Shown here: in pieces, positions 1 through 64,000 of the stretch
How the letters are laid out: each line of letters opens with the position of its first letter
How positions within the stretch are numbered: the stretch's first letter is position 1
DNA from: Woeseiaceae bacterium
GTDB lineage: Bacteria; Pseudomonadota; Gammaproteobacteria; Steroidobacterales; Woeseiaceae
Direction: 5' to 3'
DNA: 64,000 nt
Assembly (NCBI GenBank): GCA_030066075.1
Contig: JASJCH010000021.1
Span: forward strand, 1,710 to 65,709
Made by a program: the position numbers and the translations under genes
Notes under the pieces: model-generated
The model's database searches: none
What the model saw: the letters and a program-made list of their open reading frames with translations, nothing else
Told to the model about the DNA's origin: nothing

Positions 1-2266
1 TTACGGCGAGTACACGTTCGACGGCGAGATGAACGTAACGCCGTATTTCGAGTTCAACTACAACCAGCGCGAGACGTTTGCACAGAGCACCGCGGGTTCG
101 GCGTCGAGTAACGCCAACCCGGTTAACGTGCCGGGCTCGAACCCGTTCAACCCGTGTAACCCGAACCAGCCGGACGGCGTGGACTGCGGCCTGGCCTGGG
201 ACAGCGTCATTACAAATCCTGGTTACATCGAGAAGTTCCGCGATCGCTACGAGCCGCTGTGCGCCCAGTTCGGGTTCGATCGTGCGTCATGCACGCCTGG
301 ACTGTTCGGCATCGTCCCGACGGGCGGCGTCGGCCCAATCACCCTCGAGCCACAGGTATCCGTTGTAGGTGATCGCGACAACGTGCTGACCGATATCGAG
401 CAGTACCGCTTTGTTGGCGGTGTGACGGCCGACCTGCCGATGTTCAACGTCGGTTTCCTGGACAACTGGTCGATGGACCTCTCGGTAGTGCACTCCGAAT
501 CGACCGGCGAGTCCAACAGGCGCGGCATCCGGGACGACCTGCTGCGCTACTCGGTGGATACGACCGTCATCGACCCGAACACGGGCGAGCCGGTTTGTGG
601 CACCGATACTACTGGTGACGGCATCCCGGACAGCAACGACTGCGTGCCGGTCAACATGTTCGCGCCGACACTTTACGAGAACCTGATCGAGAACGATTTT
701 GCGACACAGGCCGAACGGGATTTCCTCTTCGACGATCGCAAGTACGATACCGAGTACAAGCAGACCCTGTTCACATTGCTGTTTACGGGCGACCTCTGGA
801 ACATGGCGGGCGGTGACGCCGCGATGGCTCTCGGTTACGAGCATCGCATCGACGAGATCGACTCGATCCCGAATGACGTCGCTCGCGACGGCCTGCTGAT
901 CGGCTTCTTCCGCGACCTCGGCGCCGTTGGTGAGAAGACGACCAAGGAAGCGTTTGCCGAGCTGGAGCTGCCGTTTTTTGCCGGCAACCCGGGCATGGAA
1001 GAGCTGACGGTCAATATCGGCTCGCGCTACACGGACGACGAGTTTTACGGCGGCGCCTGGACCTACTCGGCCAAGCTGGCGTACCGCCCGGTCGATTCGC
1101 TGCTCATCCGCGGCACGGTCGGCACGTCCTACCGCGCGCCGAACCTGCGCGAAAACTTCCTGCAGGGCACCAGTGGCTTCCTCGGCCTGTTCGATCCCTG
1201 CGTGACGCCGGATTCGGCGATCGAACTGGACCCGATGACGGGCGGCTTCAACTATAACCCGGCGGGCGAGACACGGACGCAGACGGTCCTCGACAACTGC
1301 GTGGCCGCAGGCGTGGACCCGACCAACCTCGGCATTACATCGGGTGGCCAGTCTATCGATACGTATTCGGTCGAAATCCTGCGTGGCGTCGGCACCAACA
1401 CGCTCGACGAGGAGAAGTCCGAGTCCTGGACCGCCGGCTTCGCCTGGGACCAGCCGTTCTTCGATTCGTTCGACATGACGCTCGGCGCGACCTACTACGA
1501 GGTAGAAGTAACAGACGAGATCGTGACGCTGGCCTCGCAGTCGAGCATCAACCAGTGTTACGACGATGCCGAAGGCGACAGTCCGTTCTGCACGAACATC
1601 ACGCGCCGGCTGGACAGCGACGGCCTGATCAACCAGGTTGACGAGGCGTTCCTGAACCGCGACGCGCTGAAGACGCGCGGCGTGGACATCAACCTCGCTC
1701 TCGATATCCCGACGCAGCTGTTCGGACAGGCGCTCGACCTGGGCTTCGATTTCAACTTCAACCGCAAGCTCGAGTTCACGACCTTCTTCATCGATAGGGA
1801 AGCGGACTTCGTGAGCTCAGATAGCGACCTGGGCCAGTTCGGTTTCCCCGAGTGGGAAGGCCAGGGCCGGATGCGCGCCGACATGGGCAACTACCGGTTC
1901 ACCTGGAACACGCGTTACATCGGCTCTGTCGCCCAGGATCCGGATATTCGTGCGGCCAACGACTTCGATTCGTATCCGACCATGAATACCTGCGGCGGCT
2001 GGATCCTCGGCGTCGGCCCGGATCCCGATGCGGACGTTCAGTGCCGGCCCGTTGGCGAGGCGGACAACTACTTCCGGCACGACACGTCGTTCTACTACCT
2101 GGGCGACACCTGGACCATCGGTGTTGGCGTTCGCAACGTCACCGACGAAGCGCCGCCCCGGGTTGACAGGCGCGTCGTGTTCTCACGTTGGAATATTCCG
2201 TTCGGCGCCGGTTACGACCTGAACGGCCGCTCGTACTTCTTCAACGTGGCGGCGCGTTTCCAGTAA
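1..2266 (+). CDS. TonB-dependent outer-membrane receptor, C-terminal ~750 aa (5' end lies upstream of the window)
   Basis: The frame of ORF 29..2266 is open to the window edge. Barrel-style sequence rich in G/D/N/Y/F, ending ...NGRSYFFNVAARFQ as a closing strand. An intrinsic terminator follows. Confidence 0.85.
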   Translation, partial: YGEYTFDGEMNVTPYFEFNYNQRETFAQSTAGSASSNANPVNVPGSNPFNPCNPNQPDGVDCGLAWDSVITNPGYIEKFRDRYEPLCAQFGFDRASCTPGLFGIVPTGGVGPITLEPQVSVVGDRDNVLTDIEQYRFVGGVTADLPMFNVGFLDNWSMDLSVVHSESTGESNRRGIRDDLLRYSVDTTVIDPNTGEPVCGTDTTGDGIPDSNDCVPVNMFAPTLYENLIENDFATQAERDFLFDDRKYDTEYKQTLFTLLFTGDLWNMAGGDAAMALGYEHRIDEIDSIPNDVARDGLLIGFFRDLGAVGEKTTKEAFAELELPFFAGNPGMEELTVNIGSRYTDDEFYGGAWTYSAKLAYRPVDSLLIRGTVGTSYRAPNLRENFLQGTSGFLGLFDPCVTPDSAIELDPMTGGFNYNPAGETRTQTVLDNCVAAGVDPTNLGITSGGQSIDTYSVEILRGVGTNTLDEEKSESWTAGFAWDQPFFDSFDMTLGATYYEVEVTDEIVTLASQSSINQCYDDAEGDSPFCTNITRRLDSDGLINQVDEAFLNRDALKTRGVDINLALDIPTQLFGQALDLGFDFNFNRKLEFTTFFIDREADFVSSDSDLGQFGFPEWEGQGRMRADMGNYRFTWNTRYIGSVAQDPDIRAANDFDSYPTMNTCGGWILGVGPDPDADVQCRPVGEADNYFRHDTSFYYLGDTWTIGVGVRNVTDEAPPRVDRRVVFSRWNIPFGAGYDLNGRSYFFNVAARFQ

Positions 2267-2294
2267 GAAACGTCGGCGGTATTTGCTAAAATCG

Positions 2295-2330
2295 ACAGCC
2301 CGCAAGAGGGATCTTGCGGGCTGTTTTTTT
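2295..2330 (+). terminator. Rho-independent terminator after the receptor gene
   Basis: ACAGCCCGCAAG / CTTGCGGGCTGT 12-bp stem with a 6-nt loop, followed by a T7 run. Confidence 0.85.
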
Positions 2331-2381
2331 GTCCAAGTTCCGACAGCTTTCGTGAACTGATCCTGAGTGGGGTTTAACCGT

Positions 2382-4382
2382 ATGAGAACCGGCTTCGTAC
2401 TGATCTTGTTTTCCTTGTTGATGGGGTTCTGCAATACCGCTGCAGCCAAACCCTATCCGCTCGAGTATTTCGCGCTTCGTGAAGTCACCAACAATGTGAC
2501 CATCTCGCCGGACGGCGAGCGTGTCGCCATGCTGAAGATCCTGTCGCGGGAGGGCAATCCCATCCTGCACGTGTATGACGCCGACGACATGGACGCGGAC
2601 GCCTTTGTCGTGAACTCGGACCCGATGGAGATCTTTTCTTACTACTGGGCCAGCGACGAACACATCGTGATGACGCTGCGGCAGAGAACTCGCAAGATGG
2701 TCAAGGGCCAGGAAGACAGCGTCTACGACTACCGCATTGCCATCCTGAACGTAAAGGAAGAGACCTTCGAGGACTTCGACGCGGTCCGGCCCGTCGTCGA
2801 AAACGTTCTCGTCAACGTGCCGAACAAGATCATCATCTCCGAGCAGCCGGACGCGGACAACCCGTTCAAGCTGGACGATGCGTACCGGCCGCGGGCCTAT
2901 TATGAGATGGATCTCAAGCGCGGCACCAAGAAACTGCTGATGCGCGGCAAGTGGTCGGTTGCGCAGGTCGCGTTTGACGCGGATGGCCACCCTCGCGTTG
3001 CACGCGGCTTCGATGTGGACGATGGCGAATACATCATGTGGTACCGGGATCCGGGCGAGAAAGAGTGGCGCGACGTCTGGCGTGCCGACGAGAACAACTT
3101 CGAAATCTGGATGGAAGACGCCGTGGGTTTCGATCCTGCCGTGCCCGGTAACGTCTTGCTCAAGGCCTTCAACGGCGATGACAAGATGGGCCTGTGGTCC
3201 TACAACACGAAGTCCGAGCAATTTGATGAACTTCTTTACCGTCGCTCGGACGTCGACGTTTACGGTGTTCGCATGCACAGCAACACCTGGAAGTACCCGC
3301 AAACCGTTACGGCCGTCAGCTATTTCAAGGACAACTTCCACTTCGAGTATTTCGATGAGATCGAGGGTGCAACCTTCCGGCAGCTCGAGGAGCTGATTCC
3401 CAACTCGCATTACGTGTCGATTACGTCGCGCTCCCGCGACGGTGCGTCGCTGGTGGCAATGAACCAGGGCCCGCGCGACCCGGGCACGTACTACCTGTTG
3501 CATAACGGCGAGTTCAAGGAGGTCGGTAGCCGGCAGCCGCTGTTCGATGGCGAAGAGCTGGCCGATGTCGAGTTCTTCGAGTACAAAGCGCGCGACGGCA
3601 AGAAGCTGACGTCGTTCATGACGATTCCGAAGGGCGAGCCGCCGTATCCGACGGTCGTCATGCCGCACGGCGGGCCGCACGTGCGCGAGATCGTGCTGTA
3701 TGACGAGTGGGCGCAGATGCTGGCCAACAACGGCTACCTCGTCGTGCAGCCGCAGTTCCGCATGTCGCACGGCTATGGTTTTGACCACTTCACGAGCGCG
3801 TTCCTGAATGGCAGCGAGGCTGGCCGCATGATGCAGGACGACAAGGACGACGCGGTGCTGCACCTGGTCGAAGAGGGCATTGCCGATCCGGACCGTCTCG
3901 CCATGTACGGCTGGTCTTATGGCGGCTACGCAGCGCTGATCGCGGCGTCACGTACACCGCAGATTTACCAGTGCACGATCGCGGGCGCTGCCGTCACGGA
4001 CTACCGGCAGGCGGCGATCGACGGCTTCCGCGGCGGTTCGCCGCGTGGCACGGGCAAAGTCTGGGACGAGGTTTACGAGCGCGGTGCGGTGCAGCCGGTG
4101 AAAGAGGTACCGAAGGTCAACGTGCCGATCCTGCTGATTCACGGCGACGTAGATTCACGCGTGTTACCCAAGCAGGCCCGACTGTACCTCGACGAGCTCG
4201 AGGAGCATGACAAGTACCACAAGATGGTATGGCTCGAGGGCGCCGACCACTTCTATGTGACGCTGTTCTACGAACACCAGTTGATGCTCTACGAGTCGTT
4301 GATCGATTTCCTGCACAACGACTGCGGCATGGCGACGGACCAGACCGAAATGCAGGTAATGGCCGCTGCTGACGACGATTAG
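2382..4382 (+). CDS. S9 family serine peptidase (prolyl oligopeptidase / dipeptidyl aminopeptidase type), exported
   Basis: Signal-like N-terminus MRTGFVLILFSLLMGFCNTAAA. N-terminal propeller-like region and C-terminal alpha/beta hydrolase with nucleophile elbow GWSYGG. The ATG at 2382 is preferred over the GTG at 2367 used by the ORF track. Confidence 0.85.
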   Translation: MRTGFVLILFSLLMGFCNTAAAKPYPLEYFALREVTNNVTISPDGERVAMLKILSREGNPILHVYDADDMDADAFVVNSDPMEIFSYYWASDEHIVMTLRQRTRKMVKGQEDSVYDYRIAILNVKEETFEDFDAVRPVVENVLVNVPNKIIISEQPDADNPFKLDDAYRPRAYYEMDLKRGTKKLLMRGKWSVAQVAFDADGHPRVARGFDVDDGEYIMWYRDPGEKEWRDVWRADENNFEIWMEDAVGFDPAVPGNVLLKAFNGDDKMGLWSYNTKSEQFDELLYRRSDVDVYGVRMHSNTWKYPQTVTAVSYFKDNFHFEYFDEIEGATFRQLEELIPNSHYVSITSRSRDGASLVAMNQGPRDPGTYYLLHNGEFKEVGSRQPLFDGEELADVEFFEYKARDGKKLTSFMTIPKGEPPYPTVVMPHGGPHVREIVLYDEWAQMLANNGYLVVQPQFRMSHGYGFDHFTSAFLNGSEAGRMMQDDKDDAVLHLVEEGIADPDRLAMYGWSYGGYAALIAASRTPQIYQCTIAGAAVTDYRQAAIDGFRGGSPRGTGKVWDEVYERGAVQPVKEVPKVNVPILLIHGDVDSRVLPKQARLYLDELEEHDKYHKMVWLEGADHFYVTLFYEHQLMLYESLIDFLHNDCGMATDQTEMQVMAAADDD

Positions 4383-6241
4383 AACATTTCACTGGGGCCG
4401 GGCTGGCCGTCTTTCGGTTTTGTCCGGCTCTTGATGAATTCCCCGGTAATCATCTTGTCGTAGCTCAGGCCCGGTCCCACCATCGGGTAAACGCCAGCGT
4501 CGGGGTCGATAATGACTTCAAGAAACGCCGGCCCATCGAAGGCCATGAATTCGGCGATCGTCGACTCGATGTCAGCGGGCTTGTCCAGCTTGCGAGCAAA
4601 CTCGAAACCGTCTGCCTGGGCCGTCTTGACGAAGTCCTTGCTGTGCAGCGACTTGTCCGATGCCGACATGCGGCTGTCGTAATAGAGTTTTTGCCACTGG
4701 CGCACCATGCCGTCGCCGTAGTTGTTGAGCACGACGACCTTGATGGGCAGCTTGTAAGTTGTGGCCGTCTCGAGTTCGCCGATATTCATGCGAATGCTGG
4801 CGTCGCCGTCGATATCAATGACCACGCGATCCGGCTGGGCGAACTGCGCGCCGATGGCGGCGGGCAGGCCGAAGCCCATGGTGCCCATGCTGCCCGACGT
4901 CAGCCACAGCCGCGGTACCGCATAGTCAAAGTACTGTGCCGCCCACATCTGGTGCTGGCCGACGCCGGTCGAAATGATCGCTTCGCCCCGGGTGTGCTTG
5001 TTGATTTCTTCGATAACGGCGTAGGGCTGAATCAGGTCGCTGTCGCGATCGTAATTGAGGCAGTACTCTTTTTTCAGGTGTGCGATGTGTTCGTGCCAGG
5101 CCGAGTAGTCTTTCCGGAATCCGATTCTCCTGCCGTAATCAAGCAGAGCCGCCAGATCGCGATCCAGCACGCCGACATGGTGCCAGTTGACGCGCTTGAC
5201 CTTGCCGATCTCGGCAATGTCTACGTCGAACTGAGCAATGTTCTTTGCGCCGCCCGCAAATGCCTTGGGGTCGCCCGCGACTCGGTCGTCAAATCGCGCG
5301 CCGACGGCAATCAGGAAATCACAGTCCTCGACCGCGTAGTTCGCGGAGGCGAGTCCATGCATGCCGAGCATGTGCAACGCCATGGGATGTCGGGTATCGC
5401 CGCAGCCCAATGCCATCAACGTGGTTGTGCCGGGAATATCGTATTCATTGGCAAAGTGGCGCAGCGGCTTGGTCGCATTGGCGTTGATAACACCGCCGCC
5501 GGCATAGATCAGCGGCCGTTCGGCCTGGGCAAGCATCTTGTAGAAGCGCTCGCAATCGTCATCGCTCAGGTGGTTTGAGCGCACCGCGTCCAGGCGGCGG
5601 AAGTATCCGGGGAGCGGCAAGGTGCCTTGCCCCTTGAACTCACCTTCCCAGTTCTGAATGTCCTTGGGGATGTCGATGACGACCGGTCCGGGCCTGCCCG
5701 AACGCGCGATTTCGAAGGCGCTCCGAACCGTCTCCTCGAGCTTCCCGGCTTCGGTGACCAGGAAAATGTGCTTCGCAACGGCGCCCATGATGGCCGACAC
5801 CGGTGCCTCCTGGAATGCGTCCGTACCGATCGCGGCAGTCGGCACCTGGCCGCAGATCACGACGATCGGAACCGAGTCGGCCATGCAGTCGCGCACCGGG
5901 GTTACGGTGTTGGTCGCGCCCGGGCCTGACGTCACCATGACGACGCCGACCTTGCCGCTTGCGCGGGCATACCCGGATGCCATGAACCCGGCGCCCTGTT
6001 CGTTGGCCGGCACGATGAGCGGCATCGGCGCCTCGCCGTTCTCGTCCCGGTGGGTATCGTTATAGCGAAAGACCGCGTCGTAGGTCGGCAGGATGGCGCC
6101 GCCGCTGTAACCGAAGATCGTATCGACGCCCTCGTCGGCCAGCACTTGAACGACGATATCGGCGCCCGTCATGGGTTTACCGGCGAGCGGATGTTCGCTC
6201 GCTGTCGTGGATGTCGCCTGATCGCTCATCGTCGCGTCCAA
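4379..6241 (-). CDS. ilvI: Acetolactate synthase (acetohydroxyacid synthase) large catalytic subunit, ThDP/FAD enzyme
   Basis: GADIVVQVLADEGVDTIFGYSGGAILP, TSGPGATN, and the ThDP motif GSMGTMGFGLPAAIGA...DGDASIRMNIGELETA. The true start may be the second Met (6229). Confidence 0.9.
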   Translation of the reverse strand: MDATMSDQATSTTASEHPLAGKPMTGADIVVQVLADEGVDTIFGYSGGAILPTYDAVFRYNDTHRDENGEAPMPLIVPANEQGAGFMASGYARASGKVGVVMVTSGPGATNTVTPVRDCMADSVPIVVICGQVPTAAIGTDAFQEAPVSAIMGAVAKHIFLVTEAGKLEETVRSAFEIARSGRPGPVVIDIPKDIQNWEGEFKGQGTLPLPGYFRRLDAVRSNHLSDDDCERFYKMLAQAERPLIYAGGGVINANATKPLRHFANEYDIPGTTTLMALGCGDTRHPMALHMLGMHGLASANYAVEDCDFLIAVGARFDDRVAGDPKAFAGGAKNIAQFDVDIAEIGKVKRVNWHHVGVLDRDLAALLDYGRRIGFRKDYSAWHEHIAHLKKEYCLNYDRDSDLIQPYAVIEEINKHTRGEAIISTGVGQHQMWAAQYFDYAVPRLWLTSGSMGTMGFGLPAAIGAQFAQPDRVVIDIDGDASIRMNIGELETATTYKLPIKVVVLNNYGDGMVRQWQKLYYDSRMSASDKSLHSKDFVKTAQADGFEFARKLDKPADIESTIAEFMAFDGPAFLEVIIDPDAGVYPMVGPGLSYDKMITGEFIKSRTKPKDGQPGPSEMF

Positions 6242-6308
6242 AACGCTGTAAGTAACGGATTTTTCAGCGAGTGTTTACTAATTCACGGTGCATTGCAATA
6301 CTCGCAGA

Positions 6309-6830
6309 ATGCGACACGCAATTTCAGTGCTACTGCAAAACGAGGTCGGCGCATTGACGCGCATGACCGGCATGTTTTCTTCGCGCGGCTACAACATTGA
6401 TTCTCTCAACGTCGCGCCTACCGACGACCCCACGGTTTCGCGCGTGACGCTCGTCATCTCGGGATCCGACGCGGCGATCGGACAGCTCAACACGCAGCTC
6501 GCCAAGCTCGTCGATGTGGTCAACATCCACGATATGACGCTCGGCGAGCACTTCGAACGCGAGTTGTGCATCGTCAAGCTCAAGCTGGCGACCGGCGGAC
6601 TGGCCAAGGCGCTGGTGTTTGCGAAGAAGCACGGGGCCGAGATACTCGATGATTCCCAGGTCAGTTGCACGATCCAGCTCACCGGCCGGATCAGCGAAAT
6701 CGACGCCTTCGTCGCCGATGCGGCTGACGTCGGCGAGCTATCCGCCGTTGCGCGCAGCGGCAGCGTTGCCGTATCGAAAGGAGAGGTCACGCTGTCGTCG
6801 TTCGATGCGTACCACCATCTCTCAGGCTGA
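6309..6830 (+). CDS. ilvH: Acetolactate synthase small (regulatory, ACT-domain) subunit
   Basis: MRHAISVLLQNEVGALTRMTGMFSSRGYNIDSLNVAPTDDPTVSRVTLV is near-collinear with enterobacterial IlvH. Start moved to the Met at 6309. Confidence 0.9.
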   Translation: MRHAISVLLQNEVGALTRMTGMFSSRGYNIDSLNVAPTDDPTVSRVTLVISGSDAAIGQLNTQLAKLVDVVNIHDMTLGEHFERELCIVKLKLATGGLAKALVFAKKHGAEILDDSQVSCTIQLTGRISEIDAFVADAADVGELSAVARSGSVAVSKGEVTLSSFDAYHHLSG

Positions 6831-6833
6831 TTC

Positions 6834-7958
6834 ATGTCCGCGCTCGAGCTGTCCGACTATCGCCGCCTCGTTATCAAGGTTGGATCGTCGCTGCTGATTG
6901 GCGGCGACGACGCGGTGCATCGGGGCTGGCTCGAGGGCCTTGCCGATGACATCGCAAACCTGCAGCGGTCCGGGCACGAAATCCTGATCGTCTCCTCGGG
7001 CGCGATCGCGATCGGCAGCTCGGTGCTCGACATCGTTCGCAGCAGGGCGCGCCTCGAGCATCTGCAGGCTGCGGCCGCGGCCGGCCAGGTGCAGCTCGTG
7101 CACGCCTGGCAGGAAGCGCTGGGCCGTCACGGCATAGCCGCGGCCCAGGTGTTGCTGACGCCGGAAGACACCGAGAACCGGCGACGATTCCTGAACGCCC
7201 GCGGCACGCTCGCCAAGTTGCTCGAGCACGGCGTCGTTCCGGTGATCAACGAGAACGACACGGTGGCGACCGAGGAGATTCGCTATGGCGACAACGACCG
7301 CCTGGCTGCGCGCGTCGCGCAACTCGTGATGGCCGACGGGCTCGTATTGCTGTCGGACGTGGACGGCCTGTACACGGCGGATCCCGGTAAGGATGACCGG
7401 GCGGAGCACATAGCCGAAGTGCGCCGCATCGACGAGGACATTCTCGCGATCGCGGGCGAGACGCGTTCGGACATCGGCAGCGGCGGCATGGCGACGAAGG
7501 TGCAGGCGGCGCGCATCGCGACCCACGCGGGGTGCTCCACGATCGTCGCCAGCGGTAAGGTCGACCACCCGCTGGCCGTGCTGGCGGGCGGGGGTACCTG
7601 CACGGTGTTCCGCGCCGAGGGCACGCCGGCGGCTGCACGCAAACAGTGGCTGGCGGGCGCTCTGGATGTCCGCGGCGAGCTGCGGCTCGATGACGGCGCC
7701 GTTCGGGCTTTGCGCGCGGGCAAGAGCTTGCTGCCCGTGGGCATGGCAGAAGTGGTCGGGGCATTTCGCAGGGGTGACGTCGTGACCCTGGTGGACGCCG
7801 CGGGCAGGGAGCTGGGTCGTGGCCTCGCGGAGTACTCGGACGAGGAAGCGCGGCGGCTCGCGGGCCGCCAGTCGGAACAGATCGAGGAGCTGCTCGGTTA
7901 CCGTGGCAGTTCGGTCATGGTGCATCGCGACGATCTGGTACTGTTCGATCATGATTGA
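6834..7958 (+). CDS. proB: Glutamate 5-kinase with C-terminal PUA domain
   Basis: [43 protein letters not shown]; C-terminal PUA-like [17 protein letters not shown]. Confidence 0.92.
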
Positions 7959-9207
7959 AACCACCATGACGGCGATGGGCGAGGGCGCGCGCCGCGCGGC
8001 CCGGGCGCTCGCGATGACCGACAACGACACCCGCAACGCGGCGTTGGTCGCGGCCGCGGACGCCATCCGGCGCCGGCGTGGCGAGATCCTGGCGGCCAAC
8101 CGGGTGGACATGGACGAAGGCGCCGAGCGTGGCCTCAGCGGGGCGATGCTCGATCGTCTCATGCTCGACGACGACCGCGTGGAGGCGATGGCCTCCGGCA
8201 TCGAGACGGTCGCAGGCCTCGGCGACCCGTTGGGCAGGGTGCTGGCCGAGTGGGACCGTCCCAACGGCCTAGTCATCCAGCGGGTCAGTGTTCCGCTCGG
8301 CGTCATCGGCATCATTTACGAAAGCCGGCCCAACGTCACGGCGGACGCAGCCGCGCTGTGCCTGAAGTCGGGCAACGCGGCGATACTGCGCGGCGGCTCC
8401 GAGAGTTTCCATTCGAGCCAGGGCATCTACCAGTGCCTGCGCGAGGGATTGGTCGCGGCGGGTGTGGACGCCGACGCCGTGCAGATGGTCCCGACCACGG
8501 ACCGCGCAGCGGTCGGCTTCCTGCTGTCATCGATGGGCGACTCGATCGACGTGGTCGTGCCGCGCGGCGGCAAGAGCCTGATCAAGCGCGTGCAGGACGA
8601 GGCGCGCGTGCCGGTCATCGGTCACCTCGAGGGCATCTGCCACGTTTACCTGCACGAGCAGGCGGACACCGACATGGCGCGCGATATCGTGCTTAATGCC
8701 AAGATGCGCCGCACGGGCATCTGCGGCGCGTGCGAGACCGTGCTGGTCGACCGCGCGGCGGCCGGGCGCCTGTTGCCGGCCGTGGCGGGGGCGCTCATCG
8801 AGGCGGGTTGCGAAATTCGCGGCGACGCCGAGGTCTGCGAACGCGTGTCCGGAGCCATCGCGGCCACCGAAGAGGACTGGTCGACGGAGTATCTCGAAGC
8901 GGTCATCTCGATCCGCGTCGTTGACGATATCGAACAGGCGATCGCGCACATCGCCACTTACGGCTCGGGCCACACGGAGAGTATCGTCACGGCCGATGAC
9001 GCGGCAGCGCAGCGCTTCTTCGCGGCGGTGGACAGCGCCATCGTCCTGCAGAACGCGTCCACCCAGTTCGCCGATGGCGGTGAATTCGGCATGGGCGCCG
9101 AAATCGGCATCGCGACGGGCCGCATCCATGCGCGGGGGCCCGTCGGCGCAGACCAGCTCACGAGCTACAAGTATGTCGTTCGGGGCGCCGGCCAGACCCG
9201 GCCCTGA
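7951..9207 (+). CDS. proA: Gamma-glutamyl phosphate reductase
   Basis: [47 protein letters not shown]. The ATG at 7951 overlaps the proB stop (ATGATTGA). The 44-codon upstream extension in the ORF track lies inside proB. Confidence 0.9.
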
Positions 9208-10775
9208 TGCAACAGGATCGCGCCAGCTACGACGTCGCCGTTATCGGCGCCGGCATCAACGGCGCCGGCATTGCGCTGGACGCAGCGCTGCGCGGACTCA
9301 AGGTCATCGTGCTCGACCAGGACGACATGTGCAGCGGCACATCGGCGATCTCGAGCCGACTCATTCACGGCGGTCTGCGCTACCTGGAATACGCTGAGTT
9401 TCCCCTGGTCTTCGAATCGCTGCGCGAGCGCATCACGCTGCGGCGCATTGCGCCGCACCTGATCAGGCCGTTGCGGATCAATATCCCCGTCTATGCCACG
9501 GCACGTCGCGGCCCGCTGCTCATTCGCCTCGGCATGATCCTCTACGACCTGCTGTCGGTGGGCAAGACCGTGCCCGGGCACGACATGCTGGGACGCAAGC
9601 AGGCGATCGAGGCGGAACCCGGGCTGCAGCATGACGGGCTGCGCGCCATGGCCCGCTACTACGACGCGCAGGTGGAGTTCGCCGAGCGCTGGGTTCTCGA
9701 GATTTTGCTTGCGGCACGCGCAGCCGGCGCCGACGTGCGCACCCACAGCCGCGTCGAGCGGATAGTCATCGACGACGGCGCCGTTACCGGCCTGGAGTTC
9801 ACCGACCGGGTCACGGGCGAGCAGGGCGGCTGCAACGCCCGCGTGGTCGTCAACGCCGGCGGGCCCTGGGTGGACGAGGTGCTTGCGACGGCGAATACTG
9901 AGCCAACGCGATTCATCGGCGGCACCAAGGGTAGCCACATCGTCGTGGGCGCGTTCGAAGGTGCGCCCGATGATGCCTACTACGTCGAGGCAGCGGCCGA
10001 CGGCCGACCGTTCTTCATCATCCCCTGGAACGACCTGTACCTGGTCGGCACGACCGACATCCGCTATGACGGCGACCTGAACCACGTGCGCGCCAGCGCG
10101 GCCGAGGTCGATTACCTGCTCGCCGAGACCAACCGCGTGTTCCCGGCCGCGAACCTCACCCGGGCGAGCATCCACTTCGCCTATGCCGGGGTGCGGCCGC
10201 TGCCGCGGCGCGAGAAAGGTCCCGAAGGGGCCATTACGCGCAAGCACATCATCCGGCCAAACCGGGGCATCGCGAGCGGCCTGTTTTCGATCATCGGCGG
10301 CAAGCTGACCACCTACCGCAACCTCGCCGAGCAGGCCGTCGACCGGCTTGCGAAACCCCTTGGTCGCAAGCTGCCGGCTTGTCGCACGCAGAGCCTCAAG
10401 CTGCCCGGCGCCTATGGCCTGGATGAGGCTTCGGCGGCGCTGGCGGCAAGCGACGCGATCACATCGGCAGAGGCGCGGCGACTACTGCGCGTTTACGGTG
10501 GGCGCGCGGCAGACGTGCTCGCCCTGCTCGACGCAGAGCGACTGCCGCTCGTGGAGGCCGAGACGGTATTTGCGATTCGGCAGGAGTTCGCGCGGACGCT
10601 GACCGACATCGTGCATCGCAGGATGATGATCGGTCTCGACGCGGACCAGGGGCGGCCGCTGTACGGGCGAATTGCGGATGCGGCGGCGCTGGAGCTGGGT
10701 TGGAGTGAAGACCAGAAGTCCGCCCAGCTCGATGCGCTACGCGAGTACAGCGAGTCGTTGCGCGTCGCCCGTTAG
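9207..10775 (+). CDS. glpD: FAD-dependent glycerol-3-phosphate dehydrogenase
   Basis: YDVAVIGAGINGAGIALDAALRGLKVIVLDQDDMCSGTSAISSRLIHGGLRYLEY. The start overlaps the proA stop (TGATG). Confidence 0.85.
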   Translation: MQQDRASYDVAVIGAGINGAGIALDAALRGLKVIVLDQDDMCSGTSAISSRLIHGGLRYLEYAEFPLVFESLRERITLRRIAPHLIRPLRINIPVYATARRGPLLIRLGMILYDLLSVGKTVPGHDMLGRKQAIEAEPGLQHDGLRAMARYYDAQVEFAERWVLEILLAARAAGADVRTHSRVERIVIDDGAVTGLEFTDRVTGEQGGCNARVVVNAGGPWVDEVLATANTEPTRFIGGTKGSHIVVGAFEGAPDDAYYVEAAADGRPFFIIPWNDLYLVGTTDIRYDGDLNHVRASAAEVDYLLAETNRVFPAANLTRASIHFAYAGVRPLPRREKGPEGAITRKHIIRPNRGIASGLFSIIGGKLTTYRNLAEQAVDRLAKPLGRKLPACRTQSLKLPGAYGLDEASAALAASDAITSAEARRLLRVYGGRAADVLALLDAERLPLVEAETVFAIRQEFARTLTDIVHRRMMIGLDADQGRPLYGRIADAAALELGWSEDQKSAQLDALREYSESLRVAR

Positions 10776-10788
10776 GGCGCGCTCCTAC
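10764..10788 (-). repeat. Diverged copy of the REP-like element (GTAGGAGCGCGCCCTAACGGGCGAC on the minus strand)
   Basis: Shares the GTAGGAGCGCGCCC head and a GC hairpin with the copies at 34973, 54912 and 59578. Contains the stop codons of both convergent genes (glpD TAG at 10773-10775, receptor TAG at 10785-10787). Confidence 0.5.
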
Positions 10789-12854
10789 GGCGTGTAGCGA
10801 ATCTCGGCGAACAGTTCGCGCCCGCGCCCCGGGAAGTAGCGGTAATTGCCAAACGCGTAGTCGGCCCGGTCGGCGATGTCGCGGTCCGTGACATTGTTGA
10901 GCCGCAGGATTACGTCGATGTTCTGACCCAACGCGACGCCAGCGCGCAGGTTGGCGATCGTGTGACCTGGATAGTCGAAGTTATTTTCGGCGTCCAGGTA
11001 GTACTTGCCGATAGACGCCAGCTGCAGCGCCGTATCGATGCGCGGCGTCGGCTCGAAGCGCAGCTCGAGACTGCCCAGCCAGCGCGGCGCGGTATCGACG
11101 TCGCGGCCCGCAACGAAGGTCTCCCCACGCGACGCGACGACGTCGAAGTCGTAGGTGTGCCTGGCGTAGGTCGCGTCGAGCGCCAGCGACCAGCGTTCGG
11201 CAAACGGCCAGTCGATTGCAATCTCGACGCCAAGGTGCTCGCTCTTCGCGCCGGTCACGTTGAAGCCGTCCGCGTCGCGATACACGCTGTCCCGCTTCTT
11301 CATGGCGAACAGGGCGATGTCCAGCGATAGCTCACTGGTAATCCTGCGCACGCCGACTTCGAATGCGTCGATGCGCTCGGAATCCAGATCCGCCACTTCC
11401 TGCCCGCTCTGCAGGCGGTAGAGCTCGGTGGCCTGCGGTGCCCGGAAACCGCGTGCCAAGCTGCCGTAGCCGCTGAGTGCGTCGCTGAAGCGGTAGTTCA
11501 GCGTGGCTTTCGGCGCGAGGTTCGTGAAGCTGTCGCTGCGATCGGCCGGGCGGGAATACAGGCAGCCGCCGAAACCGCATTCCGTGCCATCGTCGCGAGT
11601 GTTGCCGTCGAGCATCCGGTTCTTGTAGTCGTAGGTGATGTAGTCGAGTCGCAGTCCGGCGGCGAGCGTCAAACGCTCGTTGACCGTCCAGTCGGTCTGC
11701 ACGTAAGCCGCGGCGTTGCCCGACGTTACGTCGTAGTCGTAGTGCTTGCCCTCGGGGCGCGTCTCGACCAGGAACGGTGAGCCGACCGTGGGACCGTCCT
11801 GGGTCTGCTTCAGAAAAATATCGGCCCACTCGACGTCGACGCCGAACACCGTCCGGTGCTTGTCACCGTCGAACGCCAACGTCGCCAACGCGCCCGCGCT
11901 CACATGCCCGTTTTCCTCGAGCGGCTGTCCCGGCAGGAAGTGCTGCAGGAACTCCATGTCGGAATGTCGCAGGAACGGGCGCACGTCTATGTCGAAGCGA
12001 TCAGTCGCCGTGTTCCAGATGCCGTAAAGGCGCTGCGCCGACGCCTTGCGAAATGCTTCGGGGTTCGGGTTGCTGCGGTTGACGTCAGGATCCTTGTAAG
12101 CGTCTTCGCCGAGGATGAAGCCCGCGGTTTCCTGGTCGAGATCGGTTGCCGTGAAGCCCAGCACGAAGTCGCCGTCGCCGGCATCGAAGCGCAGCTTGGA
12201 ATGCAGTTTCGCCTGCTGGTAGCCGGCGTCGTCGCGAAAGCCGCCGTCGTCGGCGTAGACCAGCGACGCGAGCCAGGGCGACCCGGTGTCGAACGGCGCC
12301 TGTACATTGATGCGGTAAAAGTCGTTGGCACCGACCTCGAGCGAGGCGCTTGGCGCCCGGTCCGGTCCGGGCATCGGCATCAGTACGTTCGTGATGCCGT
12401 GTAAGGCGTTCGAGCCGTACAGGGCATTGCCCGGTCCGCGAATGACTTCGATCGACTGCGCCTGCTCGGTATTGGCTTCGAGCAGCCCGTTGACGTTACA
12501 AAAGCCGGCGGGCCGAACCGGGATACCGTCCTCGAGGAACAGGAAAGCGCCACAGGATCCGGCACCGGTCAGCACCGGCGAGCGAATAGCGGTCAGGTGT
12601 TCCTGCCCGCTGCCGCGACTGAGCCAGACACCGGACACGCGCGACAACAGTTCGTGCATGTGGTGGTGCCGGACCTCGTTCAGCGTCTCGGCATCAAGGC
12701 GATCGATATTGCCCGGGTGCCACAAGCGCGGTTGCTCGCGCCGCTGGCTGGTCACGACGAGCTCTTCGATAAGCTCCGCCGGCACGGCCACGGCAGGCGC
12801 CAACAGGCAGGCCGTCACCGCCGCGGCGGCGGCATTTTTCAATGTCAGCGTCAT
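10785..12854 (-). CDS. TonB-dependent outer-membrane receptor
   Basis: Signal peptide, TonB-box-like ELVVTSQRRE, plug motifs (IEVIRGPGNALYGSNALHGITNV), long barrel, C-terminal ...RELFAEIRYTP. Confidence 0.9.
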   Translation of the reverse strand: MTLTLKNAAAAAVTACLLAPAVAVPAELIEELVVTSQRREQPRLWHPGNIDRLDAETLNEVRHHHMHELLSRVSGVWLSRGSGQEHLTAIRSPVLTGAGSCGAFLFLEDGIPVRPAGFCNVNGLLEANTEQAQSIEVIRGPGNALYGSNALHGITNVLMPMPGPDRAPSASLEVGANDFYRINVQAPFDTGSPWLASLVYADDGGFRDDAGYQQAKLHSKLRFDAGDGDFVLGFTATDLDQETAGFILGEDAYKDPDVNRSNPNPEAFRKASAQRLYGIWNTATDRFDIDVRPFLRHSDMEFLQHFLPGQPLEENGHVSAGALATLAFDGDKHRTVFGVDVEWADIFLKQTQDGPTVGSPFLVETRPEGKHYDYDVTSGNAAAYVQTDWTVNERLTLAAGLRLDYITYDYKNRMLDGNTRDDGTECGFGGCLYSRPADRSDSFTNLAPKATLNYRFSDALSGYGSLARGFRAPQATELYRLQSGQEVADLDSERIDAFEVGVRRITSELSLDIALFAMKKRDSVYRDADGFNVTGAKSEHLGVEIAIDWPFAERWSLALDATYARHTYDFDVVASRGETFVAGRDVDTAPRWLGSLELRFEPTPRIDTALQLASIGKYYLDAENNFDYPGHTIANLRAGVALGQNIDVILRLNNVTDRDIADRADYAFGNYRYFPGRGRELFAEIRYTP

Positions 12855-12912
12855 GCTTTCCCCTACGAGCGGGCCATTATAATCGGCGGACCATTACCCG
12901 TCCCGGACTTTA

Positions 12913-15129
12913 GTGATGAAACCAGGAAATCTGTTCAGCGGCGCCTGCCGCGCCATCGTCCTGGCCTGCGTGCTCGCCACGGTGACAGCGCATGCCGAGC
13001 GACCGAAGATCGGTCTCGTGCTTGGCGGTGGTGGTGCGCGCGGCGCCGCGCACATCGGCGTGCTCAAGGAACTGGAGCGGCAGCGCGTGCCGATCGATGC
13101 CATAGCCGGCACCAGCATGGGTGCCATCGTGGGCGGCCTGTACGCATCCGGCATGACCCCGGAGGAACTCGAGGAACTGGTCACGACGCTCGACTGGGCG
13201 GCGTCGATGAGCGACACACCGTCGCGCGATCACCTGAGTTTTCGCCGCAAGCAGGACGACGAGCTCTACCCGATCACGGCAGAACTTGGCGTCAGCCGCG
13301 ACGGGCTCGCGCTGCCGCTGGGCGCTGTAAAGGGACAACGGCTTGACCTGCTGCTCCGTGAACTGACTATCGACGTCGCGCACATCGACGACTTCGACGA
13401 CCTGCCAATTCCGTTTCGGGCCGTTGCGACAAATATCGAGACCGGCAACGCGCACGTCATGGGCGAGGGCGACCTGGCGCAGGCAATCCGCGCCAGCATG
13501 TCGGTGCCCGCGATCTTCGCACCCGCCGAGATCGACGGTCACCTGTTCGTCGACGGCGGCATCGCCTCCAACCTGCCGATCGAAGTGATGCAGGCCATGG
13601 ACGTCGACATCATCATCGCCGTCGATGTCGAGTTTCCGCTTTACACGGCCGAGGAACTCGTTTCCGCGGTGGCTATCACTGAGCAGGTGGTCACGATCCT
13701 GATGCGGCGCGAAACGCTCAGGCAGATCGAGCGGCTCGGCGACGACGACATCCTGATTCGGCCGGCGCTCGGTACGTTCGACTCGGGTGCTTTCGAAAGA
13801 ACACCGGAGACCATTGAACCGGGCGTGCAGGCCGCGCTCGACGTCGCCGACCGGCTTGCCGGGGTTGCGCTCGACGAGGCGGAGTTCGCACGACATCTTG
13901 CTGCGCGGGATGTCCCGCCGCCTATCGACACCCGGCTGGCATTCGTACGCGTGGTGGATGATGGGCCGATTTCGGGGCGCATGCTCGAATCGCACCTCGA
14001 TGTCACGGTGGGCGACCGCGTGGACACCGCGCAGCTGTCGGCCGCGGCCCAGGACCTCTATGGCCTCAACCTGCATGAACAGGTCAGCTATCGCCTTGTC
14101 GAGGAGGACGGCAGCACCGGTGTCATCTTCGATGCGCAGAGCAAGAGCTACGGGCCCAACATCCTGAAGTTCGCGGTCTCGCTCGAAAACGACTTCGAGG
14201 GGTCGACATCGTTCAATATCGGTACGCGCTGGCGCCGGATCGGCATCAATTCCCGGGGGGCGGAGTGGCAGACCGACCTGCAGCTCGGTACGGACCCGCG
14301 CCTCGTATCCGAGTTCTACCAGCCGTTCCGTGCGGGCTCGGCCCCGTTCGTCGCGCCGCGCATCGACCTCGGCCAGCGCAACCTGAATGCTTTCATTGGC
14401 GAAGATGCGGTTGCGCGTTACCGCATCTCGGAGTCAGAAGCCGGCCTCGATCTCGGCGCCGAGGTCGGTTCCATCGGCGAGTTCCGACTGGGGGCGTATC
14501 GCGGCTTCGGCAAGGCGCGCGTCAAGGTCGGCGACCCCGCTCTGCCCAATGTCGAATTCGACACGGGCGGCGTGCTGGCGCGACTGCGCTTCGATACCCG
14601 GGACGATGCCCGGTTCCCGCGCAGCGGCATTCTCGCCGACGTGCGCTGGAACGCGTCGTTACCGGACCTCGGCGCCGATGAGCGTTACGACACGGTCGAG
14701 ACCGCAATCGAGGGCACCTGGAGCCGCGGCAAGAACAGCCTGCAGCTCGGCGCACTGTTCGCGACCACGCTGGATTCGCAGGATGCGATCCAGGACCTGT
14801 TCACGCTCGGCGGTTTCCTGCGGCTGTCGGGGCTCGAGCGCGGCGAGATCAGCGGGCCACACGCGGCGCTGGCCCGGCTCGTCTACTACCGGCGGGTCAG
14901 CGAATCGACAGGCGGCATTTTCGACGTCCCGATTTACCTGGGTGCGTCGCTCGAAACCGGCAATACCTGGAGCGATCGGGGGGACATCAGTTTCGACTCG
15001 GCGCTGGTCAACGGCGGCCTGTTCGCAGGCTTCGATACGCCCATCGGCCCGGTCTACCTGGGCGCGGGTATTGCCGAGGGCGGTCGCAGCAACTACTACC
15101 TGTTCTTCGGTACGCCGCGGGGTCGCTAG
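12913..15129 (+). CDS. Patatin-like phospholipase fused to a POTRA/Omp85-type beta-barrel (PlpD-like, type Vd autotransporter architecture)
   Basis: Signal peptide; oxyanion GGGGARG; lipase GTSMG; catalytic-Asp motif FVDGGIASNLP; C-terminal barrel ending ...SNYYLFFGTPRGR. The start is GTG 12913 or ATG 12916. Confidence 0.85.
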   Translation: MMKPGNLFSGACRAIVLACVLATVTAHAERPKIGLVLGGGGARGAAHIGVLKELERQRVPIDAIAGTSMGAIVGGLYASGMTPEELEELVTTLDWAASMSDTPSRDHLSFRRKQDDELYPITAELGVSRDGLALPLGAVKGQRLDLLLRELTIDVAHIDDFDDLPIPFRAVATNIETGNAHVMGEGDLAQAIRASMSVPAIFAPAEIDGHLFVDGGIASNLPIEVMQAMDVDIIIAVDVEFPLYTAEELVSAVAITEQVVTILMRRETLRQIERLGDDDILIRPALGTFDSGAFERTPETIEPGVQAALDVADRLAGVALDEAEFARHLAARDVPPPIDTRLAFVRVVDDGPISGRMLESHLDVTVGDRVDTAQLSAAAQDLYGLNLHEQVSYRLVEEDGSTGVIFDAQSKSYGPNILKFAVSLENDFEGSTSFNIGTRWRRIGINSRGAEWQTDLQLGTDPRLVSEFYQPFRAGSAPFVAPRIDLGQRNLNAFIGEDAVARYRISESEAGLDLGAEVGSIGEFRLGAYRGFGKARVKVGDPALPNVEFDTGGVLARLRFDTRDDARFPRSGILADVRWNASLPDLGADERYDTVETAIEGTWSRGKNSLQLGALFATTLDSQDAIQDLFTLGGFLRLSGLERGEISGPHAALARLVYYRRVSESTGGIFDVPIYLGASLETGNTWSDRGDISFDSALVNGGLFAGFDTPIGPVYLGAGIAEGGRSNYYLFFGTPRGR

Positions 15130-15131
15130 GT

Positions 15132-15380
15132 TCAGCGGACGATTTTCTCGAGCACCTGGGTCGGCGTATCGGTCTTGCGATAGTAGCCGTGGCGTATCGC
15201 CATCCGCTCGAAGGCGGCGTCGCGCTCGGCCTCAGTCGGATACCAGTGCAGCTTTTCCCAGTCGTCGCCCAGGACCTTGCGGAGCGTGTCGCCCGGGGGC
15301 AGGGTCACGCGAATGCCCCAGTTGCGTTCCGCCCCGGCCTTGCTCGGATCTACCAGGTTATGTTGGTGGCAATAGTCCAT
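15132..15380 (-). CDS. Small hypothetical protein (~82 aa)
   Basis: Only the C-terminal part of ORF 15132..15593 has coding-like composition (MDYCHQHNLVDPSKAGAERNWGIRVTLPPGD...WYPTEAERDAAFERMAIRHGYYRK). No family recognised, no clear SD, start uncertain. Confidence 0.45.
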   Translation of the reverse strand: MDYCHQHNLVDPSKAGAERNWGIRVTLPPGDTLRKVLGDDWEKLHWYPTEAERDAAFERMAIRHGYYRKTDTPTQVLEKIVR

Positions 15381-15510
15381 GGCGCGCGAGTATACCGGAA
15401 CGGCGGCGGAGTGCTCCACGTTTGCCGCTGCTGCCCGCGGCACGCGCGTTTTCCGCCAAACAGGTCCTTTTTGAGCGACCCGGATTCCGTCATTGTGGGA
15501 GAATATGACG

Positions 15511-18500
15511 ATGGCTGGTAATTCGGACGAACGATCGCCCGGCGGAGAGCGCGCCGGGCTCGATGCGACAGGCGAGTTCTTCAGTGTAGGCACGCCGTTG
15601 CACGCCGTGCGCGCCGGTTACATCCGCCGCGGCGCCGACGATGTCCTGTACGAGACCGTCGTGTCCGGCCGCTACGCGCACGTGATCGCACCCGATCGCA
15701 GCGGCAAGTCCAGCCTGGTCGCGGCGATCGCGGCGCGCCTCGAAAATAACGGCTTCAAGGTCGCCATCCTCGACCTCGAGCAAATCGGCGTGCGCGATGC
15801 CGGCAGTGATGCCGGGCGCTGGTACTACAGTGTCGCCTACCGCTTGCTGCGGCAGCTGCGCATCCGCGTCGACCTGCAGAGCTGGTGGCAGGACAAGTCG
15901 ATCCTGAGCAACCGGCAGCGGCTCGTGGAGTTCTACTCGGAAGTGCTGCTGCGCAACGTGCACGAACGCATCGTCGTCTTTGTCGACGAGATCCAGTGCA
16001 CCGAAGACCTGCCCTTTGCCGACCAGCTGCTCGCGAGCATTCGCGCGGCTCATAACGCCCGCGCCACCGACCCGGAGTTCTCGCGCCTGACCTTCGTGCT
16101 GCTCGGCGAGTGCGACCCGCTCAACCTCATCGACGAACCCGAGCTCTCGCCGTTCAATATCACCCAGGCCGTCGCACTTCCCGATTTCACTCGACCGGAC
16201 CTCGATTTGTTCGCGACCGAGCTGAACCTGCCGCCGGAGAAAGCGGCGGCCGCGCTCGATCGTGTGTACTTCTGGACGGCCGGGCAGCCGTACCTGTCGC
16301 AGAAACTGGCGCGTGCGATCGCGCGTGACGTGATGGACGGCGACGTCGTCGAGGACGTCGACCGCCTGGCCATGCGGCAGCTCGCGGGTCGGTCGGCGCT
16401 ACACAACGAACCGCAGCTGAGTCACATCCACCGCCAGGTCCTGAACGACAGGCGCCGCTGTGAACCGCTGCTGAACCTCTACGGCCGAATACGCAAGGGC
16501 CTGGAGGTGCCTGCGGATCTGGGTTCGCCGCTGCATCGGCGGCTGATCGCAATCGGCCTGATCGTCATCGACGAGGAGGGTAATCTCGCGGTACGCAACC
16601 GCGTTTATGCCGCAGTGTTCACGGCGCGCTGGGCCAACGAGAACCTGCCGACCCACTGGCGAACACCGGCGATTGCCGCGGCGATCATACTCGCGATCGT
16701 TGCGCTGCCGTTCTGGTACACGCAGCTCTTGCCGCGCTCCTACGTCGACTTGCTGACTTCCGACACGGTCGAACTGCAGGTGGCCGCCGATGCCTATGCC
16801 AACCTGCGGTCGTTCCCGGGTCACGCCGAAACCGCCGACAGCCTGTTCAGGTCGTTCCTGCAGAATCGCGCCCTGCTGGCAGCGACGGGGGGCGAGATCG
16901 ACGCCATTGCCGAGTTGTCCGGGTCCCTGCCCGACGCGGGTCGGCTCCCCGAGGAACTCCGCGCAGGCTTCTGGGACAAGCAGGCCCGCGACGCCCGGCG
17001 CGAGGAGCGTCGCGATGATGCACTGCTGGCCTCGATCCAGTCGCTCGTGCTGTCGACGCCGCAGCGTCGCAGCCAGGCGGCGATGTTCGTCGCGGATGAC
17101 TACCCGTTGCTGCGCGCCAGCCTGCCGGGTCACTCCGGCGGCAGTCTCGTTTTCGACCCCGAGAACCTGTTGCTCACGGCCGTCGATGCCGCGCAGGTTT
17201 CGCAGTGGTCCCTCGATGCGAACGGCGTGCAAAGCCGCGACAGCTGGCCAATTACGGCGCTGGAGGTCACGCCACTCGTGCGTCGCGTGATCGTCGATCG
17301 CGAGGGCGCCGTGGCCCGTGTCGGCTTAACAATCAACCTCAGCCATGCGCGGGCTTCCGACCTGCGCATCAAGGTCATCGCGCCGTCGGGACGCGCGATC
17401 GAAATCGATCCGGGCATCGATCGGGCATCGGTTAACGAGGACATTCGCATCCCGGCCGCGCAGCTCCGGGACCTCATCGGCGAGCCGCTGCCGGGAACCT
17501 GGAGCCTCAGCGTCCGTGACGAGGAGCTGGGCGTCGCCGGCCGGCTGGTCGGCTGGAACCTGAACCTGAATTCGCAGGGCCTCGTCGAGGATTTCCAGAG
17601 AGGATTGAACATCGCGGACCCGGTCGAGCGGGAGACCGACAATCTCTGGGTGAGCGAGGATGGCCGCCACGCCGTGGCGCGCGCCATGCAGAGCGACAGC
17701 GCGCGCGTTTGGGACCTGGCGTTCGCGACGCCGGTGCGAGCCGTAGCGGTCAATGAACTCGAGCAGGTGATCGGGCTGAGCGCGGGCGCAAAGTACCTGG
17801 TAACGGCCACCCAGGACTTCGTGCACCTTTGGGATACCGCGACCGGTCGGCGCAGCTCCATGCTGCCGATTGGAGCCGCCAGCGCGTCCGCCGTGCTGAC
17901 CGACGACCGGGCGCATCTTTTCGTCCAGCGGCGCACGGACGCCGACACCACGTTCGAACTATGGTCTCTGGACGTCGGCGACGTCGTCGCCCGCCTCGAA
18001 GTGGCCGGCACGCCCGCGCTCGTGTCGCTGGACGCCAGTGGCCAGCGGGTCGCGATTGCCGACTACGATCGTGCGGTTCGCGTGTGGGATCTGCGAACCG
18101 GCGAGCTCATCGTGCAGATCGACCTCGAGGCGCAGCCCAGTGCGCTCAGCCTGGCCTATGGCGGCGAGGTGCTCGGCGCCGTGTTCGGCACGGCGGGCGT
18201 GTCGATGTGGCGCATCGACGCACCGACGCGGCCACTGCTGGAGGAATTCGCCGAGGGCAGTTGGCAGCTACAGTTTTCATCGTCCGGGGCCCGGGCGCTG
18301 GTGGGCCGCGCCGAGCGTGGCTTCCAGGTGTACGACACGGCCCAGGGGCGCTTGCTGGGACCGCCGCTCGGGGCCAGTGCGCCGGGCGATGTCGCGGGTC
18401 TGATCGGCTTCAGCGCCGACGAACAGCTGGTGGTCACCGGGAGCTCGGAATCCGGTGTCCGATTCTGGCAGGTGCCGAACCTCGACGAGTCGGCAGAGAG

Positions 18501-19533
18501 CGATTTTGCGCGTTCAATCTGGATGCCTTCGGGAGATTCGGTCGCCGTGGCCACGCCCGATGCGTCGCGCATCATTATTGGCGACCAGAACGGCAACGTG
18601 CATGTCATTCCGGCCGATGCGGGCCGCGACGGTCTGCTGCAGCGCGCGCAGGAACTCAGTTTCTTCGGCCACAGCGCCGAGGTGCGGCACGTCGCAGTCA
18701 GCGCCGACGGCCAGCTCGCAGCCAGCGCGGCTGACGACAACACGTTGCGCATCTGGAGTGTCGAAGACGGGCTGCCGAGGCCATTCATCGCCGAGATCGA
18801 CGGCGTCGGGGTCGAGCGGCTGGCCTTCGAGCCCAATGGTCAGCGGCTCGGCATTCTTACGCCGGGCAGCGTACGTATCCTCGCTACCGACACTGGTGAA
18901 CAGCTGGCCAGGTTCGACCTCGGAGAGCCGCATGGCTCCATCAGCTTTGCGGACAACGGGCGCGTCTATATCGGCAGCGACTCGGGCGCGCTGCGTGCCG
19001 TCGGCGTCGATGCGACAGGAACCTGGACCATGCAGACCCTGTGGCAGAGCGACACCGGCATTCGCTGGCTGGAGGCGGCGCCGCGATCGCGTTATCTCGT
19101 TCTTGTTGACCAGGCCAATGTCGCGCAGCAATTCGATCTCGAAGAGGCGCGCATCGGGGATGCGGCGCTGACTTTGCCTGGCGACGTCGACGAAGTCGCT
19201 TTCACGCCGGGCGGACTGCGCGTGTTGTTCCGCACCCCCAACTGGGTCCATCGAGCGAGTTCGTCAGGCACCGGGCTGGTCTGGCTCGATGCCATCCTCG
19301 TACCGAAAGCGCTCGCCAGTGCGCGCATGGTATTCGGCGACCCGCGTGTCGATCAGAGTGCTGCGCTCGGCAATCATTTTTACCTGCCGGTCGCGGCAGA
19401 CGGTTACCCGCGGCTGGCCGAACTCAACTTCTCGGCAGCCCACGCTCACGGGCTATTCGGCAACAAGGAGCAGTTGCTCGAAGAATGGCAGCGCCGGTTA
19501 GCGATCGTCCCCGCGCAAGGTCCGGACGAGTAG
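15511..19533 (+). CDS. Large single-pass membrane protein: N-terminal P-loop ATPase (AAA-like/STAND-like), one TM helix, then a proprotein-convertase-type P-domain and WD40-like repeats
   Basis: Walker A APDRSGKSS (~15688-15714). Walker B IVVFVDEIQ (~15969-15995). WTAGQPYLSQ helical/winged-helix segment. Hydrophobic helix AIAAAIILAIVALPFWY (~16660-16715). P-domain-like LTINLSHARASDLRIKVIAPSGR...PLPGTWSLSVRDEE..GRLVGWNLNL (~17280-17575). Repeats with VRVWDL, VRFWQV, LRIWSV, HLWD (~17600-19250). GGGAGA lies 8 nt before the ATG at 15511; the ORF track starts at TTG 15493. Confidence 0.8.
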   Translation: MAGNSDERSPGGERAGLDATGEFFSVGTPLHAVRAGYIRRGADDVLYETVVSGRYAHVIAPDRSGKSSLVAAIAARLENNGFKVAILDLEQIGVRDAGSDAGRWYYSVAYRLLRQLRIRVDLQSWWQDKSILSNRQRLVEFYSEVLLRNVHERIVVFVDEIQCTEDLPFADQLLASIRAAHNARATDPEFSRLTFVLLGECDPLNLIDEPELSPFNITQAVALPDFTRPDLDLFATELNLPPEKAAAALDRVYFWTAGQPYLSQKLARAIARDVMDGDVVEDVDRLAMRQLAGRSALHNEPQLSHIHRQVLNDRRRCEPLLNLYGRIRKGLEVPADLGSPLHRRLIAIGLIVIDEEGNLAVRNRVYAAVFTARWANENLPTHWRTPAIAAAIILAIVALPFWYTQLLPRSYVDLLTSDTVELQVAADAYANLRSFPGHAETADSLFRSFLQNRALLAATGGEIDAIAELSGSLPDAGRLPEELRAGFWDKQARDARREERRDDALLASIQSLVLSTPQRRSQAAMFVADDYPLLRASLPGHSGGSLVFDPENLLLTAVDAAQVSQWSLDANGVQSRDSWPITALEVTPLVRRVIVDREGAVARVGLTINLSHARASDLRIKVIAPSGRAIEIDPGIDRASVNEDIRIPAAQLRDLIGEPLPGTWSLSVRDEELGVAGRLVGWNLNLNSQGLVEDFQRGLNIADPVERETDNLWVSEDGRHAVARAMQSDSARVWDLAFATPVRAVAVNELEQVIGLSAGAKYLVTATQDFVHLWDTATGRRSSMLPIGAASASAVLTDDRAHLFVQRRTDADTTFELWSLDVGDVVARLEVAGTPALVSLDASGQRVAIADYDRAVRVWDLRTGELIVQIDLEAQPSALSLAYGGEVLGAVFGTAGVSMWRIDAPTRPLLEEFAEGSWQLQFSSSGARALVGRAERGFQVYDTAQGRLLGPPLGASAPGDVAGLIGFSADEQLVVTGSSESGVRFWQVPNLDESAESDFARSIWMPSGDSVAVATPDASRIIIGDQNGNVHVIPADAGRDGLLQRAQELSFFGHSAEVRHVAVSADGQLAASAADDNTLRIWSVEDGLPRPFIAEIDGVGVERLAFEPNGQRLGILTPGSVRILATDTGEQLARFDLGEPHGSISFADNGRVYIGSDSGALRAVGVDATGTWTMQTLWQSDTGIRWLEAAPRSRYLVLVDQANVAQQFDLEEARIGDAALTLPGDVDEVAFTPGGLRVLFRTPNWVHRASSSGTGLVWLDAILVPKALASARMVFGDPRVDQSAALGNHFYLPVAADGYPRLAELNFSAAHAHGLFGNKEQLLEEWQRRLAIVPAQGPDE

Positions 19534-21381
19534 TTCCAGGCGCGCCGCCGTCACTTCTTTCGCCGGCACCGGCTCGCCAACACGTACGGTGACGCGCTGA
19601 AACAGGCGCCCCGGAATCGTGCGCAGGCCGCCGCTCTTGCGGCGGCTGAACCAGCTACCCCAGAGGTTGCCGAGCGACACCGGAACGACCGGCACCGGTC
19701 GCGTGGCGATGATGCGTTCAATCCCCGGGCGAAAGCGCTGGATCTCGCCGTCGCGCGTGATGCCGCCCTCCGGGAATATGCAGACGACATTGCCGGCGGC
19801 CAGTTCTTCGTCGACGCGTTGGAACGCCTCCTCCATGAGCTGCTCGTCCTCCATCTTGCCGGCGATCGGTATGGCCCGCATGTGTTCGAAGAAAAAGCGC
19901 ATCAAGGGCATCTGGAAGATGCGGTAATACATGACAAATCGCATCCGCCTGCGAATGCAGCCCGTCAGCAGGATCGGGTCCATGTAGCTGACATGATTGC
20001 AGACGACGATGGCGGGGCCCTTGCGCGGCACGTTTTCGATACCGGTCGGGCGCAGCCGATACAGCACGTTGATCAATACCCACGCGAGGAAGCGCATCAT
20101 GAACTCGGGGAGCAGTGAGTAGATGTAGACGGCGACTAGCGCGTTGAGGCCGGCAACGACGAGAAACAGCTCCGGGATCGACAGGCCGATCTGCAGCAAT
20201 GCGATGGCCATGATCGATGCGACGACCATGAAGATCGCGTTGATGATGTTGTTGGCTGCGATGATGCGCGACAGGTGCTCACGCTTCGAGCGCCGCTGGA
20301 TCAGCGCATACAGCGGGACGCTGTAAAAGGCGCCGAACGCGCCGAGCAGGGCGAGATCAGTGAGTATGTTCCAGCTACCGGGGCGTTGCAGGAACGCGCT
20401 GACGTCCGCGGCGGCACTCGCTGCCGGCAGCGGTTGCACAAAATACAGGTCGATGGCGAACAGGGTGAGGCCAATGGAGCCGAACGGTACGAGGCCGAGT
20501 TCGATGCGGCGCCCGGACATGCGTTCGCACAGCAGCGAGCCGATGCCGACGCCGACAGCGAACGCGACGAGCAGGATGACGCTGACCGCCTCGTTGCCAT
20601 TGAGAACGTCAAGCGTGTAGGCGGGCATCTGCAGCGTCATCGCGGTGCCAAAGAACCAGAACCACGAAATGCCGAGGATCGACAGGAACACCGTCCGGTC
20701 CTCGCGTGCGTATCCGACGATGCGCCAGGTCTCTCTCCAGGCATTCAGGCTGATCGTGAGGTCCGGGTCGACGGCGCGGGTCACCGGGATCTGGCGGCTG
20801 GTCATATACCCGAGTAGCGCAAGACCGACGAGCAGGGCTGCCAGCAGTGTGTGCTTCGTCGGGTCGATATCGACGGCCATGCCGCCAATGATCAGCCCGA
20901 GGATGATGGCGACATAGGTGCCGGCCTCGACCAGCGCGTTGCCGCCGATCAGCTCCTCGGTCGCCAGCTGTTGCGGGAGGTAGGCGTACTTCACGGGTCC
21001 GAATAGCGTTGACTGGAACCCCATCAGGAACAGCACGCCGAGCAGCGTTGCATAGGCCTGTGTCAACAACGCGACCGCCGCGATGGACATCAGCGCGACC
21101 TCCAGCAACTTGATGCGCCGCATCAGCATGGACTTTTCGTACTTGTCGGCGATCTGCCCGGCTGTTGCCGAGAACAGGAAATACGGCAGGATGAACAGCG
21201 CGCCGGCGACATTGGCGAGCTGGCTGTGGTTCATGTTCAGCACGACGACGCCCTGGAACGTGATCAGGATGACGAGGCCGTTACGAAAAACGTTGTCGTT
21301 CAGGGCGCCGAGGAACTGAGTGCCGAAGAACGGCGCAAAGCGGCGCTGTGCGAGTAACGAAAACTGGCCTGGTTCGTTCAA
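19498..21381 (-). CDS. MFS transporter (LplT-like lysophospholipid transporter) fused to a PlsC-type acyltransferase
   Basis: About 12 TM segments in the N-terminal ~420 aa. The C-terminal domain has the acyltransferase HX4D motif (CNHVSYMDP) and FPEGGITRDG. Confidence 0.85.
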   Translation of the reverse strand: MNEPGQFSLLAQRRFAPFFGTQFLGALNDNVFRNGLVILITFQGVVVLNMNHSQLANVAGALFILPYFLFSATAGQIADKYEKSMLMRRIKLLEVALMSIAAVALLTQAYATLLGVLFLMGFQSTLFGPVKYAYLPQQLATEELIGGNALVEAGTYVAIILGLIIGGMAVDIDPTKHTLLAALLVGLALLGYMTSRQIPVTRAVDPDLTISLNAWRETWRIVGYAREDRTVFLSILGISWFWFFGTAMTLQMPAYTLDVLNGNEAVSVILLVAFAVGVGIGSLLCERMSGRRIELGLVPFGSIGLTLFAIDLYFVQPLPAASAAADVSAFLQRPGSWNILTDLALLGAFGAFYSVPLYALIQRRSKREHLSRIIAANNIINAIFMVVASIMAIALLQIGLSIPELFLVVAGLNALVAVYIYSLLPEFMMRFLAWVLINVLYRLRPTGIENVPRKGPAIVVCNHVSYMDPILLTGCIRRRMRFVMYYRIFQMPLMRFFFEHMRAIPIAGKMEDEQLMEEAFQRVDEELAAGNVVCIFPEGGITRDGEIQRFRPGIERIIATRPVPVVPVSLGNLWGSWFSRRKSGGLRTIPGRLFQRVTVRVGEPVPAKEVTAARLELLVRTLRGDDR

Positions 21382-21512
21382 GTGCGCCGTTTCCTCATGC
21401 CCAAAAGTGCGAACTCCAGCAATTTCACATATCGACAGCGGTGCTATGATCCGCTGGTGCAGGATGCTGAAATATATACCATTTAGCCAAAAACAGGGTT
21501 GGCAATAGCCAA

Positions 21513-22124
21513 ATGAACTTACGCCTTACATCGTTGGTGTGCGGACTGGCCGTGCTTTGTGGGTGCGCCGAGGAGGTGCCGCCGCCGTCCGTACACGACT
21601 ATCTCGCCGATCCTATCGCGCTCGAGGCCGCGGTCGTGCGCTGCGCGGCAAACCGGTCCGAGACGCGCTACGACGCCGAGTGCGTCAACGCCCGTCAGGC
21701 TGTTTCGATCATCGAGGCGCGCAAGGAACGTGAGCGCCGAGAGGCCTTCGAGGCGGAGTCCGCGGCCAAGCGGGCTGCCCTGCGGCGCACGCAACAAGCC
21801 GCCGCCGAGGCGCGGCGTCGTGCCGAGGAAGCCGAGCAGCGGCGCCGCGAGGCGGCATACCTGGCGCAGTTCGGCGAACTGCCGCCTGCCGGGGACGACG
21901 AGGCTGTGGAGGACGAAACCGCGGTCAACGCGCCGGGCGCCGTGTTGCCGCCAGCGCCTGAGGAACCGTCCACGCCTCCTGCACGGGTGGCGCCCACGGC
22001 TCCTCCACAGGAAGCTCCCGCGGTCGATGGTGGTAATGCCCCGGTCGTCGATACCGAGCCGCCGGCAGACCTCGACGCGGTGCGCGAAGAGCTGCGCCGC
22101 CGTAACGAAGAGAGCGGTAACTAG
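21513..22124 (+). CDS. Lipoprotein with an EexN-family-like N-terminal domain and a low-complexity Ala/Arg/Glu then Pro-rich tail
   Basis: Lipobox LAVLCGC. SVHDYLADPIALEAAVVRCAANRSETRYDAECVNARQAV resembles the two-Cys core of EexN-type lipoproteins (from memory, not searched). Confidence 0.6.
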   Translation: MNLRLTSLVCGLAVLCGCAEEVPPPSVHDYLADPIALEAAVVRCAANRSETRYDAECVNARQAVSIIEARKERERREAFEAESAAKRAALRRTQQAAAEARRRAEEAEQRRREAAYLAQFGELPPAGDDEAVEDETAVNAPGAVLPPAPEEPSTPPARVAPTAPPQEAPAVDGGNAPVVDTEPPADLDAVREELRRRNEESGN

Positions 22125-23209
22125 TCAGCCTTACCCGGCGATGCGTCCGGCATCGTGCGCACGTGCAGGTCACGCTGCGGGAACGGAATCTCGATCCCCG
22201 AGGCGATGAAGGCTTTGTAAACGTTCACCCCGAGTTCGTGGCGCAGGCGGCCGCGGTCGACCGGTCTGTCGATCCAGCACAGCAGCTCGAAGTCCAGGCT
22301 CGATTCACCGAAGGCGCGGAAGCGGACCCGCGGCGCGGGGTTACTGCAGATCTCGTCATGATCGGTCGCCACATTCTCGAGTGTCGCGATGACGTGGTCC
22401 ATGTCCGAGCCATAGGCGACACCAACCGCAATGCGAATGCGGTGCTTCTCGGAAGGACCCCCGGCCTCGTTGATGATCGTGCTATTGCCGATCACGCCGT
22501 TCGGGATCGTCACCTCGATGTCGTCACGTGTCAGCAGCCGGGTGCTGCGCAGACCGATATAGGTTACGACGCCGCGCTCGCCCGATTCGAGAATGATGTA
22601 ATCGCCGGTCTTGTAGGGCGCGTCGATGATGATCGACACCCCGGCGAACAGGTTCGACAACGTGTCGCGCGCCGCGAAACTGAGCGCGAGGCCGACGATG
22701 CCGGCCGAGGCGACCCACGCCGTGACATTGATGTCCCAGGCGAGGAACATGAAGTAAATGGCGAGCGCCGCCAGCACAACCTTTGCAATGTTCCGGAACA
22801 GCGCCACCATGCCGGTCTTGACGAGCTTGCTGTTGACATTGCGCCGCGCCGTCTGCGCCAGAACGTCGGCAAGCTGGCGCAGCATGTTGTACCAGATGAC
22901 GATGGCGATCGTCTTGAGTACACCGAGCGTGATGAATGCGGGCCCTTCCGGAAGGTTGATGCGCTGAGCCGCGAGCCCGAGGCCGAGCAATACGAACGAC
23001 ATGAAGATGGGCTGGTGCAGCAAGGCAACCAGGTGGTCGTCGACCTCAGTCTTGGAGCGTTTCGCCAGCTTGCCGACCGCGCGCGAGATAATCCAGTCTG
23101 CGATCTTGCCGATCAGTATGAAGGCCACGGCAAGGGCCAGCGCCTGCAAATAGACGTTCGGGCCGATCAGTTCGACCAGGCGCTGCATTTCCGCGAGAGC
23201 TCGTTCCAA
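22121..23209 (-). CDS. Small-conductance mechanosensitive channel (MscS family)
   Basis: Three TM helices followed by GIVGLALSFAARDTLSNLFAGVSIIIDAPYKTGDYI and a beta-domain. Confidence 0.88.
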   Translation of the reverse strand: MERALAEMQRLVELIGPNVYLQALALAVAFILIGKIADWIISRAVGKLAKRSKTEVDDHLVALLHQPIFMSFVLLGLGLAAQRINLPEGPAFITLGVLKTIAIVIWYNMLRQLADVLAQTARRNVNSKLVKTGMVALFRNIAKVVLAALAIYFMFLAWDINVTAWVASAGIVGLALSFAARDTLSNLFAGVSIIIDAPYKTGDYIILESGERGVVTYIGLRSTRLLTRDDIEVTIPNGVIGNSTIINEAGGPSEKHRIRIAVGVAYGSDMDHVIATLENVATDHDEICSNPAPRVRFRAFGESSLDFELLCWIDRPVDRGRLRHELGVNVYKAFIASGIEIPFPQRDLHVRTMPDASPGKAD

Positions 23210-23221
23210 GATCAGCGCCGG

Positions 23222-24040
23222 CTAGTAGTTGGGATCGTAGGGTTCCTCGTCCGGGTCAGGGACCCCGAAGGTACGGACGTTGGGAGATTCCTGGTCCTGC
23301 GGAACAGGTGTGGCGCCGACACGCATGCCGGGCTGCGTCGGCAGGCGCGCGGTTTGCGCAGTCAAGATCTGCACGAACTCGTTGGCGATATCCGGCGCGA
23401 TGTTGGGCGAGCTGGCGAAGATCTGCTCCGGCGTCATGCTGCTCGAACCGTAAAAAGCGACGTTGGACTTGCGGTCCATCGTGAGGCCGGCACCTTCGAA
23501 CGCCACGCCGGCAAACAGTCCGCGGCTGCGCGAATAGGAGACGACTTCGGCCTCGAAGCGAATGTCGGTCGCGACGCTCGTGTGCCGGCCAACCGGACCG
23601 GCCGCAACGGATGCGTCGGCGCCCAGCGTGAACTGGCCGTTGGCGATGCGCTCCACACTCTTGCGCGTGCGGAACACAAGGATGACGTCGGTCGATTGCG
23701 CGCCGACCTGCCAGCCGATGCTGCCGCCGGTCATCGCGATAAACGCCGGGTTGCTCCACGAGCTGTCGTCCTGCCGCACGACGAGAATGCCGCGCCCGCG
23801 CCGCGCGCCGACGCCGAAACCCACCTTGACGACATTGGGGATGACGGCGATCGCGTAAGCGCGCGACAGGAGAGCCGGCGGAATAGACCGCTCGGGGATA
23901 CGTAATAGCTGATCGAGGACGTCAGCCGCGTCGGCGACCCGGCGTTCCTCGCGGGTGGCTGCCGCCGCGGGGACGGCGAGCACCAACGTTAACAGGAGCA
24001 CAGTGACCGTGCGTGCAATATCGCTCAATTGTTCGCTCAT
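23222..24040 (-). CDS. SYLF (Ysc84/DUF500) lipid-binding domain protein, exported
   Basis: Signal peptide; YAIAVIPNVVKVGFGVGARRGRGILVVR...GGSIGWQVGAQSTDVILVF is typical of the SYLF domain. Confidence 0.75.
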   Translation of the reverse strand: MSEQLSDIARTVTVLLLTLVLAVPAAAATREERRVADAADVLDQLLRIPERSIPPALLSRAYAIAVIPNVVKVGFGVGARRGRGILVVRQDDSSWSNPAFIAMTGGSIGWQVGAQSTDVILVFRTRKSVERIANGQFTLGADASVAAGPVGRHTSVATDIRFEAEVVSYSRSRGLFAGVAFEGAGLTMDRKSNVAFYGSSSMTPEQIFASSPNIAPDIANEFVQILTAQTARLPTQPGMRVGATPVPQDQESPNVRTFGVPDPDEEPYDPNY

Positions 24041-24110
24041 GGATTAATAGAATAACTGCGCCAGCGAGAGTTCCATGATACGCGAATTCCGCGTCAGCCT
24101 CAGCGCGAAA

Positions 24111-26054
24111 TCAGTGAGCGGCTTCTTCGGTGAGTATTGGCGGCAGCGGGCAGTCCAGGCTGGCGCAGATGGCGCGAATCAGCTCCGTCTCGCTGACGCT
24201 CAGCGTCTTGTCCGACATGACGGTCGCTGTAACGGCCTCGAGCAGCATGCGTTTGCCGCTGCCGTTGAGCGCCAGCAGCGTCGCGAGGCTCCGGTCGAGC
24301 GCCGGTATCGAGAAAGCGTAGTCGGGGTCGAAGGTATAACGGCCGCCCCATTTTCCGAATGTGGCCGCGCCGGCTTCGAAGGCGCGCTGTCGTTCGGCCG
24401 TACCGTCATGGCCGAAATGAGCAATGACGCGCAGCAACTCGATAGCGGCGTCACGCACGGCTTTGCGCCGGTCGCTCGTCTGCCGCCGGCGTGCGAGCGG
24501 CTGCATGGACTGCTGAAGATTACCGACCAGGATCCGGTAGAAGCAGTATTCGTAAAGATCGATCTCACCATCGACCTCGATCAGCCGGTTCGCGAGGTCG
24601 AGCAGGTACTTCAACTCGGCTTCGGGCCGTCGTTTCAACGCGGGGAACGCGATGTCCAGCAGCGGCAGGCGATACTCGCGACCCGCCTCCTCGATTGCCG
24701 CGAAGTATTCGCGGATGATGCGCACACGCTCGGCGCCGAGTCTTTCGGTGGCTATTCCCAGTTGCCGGTCACGGGTACGCCCGCTGCGGTCGAGAATCAG
24801 GGCGACCACGAGCAGGTACGCGAGTTCCTGCGAGTGCGCGGCGTCGTACAGCACTGCCGGCACCGATCGGCGCAGGCCGGAGGCGTAGGCGATGTGTTCC
24901 TTTTCCGGGTCGCCCACCATCTCCGCAATGGTCTCGGTCAGGTCGGTTGTCGTTCCCGTCGCCATCGCCGTCGTCATGCCCGAATCGAAACCCGATACCT
25001 GGGGCTCCTCGGCGACGGCGCGGTAGGCGCGGCGATCGACGGCGGGGTAGTCAGCGGCCGTGAACGCCGGGTCGAGAGCCTGGATGCGTTCCGTCAGGGG
25101 AGGGTGGGTGGCGAACAGGCCGCTGAGTTTCGAGCCGGTGCCGAACAGCATGTGGCTGACCTCTTCCGGGTCGGCCGCCTCGAAGTAGGACCCGCTCGTG
25201 TAACCACCGATCTTCTTGAGAGCGTTGGCGATCCCGTCGGTTTGCCTCGTGAATTGCACCGCCGATGCGTCTGCCAGGTACTCGCGTTGGCGCGAGACGC
25301 TGGCCTTGATGACGCGGGCGAAGAAGATCCCGATCCAGCCGAGGATCAGCAGGCCGACCCCCGTCGCGAGGATGACCGGCGCACCGTTGCCGCGCCGGCT
25401 CGAGAATGCGCCCCAGCGGCCGCCGCGCAGGATCGTGCGACCGATCAGCGCCAGGACCATGATGCCGAAGAGCACGCCCATCAGGCGGATATTGAGCCGC
25501 ATATCGCCGTTGAGAATATGGCTGAACTCGTGGGCGATCACGCCCTGCAGTTCCTGTCGGTCGAGGACCTCGAGCGCGCCGCGCGTGACGGCGACCGCGG
25601 CGTCACCGGTCTCATAGCCGGCTGCGAAGGCATTGATGCCGCTTTCCTGCTCAAGAACGTAGATATCGGGGACGGGCACGCCCGATGCGATGGCCATCTC
25701 TTCAACGACATTGCGCAGCCGCTGCAGCTTCGGGTCGCTGACGTCGGGCACGACCTGCGTCGCGCCAAGGGATTCGGCGACCTTGCCGCCGCCGGATGAC
25801 AGCGTCGCCGTCTTGAACCCGGTCGCGCCGACAATCACCAGGACCATCACGAGGGCGACAAGCGCGAACAGCCCGGAGTAATTGACCAGGAACGTGCCGA
25901 AGGTCATGCCGTGGTTGAGGCTCGTGAACGTATACGATGCGAGTGCAACAATCAGGGTGACGCCCGCAACGATCGATGCGGTTGCCAGCAGATACACGAC
26001 GACCAGGCGCCGCGAGCTGCGGCGCGCCTGGTCCTGTGCGTCAAAGAAGTTCAC
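24111..26054 (-). CDS. M48 family zinc metallopeptidase (HtpX-like) with a long C-terminal helical extension
   Basis: TM helices, zinc site HEFSHILNGD, and ~330 extra C-terminal residues with two internally similar helical modules. Confidence 0.85.
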   Translation of the reverse strand: MNFFDAQDQARRSSRRLVVVYLLATASIVAGVTLIVALASYTFTSLNHGMTFGTFLVNYSGLFALVALVMVLVIVGATGFKTATLSSGGGKVAESLGATQVVPDVSDPKLQRLRNVVEEMAIASGVPVPDIYVLEQESGINAFAAGYETGDAAVAVTRGALEVLDRQELQGVIAHEFSHILNGDMRLNIRLMGVLFGIMVLALIGRTILRGGRWGAFSSRRGNGAPVILATGVGLLILGWIGIFFARVIKASVSRQREYLADASAVQFTRQTDGIANALKKIGGYTSGSYFEAADPEEVSHMLFGTGSKLSGLFATHPPLTERIQALDPAFTAADYPAVDRRAYRAVAEEPQVSGFDSGMTTAMATGTTTDLTETIAEMVGDPEKEHIAYASGLRRSVPAVLYDAAHSQELAYLLVVALILDRSGRTRDRQLGIATERLGAERVRIIREYFAAIEEAGREYRLPLLDIAFPALKRRPEAELKYLLDLANRLIEVDGEIDLYEYCFYRILVGNLQQSMQPLARRRQTSDRRKAVRDAAIELLRVIAHFGHDGTAERQRAFEAGAATFGKWGGRYTFDPDYAFSIPALDRSLATLLALNGSGKRMLLEAVTATVMSDKTLSVSETELIRAICASLDCPLPPILTEEAAH

Positions 26055-26087
26055 GAGGCATCCGCGCGTTCAGACGAACGCCGGGGA

Positions 26088-26678
26088 TCAGGTGAACGAA
26101 ACCTCGGGCGCCTCGCGCACTTCCTCGGATTCGACTTCGAGGAAGCTTGCCGGGTCGAAGCGGAAAAAGCCGGCAATGACGTTGTTCGGGAAGTTCTGCA
26201 CCGAGTTGTTGTACTGCAGGACCGAGTCGTTGAAGGCCTGGCGGGAGAACGCGACCTTGTTCTCGGTCGTCGTGAGCTCCTCCTGGAACTGCATCATGTT
26301 CTGGTTGGCCTTGAGGTCCGGGTAAGCCTCGGACAGGGCGAACAGCCGGCCGAGCGCGCTGGCCAGGGCGCCCTCGGACTGCCCGAGCTCCTTGATAGCC
26401 TGCGCATTCGCGGGATCGGCCTTTGCGGCATCCAGGCTGGCGGAGGCGGCGTTGCGCGCCTTGATGACGGACTCGAGCGTCTCGCGCTCGTGTTTCATGT
26501 AGCCCTTGACGGCCTCGACGAGGTTCGGAATCAGGTCGTAGCGCCGGGTCAGCTGCACGTCGATCTGAGCGAAAGCGTTCTTTACGCGGTTGCGTTCGTT
26601 AACGAGACGGTTGTAAATACCGATGCCCCAGAACACAATCGCTGCGAGTATTGCGAGGAATACCAGGAATGAAGTCAC
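26088..26678 (-). CDS. LemA family membrane protein
   Basis: N-terminal TM helix followed by YNRLV...QIDVQLTRRYDLIPNLVE...FSRQAFNDSVLQYNN. Start reassigned to the GTG at 26678, preceded by AAGGAG at 7-nt spacing. This removes the overlap with the divergent apbE. Confidence 0.85.
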   Translation of the reverse strand: MTSFLVFLAILAAIVFWGIGIYNRLVNERNRVKNAFAQIDVQLTRRYDLIPNLVEAVKGYMKHERETLESVIKARNAASASLDAAKADPANAQAIKELGQSEGALASALGRLFALSEAYPDLKANQNMMQFQEELTTTENKVAFSRQAFNDSVLQYNNSVQNFPNNVIAGFFRFDPASFLEVESEEVREAPEVSFT

Positions 26679-26743
26679 GATCCCGCTCCTTGTCAGAAGG
26701 TCAGTTCGGAGAGCATAGCGCTCGCGCCAAGCTTTCTCTAGGA

Positions 26744-27697
26744 ATGGTGGCGCTTTTTGTGTTTTCAATCCCTGCTTACGCCGAGTGGGTTGGCGACGCG
26801 CGACCGTTAATGGGCACGGAGGTCAGCGTGCGGCTATGGCACGAGGACGCAGCGGTCGGCCGGGAGATCGTCGACAAGGTATTCGCCGAGGCGGCGCGCA
26901 TCGACCGGCTGATGAGCACTTACAAGGAAGACAGCCGGATTTCGGAGATCAATCGCAACGCGGCCGCGGAGCCGGTCGTTGCCGGTGACGAGCTGTTCCA
27001 GCTGATTCGCCGCTCGCAGGACATCTCGGTGCTGACGCGCGGCGCATTCGATATCACTTATGACAGCGTCGGGCAGCACTATGATTTTCGCAATCGGCAA
27101 CGCCCGGACGAGGCCACGGTCGCCGCGGAGCGTGAGCTCATCGATTTCCGTTTCGTCGAACTGGACCAGGCGGCCGGCACGGTTGCCTTCCGCGAGGAAG
27201 GCGTTCGCATCAATCTCGGCGGTATCGCAAAGGGCTACGTGGTCGAGCGCGGCGTCAGCATCCTGCGGATGAACGGGGTGCGTCACGGTATCGTTACGGC
27301 CGGCGGCGACTCGCGCCTGCTCGGCGACCGCCGCGGCCAGCCCTGGATGGTCGGTATTCGCGATCCGCGTGTCGATGGGGAAGTTGCTATCTCGGTACCC
27401 CTGGAGGACGAGGCCATTTCTACCTCGGGGGACTACGAGCGTTACTTCGAGGAAGGCGACACGCGCTACCACCACATCATCAAGCCCAGCACCGGGAAGC
27501 CCGCTGGCGGTGTTCACAGCGCCACGGTCTTCGGTCCCGACGCCGTGATTACCGACGCACTGTCGACGTCGGTATTCGTGCTGGGCGTCGACCAGGGCCT
27601 GCGCCTGATCGCCACGCTGCCGGATTACGAGAGCATCGTGATCGATGCGGAGGGGCGAATCTTCTACTCCGACGGCCTCCAGTCGCCGTCACCCTGA
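26744..27697 (+). CDS. apbE: FAD:protein FMN transferase (ApbE family)
   Basis: PLMGTEVSV...FDITYDS...INLGGIAKGY...AISTSGDYERYF..HHIIKPSTGKP. Start taken at the Met of MVALFVFSIPAYA. Confidence 0.85.
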   Translation: MVALFVFSIPAYAEWVGDARPLMGTEVSVRLWHEDAAVGREIVDKVFAEAARIDRLMSTYKEDSRISEINRNAAAEPVVAGDELFQLIRRSQDISVLTRGAFDITYDSVGQHYDFRNRQRPDEATVAAERELIDFRFVELDQAAGTVAFREEGVRINLGGIAKGYVVERGVSILRMNGVRHGIVTAGGDSRLLGDRRGQPWMVGIRDPRVDGEVAISVPLEDEAISTSGDYERYFEEGDTRYHHIIKPSTGKPAGGVHSATVFGPDAVITDALSTSVFVLGVDQGLRLIATLPDYESIVIDAEGRIFYSDGLQSPSP

Positions 27698-28100
27698 CGC
27701 GAGACTGTGGCAAAAAAACCAACGATCTGTCGCTGAATAGAGACGGATATTCACTTTAAATTCAGCTAGATAGCTCTATCATGGGTTGTCCGTCACCGGT
27801 CTGTTTTTGGCGTCCCGGCGGCGGCCAGACCGGGGCATTGGCGATGCCCGGGATACCTGGAAAACAACACGATTTAACGTAATCCATGATGATTGCGCGG
27901 CAGGCTCGTCGGATTCGGGTAGAGAACCGGCGCGGGATACAGCATAGATCGGCCACACTGGCTTAACGATTATGTTCAGACCAGTCGGGCCATTTGTGAC
28001 GCCAATCACTCCCGGCCGTTGGCCCTCCTGTCACCATTCATCCTCTGGATTTGCCGCCCCAGGACACGGAGTGTGCCTGGCGGAAACTACAAGGACTGAG

Positions 28101-28604
28101 ATGATGAAGATGAAGAACGCTTTTGTAGGTCTCGTATTTTGCGCATTGACGGCCACCAGCCTGGCCTCGTCCGGCAACCTCACGGGTCAGTCGGCCCCGG
28201 ATTTCGCGCTCAAGAGTTCGACGGGCGAGAACCTCCGCTTGTCTGAGTTTCGGGGTGATGTCGTCATGGTCAACTTCTGGGCGACCTGGTGCGGCCCCTG
28301 CCGCCAGGAAATGCCTCTCCTGGATGAACTGTATTCGCGTTACGGCCGCGTAGGTTTCAGCCTCCTGGGCGTCAATATCGACGACAACTCTTCCAAGGCG
28401 ATGAACATGGTGTCCGAGCTCGGCGTGAGCTTCCCGGTGCTTTTCGACGCCAGCAAGGAAGTCAGCAAGCTTTACGAGGTCGACGCCATGCCGGTGACGG
28501 TATTGATTGATCGTGAAGGCACGGTCCGCTACGTCCACCACGGTTACAAGCCCGGCTACGAAGAGATGTACCTGGATCAGATTCGCTCGCTGCTGAGGGA
28601 GTGA
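28101..28604 (+). CDS. Periplasmic TlpA/ResA-type thiol:disulfide oxidoreductase
   Basis: Signal peptide MMKMKNAFVGLVFCALTATSLA and thioredoxin motif WATWCGPC. AAGGA lies upstream of the ATG at 28101. Confidence 0.85.
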   Translation: MMKMKNAFVGLVFCALTATSLASSGNLTGQSAPDFALKSSTGENLRLSEFRGDVVMVNFWATWCGPCRQEMPLLDELYSRYGRVGFSLLGVNIDDNSSKAMNMVSELGVSFPVLFDASKEVSKLYEVDAMPVTVLIDREGTVRYVHHGYKPGYEEMYLDQIRSLLRE

Positions 28605-28632
28605 ACGGACCGCTGCGGTCGAGAGGAGAGTA

Positions 28633-29196
28633 ATGGTGACAAACCGATTGTTGATAAGTCTGCTGTCTGGCCTCCTGGTGGCTTTCGCTGCGTCCGCAGT
28701 GGCCGAGGAGGCAACGCAGGCAGATGCCGAAATGGCGCAGCGGGAGACGTTCCGCAGCCTCGATGAGGATGTGCAGGCGCTCAAGAAGGAGGTCCTGGAC
28801 CTGAACCGGGACCTGTTCCTGCTCGAGGAAGAGTTGCTGTTTCCCGCCAACTCACAAGTTGCGTTCTTCATATCGATGGATGTGGGCGAGTACTTCGATC
28901 TTGATTCGGTGAATATCAAGATCAACGGCAAGGAAGTCGCCAACTACCTGTATACCGAGCGCGAGGCGGATGCGCTGGTGCGCGGCGGCGTGCATCGCGT
29001 GCACATGGCGAACCTCAAGTCCGGGGAACACGAGCTGGTCGCGACATTTGTCGGCACGGGCCCGAACGTTCGCGACTACCGACGCGGTGCGACCCTGACG
29101 TTCGATAAAGGCATCGGCGCCAAGTACATCGAACTCGAGATCACCGACCGCGAGAAGAAGCAGCAGCCTGATTTCGTTATCAAGGAATGGGAGTGA
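28633..29196 (+). CDS. Exported protein of unknown function (coiled-coil plus beta domain), operon member
   Basis: Signal peptide ...AASAVA; heptad-like LDEDVQALKKEVLDLNRDLFLLEEELL; GAGGAGAG SD. No family recognised with confidence. Confidence 0.7.
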   Translation: MVTNRLLISLLSGLLVAFAASAVAEEATQADAEMAQRETFRSLDEDVQALKKEVLDLNRDLFLLEEELLFPANSQVAFFISMDVGEYFDLDSVNIKINGKEVANYLYTEREADALVRGGVHRVHMANLKSGEHELVATFVGTGPNVRDYRRGATLTFDKGIGAKYIELEITDREKKQQPDFVIKEWE

Positions 29197-29199
29197 TTC

Positions 29200-31068
29200 T
29201 TGCTCGGACGCGGTGCCATTATTGCTGCGCTATGCCTGTTACTCCTGGGTCTCGCGCTACCGGCGCAAGCGGCGAAGGACGATCCTGAGCCGATAGTCGT
29301 CGAGGACCCGCATTACGGCGAGGTCCTGTTCTACTTCTACCAGGATGATTACTTCCCGGCGATCGTGCGGCTGCTCGCCGCGCAGGAGCAGAACCAGCTG
29401 GACGACCACGAACAGCAGGCGGAGCTGCTGCTGGGCGGCCTGTACCTGTCCTACGGGCATCACCTCGAGGCGGCGGAAATATTCGAGCGCCTGCTTGCCG
29501 ATAACGTCAACGAGGAAATCCGGGACCGCACCTGGTTCTTCCTGGCGAAGATCTGGCTGCAGCGCGGCTATATCGACAAAGCCCAGGACGCTTTGTCCAA
29601 CCTGAGCGAAGATCTGCCCAAGAATCTGTGGCGCGAAGCGCAGATGCTGCAGTCACAGATCTATATCAACAGCGGCCAGTATGAGCAGGCGATCGAGTTG
29701 CTGGGCAATTGGAAGGGCCGTACCGAGTGGTCGCGCTACGCGAAGTTCAATCTCGGTGTCGCGTTGGTTCGCAGCGGCAATGTCGAGGCCGCGAAAGAGA
29801 TCCTGAGCGAGCTCGGCGAAATCGACCCTTACAACGACGAACTGACCGCAATCCGTGACAAGGCCAACCTCGCCCTCGGCTACGCGCTGCTGCAGGATGG
29901 CCAGCCGCAGGCCGCGAAAGTACCGCTGCAACGCGTGCGCCTAGACGGCCCTTTTTCCAACAAGGCGTTGCTCGGAGTGGGCTGGGCCGACGCCGAGGTC
30001 AATAATTACCGTCGCGCCCTGGCGCCCTGGATGGAGTTGCGCGGTCGCGACGTTCTCGACCCGGCCGTTCAGGAGTCCATGCTGGCCATTCCGTACGCGC
30101 TGGCCAAGCTGGACGCCGTAAGCCAGGCCGCCGATCACTACCTGAACGCGATCGAGGCTTTCTACGAGGAAACCAATCGGATCGACCGGATGATCGGCCT
30201 GATCGAGTCCGGCAAGATTTTCGATTTCTTCCTCGACGAGGATCCTCTCGGCACGACCGGCTGGTACTGGCGTCTCGAAGCGCTGCCGGAAGGTCCCGAG
30301 GCACGCTACCTCTACTTGATGCTTGCGTCCCACGAGTTCCAGGAAGGCCTCAAGAACTACCGCGACCTGCATTACCTGAACCGCAATCTCGATAGCTGGC
30401 GGGGCAGCATCGACGTGTTCGCGAACATGCTCGAAACGCGCAAGGAGGCTTACGACGAGCGCCTGCCGCGTATCGAGGACGCGCTGGCGCGGGCCGATAT
30501 TGACGAACTCGTGCAACGCAAGTTCGAGTTCGATTCCGAGCTCGACCGGATAGAGCGCGAATTCGACTGGCTCGCGTTCGCCAACGAGCGCGAGTTCGAG
30601 AACTGGAGCGAGATATCCGAGTTCGCCTCGAACCCGGCACTGAACGCCGACATTCCCGAGGCGGCCGAGGTCCGCGAAAAGGTGGAGTTGCTCCAGGGCG
30701 TCCTGCAGTGGGAACTGGAGAAGCAGTTCAAAGACCGGCTCTGGCGCGCCCGTCGTGACGTGCGTGAAACCGGCGAATCGCTCGTCGAGGCCCAGCGCGC
30801 GCGACGCCAGATCGATGACACGATGCGCGACGAAGCGCTGCGGTTCGAGGACTTCAGCAATCGCGTCTATGGTCTTGGCCCGAAAATCGACGACATGCAG
30901 CTGCAAGTTGCCGAGGCGATGGGCAGCCAGCGCGCCTTCCTGCAGTCGATCGCGGTCGGTGAGTTGCAGGCACAGAAACAGCGCCTCGACGTCTACACGG
31001 TGCAGGCGCGCTTCGCGCTTGCGGCCATCTACGACCTTGCTGCCTCGACGGGGAGCGGGGACGAATGA
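29200..31068 (+). CDS. Exported TPR plus coiled-coil protein
   Basis: TTG start 3 nt after the upstream stop; signal peptide ...LALPAQA; TPR-like helices in the N-terminal half; long Glu/Arg-rich coiled coil in the C-terminal half. Confidence 0.75.
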   Translation: MLGRGAIIAALCLLLLGLALPAQAAKDDPEPIVVEDPHYGEVLFYFYQDDYFPAIVRLLAAQEQNQLDDHEQQAELLLGGLYLSYGHHLEAAEIFERLLADNVNEEIRDRTWFFLAKIWLQRGYIDKAQDALSNLSEDLPKNLWREAQMLQSQIYINSGQYEQAIELLGNWKGRTEWSRYAKFNLGVALVRSGNVEAAKEILSELGEIDPYNDELTAIRDKANLALGYALLQDGQPQAAKVPLQRVRLDGPFSNKALLGVGWADAEVNNYRRALAPWMELRGRDVLDPAVQESMLAIPYALAKLDAVSQAADHYLNAIEAFYEETNRIDRMIGLIESGKIFDFFLDEDPLGTTGWYWRLEALPEGPEARYLYLMLASHEFQEGLKNYRDLHYLNRNLDSWRGSIDVFANMLETRKEAYDERLPRIEDALARADIDELVQRKFEFDSELDRIEREFDWLAFANEREFENWSEISEFASNPALNADIPEAAEVREKVELLQGVLQWELEKQFKDRLWRARRDVRETGESLVEAQRARRQIDDTMRDEALRFEDFSNRVYGLGPKIDDMQLQVAEAMGSQRAFLQSIAVGELQAQKQRLDVYTVQARFALAAIYDLAASTGSGDE

Positions 31069-33887
31069 TGGTCCGTGGTCTCACACTCCTGTTATTGCTC
31101 GTAACAGCCGCGTTCGCCCAGGCGGACGAGGTCAAGAAGCGTGACACGATTGCAAGCCTCGAGGACAAGGAAGTCGATGTCCGCAAAGGCAACGTCATCA
31201 TCGGCAGCACCGACCTCGCACGCGACCAGTACCGCTCATTCCTCGAACTCTCATCCGACGATCCGGAGTTGCGCGCAGAAGCGATGCGCCGTCTCGGCGA
31301 CCTCGAGCTGGACGCGACCGAGGCCGAGCAGTTGGCCGCAAATGTCGACACGCTCAACCACGCCAGCTTCAACAATGCCGTCCAGTTGTACCAGCAACTC
31401 CTGGAGGCCTACCCGGAGTACCGTCGCAACGACACGGTGCTGTACCAGCTCGCGCGTGCTTACGAAATCGGCGGCCGGACCGACGAGGCGCTGCAGGTTC
31501 TCGACGAACTCGTGACGCAGTTCCCGGATACCCCCCTGATTGACGAGGCGCAGTTTCGCCGTGGCGAAATGCTGTTCCTGCGCAAGCGGTACAACGATGC
31601 CGAGATGGCATACCAGGACGTCGTCGCCTACGGGCCGTCCGGCAAGTTCTACGAGCAGTCGCTTTACAAGCTGGGCTGGTCGCAGTTCAAACTGGCCTGG
31701 CACGAGGACAGCCTCGTGAGTTTCTTCGAGCTGCTCGACCGCAAGGTCAGTGGCATCCAGATCCAGGAAGGCGACAAGCGCTTCGAACAGCTAAGCCGTG
31801 CGAACCAGGAGCTCGTCGAAGATACCTTCCGCGTGCTCAGCATCAGCTTCTCGTACATGGACGGCGCGGCCAGCATCACGGAGTTCCTCGAAGGGCGGGA
31901 GCATCCCGAGTACGCCTGGATCGTGTACATGAACCTCGGCGACCTCTACCTCGAGAAAGAGCGCTACCAGGACGCGGCGCAGACTTACGAGGCGTTCGTC
32001 GAGCAGGATCCGTTTCATCCGAAATCGCCGCTGTTGCAGGTCGAGGTTATCGAGTCCTACAAGCGTGGCGGGTTTCCGAGCCTGGTGCTCGACGGCAAGA
32101 AGGGTTTCGTCGAACGCTATGGCATGGACGGCCAGTTCTGGGTGCGCAACCCCCGTGCCGAGAACACGGAGGTCGAGGCGCACCTGAAAGCAAACCTCAA
32201 CGATCTCGCCAAGTACTACCACGCCGAAGCGCAGCAGGATGGCAAGCGCGCCGACTACCAGGAAGCCGCGCGCTACTACCGCAAGTACCTGTCCTATTTC
32301 CCCGGCGAGCCCGATACCGCCAACACGAACTTCCTGCTGGCTGAAGTGCTGTTCGAAAGTAACGACTTCGACGCGGCGACCGCCGAGTACGAGCGTACCG
32401 CTTACGGCTACCCGAACCACGAGAAGGCGTCCGAGGCCGGCTATGCCGCGCTGCTCTCCTACCGCGAGCACGAGCAGACGCTGGCTGGCGCCGAGCAGGC
32501 CCAGGCGCGCGCCGCCTGGCACCAGCAGTATCTCGACAGCGGCCTGAAGTTCGCCGACACCTTTCCGGAACATCCGGAGTCGGGCGCCGTGCTGACCTCG
32601 GTTGCCGAGGACCTGTTCGGCCAGAACCAGTTCGACCTTGCCATCGCGGTCGGTCAGGCCGTGGTGGGCAAGCAGCCGCCGGTCAAGCCTGAACTGGCGC
32701 GCACCGCCTGGACGGTCATCGCTCATTCGCAGTTCGACCTGAGCAATTTCGGGGCGGCCGAGCAGGCGTATTACCAGTTGCGCACGTTCACGCCCGTGGA
32801 CGACGTGGAAGCCAATGAAGAAGTGAAAGACCGCATCGCGTCGTCGATCTACAAGCAGGGTGAGATGGCGCGTGACATGGGCATGCTCGAGGAGGCCGTT
32901 ACGCATTTCACTCGCCTGGGCCAGGTCGTGCCTGACTCCGAGTTTCGGATGACCGCCGAATACGACGCGGCTGCCGCGCTGATTAATCTCAAGGCCTGGG
33001 GCCGCGCCTCGGCTGCGCTGGAGAAATTCCGCGCCGACTACCCGGACAGCGAGTTCACCGACGAGATCACGCAAAACCTCGCCGTGTCCTACCTCGAGTC
33101 GGGTAACAGCGTGCAGGCTGCGCAGGAGTTCGAGCGCATTGCGGCCGCCCCTACGAGCACCGCCGACATTCGTCGCGAGGCGCTGTGGAAAGCCGCTGAC
33201 CTCTATAAGAGCAGCAACACGATCTCGAGCGAGTACCGCGTGCTCTCCAATATCATCGCGCAGTATCCCAACCCGCTGGCAGAGTCGATCGAAGCGCGTT
33301 ACCGCCTGCTGGAGATCGAACGGGGGCAGGGCAATGCGGCCGCTGTCACGGCGCGTCTGGAGGAGCTGATCCGCGTCGATGCGACGGCTGGTTCGCAGCG
33401 CTCGGACCGGACACGCTACCTGGCGGCCAAGGCGTCGCTGGAACTGGCCGAGCCCGTGTTGCGGCGTTTCACGGTGGTCAAGCTCGATCAGCCCCTGGCC
33501 GAAAGCATGAAACTCAAGCGTGAGCTGATGGAGGACGTCATCGAGGTCTATACCGATGCCGCCGACTACGGCGTCGCCGAGGTCACGACCGCCGCGACCT
33601 TCCAGCTCGGCCAGGTCTACGAGCAGTTCAGCCGGGACCTGATGGATTCGGAACGGCCGGCGGACCTCGATGCGGCCGCGCTGGAGCAATACGAGCTGCT
33701 GCTCGAGGAACAAATGTACCCGTTCGAGGAGAAGGCGATCGACCTTTACAAGGCGAATACCGATCGTGCGCCCGACGGCGTCTACGACGAATGGGTGAAG
33801 AAGAGCTTTAACCGCCTCGCCGGCCTGATGCCGGCCAGGTATGCGAAGAGGGAGCGCAGTGAAGATGTCGTTACATCGCTCTATTAA
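31065..33887 (+). CDS. Large exported tetratricopeptide-repeat protein (940 aa)
   Basis: ATGA start/stop overlap with the upstream gene; signal peptide MMVRGLTLLLLLVTAAFAQA; TPR-type A/Y/L periodicity throughout (e.g. YQLARAYEIGGRTDEALQVLDELVTQFPD). Confidence 0.8.
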   Translation: MMVRGLTLLLLLVTAAFAQADEVKKRDTIASLEDKEVDVRKGNVIIGSTDLARDQYRSFLELSSDDPELRAEAMRRLGDLELDATEAEQLAANVDTLNHASFNNAVQLYQQLLEAYPEYRRNDTVLYQLARAYEIGGRTDEALQVLDELVTQFPDTPLIDEAQFRRGEMLFLRKRYNDAEMAYQDVVAYGPSGKFYEQSLYKLGWSQFKLAWHEDSLVSFFELLDRKVSGIQIQEGDKRFEQLSRANQELVEDTFRVLSISFSYMDGAASITEFLEGREHPEYAWIVYMNLGDLYLEKERYQDAAQTYEAFVEQDPFHPKSPLLQVEVIESYKRGGFPSLVLDGKKGFVERYGMDGQFWVRNPRAENTEVEAHLKANLNDLAKYYHAEAQQDGKRADYQEAARYYRKYLSYFPGEPDTANTNFLLAEVLFESNDFDAATAEYERTAYGYPNHEKASEAGYAALLSYREHEQTLAGAEQAQARAAWHQQYLDSGLKFADTFPEHPESGAVLTSVAEDLFGQNQFDLAIAVGQAVVGKQPPVKPELARTAWTVIAHSQFDLSNFGAAEQAYYQLRTFTPVDDVEANEEVKDRIASSIYKQGEMARDMGMLEEAVTHFTRLGQVVPDSEFRMTAEYDAAAALINLKAWGRASAALEKFRADYPDSEFTDEITQNLAVSYLESGNSVQAAQEFERIAAAPTSTADIRREALWKAADLYKSSNTISSEYRVLSNIIAQYPNPLAESIEARYRLLEIERGQGNAAAVTARLEELIRVDATAGSQRSDRTRYLAAKASLELAEPVLRRFTVVKLDQPLAESMKLKRELMEDVIEVYTDAADYGVAEVTTAATFQLGQVYEQFSRDLMDSERPADLDAAALEQYELLLEEQMYPFEEKAIDLYKANTDRAPDGVYDEWVKKSFNRLAGLMPARYAKRERSEDVVTSLY

Positions 33888-34518
33888 TTGGCGGCTGTTG
33901 CTGCCGGTCGGCATGCTCGTCATCGCCGGTTGCGCGGGCTCCGGGTCGAAGCCCGACGCCGCGACCGCGCGTGAGCAGGGTGAGCCGGCGCCGGGACAGG
34001 AACGCGTTCTGCCCGAGATTCCGCCCGCGGCGCAAACTCTCTATGAGCAGGCCGTGGCGGTCATGGCATCCGGTGATTTCGTGGACGCGGAGTTGCGCCT
34101 CAAGGAATTCCTGCTGCAATACCCGGCCTATCCCGGCGCGCACGTCAATCTCGCGATCATTCACTCGCAGAACGAAAACGAGGCCGCCGCGCAGGCGTCG
34201 ATCGACGCTGCGCTGGCCCTGGACCCCAGTCATCCCCCCGCATTGAACCAGCAGGGCATGCTATTTCGCAGAAATGGAAATTTTGTCGAGGCAGAAGCCG
34301 CTTATTTGAAGGCCGTCACAGCTTCGCCCGATTACGCCTTGGCACACTACAACCTGGGTGTTCTCAACGAGCTATACCTCCAGCGGCTCGATGTTGCACT
34401 GCAGCATTTCGAGGTTTACCAGCAGCTGGTCGGTGAAGACAAGCAGGTTGAGAAATGGATCGCAGATCTGAGGCGCCGCGTTGCGGCAACTCAGCGCACG
34501 GCAAACGTGGCGGAGTGA
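33865..34518 (+). CDS. TPR lipoprotein
   Basis: Lipobox MLVIAGC and 3-4 TPR units (...AHVNLAIIHSQ.., ALNQQGMLFRRNGNFVEAEAAYLKAVTASPDYALAHYNLGVL). Start uncertain (33841 or 33865). Confidence 0.75.
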   Translation: MSLHRSINWRLLLPVGMLVIAGCAGSGSKPDAATAREQGEPAPGQERVLPEIPPAAQTLYEQAVAVMASGDFVDAELRLKEFLLQYPAYPGAHVNLAIIHSQNENEAAAQASIDAALALDPSHPPALNQQGMLFRRNGNFVEAEAAYLKAVTASPDYALAHYNLGVLNELYLQRLDVALQHFEVYQQLVGEDKQVEKWIADLRRRVAATQRTANVAE

Positions 34519-34523
34519 CGGAC

Positions 34524-34973
34524 ATGAATACGATGACATTCAGAGTATTCGGCCCCCGATTCATGCTGGCCATGTTGTTGGCAGCGTTTGCCACTTTTGC
34601 GCAGGAGGCGGACGAGCTGGAGCCGGCCGTGGATACCTCGGCGATCGAACCCGCGGTGGATACGTCGAGCGTGGCTGACCAGTCGATCGATGACATCGAG
34701 CCAGCCGTACCGACGGCGGTATTGGCCGCCGACGTAACGCGCGACGAGTCCGGCAGCCAGGTGATGGACCGGCTCGAGCTGGGGCGCACCGAGATTACCG
34801 GCAACCAGGAACTGCCGAAGGTGCTGTACATCGTGCCCTGGCAGAAGTCGGATCCCGGCGACCTGATGGGCAGGCCGGTCAACACGTTGCTCGACGACGT
34901 ACTGGCGCCGCTGGACCGCGAAGAGTTTATGAGGCAGGTCGAGTACCACACCGACCTGTACGGAGAAGAGTAG
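34524..34973 (+). CDS. Exported acidic protein of unknown function, operon member
   Basis: Signal peptide ...AAFATFAQEA and a conserved-looking C-terminus ELPKVLYIVPWQKSDPGDLMGRP. Start at the Met of MNTMTFRVFG. Confidence 0.65.
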   Translation: MNTMTFRVFGPRFMLAMLLAAFATFAQEADELEPAVDTSAIEPAVDTSSVADQSIDDIEPAVPTAVLAADVTRDESGSQVMDRLELGRTEITGNQELPKVLYIVPWQKSDPGDLMGRPVNTLLDDVLAPLDREEFMRQVEYHTDLYGEE

Positions 34974-34995
34974 TAGGAGCGCCCCATGGGCGCGA
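34973..34995 (+). repeat. REP-like palindromic element GTAGGAGCGCCCCATGGGCGCGA
   Basis: Identical 23-mer at 54912..54934 and, inverted, within 59578..59623. Internal GCGCCC/GGGCGC hairpin. Confidence 0.8.
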
Positions 34996-35019
34996 GTTGT
35001 TAAACAGAGGAGCAAGACA

Positions 35020-35661
35020 ATGGGCACAATCGTGCGTTTTTTCCAGGAAGGCGGTGCATTCATGTACCCGATCCTGTTCGTGTTTGCATTCGGCGTGGCG
35101 ATCGCCATCGAGCGCTGGATGTACCTGACGATGTCGGGTGCAGCCAACCGCTCGCTGTGGAAGAAGATCGTCCCGTTCCTGAAAGCGGGCAATTTCCAGG
35201 AGGCGGCCCAGCACACGGCCAAGTCCAAGGCTGCGATCGGTTCGATCCTGACCTACGGGCTGTACCGGGTGAAATCGGCGCGCCGTCGTGACGACATCGA
35301 GAAGGCGATGGAGGAGAGCATGATGGAGGTGCTGCCGCGGCTCGAAAAGCGCACGCATTACCTCGCGACGCTCGCCAATATTGCGACACTGCTCGGCCTG
35401 CTCGGCACGATTATCGGCCTGATCCGCGCGTTCACGGCCGTATCGAACGCCAACCCGGCCGACAAGGCTGACCTGCTGTCGGCGTCGATCTCGGTTGCGA
35501 TGAACACCACGGCATTCGGCCTGATGGTCGCTATCCCGCTGCTGCTGATTCACGCGTTGCTGCAGACCAAGACCAACCAGCTCGTGGACAGCCTCGAGAT
35601 GGCCAGCGTCAAGTTCCTCAACGCCGTAACGGAACGCCAGCTCAAGACTGCCGGAGCGTAA
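35020..35661 (+). CDS. MotA/TolQ/ExbB-family proton channel subunit
   Basis: Three TM helices and the conserved C-terminal region ATLANIATLLGLLGTIIGLIRAF...AMNTTAFGLMVAIPLLLIH. GAGGAG SD. Confidence 0.9.
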   Translation: MGTIVRFFQEGGAFMYPILFVFAFGVAIAIERWMYLTMSGAANRSLWKKIVPFLKAGNFQEAAQHTAKSKAAIGSILTYGLYRVKSARRRDDIEKAMEESMMEVLPRLEKRTHYLATLANIATLLGLLGTIIGLIRAFTAVSNANPADKADLLSASISVAMNTTAFGLMVAIPLLLIHALLQTKTNQLVDSLEMASVKFLNAVTERQLKTAGA

Positions 35662-35664
35662 GGT

Positions 35665-36180
35665 ATGTACCATCGCCGCAAGGGCGGCCGTCGCGCTAAC
35701 CAGGAGACGGCTGAGCTCAACATCACGGCCTTTATGAACCTGATGGTCATTCTGGTGCCGTTCCTGCTGATCACCGCGGTGTTCTCGCGTTTGGCGGTTC
35801 TCGAACTGAACCTGCCAGGCTCCTCAACCGAGCCCGCAGATCCGCAGGAGCAGACGTTCCAGCTTGAAGTCATCGTTCGTAAAGACAAGATAGAAGTCGG
35901 CGATCGCAACCAGGGCCTGCTCGGCGTTTACCCCAATACCGAAGAGGGTGAATACGACTTTAACGCCCTGAGCGAAAAACTGTCCCAGCTCAAGAAGAGC
36001 TATCCGACCAAGACGGATGCCTCGATTCTGCTTGAGCAGGACATCGAGTACGACACGCTCGTGCAAATCATGGACCGGGTACGGGTCGAGGAAGAGGCCG
36101 TGGGACTGACGGTAGTCCGCATTGACCTGTTCCCCGACATATCCATCGGCGACGCACCGGTCGCGTCCGGAGGTGCATAA
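35665..36180 (+). CDS. ExbD/TolR-family protein (first of two)
   Basis: N-terminal LNITAFMNLMVILVPFLLI TM with the conserved acidic/polar signature, then a periplasmic domain. Confidence 0.85.
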   Translation: MYHRRKGGRRANQETAELNITAFMNLMVILVPFLLITAVFSRLAVLELNLPGSSTEPADPQEQTFQLEVIVRKDKIEVGDRNQGLLGVYPNTEEGEYDFNALSEKLSQLKKSYPTKTDASILLEQDIEYDTLVQIMDRVRVEEEAVGLTVVRIDLFPDISIGDAPVASGGA

Positions 36181-36182
36181 GC

Positions 36183-36710
36183 ATGGTCAAGTCAGCCCGC
36201 GCCAAACGCATGGAGAAGCACCACAAGCGCAACAAGAGCTCTGGTGGTCTCAATCTCGTTTCGCTGATGGATATTTTCACGATCCTCGTGTTCTTCCTGC
36301 TCGTCAACTCCTCGAGTGTCGAGACGCTGCCGAACGCGAAGGACCTGCAGCTGCCCGAGTCCATTGCCGAGGAGAAGGCGAAGGAAACCGTCGTCATCCT
36401 TATTGGTGAAGAAGACATCATCGTCCAGGGCACCCCGGTTGCGAAGGTCGCCGATGTCATGAATATCAAGGGCAACGACATCCCGGCACTGCGCGAGGCG
36501 CTGAAGTCGCAGAACGATCGGGTGCTGCGGCGCGAGGCCCAGGACGACATCGCGGGCCGTGAAGTGACGATCATGGGCGACAAGGAAATCCCGTACCGGC
36601 TGCTGAAGAAGGTCATGGCGACGTGCACGGCGTCGGATTACGGGCAGATTTCACTTGCGGTACTGCAGAAGAGCTCCGAGAAGCTCGACGAACTGCAGGC
36701 GGCAAGGTAG
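36183..36710 (+). CDS. ExbD/TolR-family protein (second of two)
   Basis: LNLVSLMDIFTILVFFLLV TM segment with the conserved Asp, then an ExbD-like periplasmic domain. Confidence 0.85.
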   Translation: MVKSARAKRMEKHHKRNKSSGGLNLVSLMDIFTILVFFLLVNSSSVETLPNAKDLQLPESIAEEKAKETVVILIGEEDIIVQGTPVAKVADVMNIKGNDIPALREALKSQNDRVLRREAQDDIAGREVTIMGDKEIPYRLLKKVMATCTASDYGQISLAVLQKSSEKLDELQAAR

Positions 36711-36733
36711 CAAGGACAGCTTAGGAGTAGCGC

Positions 36734-37690
36734 GTGGATTTACCGTTCTACAGAGAGTACGAACTGCCATGGACAGCCGACTCCGGCCAGGAGCGCAAGT
36801 TCCAGCGGATGCTCGGCACGATCTTCCTGGTCGTCCTGGTGCTAAGTATCGCCTGGCCGTTTCTGCCCGCGCCGGAGAGGGAATTCGATGACGTTATCGA
36901 GATTCCGCCGCAGGTCGCGAAACTGCTGCTCGAAGAGCAGCCGTTGCCGCCGCCGCCTCCGCCCGAACCGGAGCCCGAGGAAGAGCCTGAGCCCGAGGAG
37001 GAGCCTGAGCCCGAGCAGGTTGCCGAGGAACCGGAACCCGAGCCCGAAATAATCCCCGAGCCGGAGCCCGAGCCGGATCGCGAGGAAATCGCGCGTGAGC
37101 AGGCGCAGGCCGCGTTCATGCCGTTTGCCGAGGACCTGGCGGATCTCGTCGACCAGGATTTGCTCAACAAGGTGCAGGACGACCGTGAGCTGACCGCATC
37201 AGTTGGCGAAGCGCAGCGCAATGAGCGCTCGATGATCACGTCGAACGTCGGTGCGGCTTCCGGCGGCATCAACACGGCGCAGATGAGCCGTAACACGGGC
37301 GGCACCGGCATCGCCGGCCGCACGACGACCAAGATCGACAGTCCCGTCGCCGACATCGCCCCTGCGGGCGGCGCGCGTCGCGAGGGCTCGAGCGGCAAGG
37401 CGTCACGTTCGCGCGAGGAGATCGAGCTGGTCTTCGATCGCAACAAGGGCGCAATTTTCGCCCTTTACAACCGCGCGCTGCGTAACGACCCGACGCTGGA
37501 AGGCAAGCTGGTCCTGCGGCTGACGATCGCGCCCAATGGCGCCGTGACGTTTTGCGAAGTGGTTTCGAGCGAACTCGGCGACCCGGATCTCGAGGCCAAG
37601 CTGGTGGCTCGCATCAAGCTGTTCCGCTTCGAGGCCAAGGACGTCGAGCCGATCACGACCACCAAGCCGATCGATTTCTTCCCGGCCTAG
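36734..37690 (+). CDS. TonB-like energy-transducer with an acidic Glu-Pro spacer and an AgmX/PglI-type C-terminal domain
   Basis: TAGGAG then GTG start; single TM IFLVVLVLSIAWPF; PPPPPPEPEPEEEPEPEEEPEPEQVAEEPEPEPEIIPEPEPEP. The C-terminus IELVFDRNKGAIFALYNRALRNDPTLEGKLVLRLTIAPNGAV...ITTTKPIDFFPA is TonB-C-like. Confidence 0.8.
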   Translation: MDLPFYREYELPWTADSGQERKFQRMLGTIFLVVLVLSIAWPFLPAPEREFDDVIEIPPQVAKLLLEEQPLPPPPPPEPEPEEEPEPEEEPEPEQVAEEPEPEPEIIPEPEPEPDREEIAREQAQAAFMPFAEDLADLVDQDLLNKVQDDRELTASVGEAQRNERSMITSNVGAASGGINTAQMSRNTGGTGIAGRTTTKIDSPVADIAPAGGARREGSSGKASRSREEIELVFDRNKGAIFALYNRALRNDPTLEGKLVLRLTIAPNGAVTFCEVVSSELGDPDLEAKLVARIKLFRFEAKDVEPITTTKPIDFFPA

Positions 37691-38383
37691 CTAGTATTCG
37701 TCGCGCCGCTTCACCCACTCCTGTGGGTACGTGAGGTCGTCCTCGTTGCGGCCCTTCGGCACGATGTCGAGTAACTGGTAGGTCGCGTTGTAAGGGTCCA
37801 ATCCACGCGCATAGGTTGAATACGTGTGAAAGACGCTGTCTCCGTCAAGCGTGAACACGCTGATGCCCGGTAATTCCTCGATCGCGGCGTTGCCATCCTC
37901 GTAGTTGTAATCGGCTGTGCCTGCGGCGATCTGCCGCGGCGAAAACGACACGCCGAAGTCGTAGTTGAAGGAACTCGTGGCCGACGAGGCCCACGGGAAG
38001 CGCCAGCCCATGCGCTCGCGGTAGGCCAGCAACAGGTCGAGCGGCGCCCGCGATATTGCTACGAGGCTGACGTCGCGTGCCGCCAGGTGCTCCACCGAGC
38101 CGTCGTAAGTGTCCGCCCAGAACGAGCAGGACTTGCAGCCCGCATCCCATTCCGGGTGAAACATGAAGTGATAGACGATCAGCTGCGACGCGTCGCCGAA
38201 CAGGCCGGCGAGCGTCTTGTGGCCGCTCTCCGTCTCGAAGCCGTAGTCCTCGTCGATCTTGCGCCAGGGCAGGGCCCGGCGCTTCTGCGCCAGCTCGTCG
38301 CGCGCCGCCTGGAAGGCCTTCTCCTCTTCCAGCAGCTGCTTGCGCGCCGCCAGCCAGTCCGCGTCGGAAACGATTCGGTTCAT
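37691..38383 (-). CDS. DUF899 thioredoxin-like family protein
   Basis: WLAARKQLLEEEKAFQAARDELAQKRRALPW...IVYHFMFHPEWDAGCKSCSFWAD. GGGGAG SD before the ATG at 38383. Confidence 0.75.
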   Translation of the reverse strand: MNRIVSDADWLAARKQLLEEEKAFQAARDELAQKRRALPWRKIDEDYGFETESGHKTLAGLFGDASQLIVYHFMFHPEWDAGCKSCSFWADTYDGSVEHLAARDVSLVAISRAPLDLLLAYRERMGWRFPWASSATSSFNYDFGVSFSPRQIAAGTADYNYEDGNAAIEELPGISVFTLDGDSVFHTYSTYARGLDPYNATYQLLDIVPKGRNEDDLTYPQEWVKRRDEY

Positions 38384-38481
38384 GCCGGTACTCCCCCGAG
38401 GTTGCATGCGCCAGGTGCCAGTTTACACTGTCGCTCGGTCCGGCCCGTGGGGCCGATGTCTGTCATTCACCAGGATCACTG

Positions 38482-39585
38482 ATGTTCGCATTCGCCCGCT
38501 GTTTTTTCGTCATACTCGTTATTGCCCTGCTTCCCGGGGTTGCGTCGGCTCAGTCGGACCTCGAAAGCCTCGTTGCGCAAACCGGCGTCGAGCCGGGCGA
38601 CACGGCCACCCGCGACCACCCGCGCTGGCGCGAGCCGCGCAAGATCGTCGTGCGCGATATTGCGGGCCTCTACGACGGACTTGCCGCGAGCGATCCGGGC
38701 GTAGAGCTGGTCCGCGTGCGGTCCGAAGCTGAAGCGATTGCCGCAGCTCCCGGCGCCGACGCCATACTCGGGTATTGTTCGGCCGGGATCCTCGATGCCG
38801 CGACCGATGCCGTCTGGATCCAGGTCTTCAGTGCGGGTGTCGAGAGCTGCGTCGTGCACGATCGCATCCGCAGCGGCGACGTTGTCCTGACCAACATGCA
38901 GAAGATGTCGTCACCCGTGATCGCCGAGCACGTCGTCGCGATGATGCTGTCGTTGTCGCGCGCGCTGCCGGCCTATGCGAAAAAAATGGAAAGCGGCCAG
39001 TGGCTGCGCGGCAGAGAGCACACGGGTCCCATGCAGTCATACGGTGGCAAAACCGTGCTCATCGTTGGCCTCGGCGGTATTGGCACCGAGGTGGCGAGGC
39101 GGGCGGCGGCGCTCGACATGCGCGTGGTCGCCACGCGGCGCAGCTCGCGCGAAGGGCCGGAGTTTGTCGACTACGTCGGCCTGTCAGGGGAATTGCCGGA
39201 GCTCGCCGCCCGGGCCGACTTCATCGTGAATGCACTGCCGCTCACTGATGAGACAGCAGGGTTGTTCGATGCCGAGTTCTTCGCCGCGGCGAAGGACGGG
39301 GCGCACTTCATCAACGTTGGCCGCGGCAAGACCGTCGTTACGGCGGACCTCGTCGCCGCGCTGGAAAGCGGCCAGCTGGCCGGAGCGGGCCTTGACGTGA
39401 CCGACCCGGAGCCGCTGCCTTCGAACCATCCGCTGTGGCAGATGGATAACGTCATTATCACGCCCCACATCTCCAGCCGCGGCGGCAACTTCATTCGCCA
39501 CGGCCTGCTCGCGGCCGAGAATCTGCGTCGCTTCGCAGCCGGTGAGGCGTTGTTCAATGTCGTCGACCCGGATGCCGGCTACTAA
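38482..39585 (+). CDS. D-isomer-specific 2-hydroxyacid dehydrogenase family protein with a signal-peptide-like N-terminal extension
   Basis: NAD fold GKTVLIVGLGGIGTEVARRA, then INVGRGKTV..., and catalytic ITPHISS. The N-terminus is MFAFARCFFVILVIALLPGVASAQS. Confidence 0.8.
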   Translation: MFAFARCFFVILVIALLPGVASAQSDLESLVAQTGVEPGDTATRDHPRWREPRKIVVRDIAGLYDGLAASDPGVELVRVRSEAEAIAAAPGADAILGYCSAGILDAATDAVWIQVFSAGVESCVVHDRIRSGDVVLTNMQKMSSPVIAEHVVAMMLSLSRALPAYAKKMESGQWLRGREHTGPMQSYGGKTVLIVGLGGIGTEVARRAAALDMRVVATRRSSREGPEFVDYVGLSGELPELAARADFIVNALPLTDETAGLFDAEFFAAAKDGAHFINVGRGKTVVTADLVAALESGQLAGAGLDVTDPEPLPSNHPLWQMDNVIITPHISSRGGNFIRHGLLAAENLRRFAAGEALFNVVDPDAGY

Positions 39586-40099
39586 AGACTCCGACGCGCT
39601 GGCCCGCGGCTTCCCGCCGGTGGCGCGCCCGGATGCGCGGGTGCTCATTCTCGGCAGCCTGCCCAGCCAGCGCTCGATCGCCAAGCAGCAGTATTACGGC
39701 CACCCGCAGAACGCCTTCTGGCGCATCATGGGCGAACTGGTCGGCGTCACCGGCGGCTACGCCGAGCGCTGCGCAGCGCTGGTCGAACATCGAATTGCAC
39801 TCTGGGATGTGCTGGCCGCGTCGGTACGGCCTGGCAGCATGGATGCCGATATCGCGCTCGATTCTGCACAAGTGAATGATTTTGAATCGTTTTTCGAGGC
39901 GCATACCGCGGTCCGCCGAATATGCTTCAATGGTCAGAAAGCTGCACAGATGTTCGAGCGCTTCGCGGCCGGCATCGCCGGCTCGCGGGAGACCGTGATA
40001 CTGCCGTCGACGAGCCCGGCCTACGCGTCGATGCGCTTCGAGGAAAAATTGTCACGCTGGCGAGCGGCGCTTGCGGAGGAGGGCAACGATGACCGGTAG
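39557..40099 (+). CDS. DNA-deoxyinosine (hypoxanthine) glycosylase, UDG superfamily
   Basis: ARVLILGSLPSQRSIAKQQYYGHPQNAFWRIMGEL and IALWDV...GSMDADI. Start uncertain (39557 or 39572). Confidence 0.7.
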   Translation: MSSTRMPATKDSDALARGFPPVARPDARVLILGSLPSQRSIAKQQYYGHPQNAFWRIMGELVGVTGGYAERCAALVEHRIALWDVLAASVRPGSMDADIALDSAQVNDFESFFEAHTAVRRICFNGQKAAQMFERFAAGIAGSRETVILPSTSPAYASMRFEEKLSRWRAALAEEGNDDR

Positions 40100-40511
40100 C
40101 GAGATTCTAAAGCCGGTACTGGCGATGATGCTGCTGACACTGGTGGTATGGATCGTTCTTTACGTAAGGCGCATCGCCCACATGAAGGCGAACCGGATCG
40201 ACGCGCAGCAGCTGACCACGCCGGAGCGCGCCATCGCGCTGATCCCGGAACCCGTCAACAACCCGGCCAACAATTTCAAGAACCTGTTCGAGTTGCCGGT
40301 GATTTTCTACGCGCTGTGCCTGCTGCTGTTCGCGGCGGGCATGGTTGACACGGTATACGTGGCGGCTGCCTGGCTGTTCGTAGCGCTGCGTGCCGTGCAC
40401 AGCGTAATCCAGTGCACGGCGAATATCGTCATGGCCCGCTTCCTCGCCTACCTGGCGGGAGCGGTCGTACTGTGGTTCATGGTGCTGCGAGCCGCGTTGC
40501 AGCTGTTCTGA
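40089..40511 (+). CDS. MAPEG family membrane protein
   Basis: ~140 aa with four hydrophobic helices, an R/K-rich loop after helix 1, and GGAGGAGGG SD. The family call is by size and topology only. Confidence 0.6.
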   Translation: MTGSEILKPVLAMMLLTLVVWIVLYVRRIAHMKANRIDAQQLTTPERAIALIPEPVNNPANNFKNLFELPVIFYALCLLLFAAGMVDTVYVAAAWLFVALRAVHSVIQCTANIVMARFLAYLAGAVVLWFMVLRAALQLF

Positions 40512-40892
<381 letters not shown>

Positions 40893-40903
40893 CTAGCACC
40901 ACT

Positions 40904-41926
40904 ATGTCTGCCGCGATACTGAAGGAACCCGCAGGGCTGCGCTGGTATGGCCTGGCCGTTATTTACGCGGTCGGCGGCTACGCGCTGGGCGTTGCGGGAC
41001 TGTTCAGTAGCAGCTGGATCATCAATCTCGGCGCAACCTTGCTGCTGGCGCATGCCATGACGATCGCCGCCTACCTGATCCACGAATGCGGCCATAACCT
41101 CGTCTTCAAACGCCAGCGCGACAATACGCGCCTCGGCCGTTTCCTGAGCTGGATTTGCGGAGCCGCCTACGGCACCTACGAGGACATGCGCTACAAGCAT
41201 TTCCGCCACCACGTCGACAATGACGATGTGGTCTGGTTCGAGTACGAGGAGTGGTTCGAAAAGCACCCTGTCGTGCTGCGCCTGACGCAACTGCTCGAGC
41301 GAGTCTACATCCCGGCGCACGACCTGATCATGCACTTCATCATGATGTTCACGTCGTTCATCATCCCGGAGCGCCGCGACCAGCGGGTGCGCAACGTCAC
41401 AGTGATCGTCATTCGCTTCGGCATTTTTATCGCGGTTGCGGTTCTGTTCCCGAAAGTTGCGCTGCTGTACGTCGTCGCCTACCTCCTGATGATGCACGTG
41501 CTGCGTTTCATGGACGCGCTGCAGCACGACTACCCGTACAACGCTACGCTGTTCGAGGTCGGCAATGCGCCGCACAAGGGCGACGCCCGGTGGGAGCAGG
41601 AGCACACATTCAGCGTGCCGCACTCATTGCGTTATCGGTGGCTCAACCTGCTGACGCTGAACTTCGGCTATCACAATGCGCACCACTACGACATGAACGT
41701 GCCGTTCTACCGCCTGCCCGAGCTGCACGAGGAGCTGACCGGCAATGACCCGACGAGGGTCATCCCGCTCCTGTCGCAGCTCAAGCTGTACCACCGCAAC
41801 CGCGTGCTAAGGGTCTGCAATCCGCAGCCGGACAATTACCCCAAGGGCGCCGATTACCTGTCAACGGCGCGGACCGGGCGCGGCCCGATAGGCGGTAACG
41901 CGGCGTCTTTTCTCACATCATTCTGA
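40904..41926 (+). CDS. Membrane fatty-acid desaturase family protein
   Basis: Three His boxes: HECGHN, HFRHH and HNAHH, with TM helices between them. Confidence 0.85.
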   Translation: MSAAILKEPAGLRWYGLAVIYAVGGYALGVAGLFSSSWIINLGATLLLAHAMTIAAYLIHECGHNLVFKRQRDNTRLGRFLSWICGAAYGTYEDMRYKHFRHHVDNDDVVWFEYEEWFEKHPVVLRLTQLLERVYIPAHDLIMHFIMMFTSFIIPERRDQRVRNVTVIVIRFGIFIAVAVLFPKVALLYVVAYLLMMHVLRFMDALQHDYPYNATLFEVGNAPHKGDARWEQEHTFSVPHSLRYRWLNLLTLNFGYHNAHHYDMNVPFYRLPELHEELTGNDPTRVIPLLSQLKLYHRNRVLRVCNPQPDNYPKGADYLSTARTGRGPIGGNAASFLTSF

Positions 41927-42015
41927 CCCGGACCCGTTCGCTTCGGTCGCGGTGCTCTACCAACCCTGAGCGCCATAAGCGACAATGACAGCCTATAGAT
42001 CAGGCTGACGTGATT

Positions 42016-43173
42016 ATGTTGGATTTCGATTTTGGTCTCGGCGAGGACATGGATCTGTTGCGCGAGTCCGTTCGCGGTTTTGCCGATGACCGCATAGCGC
42101 CGCGCGCCGCGGCGATAGACCGTGACAACGAGTTTCCCCGCGACCTCTGGCCCGAACTCGGCGAGCTCGGCTTGCTCGGCATCACGGTGGAAGAGGAATA
42201 CGGCGGCGCAGGCCTGGGCTATCTCGCCCACACTGTCGCGATGGAAGAAATCAGCCGGGCGTCGGCCTCGGTCGGCCTGTCCTACGGCGCGCACTCGAAC
42301 CTGTGCGTGAACCAGATCCGCCGCTGGGGCAGCCCGGAGCAAAAGGCGCAGTACCTGCCCGCGCTGGTGTCGGGAGAACACCTCGGCGCGCTGGCGATGA
42401 GCGAGCCCGGGGCCGGCTCGGACGTCATGGGCATGCGCACGACGGCGGTCCGCGACGGCGATCACTACGTGCTGAACGGTTCCAAGATGTGGATCACCAA
42501 CGCGCCGCAGGCCGACGTCATGGTCGTCTACGCGGTCACCGATCCCGATGCCGGCAGCCGTAAGCTCAGCGCCTTTATTGTCGAACGCGGCACGGCCGGG
42601 CTGTCGACGCCGCAGAAACTGGACAAGCTCGGCATGCGCGGTTCGGACACGAGCGAAGTCCTGTTCGAGGACTGTCGCGTGCCGGCGGAAAACCTGATGG
42701 CCGAAGAGGGCAAGGGCGCCGCCATCCTGATGAGCGGGCTCGACTACGAGCGACTGGTGCTTGCCGCCGGGCCCCTCGGGATCATGCGCGCCTGCCTCGA
42801 CGAGGTGCTGCCCTATGTCCACGAGCGCAAGCAGTTCGGCACGCCCATCGGCGAATTCCAGCTCATGCAGGGCAAGATCGCCGACATGTACACGACCATG
42901 AACAGCTGTCGGGCCTATGTCTACGCCGTTGCGCGTGCCGCCGACAACGGCCAGACCACGCGCTTCGACGCGGCCGGCTGCATCCTCTACGCGGCGGAGA
43001 AGGCGACGTGGGTGGCCAGCCAGGCCATCCAGGCCCTCGGCGGCAACGGCTATATCAACGAGTACCCGACCGGGCGGCTGTTGCGCGACGCCAAGCTCTA
43101 CGAGATCGGCGCCGGCACGAGCGAGATCCGGCGCATGCTGATCGGTCGCGAGTTGTTCAATGCCACGCGTTGA
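42016..43173 (+). CDS. liuA: Isovaleryl-CoA dehydrogenase
   Basis: [19 protein letters not shown]... and [12 protein letters not shown]...; acyl-CoA dehydrogenase fold ending [23 protein letters not shown] at 42016 (ORF track uses GTG 42010). Confidence 0.85.
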
Positions 43174-44770
43174 GACCAGGATCGACCGCGATTCCGATGA
43201 GTTTCGGCAGAACGCCGAGGCCAATTTCGCGCTGGCCGAAGACCTGCGCACGCTGAGTGAGCAGGTGCGCACGGGCGGCTCGGCGCGCTCGCGCGAACGC
43301 CACCTGAAACGAGGCAAGCTCCTGCCGCGGGACCGCATCAGCACGCTCATCGACGACGATTCGCCGTTCCTCGAGCTCGGCCAGCTCGCGGCCTGGCAGG
43401 TCTACAAGGACGAGGTGCCCGCGGCCGGGATCATTACCGGTATCGGAACGGTGCGCGGCGTCGAGTGCATGATCGTCGCGAACGACGCCACGGTGAAAGG
43501 CGGCACCTATTACCCGCTGACGGTCAAGAAGCACCTGCGGGCACAGGAAGTGGCCGAGCAGAATCACCTGCCGTGCATCTACCTGGTCGACTCGGGCGGC
43601 GCGTTCCTGCCGGCCCAGGACGAGGTGTTCCCGGACCGTGATCATTTCGGTCGCATCTTCTACAACCAGGCGCGCCTGTCGGCGCGGGGCATTCCGCAGA
43701 TCGCCGTCGTGATGGGCTCGTGCACCGCAGGCGGCGCCTATGTGCCGGCGATGTGCGACGAGGCCATCATCGTGCGCAACCAGGGCACGATCTTCCTCGG
43801 CGGTCCGCCGCTCGTTAAAGCGGCGACCGGCGAGGTCGTCGACGCCGAGACGCTCGGCGGCGGCAGCGTGCATTCACGCATCTCGGGCGTCACCGACCAC
43901 CTCGCCGACGACGACCCGCATGCGCTGGCAATCGCACGCGACATCGTGTCCAGCCTGAATGTTTCCAGGCATAACGAGCTGGCCATGCGCGAGCCGCGCG
44001 AGCCGGAGTACCCGGCCGAAGACATCTACGGCATCGTCTCCAGGGAGTACCGCTTCCCGTATGACGTGCGCGAGGTCATCGCCCGCATCGTGGACGGGTC
44101 CGAATTCCAGGAGTTCAAGAAGCTGTACGGTTCGACGCTCGTCTGCGGTTTCGCGCACATCGGCGGCTACCCGGTCGGCATCGTGGCCAACAACGGCATC
44201 CTGTTCATGGAGTCGGCGCAAAAGGGCGCCCATTTCGTGCAGCTGTGCAACCGTCGCGGCATCCCGCTGGTGTTCCTGCAGAACATCACGGGGTTCATGG
44301 TGGGCAAGCGCGTCGAGCATGCCGGCATCGCCAAGGACGGCGCGAAGATGGTCAACGCCGTTGCGACCGCGACCGTGCCAAAGTTCACGGTGGTCATCGG
44401 CGGGTCGTTCGGCGCCGGCAACTACGCGATGTGCGGCAGGGCCTACAGCCCGCGCATGCTGTGGATGTGGCCGAACGCGCGTATCTCGGTCATGGGCGGC
44501 GAGCAGGCGTCGCTGGTATTGTCGACGGTCAGGCGCGAGGGGCTGGAGGCGCGCGGTGACGAATGGCCGCAGGAGGAGCAGGAGCGTTTCGAGGCCGGTA
44601 TCCGCGAGCAATACGAGACGCAGGGGCACCCGTACTATGCGAGCGCCCGTTTGTGGGACGACGGCGTCATCGATCCGGTCGACACGCGTCGTGTATTGTC
44701 ACTGGGACTGTCGGCCGCGATGAACCGGCCGCGCGAAGACGAGACGCCCTTCGGCGTATTCAGGATGTAA
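43160..44770 (+). CDS. liuB: Methylcrotonyl-CoA carboxylase beta (carboxyltransferase) subunit
   Basis: [11 protein letters not shown]..., [28 protein letters not shown]. 14-nt overlap with liuA. Confidence 0.85.
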
Positions 44771-44779
44771 GGGGAAGGC

Positions 44780-45607
44780 ATGACCTCACTGGCGGGGAAA
44801 ACACTGTTCGTAACGGGCGGCAGCCGCGGTATCGGGCTGGCGATTGCGAAAAGGGCGGCCGCTGACGGCGCCAATGTCGCGATCGCGGCCAAGACCGACA
44901 AGCCGCATCCGAAGCTGCCCGGCACCATTCACACGGCGGCCGAGGAGATCGAGCAGGCCGGCGGCAAGGCGCTGCCGCTGATGTGCGACATTCGCGACGA
45001 CGACGCGGTTGCCGCGGCGGTTGAACAGGCCGCCGAGACTTTCGGCGGCATCGATATTGTCGTCAACAACGCGAGCGCCATCGCTCTGCTCGGCACCGAG
45101 GAGATCAAGATGAGCCGCTTCGACCTGATGCACCAGGTCAACGCGCGTGGCACCTTTCTCGTCTCCAAGACCTGTCTGCCGTGGCTCCGCAAGTCCGACA
45201 ACCCGCACATCCTGGTACTGGCGCCGCCGCTCAACATGGTCGAGAAGTGGTTCGCGCCGCACGTCGCCTACTCAATGGCCAAGTACGGTATGAGCATGTG
45301 CGTGCTCGGCATGGCCGGCGAGTTCCGCGACGACGGCATCGCGGTCAATGCGCTATGGCCCCGCACCACGATCGCGACGGCTGCGGTGAACATGCTCGGC
45401 GGCGACGAGCTCATGCAGCATTCGCGCAAGCCCGAGATCATGGCGGATGCCGCTTACGTGATCCTGAGCCGACCAAGCCGCGAATTCACGGGCAACTTCT
45501 GCGTCGACGACGCGGTGCTCGAAGACGAGGGCATCACCGACCTGAGTGGCTATGCCGTGAATCCCGACGTTCCGCTGGCGCCGGATTTCTTCGTCGAACC
45601 CCGCTAG
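44780..45607 (+). CDS. SDR family oxidoreductase (HSDL2-like)
   Basis: GKTLFVTGGSRGIGLAIA, NNASA, and YSMAKYGMS (YxxxK). Confidence 0.8.
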   Translation: MTSLAGKTLFVTGGSRGIGLAIAKRAAADGANVAIAAKTDKPHPKLPGTIHTAAEEIEQAGGKALPLMCDIRDDDAVAAAVEQAAETFGGIDIVVNNASAIALLGTEEIKMSRFDLMHQVNARGTFLVSKTCLPWLRKSDNPHILVLAPPLNMVEKWFAPHVAYSMAKYGMSMCVLGMAGEFRDDGIAVNALWPRTTIATAAVNMLGGDELMQHSRKPEIMADAAYVILSRPSREFTGNFCVDDAVLEDEGITDLSGYAVNPDVPLAPDFFVEPR

Positions 45608-45615
45608 GCGATGCG

Positions 45616-46473
45616 ATGACGCTCAATTCCGAAAAACTCATGGCCACGGCCGTCGACGATCTCGTGCTCAACTATCGCGATACCGAGACGATGCTGTATG
45701 CGCAGAGCGTGGGTTTCGGCCAGGATCCGCTCGACGCCAAGGAACTGCCATTTGTCTACGAGCAGGGCTCGCCGCTGCGCACCGTGCCGTCGATGGCCAG
45801 TGTGCTCGTGCCTGACATGTTTCCCCCGGATCTCGGCTGGGACTTCACCCAGGTGCTGCACGCGGAACAGCGGCTGACGCTGCATCGGCCGCTGCCGGCC
45901 GAAGCCGACATGCTGGTGAACAAGCGCATTGCCGATGTTTTCGATCGCGGGCCCCGACGCGGCGCCATGCTGCTGTTCGAGGCCGAAGGGCGTCTCGCCA
46001 AGGACGACACGGCGATATTCTCGATGGGTACGACAGTGATTGCGCGCGGCGACGGCGGGTTCGGCGGTAAATCCGGCAGCGCGCCGCCGCCGCATCGGGC
46101 GCCACGCCGCGATCCCGACCTGAGCTGCGAACTGCCGACGCGCGTCGACCAGGCGCTGCTGTTTCGGCTCAACGGCGACCGCAACCCCCTGCACGCGGAC
46201 CCGGCGACCGCACGCCGCGCCGGTTTCGATGTGCCCATCCTGCACGGGCTGTGCACCTACGGCATCGCCTGCCGGGCCATTCTCAAGACCATCTGCGATT
46301 ACGACGACACGCTGATCCGCGAGTTCGACGCGCGTTTCTCGTCACCCGTGATGCCCGGGGACACGATTCGCACGGACATGTGGCAGGACGGGCCGGTCGT
46401 TTCGTTCCGCTGCGTAGCGGTCGAGCGCGATGAGATCGTCCTGCGCAACGGCAAGTGCACATTGGCGGCCTGA
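45616..46473 (+). CDS. MaoC-like (R)-specific enoyl-CoA hydratase, double hot-dog
   Basis: MTLNSEKL... start at 45616. LFRLNGDRNPLHADPATARRAGFDVPILHGLCTYG is the hydratase-2 motif. The upstream part of ORF 45181..46473 is an Arg-rich out-of-frame read of the SDR gene. Confidence 0.8.
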   Translation: MTLNSEKLMATAVDDLVLNYRDTETMLYAQSVGFGQDPLDAKELPFVYEQGSPLRTVPSMASVLVPDMFPPDLGWDFTQVLHAEQRLTLHRPLPAEADMLVNKRIADVFDRGPRRGAMLLFEAEGRLAKDDTAIFSMGTTVIARGDGGFGGKSGSAPPPHRAPRRDPDLSCELPTRVDQALLFRLNGDRNPLHADPATARRAGFDVPILHGLCTYGIACRAILKTICDYDDTLIREFDARFSSPVMPGDTIRTDMWQDGPVVSFRCVAVERDEIVLRNGKCTLAA

Positions 46474-46484
46474 GTGAATCGAGC

Positions 46485-47276
46485 ATGAGCGACCCCGTTG
46501 ACATTGCCGTTGCAGATCACATCGCGACGGTCATGCTGAACCGCCCGGACAAGGCCAACGCCGTCAACCTCGACATGTTCGACGCCTTGCGCGAGGCGGG
46601 CAGGGAACTGGCCGCGAACAAGTCGGTGCGCGCCATCGTCCTGCACGGTGCCGGTGACAATTTCTGCGCCGGCATCGATACGAGCATTTTCCAGGATCCC
46701 GAGGTCGACATTGACGCGTCATGGTTCGCGCCACTCGAGGATTCGCCGGCCAATCGCCTGCAGTCGCCGGCCTATGTCTGGCGGGAGCTGCCGGTCCCGG
46801 TGATTTGTGCGATGCACGGTGTTGCCTATGGCGCAGGCCTGCAGATCGCGCTGGGCGCCGACCTGCGCTACGCGCGGCCCGACGCGAGTCTGTCCATCAT
46901 GGAGATCAAGTGGGGGCTGGTGCCGGACATGGCCATGACGACGACGCTACGTGACATCCTGCCGCTCGACACGGTCAAGGAACTGGCCTGGACCGGGCGC
47001 CGAATCAGCGGCGAAGAGGCACATTCGATGGGGCTCGTCACCGCGCTGCACGATGACCCGCTGGCCGCCGCGACGGAAGCCGCAGCCGGAATCCGTGTAA
47101 AATCACCGGACGCAATCCGCGCCATGAAGCGGCTGTTCAACAGCGCATGGCGGCTCGCGGATGCCGGCGCCCTGGCGCTCGAAGCGGAGCTGCAAATCGG
47201 CGTCATGGGCAAAAAAAACCAGCGGGAAGCGGTGATGGCGAACATGCAAAAACGCGTGCCGAAATTCGATGACTGA
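46485..47276 (+). CDS. Enoyl-CoA hydratase/isomerase (crotonase) family protein
   Basis: VMLNRPDKANAVN, VLHGAGDNFCAGID, MHGVAYGAGLQIALGAD. Confidence 0.82.
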   Translation: MSDPVDIAVADHIATVMLNRPDKANAVNLDMFDALREAGRELAANKSVRAIVLHGAGDNFCAGIDTSIFQDPEVDIDASWFAPLEDSPANRLQSPAYVWRELPVPVICAMHGVAYGAGLQIALGADLRYARPDASLSIMEIKWGLVPDMAMTTTLRDILPLDTVKELAWTGRRISGEEAHSMGLVTALHDDPLAAATEAAAGIRVKSPDAIRAMKRLFNSAWRLADAGALALEAELQIGVMGKKNQREAVMANMQKRVPKFDD

Positions 47277-47355
47277 ACGCGGTTTCACCCGGAACTATTG
47301 CAATGCGGGCGCAGTCCAAACAGGCATTAAGAGTTCACGCAGTGCGGAAAGAAAA

Positions 47356-48063
47356 GTGAATCACGCCTTCAAAGCGGGCCTGGCTGTTACGGCATGCCTG
47401 TTTGCCTCTATCGCGACCGCCCAGTCGACGAATTCCTTCCCCCAGATGCCTGTTGACGCGAAGACCCTCCGCATCTTCAACCAGGCCGAGGAAGTCTACG
47501 AGCGCACCGATTACGAACGCGCGTTCTTCATCTATCGCAATGAGCTGGCGCCGATAGGCGACAAGTACGGCCAGTACATGGTTGGGTTCATGTACCTGAC
47601 CGGCAAGGGCGTGGACGAAGATCGCGTAGCCGCGTCAGCCTGGTACCGGCTGGCCGCCGAACGCGGCACCAAGGAATTTATCCGCGCCAGGGACCAGGTC
47701 CTGCGCTCGCTGAACGGTGAGCAGCGGGCCGAGTCGGACCAGTTGTTCATGGAGTTGCGCCGGGAGTACGGCGACCTCGTGCTGCTCGCAAGGGCTATCC
47801 GCGAGGACTACCAGGAGCTCAAGAGCCGGACGGGGTCCCGGGTATCGGCCGGCAGCAGCCCCGTCACCGTACTGGACATGAGGCGCAGCGGCTCGACGAC
47901 CTCGGGCTCCGAGTACTACGGCCGCATCGAGCGCCGCCTGGAGGCGCGCCTCGACTACATCGCGCAGCACACCGAGATCGACATCGTCGACCTCGATGCC
48001 GATTCGCTGGATATCGACGAATTCGAGCAGCAGGTAGAGAACTACCTGGGGCGCCTCGACTAA
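47356..48063 (+). CDS. Exported Sel1-repeat (TPR-like) protein
   Basis: The GTG at 47356 gives the signal peptide VNHAFKAGLAVTACLFASIATAQS. Sel1 unit YMVGFMYLTGKGVDEDRVAASAWYRLAAERG. Start uncertain. Confidence 0.6.
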   Translation: MNHAFKAGLAVTACLFASIATAQSTNSFPQMPVDAKTLRIFNQAEEVYERTDYERAFFIYRNELAPIGDKYGQYMVGFMYLTGKGVDEDRVAASAWYRLAAERGTKEFIRARDQVLRSLNGEQRAESDQLFMELRREYGDLVLLARAIREDYQELKSRTGSRVSAGSSPVTVLDMRRSGSTTSGSEYYGRIERRLEARLDYIAQHTEIDIVDLDADSLDIDEFEQQVENYLGRLD

Positions 48064-48068
48064 GCCTG

Positions 48069-48656
48069 TTAAGCCGCCAGTCCCCGCGTCAGCACCGTGG
48101 GGAACTCACTCACCATGTTGGCGGCCTGCGCCGCATCGCCGTGAAACCATTTCGGGATCCAGTTAATCGAGCCCATGATGGCGTTGCCGGTCATGCGCAC
48201 GTCGCAAGCGGCGATGCTGCCATCGGCAATGCCGCCCTCCAGGATGGCTTCGAAGTTCTTGCTGTGCTGCCGCGACAGGTCGAGTACCTCGTCCCGATGC
48301 TCGGGCTTGAGTGACGGTATCTCGCTCATGATGGCAATCGGACCTTCGTCGCCCACCATGCTCTCGATGTGGAAGCGCAGGTACCGGCGGGCCTGCTCGA
48401 GGCCCGTGCCGCCCTCGGCGACGGCGCGCTCCATGGCGTCACGACCGACGTCGGCCGCCCTGACGTAACAGAGGTAGACCAGTTCTTCCTTGTTGCGCAC
48501 GTAGTAATAGAGCGCGGGGTCGGTCAGCCCGAGCATATTGGCGACGTCCTTCAGCGAGGTGCCGCTGTAGCCCTTGCGGTTGAAGCAGTGGGCGGCGGCC
48601 TTGAGAACCCGGTCGCGTTGCTGGCTGAAGCGGGTTTCGTCGGGGTTACGAGCCAT
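48069..48656 (-). CDS. TetR family transcriptional regulator
   Basis: HTH region RDRVLKAAAHCFNRKGYSGTSLKDVANMLGLTDPALYYYVRNKEEL. Start at the Met of MARNPDE. Confidence 0.85.
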   Translation of the reverse strand: MARNPDETRFSQQRDRVLKAAAHCFNRKGYSGTSLKDVANMLGLTDPALYYYVRNKEELVYLCYVRAADVGRDAMERAVAEGGTGLEQARRYLRFHIESMVGDEGPIAIMSEIPSLKPEHRDEVLDLSRQHSKNFEAILEGGIADGSIAACDVRMTGNAIMGSINWIPKWFHGDAAQAANMVSEFPTVLTRGLAA

Positions 48657-48734
48657 TAGAAATCCTTCCGTCATTGCGAGGCGGCAGCGCCGCCGCGGCA
48701 ATCTCCTACTTGAGATTTGCCGGCAAGTGAATTA

Positions 48735-48752
48735 TTTTAATCTACATTAAAA
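48735..48752. promoter_or_regulatory. Candidate TetR operator in the AT-rich tetR-icmF divergent region
   Basis: Perfect inverted repeat TTTTAAT-CTAC-ATTAAAA. A second small palindrome TTGCAATAGCAA lies a few nt downstream. Confidence 0.4.
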
Positions 48753-48797
48753 TTTTTGCAATAGCAAAAGTAACTGATTTTTAAGGGTATTTTCCTT

Positions 48798-51700
48798 ATG
48801 AGTACTGCTGCCTCCGATTTGCCGGGCGCGAAGACCAGCGTCGAACGCGGCCCGCTGCGGTTCGTGACCGCGGCCTCACTGTTCGACGGTCATGACGCCG
48901 CCATCAACATCATGCGCCGGCTAATCCAGGCCCAGGGCGCGGAGGTGATCCACCTGGGTCACAACCGCAGCGTGGACGACATCGTGCGCGCGGCCATCCA
49001 GGAAGATGCCGACGGCATCGCAGTCTCGTCGTACCAGGGCGGCCACAACGAGTTTTTCCGCTACATGGTGGACCGGCTCCGCGAACTCGGCGCACCGCAC
49101 ATCAAGGTGTTCGGTGGTGGCGGCGGCACAATCACGCCCGAGGAAATCACGGACCTGATGGACTACGGCGTCGAGCGCATCTATCACCCGCACGACGGCA
49201 TGGAGCTGGGTCTCGAAGCCATGATTCGCGACCTGGTCGAACGCACCGAGAACGGCCGCCGGCGCGCCGCGGCGCCCGGTGACGTCGATGCCGACAATAC
49301 GACCGGCATTGCCGGCATGATCTCGGCGATCGAAGAGGGCGCGTTCAATGACAGCGAGCTGGCGGCGCTGCGGAAGGAGTGGCAGGTCAAGGCCGGGCGG
49401 GTACCCGTCATCGGTATCACGGGCACCGGCGGCGCCGGCAAGAGCAGCGTCACCGACGAGATCCTCAATCGCTTCCTGGGCAGTTTCCCGGATATGCGCA
49501 TGGCCGTGCTCGCGGTAGACCCGACGCGCCGGCGCACGGGCGGCGCCCTGCTGGGCGACCGCATCCGCATGAACACGCTGCGTTCCGATCGCATCTTCAT
49601 GCGCTCGATCGCAACCCGGCGCCAGCACCTTGCGACCAGCGAGATGCTTGGCGACCACATCAACTTCCTGAAGTCACTCGGCTACGACCTGATCATTGTC
49701 GAGACGGCGGGCATCGGCCAGAGTGACAGCGAGATCGTCGACCTGGTCGACTACTCGGTGTACGTGATGACGAGCGAGTATGGCGCGGCGAGCCAGCTCG
49801 AGAAGATCGACATGCTCGACTTCGCCGACCTGATCGTGCTCAACAAGTACGACAAACGCGGCGCCGAAGACGCGCTGCGCGACATCCGCAAGCAGTGGAA
49901 GCGCAATCACACGGCGTTCCAAACGCCGGACGAAGACATCCCGGTCTACCCGACGATCGCCAGCCAGTTCAACGACCCGGGCGTCAGCTACATGTTCTCG
50001 GAACTGTGCCGCCGCGTCGCGGAGAAGACGGGGCTGGACGCCGACGCGTGGACGCCCGACATCGACACGAGCATCCGTGAACCACGTGCGACGGCGATGA
50101 TCCCGGGTGCGCGCATCCGCTACCTGGCGGAGATTGCCGAGCAGGGCCGTGATATCAACAGCGACATCGACCGGCAGGCCGAGGCGGCGAGCAGCCTGCA
50201 ACACCTCTATGAAGCCCTCAAGGCGCTGGAAGACCCTGCACTGCCGGCCGAGTTCGACGCTTACCAGGCCGACAGCCTGACCAGCGGTGGCGACCAGAGC
50301 CTGCTGGTGCTGCGCCAGCGCTACCAGGAGACCCTGGGCGAGCTGTCGGGCGAGTCGCTGCAGCTACTGCGCGAGTGGCCCGAGCGCAAGGCCGGCGTGA
50401 AGTCGGAGGAATACAGCTACACGGTGCGCGGCAGGGAGATCACCGGCCGCAACTACCGCGAGAGCCTGAGCCACCAGAAGATTCCCAAGATCGCGGCACC
50501 CGACTACCGCGACTGGGGCGAACTGCTCAAGTTCCTGAGTCGGGAAAACCTGCCGGGCGCCTACCCGTACACGGGAGGCGTATATCCCTACCGCCGACTT
50601 GGCGAAGACCCGACACGGATGTTCGCCGGTGAGGGCACGCCCGAGCGAACCAACCGTCGCTTCCATTACCTGTCGCATGGCCAGGAAGCTGCGCGCCTGT
50701 CGACGGCGTTCGATTCGGTGACGCTGTACGGCGAAGACCCCCACGAGCGGCCCGACATTTATGGCAAGGTGGGCAACTCCGGCGTCTCGATCGCTTCGGT
50801 CGACGATATGAAGAAGCTCTACTCCGGTTTCGACCTGTGCGCGCCGACGACGTCGGTCTCGATGACCATTAACGGCCCGGCGCCCATGATTCTCGCGTTC
50901 TTCATGAATGCCGCCATCGACCAGCAGGTCGAGAAGCACCTGCGCGAGACGGGCGAGTGGGAAAAACTGCAGCCACGCATCGACAAGTATTTCGAGGGCA
51001 AGGAACGGCCGGTCTACGAGGGCGATCTCCCGGAAGGTAATGACAGCCTCGGGCTGGGCCTGCTCGGCATTTCGGGGGACAAGGTCGTGGACGCGGAGAC
51101 CTACGAGCGCATCCGCAAGGAGACCCTTGCCACGGTGCGCGGCACCGTGCAGGCCGACATCCTCAAGGAAGACCAGGCGCAGAACACCTGCATCTTCTCG
51201 ACCGAGTTTGCGATGAAGATGATGGGCGATGTGCAGCAGTACTTTATCGACAACAACGTCCGCAATTACTACAGCATCTCGATCAGCGGTTATCACATCG
51301 CCGAAGCCGGCGCGAACCCGATCAGCCAGCTGGCGTTTACGCTCGCCAACGGCTTCACGATCGTCGAGTACTACCTGGCGCGCGGCATGGATATCAATGA
51401 CTTCGCGCCGAACCTGAGCTTCTTCTTCTCGAACGGCATGGATCCCGAGTACACGGTCATCGGCCGTGTCGCGCGGCGTATCTGGGCGCGGGCCATGCGC
51501 GAGCGCTACGGCGCCAACAATCGCTCGCAGATGCTCAAGTACCACGTGCAAACCTCGGGCCGCAGCCTGCACGCGCAGGAAATCAGCTTCAACGACATCC
51601 GCACCACGCTGCAGGCGCTTTATGCCCTGTTCGACAACTGCAACAGCCTGCACACGAATGCATTCGACGAGGCCATCACGACGCCGACCGAGCAGTCGGT

Positions 51701-52241
51701 GCGCCGCGCGGTCGCCATCCAGATGATCATTTCGCGCGAGCTCGGGCTGAACTTCTGCGAGAACCCGTGGCAGGGTTCCTTCATCATCAACGAGCTCACC
51801 GACCTGGTCGAGGAAGCTGTCTACCAGGAATTCGAGCGCATCTCCGACCGTGGCGGCGTGCTTGGCGCTATGGATACGATGTACCAGCGCGGCAAGATCC
51901 AGGAGGAGAGCATGTACTACGAGCACAAGAAGCACGACGGCTCGCTGCCCCTGATTGGCGTCAACACGTTCCTGCCCAAGGAAGGCCAGGAGGACGAGGT
52001 GCACGAGCTCGAACTGATTCGTTCCAGCGAGGAGGAGAAACAGGACCAGATCCGCCACGTGCGCGGCTTCCAGGGCACGCATGCCGAGGAGAGCGGCCCG
52101 GCAATCGAGCGCTTACAAGCGGTGGCCCGTGATCGCGGCAACGTGTTCGAGGAACTGATGCAGACCGTGAAGTCTAATTCCCTCGGGCAGATCTCCAACG
52201 CCCTTTACGACGTCGGCGGCGAGTACCGCCGCAACATGTAG
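48798..52241 (+). CDS. icmF: Fused isobutyryl-CoA mutase IcmF (B12-binding domain + MeaB-type GTPase + mutase catalytic domain)
   Basis: N-terminal B12 domain [13 protein letters not shown]...VSSYQGGH. G-protein [26 protein letters not shown]. Large C-terminal mutase barrel. 1147 aa. Confidence 0.88.
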
Positions 52242-52265
52242 CCGTTTCGAAAAGGGAAAGAACAG

Positions 52266-52952
52266 ATGCGCTTATTCGCAATCGCAGCACTTGTACTATT
52301 GCCGGCATTGGCCTCGGCCCAGTCGTTCCGCGTGCCCGGCGCGCCACAGCCCTGGTACATATCAGTCGCCGCCGTTTACCAGGATGGCTTGTCCGTGGGC
52401 GGTGAAGGCGGTTCGGCATCACCGACGCCCGACACGTCGATAACCCGCGTCAGCAGCGAGCTGGGTTACGGCTTCAACGTTGGCTACAACTTCAACAAGA
52501 ACCTGGCATTGGGTCTCGACATCGAGTACCTGCGGCCCGACTACAAGGCGACGCTGGTGTCGGAAGATCCGAATGTCTCACCGACGGTCATTGACCACAC
52601 GCTGACGCAGTGGAATTGGCGCCTCAAGGGCACGTACAACTTCAGCGAGGGACCGTTGGTGCCCTACGTCGATCTCGGTTACGGGTGGAGCAACGTCGAC
52701 TCGAACGTCGCCGACGGACCGCCGTTGGTGGGCTGCTGGTGGGACCCCTGGTGGGGCTACGTCTGTGACAACTTCTATCGCACGATAAGCAGTACCGAGT
52801 CCGGCTGGGGTGGCGGCGTCGGCGTGCGCTATGACCTGCCGATGGAGGGTTTCCTCAGGCTCAGCTGGAACCGTTGGGAGCTCGCTTCGGGCGGCAATTC
52901 CGACGATCTGGACCTGGAGTCGTTCCGGCTCGAATACGCCTGGACGTTTTAG
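52266..52952 (+). CDS. Small outer-membrane beta-barrel protein
   Basis: Signal peptide ...LPALASAQS, alternating aromatic/Gly strands, Cys-flanked loop CWWDPWWGYVC, terminal ...LEYAWTF. Confidence 0.7.
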   Translation: MRLFAIAALVLLPALASAQSFRVPGAPQPWYISVAAVYQDGLSVGGEGGSASPTPDTSITRVSSELGYGFNVGYNFNKNLALGLDIEYLRPDYKATLVSEDPNVSPTVIDHTLTQWNWRLKGTYNFSEGPLVPYVDLGYGWSNVDSNVADGPPLVGCWWDPWWGYVCDNFYRTISSTESGWGGGVGVRYDLPMEGFLRLSWNRWELASGGNSDDLDLESFRLEYAWTF

Positions 52953-53723
52953 ATGAGCGACATCGTCAAGTACGAGCAGGACGGCGCGGTCGCGGTCATC
53001 ACGTTGTACCGCCCCGACGCGATGAACTCGTTTCACACGGAGTTGCGGGCCGCTTTGGCGTTCGCACTCGAAAAGGCGCACGAAGACGATTCGGTGCGCG
53101 TCGTCGTGCTGACCGGCGAAGGCCGCACGTTCTCGGCCGGCGCCGACCTCAAGGCCGGCATCGACCGTGACGTCAGCGAGATCCTGCAGGTCGAGTACCG
53201 GCCGATCCAGGAAGCGATCACCAACATGCCCAAGCCCGTGATTGCTGCAGTTCCCGGGTCGGCAGCCGGCATCGGCCTGTCGATTGCGCTGCACTGCGAT
53301 CTCATGATCATGGCCGACAACGCGTTCCTGCTGTCGCCGTTTACGACGATCTCACTGGTACCCGACGGCGGTCTCAACTGGCTGCTCGTGCACCAGCTCG
53401 GCTATCGCCGGGCGTTCCAGCTCAGCGTCGAGTCGGAGCGCATCCCGGCGGATCGCTGCGTCGAGCTCGGCCTGGCCAACAAGGCCGTGCCGGCCGATGA
53501 ACTCATGCCGGCCGCCTTGGAGTGGGCGCAGGCGCTTGCCGAGCGTGCGCCTTTATCGATGGCGGCTACCAAGAAGGTCATGCGCTTCGCGGCCTTCAAC
53601 GACTGGGGCAAGGCTTACGACATGGAGGCGAAGTTCCAGGGCGAACTGCTCGGCTCCGACGACAACAAGGAAGGCATCCAGGCCTTCTTCGACAAGCGCA
53701 AACCCGAATTCACAGGTAAGTAG
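52953..53723 (+). CDS. Enoyl-CoA hydratase/isomerase family protein
   Basis: ITLYRPDAMNSF, VLTGEGRTFSAGADL, VPGSAAGIGLSIALHCD. Confidence 0.85.
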   Translation: MSDIVKYEQDGAVAVITLYRPDAMNSFHTELRAALAFALEKAHEDDSVRVVVLTGEGRTFSAGADLKAGIDRDVSEILQVEYRPIQEAITNMPKPVIAAVPGSAAGIGLSIALHCDLMIMADNAFLLSPFTTISLVPDGGLNWLLVHQLGYRRAFQLSVESERIPADRCVELGLANKAVPADELMPAALEWAQALAERAPLSMAATKKVMRFAAFNDWGKAYDMEAKFQGELLGSDDNKEGIQAFFDKRKPEFTGK

Positions 53724-53725
53724 AC

Positions 53726-54901
53726 ATGGACAGAACCATCTTCAACGAAGACCATGAGATGTTCCGCGATGCCGCGCGAGCCTTCCTGATCAACGAGATC
53801 GGCCCGCACCGGGACAAGTGGGACGAGCAGGAGATCGTCGACCGGGAAGCATTCCTCAAGGCCGGCGAACAGGGCTTGCTCTGCATGTGGGCGGATGAGC
53901 AGTACGGCGGCGCCGGCATCTCGGATTTCCGCTTCGAGCAGATTCTGCTCGAGGAAAACGCGAAACACGGCGACGTGGGCTTCTTCATCTTCCTGCACAA
54001 CCGCCTGGTCGGCCCCTACATCGGCGAGCTGGGCACCGACGAGCAGAAAGCGCGCTGGCTGCCCGGTTGCGTGTCGGGTGAGAAAATCCTCGCGATCGCG
54101 ATGACCGAACCGGGAACGGGCAGCGACCTGTCGAGCATTCGCACCAAGGCCGAGGATAAAGGCGACCACTACCTGCTCAACGGCTCGAAGACGTTCATTT
54201 CGAACGGCATCCTGGCCGATCTCGTAATCGTAGCGGCGAAGACGGATCCCAATAGCAGCCACGGCATCACGCTGTTTGTCGTCGAGCGCGGCATGGAAGG
54301 CTTCGAACGCGGCAAGAACCTCAAGAAGATGGGCATGCACAGCCAGGATACGGCCGAGATGTTCTTCAACAACGTCAAGGTGCCCAAGGAGAACGTACTG
54401 GGTGAGCTCAACCGAGGCTTCTATCACCTGATGCACTTTCTGGCCGAGGAGCGGCTGCTGAGCGCCGTCGGTTCGTTGGCCAACGCCGAGGCGGCTTACG
54501 AAGTGACCATGGAGTACGCGACCGATCGCAAGGTGTTCGGCAAGGCCGTCGCCGATTACCAGGTCAACCGCTTCAAGTTCGCCGACATGCGCATGGAGAT
54601 GGACGTCTGCCAGGCGTTCATCGACCAGTGCGTGATGGCGCACAACGACGGCAAACTGACCGCCGAAGACGCAGCCAAGGCCAAACTGTTTGCGACCGAG
54701 CTCGAGGATCGCGTTACCGACCAGTGCGTGCAGCTGCACGGCGGTAACGGCTACATGGACGAATACCCGGTGAGCCGGATGTATACGGCGGCGCGCGTGT
54801 CCCGAATTTACGCCGGCAGCTCCGAGATCATGCGCGAGATCATTGCGCGCTCGATCGGCCTCGACCCGCGGCAGAAACAGAAGAAGCCCAAAGCGGCGTA
54901 A
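53726..54901 (+). CDS. Acyl-CoA dehydrogenase
   Basis: AIAMTEPGTGSDL..., and the C-terminal QLHGGNGYMDEYPVSRMYTAARVSRIYAGSSEIMREII. Confidence 0.88.
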   Translation: MDRTIFNEDHEMFRDAARAFLINEIGPHRDKWDEQEIVDREAFLKAGEQGLLCMWADEQYGGAGISDFRFEQILLEENAKHGDVGFFIFLHNRLVGPYIGELGTDEQKARWLPGCVSGEKILAIAMTEPGTGSDLSSIRTKAEDKGDHYLLNGSKTFISNGILADLVIVAAKTDPNSSHGITLFVVERGMEGFERGKNLKKMGMHSQDTAEMFFNNVKVPKENVLGELNRGFYHLMHFLAEERLLSAVGSLANAEAAYEVTMEYATDRKVFGKAVADYQVNRFKFADMRMEMDVCQAFIDQCVMAHNDGKLTAEDAAKAKLFATELEDRVTDQCVQLHGGNGYMDEYPVSRMYTAARVSRIYAGSSEIMREIIARSIGLDPRQKQKKPKAA

Positions 54902-54911
54902 CAGCCCGCCC

Positions 54912-54934
54912 GTAGGAGCGCCCCATGGGCGCGA
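54912..54934 (+). repeat. REP-like palindromic element GTAGGAGCGCCCCATGGGCGCGA
   Basis: Exact copy of 34973..34995, in the intergenic gap between the acyl-CoA dehydrogenase and the mmsB-like gene. Confidence 0.8.
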
Positions 54935-54953
54935 TTGTTGTTAGTATCCAGCC

Positions 54954-55823
54954 ATGAAAACCGCATTCATCGGCCTCGGCGTCATGGGCTATCCCATGGC
55001 CGGATATCTCTCGAAGGCCGGCCACGACGTTACTGTCTACAACCGCACGTCCTCTAAATCCGAACAGTGGTGCAAGGAGTACGACGGAGCTTCGGCGCCG
55101 ACTCCCGCCGAGGCGGCGGCTGGCGCCGACATCGTGTTCACCTGCGTCGGTAACGACGACGACGTTCGTGAGGTCATTCTCGGCGAGCAGGGCGCGATAC
55201 GCGGCATGGCCGCAGGCGTGATTCTCGTTGATCACACGACGGCATCAGCGAAGCTGGCCCGCGAGCTTGAAACTGCACTTGCCGAGAAATCCGTTGGTTT
55301 CCTCGACGCGCCCCTGTCCGGCGGTCAGGCCGGCGCCGAAAACGGCCAGCTCACGATCATGGCTGGCGGCAAGGAAGAGACGTTCGAACGCGCCCAACCG
55401 GTGATGGACTGCTATGCGAAGGCGATCACGCTGATCGGTCCGGCGGGACACGGCCAGATGGCCAAGATGGTCAACCAGGTTTGCATCGCGGGTGTGGTCC
55501 AGGGGCTGGCCGAGGCGTTGCACTTCGCAAAGAGGGCCGAGCTCGACGTGCCCAAGGTCATCGAGGCCATCTCCAAGGGCGCCGCCCAGTCGTGGCAGAT
55601 GGAAAACCGCTGGCAAACGATGAGCAACGACGAGTTCGAGTTCGGGTTTGCTGTTGATTGGATGCGCAAGGACCTGGCAATCGCACTCGAAGAAGCGAAT
55701 CAGAACGGCGCAACGCTCGAGATGACCGCACTGGTCGATCGGTTCTACGCCGAGGTCCAGGAACTCGGTGGCAGCCGCTGGGACACGTCGAGCCTGATCG
55801 CCAGGCTCGAATCGAAACCTTGA
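54954..55823 (+). CDS. 3-hydroxyisobutyrate dehydrogenase family NAD(P)-dependent oxidoreductase
   Basis: MKTAFIGLGVMGYPMAGYL, DAPLSGGQAGAENGQLTIMAGG, and KMVNQ... Confidence 0.82.
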   Translation: MKTAFIGLGVMGYPMAGYLSKAGHDVTVYNRTSSKSEQWCKEYDGASAPTPAEAAAGADIVFTCVGNDDDVREVILGEQGAIRGMAAGVILVDHTTASAKLARELETALAEKSVGFLDAPLSGGQAGAENGQLTIMAGGKEETFERAQPVMDCYAKAITLIGPAGHGQMAKMVNQVCIAGVVQGLAEALHFAKRAELDVPKVIEAISKGAAQSWQMENRWQTMSNDEFEFGFAVDWMRKDLAIALEEANQNGATLEMTALVDRFYAEVQELGGSRWDTSSLIARLESKP

Positions 55824-55837
55824 TATAATCGGCGCGA

Positions 55838-55918
55838 AACAGGGGTGGCCTCGCGGCCTGAGATCCAATCCGGGAACCCTCAGAACCTGATCCGGGTAAT
55901 GCCGGCGTAGGAAGGGAA
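55838..55918 (+). promoter_or_regulatory. TPP (THI-box) riboswitch
   Basis: AGGGGTGGCC..GGCCTGAGA...GGGAACCCTCAGAACCTGATCCGGGTAATGCCGGCGTAGGAAGG matches the conserved GGGGUGC / CUGAGA / ACCUGAUCNGGNUAAUNCCNGCGUAGGGA core. The 3' end contains the GGAAGGG SD just before the ATG at 55921. Confidence 0.9.
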
Positions 55919-55920
55919 TA

Positions 55921-57990
55921 ATGAATCGAAACAATACCTTGCGGCCTGTCGCCGCATTCTTGTGCCTGTTTTCCGGGGCCGCGCTGGCGGCCGGGACCAT
56001 CGACGAGATCGTCGTAACGGCCGACTTCCGTGAACGAACCGCATCCGAGGTGCCGGCCAGCATCACCGTGCTCGACGCCCGGGAGATCGAGGAACGGTCG
56101 GTGCAGCACTTCGAGGAACTCATAAGCACGATCCCCAACTTCAACTGGTCGGGCGACGGTCATCGCGCGCGTTACTTCCAGATGCGTGGCGCGGGTGAGC
56201 TCGAGCAGTACCAGGGCGCGCCGAATCCCTCGGTCGGATTCCTGATCGACGACATCGATTTTAGCGGCATCGGCACGGTGGCGACGTTGTTCGACATGCA
56301 GAGCGTCGAAGTGCTGCGCGGGCCGCAGGGCACCCGCTACGGCGCCAACGCGCTGGCGGGGCTCATCTATATGCGCAGCGCCGAGCCGACGGCCGAGTTT
56401 AACGGCCGCGTCGAGCTGCAGGCCGGTGACGACGGCATGCTCGCAGGCGGCTTCGCCGTCGGTGGCGGCCTCAATACGGATGACAGCGTCATGGGCCGCC
56501 TTAGCGCGCAGTACCACGAGAGCGACGGCTTTCGTGAGAACACCTACCTGAACCGCGATGACACCAACGGCCGTGAAGAGACGACCGTGCGCGGCCGCCT
56601 CAAGTGGTTCGGCGGTGATGCGTGGACCTTTAACGTCGCCGGCCTGTTCGTCGACATCGACGATGGCTACGACGCATTCGCGATCGACAACAGTCTCACG
56701 ATGCTGTCCGACAAGCCGGGCAAGGACGCACAGCAAAGTACGGGCGCCTCGTTCCGGGCCGACTTCGAGGGCGACCTGGCGCTGACCTCCATCACCTCGT
56801 TCGCCAGTAGTGACATCGAATTCAGCTATGACGCCGACTGGGGAAACGACGATGCCTGGGCGCCGGTGCTGTACGACTACATCTCCGTCTCCGACCGCGA
56901 TCGCGAAACGCTGAGCCAGGAGTTTCGCCTGCTCGCCGACAACTGGCTGGTCGGTGTCTACGCGCTGCGTCTCGAAGACGACATCAGCACGCTCAACCAG
57001 GGCGAGTACTACGACCCCGGCTACGATTTCGCCGACAGCCTGGACGACCTGTTCATCAGTGATTACACCGCGACCAATATCGCCGCTTTCGGCCAGGTTG
57101 ACCACGACCTCGGTGACATCACGCGCCTCACCGCAGGGCTGCGTTTCGAGCGACGCACGACCGATTACAGCGACTCGGCCGGGCTCGATACCGGTCCGTC
57201 CGATAATCTCTGGGGTGGCGAGATCGCATTCAGCTTCGACCATTCCGAGGCGGTAACGAGCTTCGTCAGCCTGTCGAAGGGCTACAAAGCGAACGGCTTC
57301 AACCTGGGCCTCGCCGTGCCCGATGAGTACCGCACGTTCGACTCCGAGACGCTCTACAACCTCGAGGGCGGCATCAAGACAATCCTGCTCGACCGGTCGC
57401 TGCAACTGAATGCCTCGGTATTCATCAGCAGGCACGACGACAAGCAGGTGCGCACGTCCTTCCAGCTCAACCCGGGCGACCCGACGTCGTTCGGCTTCGT
57501 TACCATCAACGTCGAGGAAGCGGAGACCCTGGGGCTCGAGGCCGATATCCGCTGGCTGCCGGTTGATAACTGGATGCTGTACGCAACGCTGGGACTGCTC
57601 GACACCGAGTTCACGAAGGTCTCGGCGCCGTCGCTGGACAACCTCGATGGCCGCTCCCAGGCTCACGCGCCCGAGTATACGATTGCATTCGGCGGCAGCT
57701 ACGAGCACCCGCGCGGCTTCTTTGCCCGTCTCGACGTGTCCGCCCGCGACGCATTCTATTTCGACGTTGCCCATGACGAGCGCTCACAGTCTTACGAACT
57801 CGTCAATGCCCGCGTTGGCTACCGCGCCGACAGCTGGTCCACGACGCTGTGGGCCCGCAACCTGTTCGACGAGAACTATGCCGTTCGCGGGTTCTACTTC
57901 GGTAACGAGCCGCCCGATTTCCCCAACGCCCTGTACACGCGCGCCGGCGATCCCCGCCAGGTGGGCGTGACCTTCAGCAAGGAGTTCTGA
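55921..57990 (+). CDS. TonB-dependent outer-membrane receptor (riboswitch-controlled, putative thiamine/thiamine-precursor receptor)
   Basis: Signal peptide, TonB box-like DEIVVTADFRE, plug VEVLRGPQGTRYGANALAGLI, barrel ending ...RQVGVTFSKEF. Confidence 0.88.
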   Translation: MNRNNTLRPVAAFLCLFSGAALAAGTIDEIVVTADFRERTASEVPASITVLDAREIEERSVQHFEELISTIPNFNWSGDGHRARYFQMRGAGELEQYQGAPNPSVGFLIDDIDFSGIGTVATLFDMQSVEVLRGPQGTRYGANALAGLIYMRSAEPTAEFNGRVELQAGDDGMLAGGFAVGGGLNTDDSVMGRLSAQYHESDGFRENTYLNRDDTNGREETTVRGRLKWFGGDAWTFNVAGLFVDIDDGYDAFAIDNSLTMLSDKPGKDAQQSTGASFRADFEGDLALTSITSFASSDIEFSYDADWGNDDAWAPVLYDYISVSDRDRETLSQEFRLLADNWLVGVYALRLEDDISTLNQGEYYDPGYDFADSLDDLFISDYTATNIAAFGQVDHDLGDITRLTAGLRFERRTTDYSDSAGLDTGPSDNLWGGEIAFSFDHSEAVTSFVSLSKGYKANGFNLGLAVPDEYRTFDSETLYNLEGGIKTILLDRSLQLNASVFISRHDDKQVRTSFQLNPGDPTSFGFVTINVEEAETLGLEADIRWLPVDNWMLYATLGLLDTEFTKVSAPSLDNLDGRSQAHAPEYTIAFGGSYEHPRGFFARLDVSARDAFYFDVAHDERSQSYELVNARVGYRADSWSTTLWARNLFDENYAVRGFYFGNEPPDFPNALYTRAGDPRQVGVTFSKEF

Positions 57991-57992
57991 CC

Positions 57993-58241
57993 ATGAAAGT
58001 CGCCGTCGATATCAGCCTCTACCCGTTCCAGGAAGACCTGATTCCGCCTATCAAGGACGTCATCGAGCGCCTCAATGCGCACGACAACCTCTACGTCGAC
58101 ACCAACTCGATGAGCACGCAGATTCGCGGCGAGTACGACGACGTGATGGCTGTGCTAACCACGGAGCTCAAAACGACCTTCGAGCAGCTGCCGAAGGGCG
58201 TGTTCGTCATCAAGATGCTCAACAACCCGATCGCCGACTGA
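57993..58241 (+). CDS. MTH1187/YkoF (DUF77) family thiamine/HMP-binding-like protein
   Basis: 82 aa, MKVAVDISLYPFQEDLIPPIKDVIERL...TNSMSTQIRGEYDDVMAVL fits the beta-alpha-beta-beta-alpha-beta pattern of this family. No signal peptide. Confidence 0.65.
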   Translation: MKVAVDISLYPFQEDLIPPIKDVIERLNAHDNLYVDTNSMSTQIRGEYDDVMAVLTTELKTTFEQLPKGVFVIKMLNNPIAD

Positions 58242-58832
58242 TTGGACGCGCTGCTCGAGCAAATCTGGAGTCCGCTGGAGGCGGTCGCCGTCGTTCTGGC
58301 GGTCCTGTACCTGGTGCTCCTCATCCGGGAAAACATCCTGGCGTGGGTGTGCGGGGGTGTCAGCAGCGCGATCTATGTTTATGTGATGATCGATGCGCGA
58401 CTCTACATGGAGTCCGCGCTGTACCTCATCTACTTCGTAATGGCGGTGTACGGTTTCTGGGTCTGGTACCGGGGGCGGACGCCGGAGCGTGAGCTGCCCG
58501 TGACCGTCTGGCCGCTTGCGGTGCATATCTGGGCGATCGCCGTCATCGTGGCGCTGAGTTTCATCAGCGGCAATTTGCTCGATCAGTTTACGGACGCCGA
58601 GTTTCCATATGTCGATTCGTTGACCACATGGTCGGCCATCTGGGCCACGTTCCTCGTCGCACGCAAGGTGCTCGAGAACTGGTGGTACTGGCTTGCCATC
58701 GATATCGCCTCGATCTTTATCTACTGGTCAAGAGATCTCGAACTCACGGCTTTGCTTTTCGTCGTCTATGTGATCATGATCCCGTTCGGTCTCATCAGCT
58801 GGACGCGGTCGTATCGTGAAGCAAGCGCATGA
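58242..58832 (+). CDS. PnuC-family transporter (PnuT-like, putative thiamine transporter)
   Basis: TTG start directly after the upstream stop. ~7 TM segments, WxxY-rich motifs (NWWYWLAIDIASIFIYW). Confidence 0.75.
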   Translation: MDALLEQIWSPLEAVAVVLAVLYLVLLIRENILAWVCGGVSSAIYVYVMIDARLYMESALYLIYFVMAVYGFWVWYRGRTPERELPVTVWPLAVHIWAIAVIVALSFISGNLLDQFTDAEFPYVDSLTTWSAIWATFLVARKVLENWWYWLAIDIASIFIYWSRDLELTALLFVVYVIMIPFGLISWTRSYREASA

Positions 58833-59581
58833 GTGAAACGCCGGAGTCGGTCCTTGCCGACCTGCCGCAGTGGGCGAACGCGACGTTCAGCCCGCTGAAT
58901 GGCGGCCTCACAAACCACACCTGGCTCGTCGACACGGGTGAGCGCCAGGCCGTGCTCAAGATCGACGAGGCGCCGCGCTCTGAGCCCTTCAACGCCCGCC
59001 GTGCTGAGGCGCAAATTCAGACTCGAGCGGCGGAGCAGGGACTCGCCAACCGCGTGCTGCTGGCCACCGACACGGTTTACATGACCGAGTATGTCGAAGG
59101 TGTAGTCTGGTCGCTGGACTGCCTCGAGGTTGATGCCAACATTGAGCAGCTGGCCGGGGCCTTGCGTCGGCTGCACGCGCTGCCGCTGACGGGCAGGACG
59201 TTCGACGCGATTGGCGCGGCTCGTGATTACGCGCGCCGCATCAAAGGCGGCGACGAGGCGAAGGTCAGGGAATGCCTGCGGAAGATCGAAAACGGCCCGC
59301 GACCGCCCAACCTGTGCTGCTGCCACAACGACCTGGTTGTGGGCAATATCCTCAACACGCCCGAGACACGTTTCCTCGACTGGGAGTATGCCTGCGACAA
59401 CGATCCGTTCTTCGATCTCGCGACGATCGCCGCGCATCACGACATGAACGAACACCAGATCGAGACGTTGCTACACGCGTACTTCGATGGGAACGGCGAT
59501 CAGTGGCACGAACAATTGGCTCGTCAGTCGGAAGTGTATGAATCGTTGTTGTACCTGTGGGAGCAGGCACGGTCGTCGTAG
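58829..59581 (+). CDS. Thiamine-kinase-like phosphotransferase (choline/aminoglycoside kinase fold)
   Basis: GLTNHTWLV, catalytic loop CCHNDLVVGNIL, and FLDWEYA. Confidence 0.75.
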   Translation: MSETPESVLADLPQWANATFSPLNGGLTNHTWLVDTGERQAVLKIDEAPRSEPFNARRAEAQIQTRAAEQGLANRVLLATDTVYMTEYVEGVVWSLDCLEVDANIEQLAGALRRLHALPLTGRTFDAIGAARDYARRIKGGDEAKVRECLRKIENGPRPPNLCCCHNDLVVGNILNTPETRFLDWEYACDNDPFFDLATIAAHHDMNEHQIETLLHAYFDGNGDQWHEQLARQSEVYESLLYLWEQARSS

Positions 59582-59623
59582 GAGCGGCCCATGGCCGCGA
59601 TCGCGCCCATGGGGCGCTCCTAC
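59578..59623. repeat. Inverted pair of REP-like elements forming a 46-nt palindrome between convergent genes
   Basis: GTAGGAGCGGCCCATGGCCGCGAT / CGCGCCCATGGGGCGCTCCTAC. The right arm is the exact reverse complement of the first 22 nt (GTAGGAGCGCCCCATGGGCGCG) of the 23-mer at 34973 and 54912. It contains the TAG stops of both flanking genes (59579-59581 and 59620-59622). Confidence 0.85.
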
Positions 59624-60411
59624 CAGCTATTGCGCAGTTCCCGCAGTTTCAAGAACACAGTCCGTTCATCCGGCGAGTCGCCGATTTCGGGAAACTGCTC
59701 CTGCAAGCGGGCGATCACAGACGGGCTGTCCAACCGGAAGAACGTGTTCATCTCTCGTTCCTGTGCCAGCGTCGTCACGAGCGCATTGGCCGGGTCCTGG
59801 TTCTCGTACGTCGCCAGCATCTGTTGCGCGACCGCATTGTCGGGTTCGCGGTCGAGCGTGAACTGCAGGTTGTTGATCAAGTAGTCGTGGCCCGGGTAGA
59901 TCAGCGTTTCCTCGGGCAGTCTTTCGAGCTGGTTGGCAAACGTCTCGTACAGTTCGTTCGGGTGGCCACCGTTGTGACAGTTGCCGGCACCCGCATTGAA
60001 CAGCGTGTCACCGCTGAACAGGGCGGGCTGATCCGTCTTCGACAGCAGGCAGATGTGGCTCATCGTGTGGCCGGGCGTGTCGAGGCACTCGAGGTCCACG
60101 GTCTTGCCCACCTTGATGACATCGCCGGCGCCAACGCCGCGGTCCATGTTCGGAATCCGACTCTTGGCGTTGGCGTGTGCGATGATTTTCGCCCCTGTCG
60201 CCTTGACCATGCCCTTGTTGCCGCCCGTGTGGTCGCCGTGTTCGTGGGTGTTCAGGATCTGGGTAATCGTCCAGCCGTGCCGCTCGGCGGCGGCCAGGCA
60301 CTTGCCGTACTCGAGCGGATCAATGGCTAGCGCATCGCCGGTCTCGGGACACGCAATCAGGTAGTTGAAGTTGCGGTACGCGTTTCCGGTCCAGACCTGC
60401 TCGACGATCAT
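59620..60411 (-). CDS. gloB: Hydroxyacylglutathione hydrolase (glyoxalase II), MBL fold
   Basis: NYLIACPETGDALAIDP and the metal site THEHGDHTGGN... then TPGHTMSHI, and a C-terminal substrate-binding helix region. Confidence 0.85.
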   Translation of the reverse strand: MIVEQVWTGNAYRNFNYLIACPETGDALAIDPLEYGKCLAAAERHGWTITQILNTHEHGDHTGGNKGMVKATGAKIIAHANAKSRIPNMDRGVGAGDVIKVGKTVDLECLDTPGHTMSHICLLSKTDQPALFSGDTLFNAGAGNCHNGGHPNELYETFANQLERLPEETLIYPGHDYLINNLQFTLDREPDNAVAQQMLATYENQDPANALVTTLAQEREMNTFFRLDSPSVIARLQEQFPEIGDSPDERTVFLKLRELRNSW

Positions 60412-62048
60412 TGCGCGTCCTCGGCCGAATAGACCTTCTTACCGGCCACCCAGGTCTCGAGTGTCTCGATATCATCGATCTCCGATTGCGGTACCTCGAA
60501 GTAGTTGCGGTCGATGATGATGAAGTCGGCCCACTTACCGGGCTCGAGGCTGCCCAGGTATTCCTCCTGGTGCGCGGCGTAGGCATTCGCCAGCGTAAAC
60601 GAGTGCAGGGTCTCGCCGCGGGTCAGCGCCTGGTCGGCGTACCAGCCGCCCTCGGGCAGGCCCTCGCGGCTCTGCCGTGTTACCGACGCGTAGAGGCCGT
60701 GCCAGGGATTGGCGAGTTCCACCGGGAAATCGGAGCCGTTGGCGATCACGACGCCTGCGTCCAGCATTCGCCGCCACGCGTAGCCGCCCTTGATGCGATC
60801 CGGACCGACGCGAGCCTCGGCCATGTTCATGTCCGACGTCGCATGGGTTGCCTGCATCGCAGCAATGACGCCCAGTTCCTGGAAGCGCGGGATGTCATCC
60901 AGCGTAACGATCTGGGCGTGCTCGATGCGATTTCTAAGCGGCGACGGCTTGTTGCCCTGTATCGCCTCGAAGGTGTCGAGACACTGGCGGTTGCCGTAGT
61001 CGCCAATCGCGTGAATGGCCACCTGGAAGCCCATGTAATTGGCCTTGTGGGCCTGGCCGGTCAACTCTTCCAGCGTGTAGAAAGGCAGCCCGCGATTCTC
61101 CGGGTCGTCAGAGTAGGGTTCGATCATCGCGGCGCCGCGGCTACCGAGCGCGCCATCCGAATAGATTTTGACTGCACGGATGTCGAGCCGGTCCTGCGCA
61201 TAGCGCTTGAGCGGCTTGCCCATCTTGTCGAGGTTCTCGCCGGCGCCCCGAAGCATCGCGTAAACGCGCATGCCGAGCTCACCGTCGTCGGCCATCGAGA
61301 TCAACACTTCGGCCTCGTCGATATTGATCCCGGCATCGTGCATGCCGGTCATGCCGTAAGGCAGGAGGCCGGCGATCGCGGCACGGTAGATCTCGCGGAT
61401 CTCGTCCTTGTCGGGCGAGGGGATCTTCTCGCCTACGAGGCCCATGGCCTTGTCGATGAGCACACCGGTCGCCTTGCCGTTGTCGTCGCGGATGATCTTG
61501 CCGCCGATGGGGTCTGGCGTGTCGTCGGTGATGCCGGCGATCTCCAGCGCATTGCTGTTGGCCCAGCCGGCGTGGCCGTCCACGCGCCGCAGCCAGACCG
61601 GGCGGTCGGCGACCACGGCGTCGATGTCGGCGGCGGTCGGGAATTCCTGGACAGGCCAGATGACCTGGTTCCAGCCGCGGCCCTGTATCCAGGCTGCATG
61701 TGGATTGGATTTCGCATACGCGCCGATCTTCTCGACTGCGTCCTCCACTGACGGCGTGCCGAAGAGGTCCAGGCTGCGCTGCAGGAAGCCGTAGCCCGAC
61801 AGGTGGGCGTGGCCGTCCGTGAGCCCGGGCAGGAGCGTGCGCCCTTTGCCGTCAATACGTATGGCATCCGGGTGCTCGTTGAGTAATGATTCGTCCCCTG
61901 TCGCAACGACCCTACCCTTGTCCGAGAACATCAGGACGGTGAACTCCTGGATACCCGAGTTGGTCGATGTATACCCAGAAACGTTATGAATGGCGGTTTC
62001 GCCGGCCCACGCCGAGCCGGCAAGTAGCATTAGAACCAGAAATCTCAT
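60408..62048 (-). CDS. Exported amidohydrolase family (TIM-barrel metal-dependent hydrolase) protein
   Basis: Signal peptide MRFLVLMLLAGSAWA; LPGLTDGHAHL; AIHAIGD. ATGA overlap with gloB. The N-terminal 283 codons of ORF 60408..62897 are antisense to the M16 gene and are rejected. Confidence 0.8.
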   Translation of the reverse strand: MRFLVLMLLAGSAWAGETAIHNVSGYTSTNSGIQEFTVLMFSDKGRVVATGDESLLNEHPDAIRIDGKGRTLLPGLTDGHAHLSGYGFLQRSLDLFGTPSVEDAVEKIGAYAKSNPHAAWIQGRGWNQVIWPVQEFPTAADIDAVVADRPVWLRRVDGHAGWANSNALEIAGITDDTPDPIGGKIIRDDNGKATGVLIDKAMGLVGEKIPSPDKDEIREIYRAAIAGLLPYGMTGMHDAGINIDEAEVLISMADDGELGMRVYAMLRGAGENLDKMGKPLKRYAQDRLDIRAVKIYSDGALGSRGAAMIEPYSDDPENRGLPFYTLEELTGQAHKANYMGFQVAIHAIGDYGNRQCLDTFEAIQGNKPSPLRNRIEHAQIVTLDDIPRFQELGVIAAMQATHATSDMNMAEARVGPDRIKGGYAWRRMLDAGVVIANGSDFPVELANPWHGLYASVTRQSREGLPEGGWYADQALTRGETLHSFTLANAYAAHQEEYLGSLEPGKWADFIIIDRNYFEVPQSEIDDIETLETWVAGKKVYSAEDAQ

Positions 62049-62078
62049 CGCCGCATTGTAATCAGATCGGAGCATAGG

Positions 62079-64000
<1,922 letters not shown>

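Follow-up and report, generated by a model that had tools for sequence, protein, structure and literature searches.

A predicted single-pass AAA_35 ATPase with a P-domain and tandem WD40 propellers in marine-sediment Woeseiaceae

What might a bacterial protein do that joins an ATPase module to one hydrophobic helix, a P-domain and WD40 propellers, and on which side of the membrane would its parts work? The question is raised by a gene of a Woeseiaceae bacterium, found in a 64-kb window (the whole stretch of DNA that was analysed). A preliminary description had read the product as a membrane-spanning P-loop ATPase and had proposed a transmembrane signalling or conflict-type switch.

Gene and domain composition

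The open frame at 15511-19533 (+) has 1340 codons and a stop, and codes for a protein of 1340 aa. While the longest ORF begins upstream, at TTG 15493, M1 (15511) is invariant in an alignment of 19 diverse homologues and is the start codon in the source assembly annotation. The protein is identical to a 1340-aa product called in NCBI assembly GCA_029979885.1. It has 969 homologues, the top 120 being essentially full length with 60-90% identity, and the best 80 of the 280 species-representative genomes having a relative all carry it at full length. With 53-90% identity, full-length homologues are spread over more than 100 protein clusters and 80 species-representative genomes, which rules out chance for its features. 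This is a real, well-conserved gene of marine-sediment Woeseiaceae, with the following features:

15511..19533, plus strand: whole gene, AAA_35, transmembrane helix, helical bundle, P-domain and double WD40 propeller (ORF, translation, homologues)
15619..16230, plus strand: nucleotide-binding alpha/beta domain of the AAA_35 module, aa ~37-240, predicted cytoplasmic (Pfam, AF2, Foldseek)
15688..15714, plus strand: Walker A APDRSGKSS, aa 60-68 (conservation in 115 homologues)
15973..15990, plus strand: Walker B VVFVDE, aa 155-160 (conservation in 115 homologues)
16234..16641, plus strand: helical lid with the motif W255-x2-G258-Q-P260, then a winged-helix-like alpha/beta unit, aa ~242-377 (AF2, alignment, Foldseek)
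16669..16728, plus strand: single predicted transmembrane helix, aa 387-406, AIAAAIILAIVALPFWYTQL (hydropathy, flank charges, AF2)
16759..17088, plus strand: juxtamembrane helical bundle, aa ~417-526, predicted periplasmic (AF2, alignment)
17143..17265, plus strand: beta unit preceding the P-domain, aa ~545-585 (strands in two models)
17275..17574, plus strand: proprotein-convertase-type P-domain beta-sandwich, aa ~589-688 (Pfam, profile against PDB, Foldseek)
17608..19440, plus strand: tandem WD40 propellers, aa ~700-1310, with ~13 four-stranded blades after the P-domain (Pfam, PDB sequence match, AF2, Foldseek)

The three Pfam families that had been expected from the translation (AAA_35, P_proprotein and WD40) all match above their curated thresholds. 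AAA_35 (PF14516) covers aa 37-367 (E 1.2e-22, 80.7 bits versus a cutoff of 27). Walker A has the form A60-x4-G65-K66-S67, with A60, P61, G65, K66 and S68 present in 115 of 115 homologues, and in Walker B D159 is found in all 115 and E160 in 106. All 48 distant representatives match AAA_35 (30 of them carry WD40); their Walker B aspartate is invariant and the glutamate at least 90% conserved. In the AF2 model, pLDDT is mostly above 90 over aa ~37-240, and the secondary structure continues with helices (aa 242-328) and the elements H340-348, E351-353, E358-361 and H364-377. The lid residues W255, G258 and P260 show no variation even in homologues with 28% identity. Pfam, motifs and AF2 fold agree with the initial reading of a P-loop ATPase with Walker motifs and a helical/winged-helix region.

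The best structural match of the ATPase (aa ~30-380) found by Foldseek is 2qen (E 1.8e-9, TM-score 0.67 over the target), followed by 2fna, by Orc1/Cdc6 (2qby, 1w5s, 1fnn) and then by STANDs (EfAvs5, NOD2, SAMD9, Roq1, RPP1). Alignments to 2qen, Orc1/Cdc6 and NLRs span ~390 columns. The protein matches none of the NACHT, NB-ARC and nSTAND models of Pfam, and it is at the fold level that the earlier assignment as a STAND-like ATPase stands. As the closest fold relatives are uncharacterised archaeal ATPases and Orc1/Cdc6 rather than bona fide STAND receptors, a STAND-like switch would be an analogy.

The juxtamembrane bundle consists of helices 422-434, 439-456, 460-470, 479-497, 501-513 and 517-526 (AF2, pLDDT ~88-94), and distant homologues keep its residues P436, G437, W488 and R501 unchanged. 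It has no Pfam match and belongs to no known family. The beta unit shows strands 545-549, 554-559, 562-569 and 572-575 in both models and, judged from strand order, is possibly one blade closing the first propeller. The P-domain is recognised by PF01483 (aa 602-686, E 8.7e-12, 45.4 versus a cutoff of 21), by a profile search against the PDB (Aeromonas sobria serine protease, E 3e-6; furin, E 0.006) and by Foldseek (3hjr, 1p8j), and H612, P625, G627, G662, W664 and D670 are invariant. For the propellers, WD40 (PF00400) scores 50.1 versus a cutoff of 27, with many beta-propeller models of Pfam over aa ~726-1210, and the sequence matches PDB entry 2ymu with E 1e-60. Their AF2 model is all-beta (pLDDT 87.6, pTM 0.80) and resembles the Pwp2/Utp double propellers, 2ymu, Apaf-1 and Aip1. 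A P-domain followed by WD40 blades had been noticed before, as had the lack of a protease; Pfam finds no peptidase domain in the 1340-aa protein. Neither Pfam nor the AF2 model reveals an effector domain or a cytoplasmic output domain in it.

Neighbouring genes

Three genes next to the ATPase gene are of concern here:

12913..15129, plus strand: PlpD-like patatin and Omp85 outer-membrane phospholipase, context (Pfam Patatin E 8e-38, Omp85 E 3e-6)
15132..15380, minus strand: gene for a conserved 82-aa soluble protein, divergent from the ATPase gene (translation, homologues, tblastn)
19498..21381, minus strand: convergent MFS-acyltransferase, LplT/Aas-like, context (Pfam MFS_1 and Acyltransferase; NCBIfam acyl-[ACP]--phospholipid O-acyltransferase E 1e-159)

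The small adjoining gene, which had been called an orphan, is real. Its product has 1032 homologues, 97 of the top 120 being exactly 82 aa long; it has no Pfam match above threshold and no NCBIfam match, and belongs to no known family. By tblastn, the gene was located upstream and on the other strand in 74 of the 82 loci with enough flank, and it is kept at the distant loci L085, L086 and L087 (in the last with 49% identity, an 86-aa gene being called there). Among the 60 loci whose flanks are long enough, 53 have the patatin gene upstream, but it is missing beside the distant orthologues L085 to L088. The LplT/Aas gene, which overlaps the 3′ end of the ATPase gene by 36 nt (19498-19533) as described previously, lies downstream in 73 of 75 loci; it is missing at L085, L086 and L087 and kept at L088. 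Both the patatin and the LplT/Aas neighbours are lineage-specific and syntenic only inside Woeseiaceae. Of the two genes for which co-occurrence had been put up for checking, the 82-aa gene accompanies the ATPase gene more constantly than the PlpD-like gene does, and the implied link to the phospholipase is not supported.

A small Bud32/RIO-like Ser/Thr-kinase-like gene, in divergent orientation, adjoins the ATPase gene in 72 of 88 loci. As neither the 64-kb window nor about a dozen related loci contain it, it is no obligate partner encoded in cis. The more constant neighbours are the 82-aa gene and, usually, the kinase-like gene. All genomes with conserved neighbours are related, so that synteny by descent is inseparable from functional linkage.

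Proposed function and alternatives

Beyond the domain composition, motif conservation, fold relationships, synteny and evolutionary rates that we report, we infer topology, coupling direction, partners and biological role of the protein. On balance, we lean towards a bitopic inner-membrane receptor-type NTPase that acts on the envelope. The N-terminal 380 residues (AAA_35 with nucleotide-binding domain, lid and winged-helix-like unit) would lie in the cytoplasm, where ATP is available, helix aa 387-406 would cross the membrane, and ~930 residues (helical bundle, P-domain beta-sandwich and tandem WD40 propeller pair) would be periplasmic. Propellers and P-domain would bind a partner in the envelope or periplasm; coupled across the membrane to this binding, the cytoplasmic module would switch or oligomerise with its nucleotide state. 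We slightly favour outside-in signalling as the coupling direction: outside binding would free the NTPase to oligomerise and to engage partners in the cytoplasm. The conserved 82-aa protein is a candidate partner, as is, in most relatives, the small Bud32/RIO-like Ser/Thr kinase. With no cytoplasmic output domain in the protein, the signal output is conjecture.

Coupling might instead run from inside to outside. In such a mechanotransducer, ATP hydrolysis would drive periplasmic conformational work via the transmembrane helix and the juxtamembrane bundle, remodelling or assembling an envelope complex that the propellers hold. FtsEX, MacB/LolCDE and T6SS TssM follow a similar logic, delivering cytoplasmic NTP energy to an ATP-free compartment. 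The retention of E160 suggests that hydrolysis, beyond binding, is probably kept. The missing cytoplasmic effector or output domain would fit, as would the strongly conserved bundle, which is continuous with the transmembrane helix, and the envelope-rich neighbourhood (outer-membrane phospholipase, LplT/Aas, lipoprotein, MscS, M48/LemA). TssM, an NTPase of the inner membrane that has a large domain in the periplasm (PMC3346141), is a precedent. However, a single transmembrane helix per protomer would be a weak force transmitter unless the protein is oligomeric, and the neighbourhood may be merely inherited synteny. In addition, the fold relatives Orc1/Cdc6, STAND and PABY2304 are known as switches or initiators rather than motors. 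We regard an inside-out direction as possible, although rather unlikely.

The receptor-type reading places the helix in the membrane. A single Kyte-Doolittle 19-mer peak of at least 1.6 occurs (1.97 at aa 388-406, the runner-up being 1.38), in agreement with the one strongly hydrophobic helix initially seen after the ATPase. Among 115 orthologues, this peak is fixed in position while its residues vary (family mean 2.09); the segment at aa 387-406 is hydrophobic in every orthologue, with A, V, I and L interchanging freely, and is bracketed by the conserved flanks RWANENLP..W and PFWYTQLLP (aromatic and charged belts). The AF2 model has a continuous helix at 384-416. Of 124 diverse representatives with 700 aa or more, 83 have this helix directly after the ATPase; most of the distant AAA_35 relatives have it at the same place, with values up to ~3.0. 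The positive-inside rule is obeyed in that K+R are more frequent on the N-side than on the C-side in 63 representatives, the reverse being true for 12. Cysteines average 0.017 per 930 aa in the ectodomain of orthologues versus 2.3 in the 385-aa cytoplasmic part; across the superfamily their density is 0.32 versus 1.00 per 100 aa, and where the ectodomain of a distant relative has cysteines, their number shows no preference for even values (43%). Based on the single hydrophobic peak at a conserved position, the N-side positive charge and the near-zero cysteine content of the ectodomain, an N-in/C-out topology is predicted, with the ATPase inside and the ~930-aa ectodomain outside. The placement originally proposed thus holds as far as sequence statistics and models show. 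P-domains are otherwise known as a feature of secreted proteases.

If the segment did not span the membrane, the product would be a soluble or peripheral AAA_35-WD40 protein that uses the helix for oligomerisation or monotopic anchoring. The Ala-rich helix is only moderately hydrophobic in the window orthologue and its crude Hessa-scale sum is slightly positive (+1.96, versus +5.85 for the next segment), so that membrane insertion is plausible rather than certain, and canonical GH/WD-type WD40 repeats are classically cytoplasmic. Against this stand the persistent hydrophobicity with variable residues between conserved belts, the recurrence of the helix in most distant relatives, the charge bias and threefold C-terminal cysteine depletion, which fit export, and the presence of a secreted-protein module. 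Moreover, many bacterial kinases are predicted to have WD40 arrays in the periplasm, and single-pass Ser/Thr kinases with a cytoplasmic head, one transmembrane helix and such an array provide a precedent (PMC11032199). A soluble or peripheral protein seems improbable to us.

The locus is part of a conserved core-chromosome block (proB-proA-glpD ... Ysc84-M48-LemA-ApbE), a position that is kept down to 31-33% identity, and the gene is present once in each locus examined. Measured against the window protein, median identity reaches 73% in the ATPase, 75% in the P-domain, and 56% and 44% in the two propellers, of which the second is the fastest-evolving part; the neighbours GlpD, M48 and Ysc84 have 64%, 59% and 71%. 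ATPase and P-domain are conserved as much as, or more than, GlpD and M48, and the gene's rate of evolution is about that of the housekeeping genes beside it. The flanks of the loci examined showed no mobile-element or defence-island genes, and the sole PADLOC match is marginal (mad8, E 0.0015, aa 52-99, the Walker A region). The gene looks vertically inherited, a housekeeping-type envelope gene shared by Woeseiaceae and related Gammaproteobacteria rather than a mobile defence system. That the propellers sense a periplasmic molecule derived from an invader or competitor and set off a protective or suicidal response would fit the STAND-like order of NTPase and repeat sensor, the Foldseek matches to Avs5, NOD2, SAMD9 and plant NLRs, the fast second propeller, the proposed membrane-spanning STAND-type DGR targets with periplasmic sensors (PMC10907252) and the weak resemblance of the patatin neighbour to CBASS/anti-phage phospholipase NCBIfam models, far below cutoffs, but is highly improbable in view of the marginal PADLOC match over the P-loop, the missing effector domain, the single copy at a fixed core position between housekeeping genes across deep divergence, the conservation of ATPase and P-domain, and the flanks. 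Of the switch proposed at the outset, the predicted transmembrane topology is upheld and the conflict-type role is not supported.

Comparison with known systems

An AAA_35 module followed by one hydrophobic helix, often with WD40, occurs in thousands of protein clusters; this architecture is widespread, not rare. As the preliminary description had supposed, no characterised member was found in Pfam, NCBIfam, PADLOC, PDB sequences and the literature searched. The likeness to Pfam AAA_35 ("AAA-like domain") consists in the ATPase module, which exceeds the gathering threshold; the family is a sequence model only, with no member of assigned function, and neither its name and description nor the literature searched mentions the membrane helix, the periplasmic bundle or the P-domain.

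The archaeal Walker-type ATPases PABY2304 (2qen) and SSO1545 (2fna), and Orc1/Cdc6, share the P-loop domain, the helical lid and the C-terminal winged helix, and we take R40-x2-D43-x2-L46 and the G-x-P motif of the lid to be of the kind seen in this group. They differ in being soluble proteins of ~350-400 aa that lack a transmembrane helix and an ectodomain; identity is 12-17%, and none was recovered by PDB sequence search. The P-domain (aa 589-688) matches PF01483 and 3hjr, 3wqb and 1p8j. In furin and in Aeromonas sobria ASP, it follows and stabilises an S8 catalytic domain, whereas here it lies, with no protease, between the beta unit and the WD40 propellers.

STAND NTPases with WD40 (Apaf-1; bacterial Avs, bNACHT and nSTAND) have the same order of NTPase, helical/winged-helix region and tandem double propeller, and the likeness is one of fold, to Apaf-1 for the propellers and to NLRs, Avs5 and NOD2 for the NTPase. 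Unlike in these, a transmembrane helix separates NTPase and sensor, an N-terminal effector or adaptor domain is lacking, and core-gene inheritance takes the place of a defence-island context. The earlier statement that known STANDs with sensor arrays are soluble was too general, as STAND-type DGR targets with sensor domains predicted to be periplasmic have been reported (PMC10907252) and single-pass Ser/Thr kinases whose WD40 or TPR arrays are predicted to lie in the periplasm have been described (PMC11032199). These kinases, from Planctomycetota, differ in having a Hanks kinase head instead of AAA_35, lack the P-domain and the conserved juxtamembrane bundle, and belong to other lineages, but they share the same layout of a nucleotide-using cytoplasmic head, a transmembrane helix and a predicted periplasmic WD40 or TPR array.

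The gene, its neighbours and the ATPase module

The reading frame at 15511-19533 on the plus strand is open throughout its 1340 codons. The longest ORF in this frame begins at TTG 15493; ATG 15511 is the start that has been called in NCBI GCA_029979885.1 (contig JARPNM010000709.1), and the corresponding M1 is invariant across an alignment of 19 diverse homologues (A2). The surroundings proved to be as given in the preliminary description, with a PlpD-like gene, an 82-aa gene and a convergent overlap:

12913-15129, plus strand: patatin plus Omp85 (PlpD-like) gene, upstream
15132-15380, minus strand: 82-aa orphan gene, divergent
15511-19533, plus strand: gene for the 1340-aa protein
19498-21381, minus strand: MFS-acyltransferase (LplT/Aas-like) gene, downstream and convergent, sharing 36 nt with the 3′ end of the 1340-codon gene

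The overlap, at 19498-19533, consists of the stop-proximal 36 nt of the gene and the 3′ end of its LplT/Aas-like neighbour, so that there is no room for an intrinsic terminator between the two. Overlapping ends have also been called in two related loci (4 nt in L002, 7 nt in L088), and a third, L001, has a 33-nt gap. A plus-strand ORF at 15189-15521 was rejected as a small neighbour; it lacks a Pfam match, and conservation sits on the minus strand. A sigma-70-like promoter was looked for in the divergent intergenic region, with no match and an uninformative outcome.

Other genes in the window were recorded in passing. A 203-aa protein (21513-22124, plus strand), which is conserved in 67 related loci, has no Pfam domain; its N-terminus matches the EexN-family lipoprotein model NF033894 of NCBIfam above cutoff (E 8e-11). 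Two large TPR proteins of 622 and 940 aa lie side by side at 29200-33887 (plus strand). For the second of them there are, in addition, TPR matches of YfiO/BamD-like and Slam type, and it may be another envelope-associated scaffold. At 48798-52241 (plus strand), a B12-binding domain, a MeaB-type GTPase and catalytic domains of methylmalonyl-CoA mutase are joined in one protein of 1147 aa, the architecture of an IcmF-like fused acyl-CoA mutase.

The 1340-aa protein is a member of the Pfam family AAA_35 (PF14516), with a match at aa 37-367 (E 1.2e-22) that scores 80.7 bits, where 27 is the cutoff, and spans positions 13-326 of the 331 in the profile. AAA_35, P_proprotein and WD40 domains are each found above their curated Pfam cutoffs, as had been expected. 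In the Walker A motif (A60-x4-G65-K66-S67), G65 and K66 are present in 115 of 115 full-length homologues; in the Walker B motif (D159-E160), this holds for D159 in all 115 and for E160 in 106. Judged by these residues, the NTPase, which is conserved and of Orc/STAND-like structural type, is probably catalytically competent.

The protein was modelled with AlphaFold2 on homologue alignments in two parts, aa 1-700 (mean pLDDT 85, with low confidence for residues 1-22) and aa 536-1340 (pLDDT 87.6, pTM 0.80).

Table. Structural units in the AlphaFold2 models of the 1340-aa protein
aa ~41-240: alpha/beta nucleotide-binding domain
aa 242-330: helical lid with the invariant W255-x2-G258-Q-P260 motif
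aa 340-377: winged-helix-like unit
aa 384-416: long single helix
aa 422-526: six-helix bundle
aa 545-575: four beta strands
aa 589-688: beta-sandwich (P-domain)

Foldseek places two archaeal Walker-type ATPases, PABY2304 (2qen) and SSO1545 (2fna), before Orc1/Cdc6 and these before the STAND NTPases EfAvs5, NOD2, SAMD9, Roq1 and RPP1. PABY2304 is the nearest PDB structure (E 1.8e-9, TM-score 0.67 over the target), and the alignments to NLRs, Orc1/Cdc6 and 2qen cover about 370-400 columns. A PDB sequence search with the ATPase part gave P-loop-level RecA matches only, and a PDB profile search gave these again plus P-domain matches. NCBIfam and PADLOC scans of the protein returned only sub-threshold noise. 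Features of the STAND class are found: conserved Walker A and B motifs, a tripartite core of nucleotide-binding domain, G-x-P helical domain and winged helix (AlphaFold2 and Foldseek), and a C-terminal repeat sensor, the tandem WD40 array, in the same polypeptide. For placement in a recognised STAND clade (AP-ATPase, NACHT, MalT, SWACOS, MNS or nSTAND), profiles and structures were compared: Pfam NACHT, NB-ARC and nSTAND do not match, and archaeal ATPases and Orc1/Cdc6 are structurally nearer than STANDs. In fold and domain order, the protein resembles a STAND/Orc-type switch.

The predicted membrane helix and periplasmic part

A Kyte-Doolittle scan with a 19-residue window has a single peak, 1.97 at aa 388-406, with 1.38 as the next best value, and the N-terminus is not hydrophobic. 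The peak is kept in all 115 orthologues (mean 2.09). Across these, the two flanks, RWANENLP..W and PFWYTQLLP, are conserved, and between them A, V, I and L substitute freely for one another, a combination that fits a lipid-facing helix with interfacial belts. The N-side flank has about twice the K+R content of the C-side flank, and cysteine is nearly confined to the 385-residue N-terminal part (mean 2.3 per protein, against 0.017 in the C-terminal part of ~930 residues). On the Hessa biological scale, a crude sum for the helix comes to +1.96 kcal/mol, with +5.85 for the next segment; this is marginal, yet far ahead of the alternatives. In the window itself, the predicted ectodomain (16729-19530, aa 407-1340) is free of cysteine and the 385-residue cytoplasmic part has three.

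A wider survey covered 124 diverse representatives of at least 700 aa, taken at the 50% cluster level. In 83 of them, the ATPase is directly followed by a peak of 1.6 or higher. Of these 83, 63 have the more basic flank on the N side and 12 on the C side; per 100 aa, the N side has 1.00 cysteines and the C side 0.32.

The protein is thus predicted to be a bitopic inner-membrane protein in N-in/C-out orientation, with one span and no signal peptide. With a single span and an ATPase that has to be on the cytoplasmic side, the predicted place of the helical bundle, the P-domain and the propellers is the periplasm. The architecture and the ATPase-in, propellers-out topology that had been proposed are, as a prediction, borne out by the single conserved helix and by the asymmetry in charge and cysteine. 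In KAP-family P-loop NTPases, transmembrane helices are inserted within the P-loop domain. In our protein the helix (aa 387-406) follows the winged-helix unit, outside the P-loop domain, and it is therefore not a KAP NTPase; the KAP family is also absent among the best 25 of its 34 Pfam matches.

The P_proprotein match (PF01483, aa 602-686) scores 45.4 bits against a cutoff of 21 (E 8.7e-12), and the beta-sandwich matches the P-domains of Aeromonas sobria serine protease (ASP) and of furin in Foldseek and in the profile search. What precedes it in the model is a helical bundle plus a beta unit, not a peptidase, and neither S8 nor any other peptidase family occurs among the best 25 of 34 Pfam matches, in line with the earlier observation of a P-domain without protease. 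Lacking an S8 domain, the protein is not a proprotein convertase.

WD40 (PF00400) is matched with 50.1 bits against 27, and many beta-propeller models cover aa ~726-1210. The model of aa 536-1340 is of the all-beta type: the sandwich is followed by about 13 blades of four strands each and, at the C-terminus, by a short helix. Foldseek pairs this part with tandem double propellers (Pwp2/Utp proteins, Nostoc 2ymu, Apaf-1, Aip1), and 2ymu also matches at the sequence level (E 1e-60). As a single beta unit precedes the P-domain, the latter may be an insertion in the first propeller.

Distribution, gene order and evolutionary tempo

There are 969 detectable homologues of the protein. The top 120 are almost all 1335-1347 aa long, share 60-90% identity and the same Pfam set and are called, where named, "AAA-like domain-containing protein" from Woeseiaceae or Gammaproteobacteria MAGs. 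A relative is encoded in 280 genomes of GTDB species representatives; the best 80, whose loci were covered by a genome scan with a closer alignment (A3) and are all of Woeseiaceae type, are MAGs labelled Woeseiaceae, Woeseia or with broader gammaproteobacterial names, and their relatives, at 53-85% identity, are full-length in nearly all cases. The orthologues in MAGs of Woeseia sp. (L075, L080) are 53-54% identical. A second homologue search, with the A2 profile, gave mainly fragmentary Woeseiaceae proteins and few distant ones.

The family extends much further. A search with aa 1-700 against 1.84 billion cluster representatives gave 8196 matches, of which 3713 reach E 1e-30 or better. Many are proteins of 1300-1400 aa whose alignment runs from the ATPase through helix and bundle to the P-domain, at identities as low as about 30%; others share only ATPase plus helix and differ in their C-termini. 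In 48 distant representatives, AAA_35 was found in all 48 and WD40 in 30. Distant members with the full architecture are assigned, where named, to Chromatiales, Pseudomonadota and Woeseiaceae MAGs, and none of the named ones is characterised.

Distant gene contexts were taken from four homologous proteins (P0311, P0326, P0169, P0231). In two metagenomic loci, the orthologue is called as two successive ORFs: 698 aa with AAA_35 plus P-domain and then 602 aa with WD40 (L085:1321-5249), and 1026 aa followed by 261 aa (L086:1362-5181). These could be true splits or result from a frameshift or assembly error. L086 also carries, at 7622-10653 on the minus strand, a second copy of the ectodomain without ATPase, in two genes (490 aa with P_proprotein and 526 aa with WD40); it adjoins two MscS genes, with the full-length AAA_35 gene close by. 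The orthologue in a third distant locus (L088:8001-11939, Woeseiaceae MAG GCA_045110335.1) has the same chromosomal position at an overall identity of about 31%. Its WD40 repeats are so faint that Pfam barely detects them, and its neighbour genes are 44-50% identical to those of the window. Either the Woeseiaceae label spans a very deep divergence or the ectodomain can drift far.

In 88 loci, the gene occupies a fixed core position, within the block proB - proA - glpD - [TonB receptor] - [patatin/Omp85] - 82-aa gene (minus strand) - [small kinase-like gene (minus strand)] - the AAA_35 gene - [LplT/Aas (minus strand)] - gene for a lipoprotein-like protein of ~200 aa - [MscS] - Ysc84 - M48 - LemA - ApbE. 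The position is kept even at 31-33% identity (L087, L088). Of 60 loci whose flank is long enough, 53 have the patatin gene; for LplT/Aas it is 73 of 75. A lipid-turnover operon linking the protein to these two was set aside, as patatin is missing at all four distant orthologues (L085-L088) and LplT/Aas at three of them (L085, L086 and L087; L088 keeps it). The co-occurrence raised earlier for both upstream neighbours hence breaks down for the PlpD-like gene and holds for the 82-aa gene, which is present in 74 of 82 loci, including the distant L085 and L086, and also in L087 (49% identity). Its product is soluble and has 1032 homologues, nearly all of exactly 82 aa, and no family assignment.

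Between the 82-aa gene and the AAA_35 gene, 72 of the 88 loci have a kinase-like gene of 188-223 aa, divergent from the latter:

L001:7308-7961, minus strand: kinase-like gene
L002:7243-7914, minus strand: kinase-like gene
L086:571-1239, minus strand: kinase-like gene
L087:7214-7780, minus strand: kinase-like gene
L088:7215-7880, minus strand: kinase-like gene

It matches NCBIfam models for serine/threonine protein kinases (PRK09188, E 1e-71; PRK12274, E 4e-63), and the protein is Bud32/RIO/Kdo-kinase-like with the catalytic-loop motif HNDLAKEPN, at about 50% identity even between the most distant loci. The gene is absent from 15380-15511 and from anywhere else in the 64-kb window; it has been lost from this position in the lineage of the window (L003-L005, L007, L016, L018, L024 and others).

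Evolutionary tempo was measured as the median identity to the window protein across loci.

Table. Median identities for segments of the protein and for its neighbours
ATPase: 73%
Linker and bundle: 56%
P-domain: 75%
Propeller 1: 56%
Propeller 2: 44%
GlpD (neighbour): 64%
M48 (neighbour): 59%
Ysc84 (neighbour): 71%
LplT/Aas (neighbour): 72%
82-aa protein (neighbour): 71%

These values resemble those of a vertically inherited housekeeping gene, with a more plastic distal propeller.

A proposed receptor-type NTPase and its alternatives

The data show the anatomy of the protein and its inheritance as a core gene; the rest is inferred. We favour outside-in signalling: the protein would be a bitopic inner-membrane NTPase of receptor type, in which binding of a periplasmic partner is coupled to the cytoplasmic module, to its nucleotide state or its oligomerisation, with output via cytoplasmic partners. 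By conserved adjacency only, the candidates for such partners are the 82-aa protein and the small kinase. In its widest form the proposal is tentative and, as a whole, rather unlikely: AAA_35 with a post-ATPase transmembrane helix may define an unrecognised, very large class of bacterial single-pass "receptor NTPases" that act in envelope homeostasis and not in immunity, with WD40/P-domain ectodomains that sense envelope or extracellular cues, a STAND/Orc-like module that relays the signal over the membrane by nucleotide-driven oligomerisation and, in Woeseiaceae, output through the 82-aa protein and the Bud32/RIO-like kinase. Such a class would be a counterpart to receptor kinases.

The main rival runs in the opposite direction. 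ATP hydrolysis might drive periplasmic remodelling from the inside, as in FtsEX, MacB and TssM, a reading that fits the conservation of the glutamate in Walker B and the absence of an output domain. A defence role is less likely, and the conflict-type switch suggested in the preliminary description is not supported: the core position is fixed, the tempo is that of a housekeeping gene, and the flanks hold ordinary metabolic and envelope genes. The sole PADLOC match, mad8, is marginal (E 0.0015) and restricted to the P-loop, and no extra effector or adaptor domain is present, the AAA_35 match beginning at aa 37 (Pfam, AlphaFold2). Model match, effector, variable island context and patchy distribution, by which Avs/bNACHT-type defence is recognised, are thus not found, with distribution judged from the best 80 of 280 genomes that have a relative, and in its conservation the gene is unlike a fast-diversifying, horizontally mobile defence gene. 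That the hydrophobic helix does not span the membrane is also less likely, given a peak conserved in position and the charge and cysteine asymmetry across the family.

STAND and Orc-like NTPases are understood as intracellular switches, with sensors in the compartment of the NTPase. The predicted place of the propellers of our protein, in contrast to the sensor arrays of STANDs, is on the other side of the membrane from the NTPase, and the same is predicted for the sensors of thousands of relatives. If this prediction is right, Gram-negative bacteria would have in nucleotide-dependent oligomerisation a further general route for signals across the membrane, beside histidine kinases, Hanks kinases and anti-sigma factors, or else for the coupling of ATP energy to the periplasm. 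Woeseiaceae contribute 1-22% of 16S rRNA sequences from marine sediments (PMC7082342). As this is a core gene of Woeseiaceae, its function bears on the envelope biology of a globally abundant, hard-to-cultivate group. The family is very large, conserved and unstudied and is present in an ecologically dominant group; it represents no new fold, chemistry or defence system.

In the literature searched, neither a description nor a characterised member of the architecture AAA_35 - transmembrane helix - bundle - P-domain - WD40 was found, which agrees with what had been assumed from the outset. A literature search for AAA_35/PF14516 matched mostly strings such as "AAA35", and PF14516 itself does not occur in the papers listed. 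Large STAND surveys (Aravind-type; Nature 2026) mention neither AAA_35 nor a TM-then-WD40 layout, a 2017 survey of prokaryotic WD40 proteins discusses neither NTPase heads nor a periplasmic location, and a Woeseiales genomics paper does not mention the gene.

The topology alone is not unprecedented. Planctomycetota have single-pass Ser/Thr kinases whose WD40 or TPR arrays are predicted to be periplasmic (PMC11032199), and their layout of cytoplasmic head, one helix and periplasmic repeat array parallels that of our protein; the claim of a unique layout does not hold. Periplasmic sensors have likewise been proposed for TM-bearing STAND-type DGR targets (PMC10907252). What is new here, going beyond the anatomy, would be a STAND/Orc-like NTPase as the cytoplasmic head of a predicted single-pass receptor with a periplasmic ectodomain of WD40 propellers and a P-domain.

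Follow-up and report, generated by a model that had tools for sequence, protein, structure and literature searches.

The gliding motor of Myxococcus evolved from a core complex, a proton-powered inner-membrane motor tied to a periplasmic scaffold. This "core complex" was found by Luciano et al. in 2011 in Marinobacter, Cellvibrio, Methylibium and other bacteria; its genes alone give no motility, and most carriers are non-gliding (PMC3169522). The clusters include Marinobacter Maqu_1602-1595, Cellvibrio CJA_3312-3319 and Methylibium Mpe_A1224-1231, the last with products of 634, 941 and 243 residues, then the tag Mpe_A1227, then products of 217, 170, 163 and 371 residues (PMC3169522). In each cited cluster, an unlisted locus tag lies between the gltE and aglR homologues (Table S3, PMC3169522). 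The motor proteins AglRQS have been described as TolQR-like; in a model, they assemble at 5:1:1 and bind the membrane helix of GltG. An interaction of AglR with GltG was shown by two-hybrid assay (PMC3169522). What the Agl-Glt core does in non-gliders has been a question since 2011, and the answer would bear on the origin of the Myxococcus gliding and spore-coat machines.

A ten-gene module and its upstream region

The DNA analyzed here, a 64-kb stretch referred to as the window, comes from a marine-sediment Woeseiaceae bacterium. The module occupies positions 28101-37690 and consists of ten co-directional genes on the + strand, g1 to g10.

28101..28604, + strand: g1, exported thiol:disulfide oxidoreductase with a thioredoxin fold, TlpA/ResA/DsbE type (Pfam Redoxin, 4.7e-31)
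28633..29196, + strand: g2, exported 187-aa protein without a family
29200..31068, + strand: g3, exported protein of 622 aa, with TPRs in the N-terminal part and helices in the C-terminal half; GltC position
31065..33887, + strand: g4, exported 940-aa TPR scaffold; GltD position
33865 (or 33841)..34518, + strand: g5, 217-aa TPR lipoprotein; GltE position
34524..34973, + strand: g6, acidic exported protein of 149 aa, largely disordered; "additional gene" of the core complex
35020..35661, + strand: g7, MotA/TolQ/ExbB-family proton-channel subunit (MotA_ExbB, PF01618, 1.2e-30); AglR position
35665..36180, + strand: g8, first ExbD/TolR paralogue (ExbD, PF02472, 7.8e-19); AglQ position
36183..36710, + strand: g9, second ExbD/TolR paralogue (ExbD, PF02472, 6.1e-17); AglS position
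36734..37690, + strand: g10, TonB/TolA-like single-pass transducer of 318 aa; GltG position

The ORF listing gives intergenic distances of 28, 3, -4, -23, 5, 46, 3, 2 and 23 nt from g1 to g10, in agreement with the original prediction of ten co-directional genes separated by 46 nt or less. The start of g1 is an ATG inside ORF 27972-28604. Families were assigned by Pfam and NCBIfam model searches against curated cut-offs; together with the ORF listing, these searches returned exactly the products that had been predicted. The operon contains no gene for an outer-membrane partner or for a substrate. The 64-kb window holds three TonB-dependent receptors and no canonical tol-pal or exbBD-tonB locus.

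All related loci of sufficient length have the same gene order. With g1 included, the order recurs in about 60 of 80 genome loci, in 5 further contigs and in all soil-metagenome loci that extend to g1 (22 of 80). The complete set g1-g10 is kept in Woeseiaceae as well as in Steroidobacteraceae-like, soil/peat and high-GC clades. The ten-gene arrangement thus recurs far beyond chance. Wherever a contig reaches them, g1 and g2 are fixed parts of the module, down to approximately 40% identity, and g2 and g7 are its best conserved proteins. The signature small protein is carried by at least 591 species genomes, and the module is very widespread among uncultured sediment and soil Gammaproteobacteria.

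Two conserved elements lie upstream of g1.

27726..27782, + strand: conserved intergenic block, with a short hairpin and T-run 3' of the ApbE gene followed by a sigma-70-like promoter
27995..28037, + strand: CRP-type palindrome and extended -10, recognized by motif match and conservation

In the first element, a promoter scan placed TTTAAA at 27755-27760 and TATCAT at 27777-27782, 16 nt apart. In about 50 Woeseiaceae-type loci the block is kept, in contrast to the intergenic sequence on either side of it, and it may act as a hairpin and promoter. The second element contains the palindrome TGTGA-N6-TCAC(T) at 27995-28010, the sole exact match in the window (0.09 expected by chance). It is followed at 28028-28037 by a conserved CTGTCACCAT, which reads as an extended -10 (TG-n-CACCAT), and the spacing is that of a class II activator site with its centre at -41.5. 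Of 56 Woeseiaceae-type loci, 55 have the palindrome ahead of g1, and in most of them its distance to the -10-like element downstream is fixed at 33-34 nt; distant clades lack the palindrome. The operon is probably transcribed under a CRP-family activator. Judged from the sequence, this activator would bind the palindrome, with transcription starting at the predicted site.

Correspondence of g3-g10 to the Agl-Glt core

The genes g3-g10 correspond to gltC-gltD-gltE-extra gene-aglR-aglQ-aglS-gltG of the 2011 core complex in the same order, co-directionally and at nearly the same sizes (622, 940, 217, 149, 213, 171, 175 and 318 aa). Upstream of the motor genes lie three exported TPR proteins in the order of the core, which has lengths of about 550-660, 940-965 and 160-265 aa at these positions. 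TPR_19 matches residues 57-250 of g3 (Pfam, 1.4e-12), and the size and position of g3 match those of MXAN_2541 homologues (Table S3, PMC3169522). The repeats of g4 are of the YbgF/CpoB and BamD types (TPR_6, 3.4e-29), and these repeated TPR units account for its scores with tol_pal_ybgF (122 bits; cut-off, 90) and OM_YfiO (86.6 bits). Its length falls within the 939-964 aa of GltD homologues (Table S3, PMC3169522). The g5 lipobox, VIAG-C, is kept in 53 of 54 orthologues, and its Ala at +2 predicts an outer-membrane destination. In one clade, the homologues of g4 and g5 are fused into a single protein of 1127-1141 aa, seen in three independent assemblies. This fusion fits the modelled GltD-GltE contact of Myxococcus.

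The core complex includes a small extra gene without a myxobacterial homologue (PMC3169522). In the module, g6 occupies this slot, the one of the unlisted locus tags Mpe_A1227, Maqu_1599, CJA_3316 and Tgr7_0540 (Table S3, PMC3169522). The protein has a pI of 4.1 and matches no Pfam or NCBIfam family; it has 6510 relatives in 90% clusters and, at 50% identity, 1190 representatives. An alignment revealed a conserved LEPAVDTS motif and an invariant ITGNxELPKVLYIVPW at residues 90-106, and the sole confident part of its AlphaFold2 model (pLDDT 64) is the C-terminal helices at 120-146. According to its description, GltF of Myxococcus is likewise disordered; its residues 94-111 add a strand on the GltG domain, and residues 133-147 form a helix that lies in GltC. 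The layout of g6 is similar, with a strand-like segment at 90-106 and a C-terminal helix at 132-146.

The motor genes comprise one member of the MotA/TolQ/ExbB family followed by two distinct members of the ExbD/TolR family, g8 and g9, which share approximately 32% identity over 57 aa only. All of their equivalog scores fall below the cut-offs: for g7, 66 bits with TolQ (cut-off, 221), 43 with ExbB (206) and 38.8 with exbB2 (135); for g8, at most 31 with ExbD (216), the other ExbD score being 26 (123). The TolR model reached 31 bits (127), and g9 matched no ExbD equivalog model in NCBIfam. In a PDB sequence search, g7 matched TolQ (1.3e-9) and ExbB (2.5e-6), and it is 32% identical to Escherichia coli TolQ over 116 aa. 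The membrane helix of g8 carries Asn25 where TolR, ExbD and AglQ have the proton-binding Asp. This Asn is found in 60 of 72 orthologues, those of Woeseiaceae-type loci; the 12 distant orthologues have Asp, and the rest of the helix is invariant. Since aglQ D28N paralyses the Myxococcus motor, an Asn at this position suggests that the Woeseiaceae motor may work differently. In g9, Asp30 is present in all 72 orthologues and a single periplasmic Cys148 in 68 of them.

A TonB-like domain lies directly 3' of the motor genes, in g10. From its N-terminus on, this protein has a conserved cytoplasmic stretch (DLPFYREYELPW), a membrane helix, a conserved IPPRI segment, a Pro/Glu-rich spacer and a C-terminal domain that holds Cys274 and ends in an invariant TTTKPIDFFPA. 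That this domain is of the AgmX/PglI type, as had been predicted, is borne out by NF033768 (61.8 bits; cut-off, 40). The periplasmic part of the GltG model, positions 418-628, aligns to g10 at 1.6e-11; the periplasmic part of the GltJ model aligns to it as well. The generic TonB C-terminal signal is borderline (TIGR01352, 28.9 bits versus 27.1; Pfam TonB_C, 21 versus 24.6), the TonB model PRK10819 scores 27 bits against 265, and no TonB or TolA match was returned by a PDB sequence search. No His occurs in the membrane helix, either in the window copy or among the 58 orthologues listed. Pfam detected no FHA or other cytoplasmic domain in g10, whose cytoplasmic part is about 25 residues long.

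The original prediction preferred an Agl/Glt-type core to a classical TonB system, and this preference holds because g3-g10 match the core in order and size, the g10 domain passes the AgmX/PglI model and the ExbB, ExbD, TolQ and TolR cut-offs are failed. A search against Glt profiles, proposed at the same time, gave a divided result. The g10 domain passes, whereas the match of g5 to GltE is weak, looks like a generic TPR match and stays below the cut-off (29 bits, 4e-7, versus 225); these are the sole direct model matches to Glt proteins. Published phylogenomics, synteny and size point to homology with GltC, GltD, GltE and AglR/Q/S. We consider it probable, at roughly 70% for the explanation as a whole, that the operon encodes an ancestral, non-motile Agl-Glt machine in the form of a ten-gene core complex.

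Fixed additional genes and a proposed mechanism

The two genes at the 5' end are not described for Myxococcus. No Pfam or NCBIfam model matches g2, which has at least 7983 relatives in 90% clusters and retains 58-82% identity where the TPR proteins drop to 42-49%. It had been predicted to be an exported coiled-coil protein; export and a long N-terminal helix, reaching to about residue 69, are predicted here too, but the AlphaFold2 model (mean pLDDT 78) adds an eight-strand beta-sandwich at 75-186 that the prediction lacked. The model had no PDB fold match at an E value below 1e-3.

The thioredoxin-fold protein g1 is encoded by the first module gene in every locus reaching that position. Its active site is WCGPC, and it lies nearest to the ResA, TlpA and DsbE models, all below cut-off (ResA, 126.8 bits versus 170; NCBIfam). 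As the original prediction noted, a thioredoxin belongs to neither the Agl-Glt nor the TonB system as described. Loss of the CxxC of g1 is confined to loci that have also lost Cys274 of g10: either both are present or both are absent, the latter in one clade (22 of 22 and 80 of 80 loci). This co-loss was probably one evolutionary event.

We infer the protein contacts, the redox link and the physiological output of the module by analogy and from the patterns above. By analogy with the described motors, g7 would form a TolQ-like pentamer in the inner membrane, and a TolR-like heterodimer of g8 and g9 in its pore would be driven by the proton-motive force. The motor would pull g10, anchored beside it, whose periplasmic arm and C-terminal domain may dock on a TPR scaffold of g4, the outer-membrane lipoprotein g5 and g3. 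The disordered g6 could serve as an adaptor that, like GltF in the Myxococcus model, probably contributes a beta-strand to the domain of g10 and a helix to g3. Further fixed subunits would be g2 and g1, the latter probably holding the lone Cys of the g10 domain in the reduced state. The module would act mechanically on the outer membrane or on the cell surface, and it would serve neither import through TonB-dependent receptors nor gliding.

A bolder combination of these points is tentative, and we doubt that it holds as a whole. It takes g1 and g2 as unrecognized fixed core subunits, g6 as the counterpart of GltF and the system as thiol gated, with g1 keeping or resetting the single Cys of g10; the force passed on to the TPR scaffold would thereby depend on the periplasmic redox state. 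Because the AglQ-like g8 carries Asn, the Woeseiaceae motor would run on a single proton-binding Asp, that of g9.

For experiments, the module offers several handles. Besides the two additional conserved subunits and the conserved CRP-type promoter, these are a candidate redox link, a stator variant with a natural Asp-to-Asn exchange and a GltD-GltE fusion in support of a modelled contact. These additions leave the kind of system unchanged, so their value is incremental.

Comparison with known systems

The module might instead be a paralogue of Tol-Pal, in which a TolQRA-type motor and CpoB-like TPR proteins stabilize or constrict the outer membrane during growth or division. The two systems share a 5:2-type proton motor, a periplasm-spanning transducer of three domains and CpoB-type TPR partners, and TolA binds CpoB. 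In addition, g7 is nearer to TolQ than to ExbB, g4 has YbgF/CpoB-type units, g5 is a predicted outer-membrane lipoprotein and AglRQS themselves are TolQR-like. However, no TolB or Pal homologue was found in or beside the module in any locus, the two TolR paralogues differ where Tol-Pal has a homodimer, the TolQ and TolR cut-offs are missed by a factor of at least 3, and the transducer has an AgmX/PglI-type domain and lacks the His of the SHLS motif. The carriers listed in 2011 are also ordinary proteobacteria, expected to have a canonical tol-pal. We therefore regard a Tol-Pal paralogue as unlikely.

A specialized TonB system that energizes some of the many TonB-dependent receptors of the genome, with exbB-exbD1-exbD2-tonB and TPR accessories as in Xanthomonas or Vibrio TonB2, draws on the same superfamilies and a Pro-rich spacer; TPR accessories occur in TonB2, and Xanthomonas tonB loci also have two ExbD paralogues. 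The three receptors in the window, the TonB topology and borderline C-terminal signal of g10 and a CRP-type control suited to nutrient scavenging would fit such a role. Set against this are the very low ExbB and ExbD scores, a g10 that has the AgmX/PglI-type domain, no TonB or TolA match in PDB and no SHLS-type His, and the absence of an adjoining receptor in every locus examined. Vibrio TonB2 combines TtpC with a single ExbD, whereas the module has two PF02472 proteins and one PF01618 protein, which leaves no second MotA-type protein as a counterpart of TtpC. Genetic data bear on this as well. Teredinibacter turnerae carries a core cluster (Table S3, PMC3169522), and its mutant lacking the four canonical tonB genes, with the cluster intact, uses neither ferric turnerbactin nor cellulose. 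This indirect evidence suggests that the cluster is no replacement for TonB, and a TonB system appears quite improbable.

That the module is a working gliding or surface-translocation machine is scarcely credible: it shares the motor stoichiometry and GltC/D/E/G-type parts of Myxococcus, but the operon and the scanned ORFs of the window hold no Group A genes (gltA, B, H, I, J, K or a CglB-type adhesin), g10 has about 25 N-terminal residues in place of the cytoplasmic FHA domains of GltG, and the core genes alone give no motility, most carriers being non-gliders (PMC3169522).

Among other force-transducing systems, the vWA-type clusters (PMC12204202) also combine a TPR protein and one TolQ-like protein with two different TolR-like proteins and a transducer anchored in the membrane. 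Their transducer differs in having a von Willebrand A domain and the SHLS His, where g10 has an AgmX/PglI domain and no His. The Myxococcus Agl-Glt and Agl-Nfs spore-coat machines are closer in composition. Like the module, they have a TolQ-like subunit with two different TolR-like subunits, a TonB-like transducer with an AgmX/PglI C-terminal domain, a large TPR scaffold, a TPR lipoprotein and a small disordered adaptor encoded beside the lipoprotein gene. In contrast to Myxococcus, the module lacks the outer-membrane barrels (GltA/B/H), GltK, GltI, GltJ and CglB, FHA domains on the transducer and a link to MglA, MreB or AglZ. In the 2011 core complex, the GltG homologue is short (approximately 320 aa) and has no cytoplasmic domain, as is true of g10. 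Those clusters were compared over the counterparts of g3-g10; here, g1 and g2 are additionally present at the 5' end, and the Woeseiaceae paralogue at the AglQ position has Asn for the proton-binding Asp. This kind of system was already described in 2011, and the locus adds one more member to it.

Operon layout and upstream region

The open reading frame list of the window places ten plus-strand genes at 28101-37690, designated g1 to g10, with intergenic distances, in order, of 28, 3, -4, -23, 5, 46, 3, 2, and 23 nt. The original prediction had described a ten-gene co-directional operon encoding the products listed here, and the gene list and domain searches show that description to be accurate.

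Features of the operon and its flanks, with products as assigned by domain searches
26651-27697 (+), ApbE (flavin transferase) gene
27755-27782 (+), first conserved block: hairpin with a T-run, then TTTAAA-16-TATCAT at these coordinates; promoter-like
27995-28010 (+), second conserved block: CRP-type palindrome TGTGA-N6-TCAC; 27995-28037 with its extended -10-like element
28101-37690 (+), operon g1 to g10
g1, exported Redoxin/AhpC-TSA protein of the ResA/TlpA/DsbE type
g2 (28633-29196), 187 aa, no family matched
g3, 622-aa TPR protein
g4, 940-aa TPR protein
g5, TPR lipoprotein
g6, 149 aa, pI 4.1, no family matched
g7, MotA_ExbB protein, the sole one among the ten
g8 and g9, two ExbD proteins
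g10, 318-aa single-pass protein with an AgmX/PglI C-terminal domain
37691-38407 (-), DUF899 gene, thioredoxin-like with CxxC

The DUF899 gene is convergent with g10, and their stop codons abut with no spacer; only 4 of the 80 genome loci (L003, L004, L030, and L051) have a DUF899 match after g10. On the other side, the ApbE gene is followed by a 400-nt spacer before g1 and adjoins the operon only in Woeseiaceae-type loci and L083, being unlinked in more distant clades. The spacer carries two blocks conserved in Woeseiaceae-type loci, the hairpin and promoter-like block lying between the ApbE gene and the operon. The TGTGA-N6-TCAC palindrome of the second block occurs once in the window (0.09 expected by chance). 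It is present in 55 of 56 Woeseiaceae-type loci, mostly at a fixed 33 to 34 nt upstream of CTGTCACCAT, and absent from the distant clades. Reading CTGTCACCAT as TG-n-CACCAT (-15 to -7) centers the palindrome at -41.5, as in class II CRP-family promoters, and would put the transcription start near 28044. These elements point to a putative class II CRP-family promoter upstream of g1. An Rfam search of the 400-nt leader found no RNA families.

Other features of the window
15493-19533 (+), 1346-aa protein with an AAA_35 NTPase, a proprotein-convertase P-domain, and WD40 repeats; STAND-like architecture
48798-52241 (+), 1147-aa IcmF-like protein in which B12-binding, MeaB GTPase, and methylmalonyl-CoA-mutase parts are fused
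55835-55926 (+), TPP riboswitch (56.5 bits, above the gathering score)
55921-57990 (+), TonB-dependent receptor gene (Plug plus barrel)

Since the riboswitch lies directly before the receptor gene, thiamine-regulated outer-membrane uptake is suggested at 55835-57990.

Correspondence to the Agl-Glt core complex

Luciano et al. 2011 (PMC3169522) described a core complex, related to the Myxococcus gliding machine, that occurs as a single cluster in several Gammaproteobacteria, a betaproteobacterium, Geobacter, and Fibrobacter. It comprises gltC, gltD, gltE, gltG, aglR, aglQ, aglS, and one further gene that has no homologue in myxobacteria; it is insufficient for motility, and its function was left unknown there. 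The sizes of the g3-g10 products were set beside those of two clusters in Table S3 of that study.

Product sizes (aa) in the same gene order; the fourth place, in brackets, is that of g6
g3-g10: 622, 940, 217, [149], 213, 171, 175, 318
Methylibium Mpe_A1224-1231: 634, 941, 243, [1227], 217, 170, 163, 371
Marinobacter Maqu_1602-1595: 550, 939, 162, [1599], 221, 176, 162, 321

Gene order and sizes equal those of the published clusters, which identifies g3-g10, as far as sequence can tell, as the core complex, with g6 as its additional gene. The Agl/Glt-core reading preferred in the original prediction is thus supported, both by this match and by a motor and transducer of noncanonical type. A search of g2, g6, g8, and g9 against NCBIfam at E values up to 10 left the GltF, AglQ, and AglS models unmatched, and no papers were found on the locus tags of the published core clusters.

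Composition and spread of the module

In a pattern scan limited to one genome for each species, at least 591 genomes contained relatives. The 80 best loci from the genome scan belong to Woeseiaceae, Lentisalinibacter, and Steroidobacteraceae-like genomes, all Woeseiaceae or Steroidobacterales, and the g1-g10 order is identical on every sufficiently long contig among them, down to about 40% identity. The same module is found on three more distant contigs, in two relatives of one of those contigs, and in the 22 loci that reach g1 in a clade of 80 soil/peat metagenome loci. Both g1 and g2 are in place in every locus whose contig covers them (in L086, g1 is cut at the contig edge). These data establish g1 and g2 as parts of the module. 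The best-conserved products of the module are g2 and g7, which in the soil clade average 66% and 63% identity to the window; the corresponding means for g1, g3-g5, and g8-g10 lie at 40 to 49%. Searching for homologues from a distant TolQ-like seed protein gave metagenome proteins only.

Woeseiaceae metagenome-assembled genomes are the source of the named g2 and g6 relatives, and a tblastn search of g2 against plasmids gave zero matches. The AlphaFold2 model of g2 (mean pLDDT, 78) has a long helix and, after it, a beta-sandwich of eight strands. Foldseek matched it in the PDB to generic beta-sandwiches only (E above 2e-3, TM of 0.42 or less), so the fold is not readable for function. The NCBI name "AraC family transcriptional regulator," carried by g2 and its Woeseiaceae relatives P0133, P0175, and P0207, was rejected and looks wrong because a signal peptide is present and a DNA-binding domain is absent.

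Relatives of g6 number 6510 among 90% clusters, with 1190 representatives at 50% identity, and the family has no Pfam entry. Its members contain a signal peptide, an LEPAVDTS motif, a variable Ala/Pro-rich stretch, and a near-invariant ITGNxELPKVLYIVPW...GRPVNSLLDEVLAPVDR block. The AlphaFold2 monomer model is disordered except for helices at 120-127 and 132-146, with confidence insufficient for searching by fold. The Myxococcus protein GltF, encoded after gltE, has been described as a disordered protein whose strand at 94-111 joins the GltG domain and whose C-terminal helix at 133-147 binds GltC. The likeness of g6 to GltF is one of layout and gene position. One high-GC clade has the g4 and g5 homologues fused into a single protein of 1127 to 1141 aa, as seen in three independent assemblies.

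GltD-like/GltE-like fusion genes
L085, 6621-10004
L167, 6015-9416
L168, 5961-9386

Cysteine is nearly absent from the exported parts of g2-g10, with single conserved residues at g9 Cys148 (68/72) and g10 Cys274 (56/59). The CxxC of g1 is replaced (WAGDSR for WCGPCR) only in L073, L077, and L078, which are also the only loci with Val or Ala at g10 Cys274. In the 80 soil/peat loci of the same clade (L087-L166), CxxC is absent from 22 of 22 g1 proteins and the cysteine from all 80 g10 proteins, and the g9 cysteine is kept. The joint loss of the g1 CxxC and g10 Cys274 was probably a single event; even so, it would link g1 chemistry to the g10 domain. The clade lacking CxxC still has the g1 gene, which shows that g1 is retained as a protein even when redox-dead.

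Motor, transducer, and possible function

By sequence comparison, both the motor (g7-g9) and the transducer (g10) appear noncanonical. Against the TolQ and ExbB models, g7 scored 66 and 43 bits (cut-offs, 221 and 206), and its identity to the Escherichia coli proteins is 32% over 116 aa for TolQ and 30% over 99 aa for ExbB. A search of PDB sequences with g7 gave TolQ at 1.3e-9 and ExbB at 2.5e-6, and the same search with g10 found no TonB or TolA chains. With cut-offs of 123 to 216 bits, g8 did not exceed 31 bits on the ExbD and TolR models, and g9 reached 23 bits, on TolR only. The AgmX/PglI-type C-terminal domain predicted for the TonB-like protein was confirmed, g10 passing that model with 61.8 bits (cut-off, 40). 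TonB, TolA, and vWA-type transducers bind the motor through an SHLS motif with His, whereas the membrane helix of g10 has no His; Myxococcus GltG has cytoplasmic FHA domains, whereas g10 has none. The cytoplasmic start of g10 is invariant (DLPFYREYELPW), a conserved IPPRI segment occupies the TonB/TolA "motor box" position past the helix, and the C-terminal end is an invariant TTTKPIDFFPA.

The membrane Asp of g9 is present in 72 of 72 orthologues. At g8 residue 25, the position of the proton-binding Asp, Asn is found in 60 of 72 orthologues (those of Woeseiaceae-type loci) and additionally in L083 and L086, and Asp is found in the other 12 of the 72 (distant relatives), the remainder of the helix being invariant. 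The Myxococcus machine is paralyzed, and its proton conductance abolished, by the aglQ D28N substitution; the AglQ counterpart among g8 and g9 is assigned by position only.

A literature search found no function assigned to such clusters outside Myxococcus. We favor a proton-driven, periplasm-spanning scaffold machine acting on the outer membrane or cell surface. Its main rival is a Tol-like envelope role; a TonB role is the weaker one. T. turnerae T7901 carries the core cluster (Table S3, PMC3169522), and a T. turnerae mutant without its four canonical tonB genes lost growth on ferric turnerbactin or cellulose, an indirect datum indicating that the cluster transducer does not replace TonB there. 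In addition, the genes adjoining the module in the examined loci include no TonB-dependent receptor, TolB, Pal, or polysaccharide-export gene. Together, these observations favor the scaffold machine.

This kind of system was already described in 2011, and the operon is a further member. What it adds is incremental: two extra fixed subunits, the cysteine covariation, a stator variant with Asn, a fused GltD-GltE protein, a g6 laid out like GltF, and the putative promoter of CRP type.
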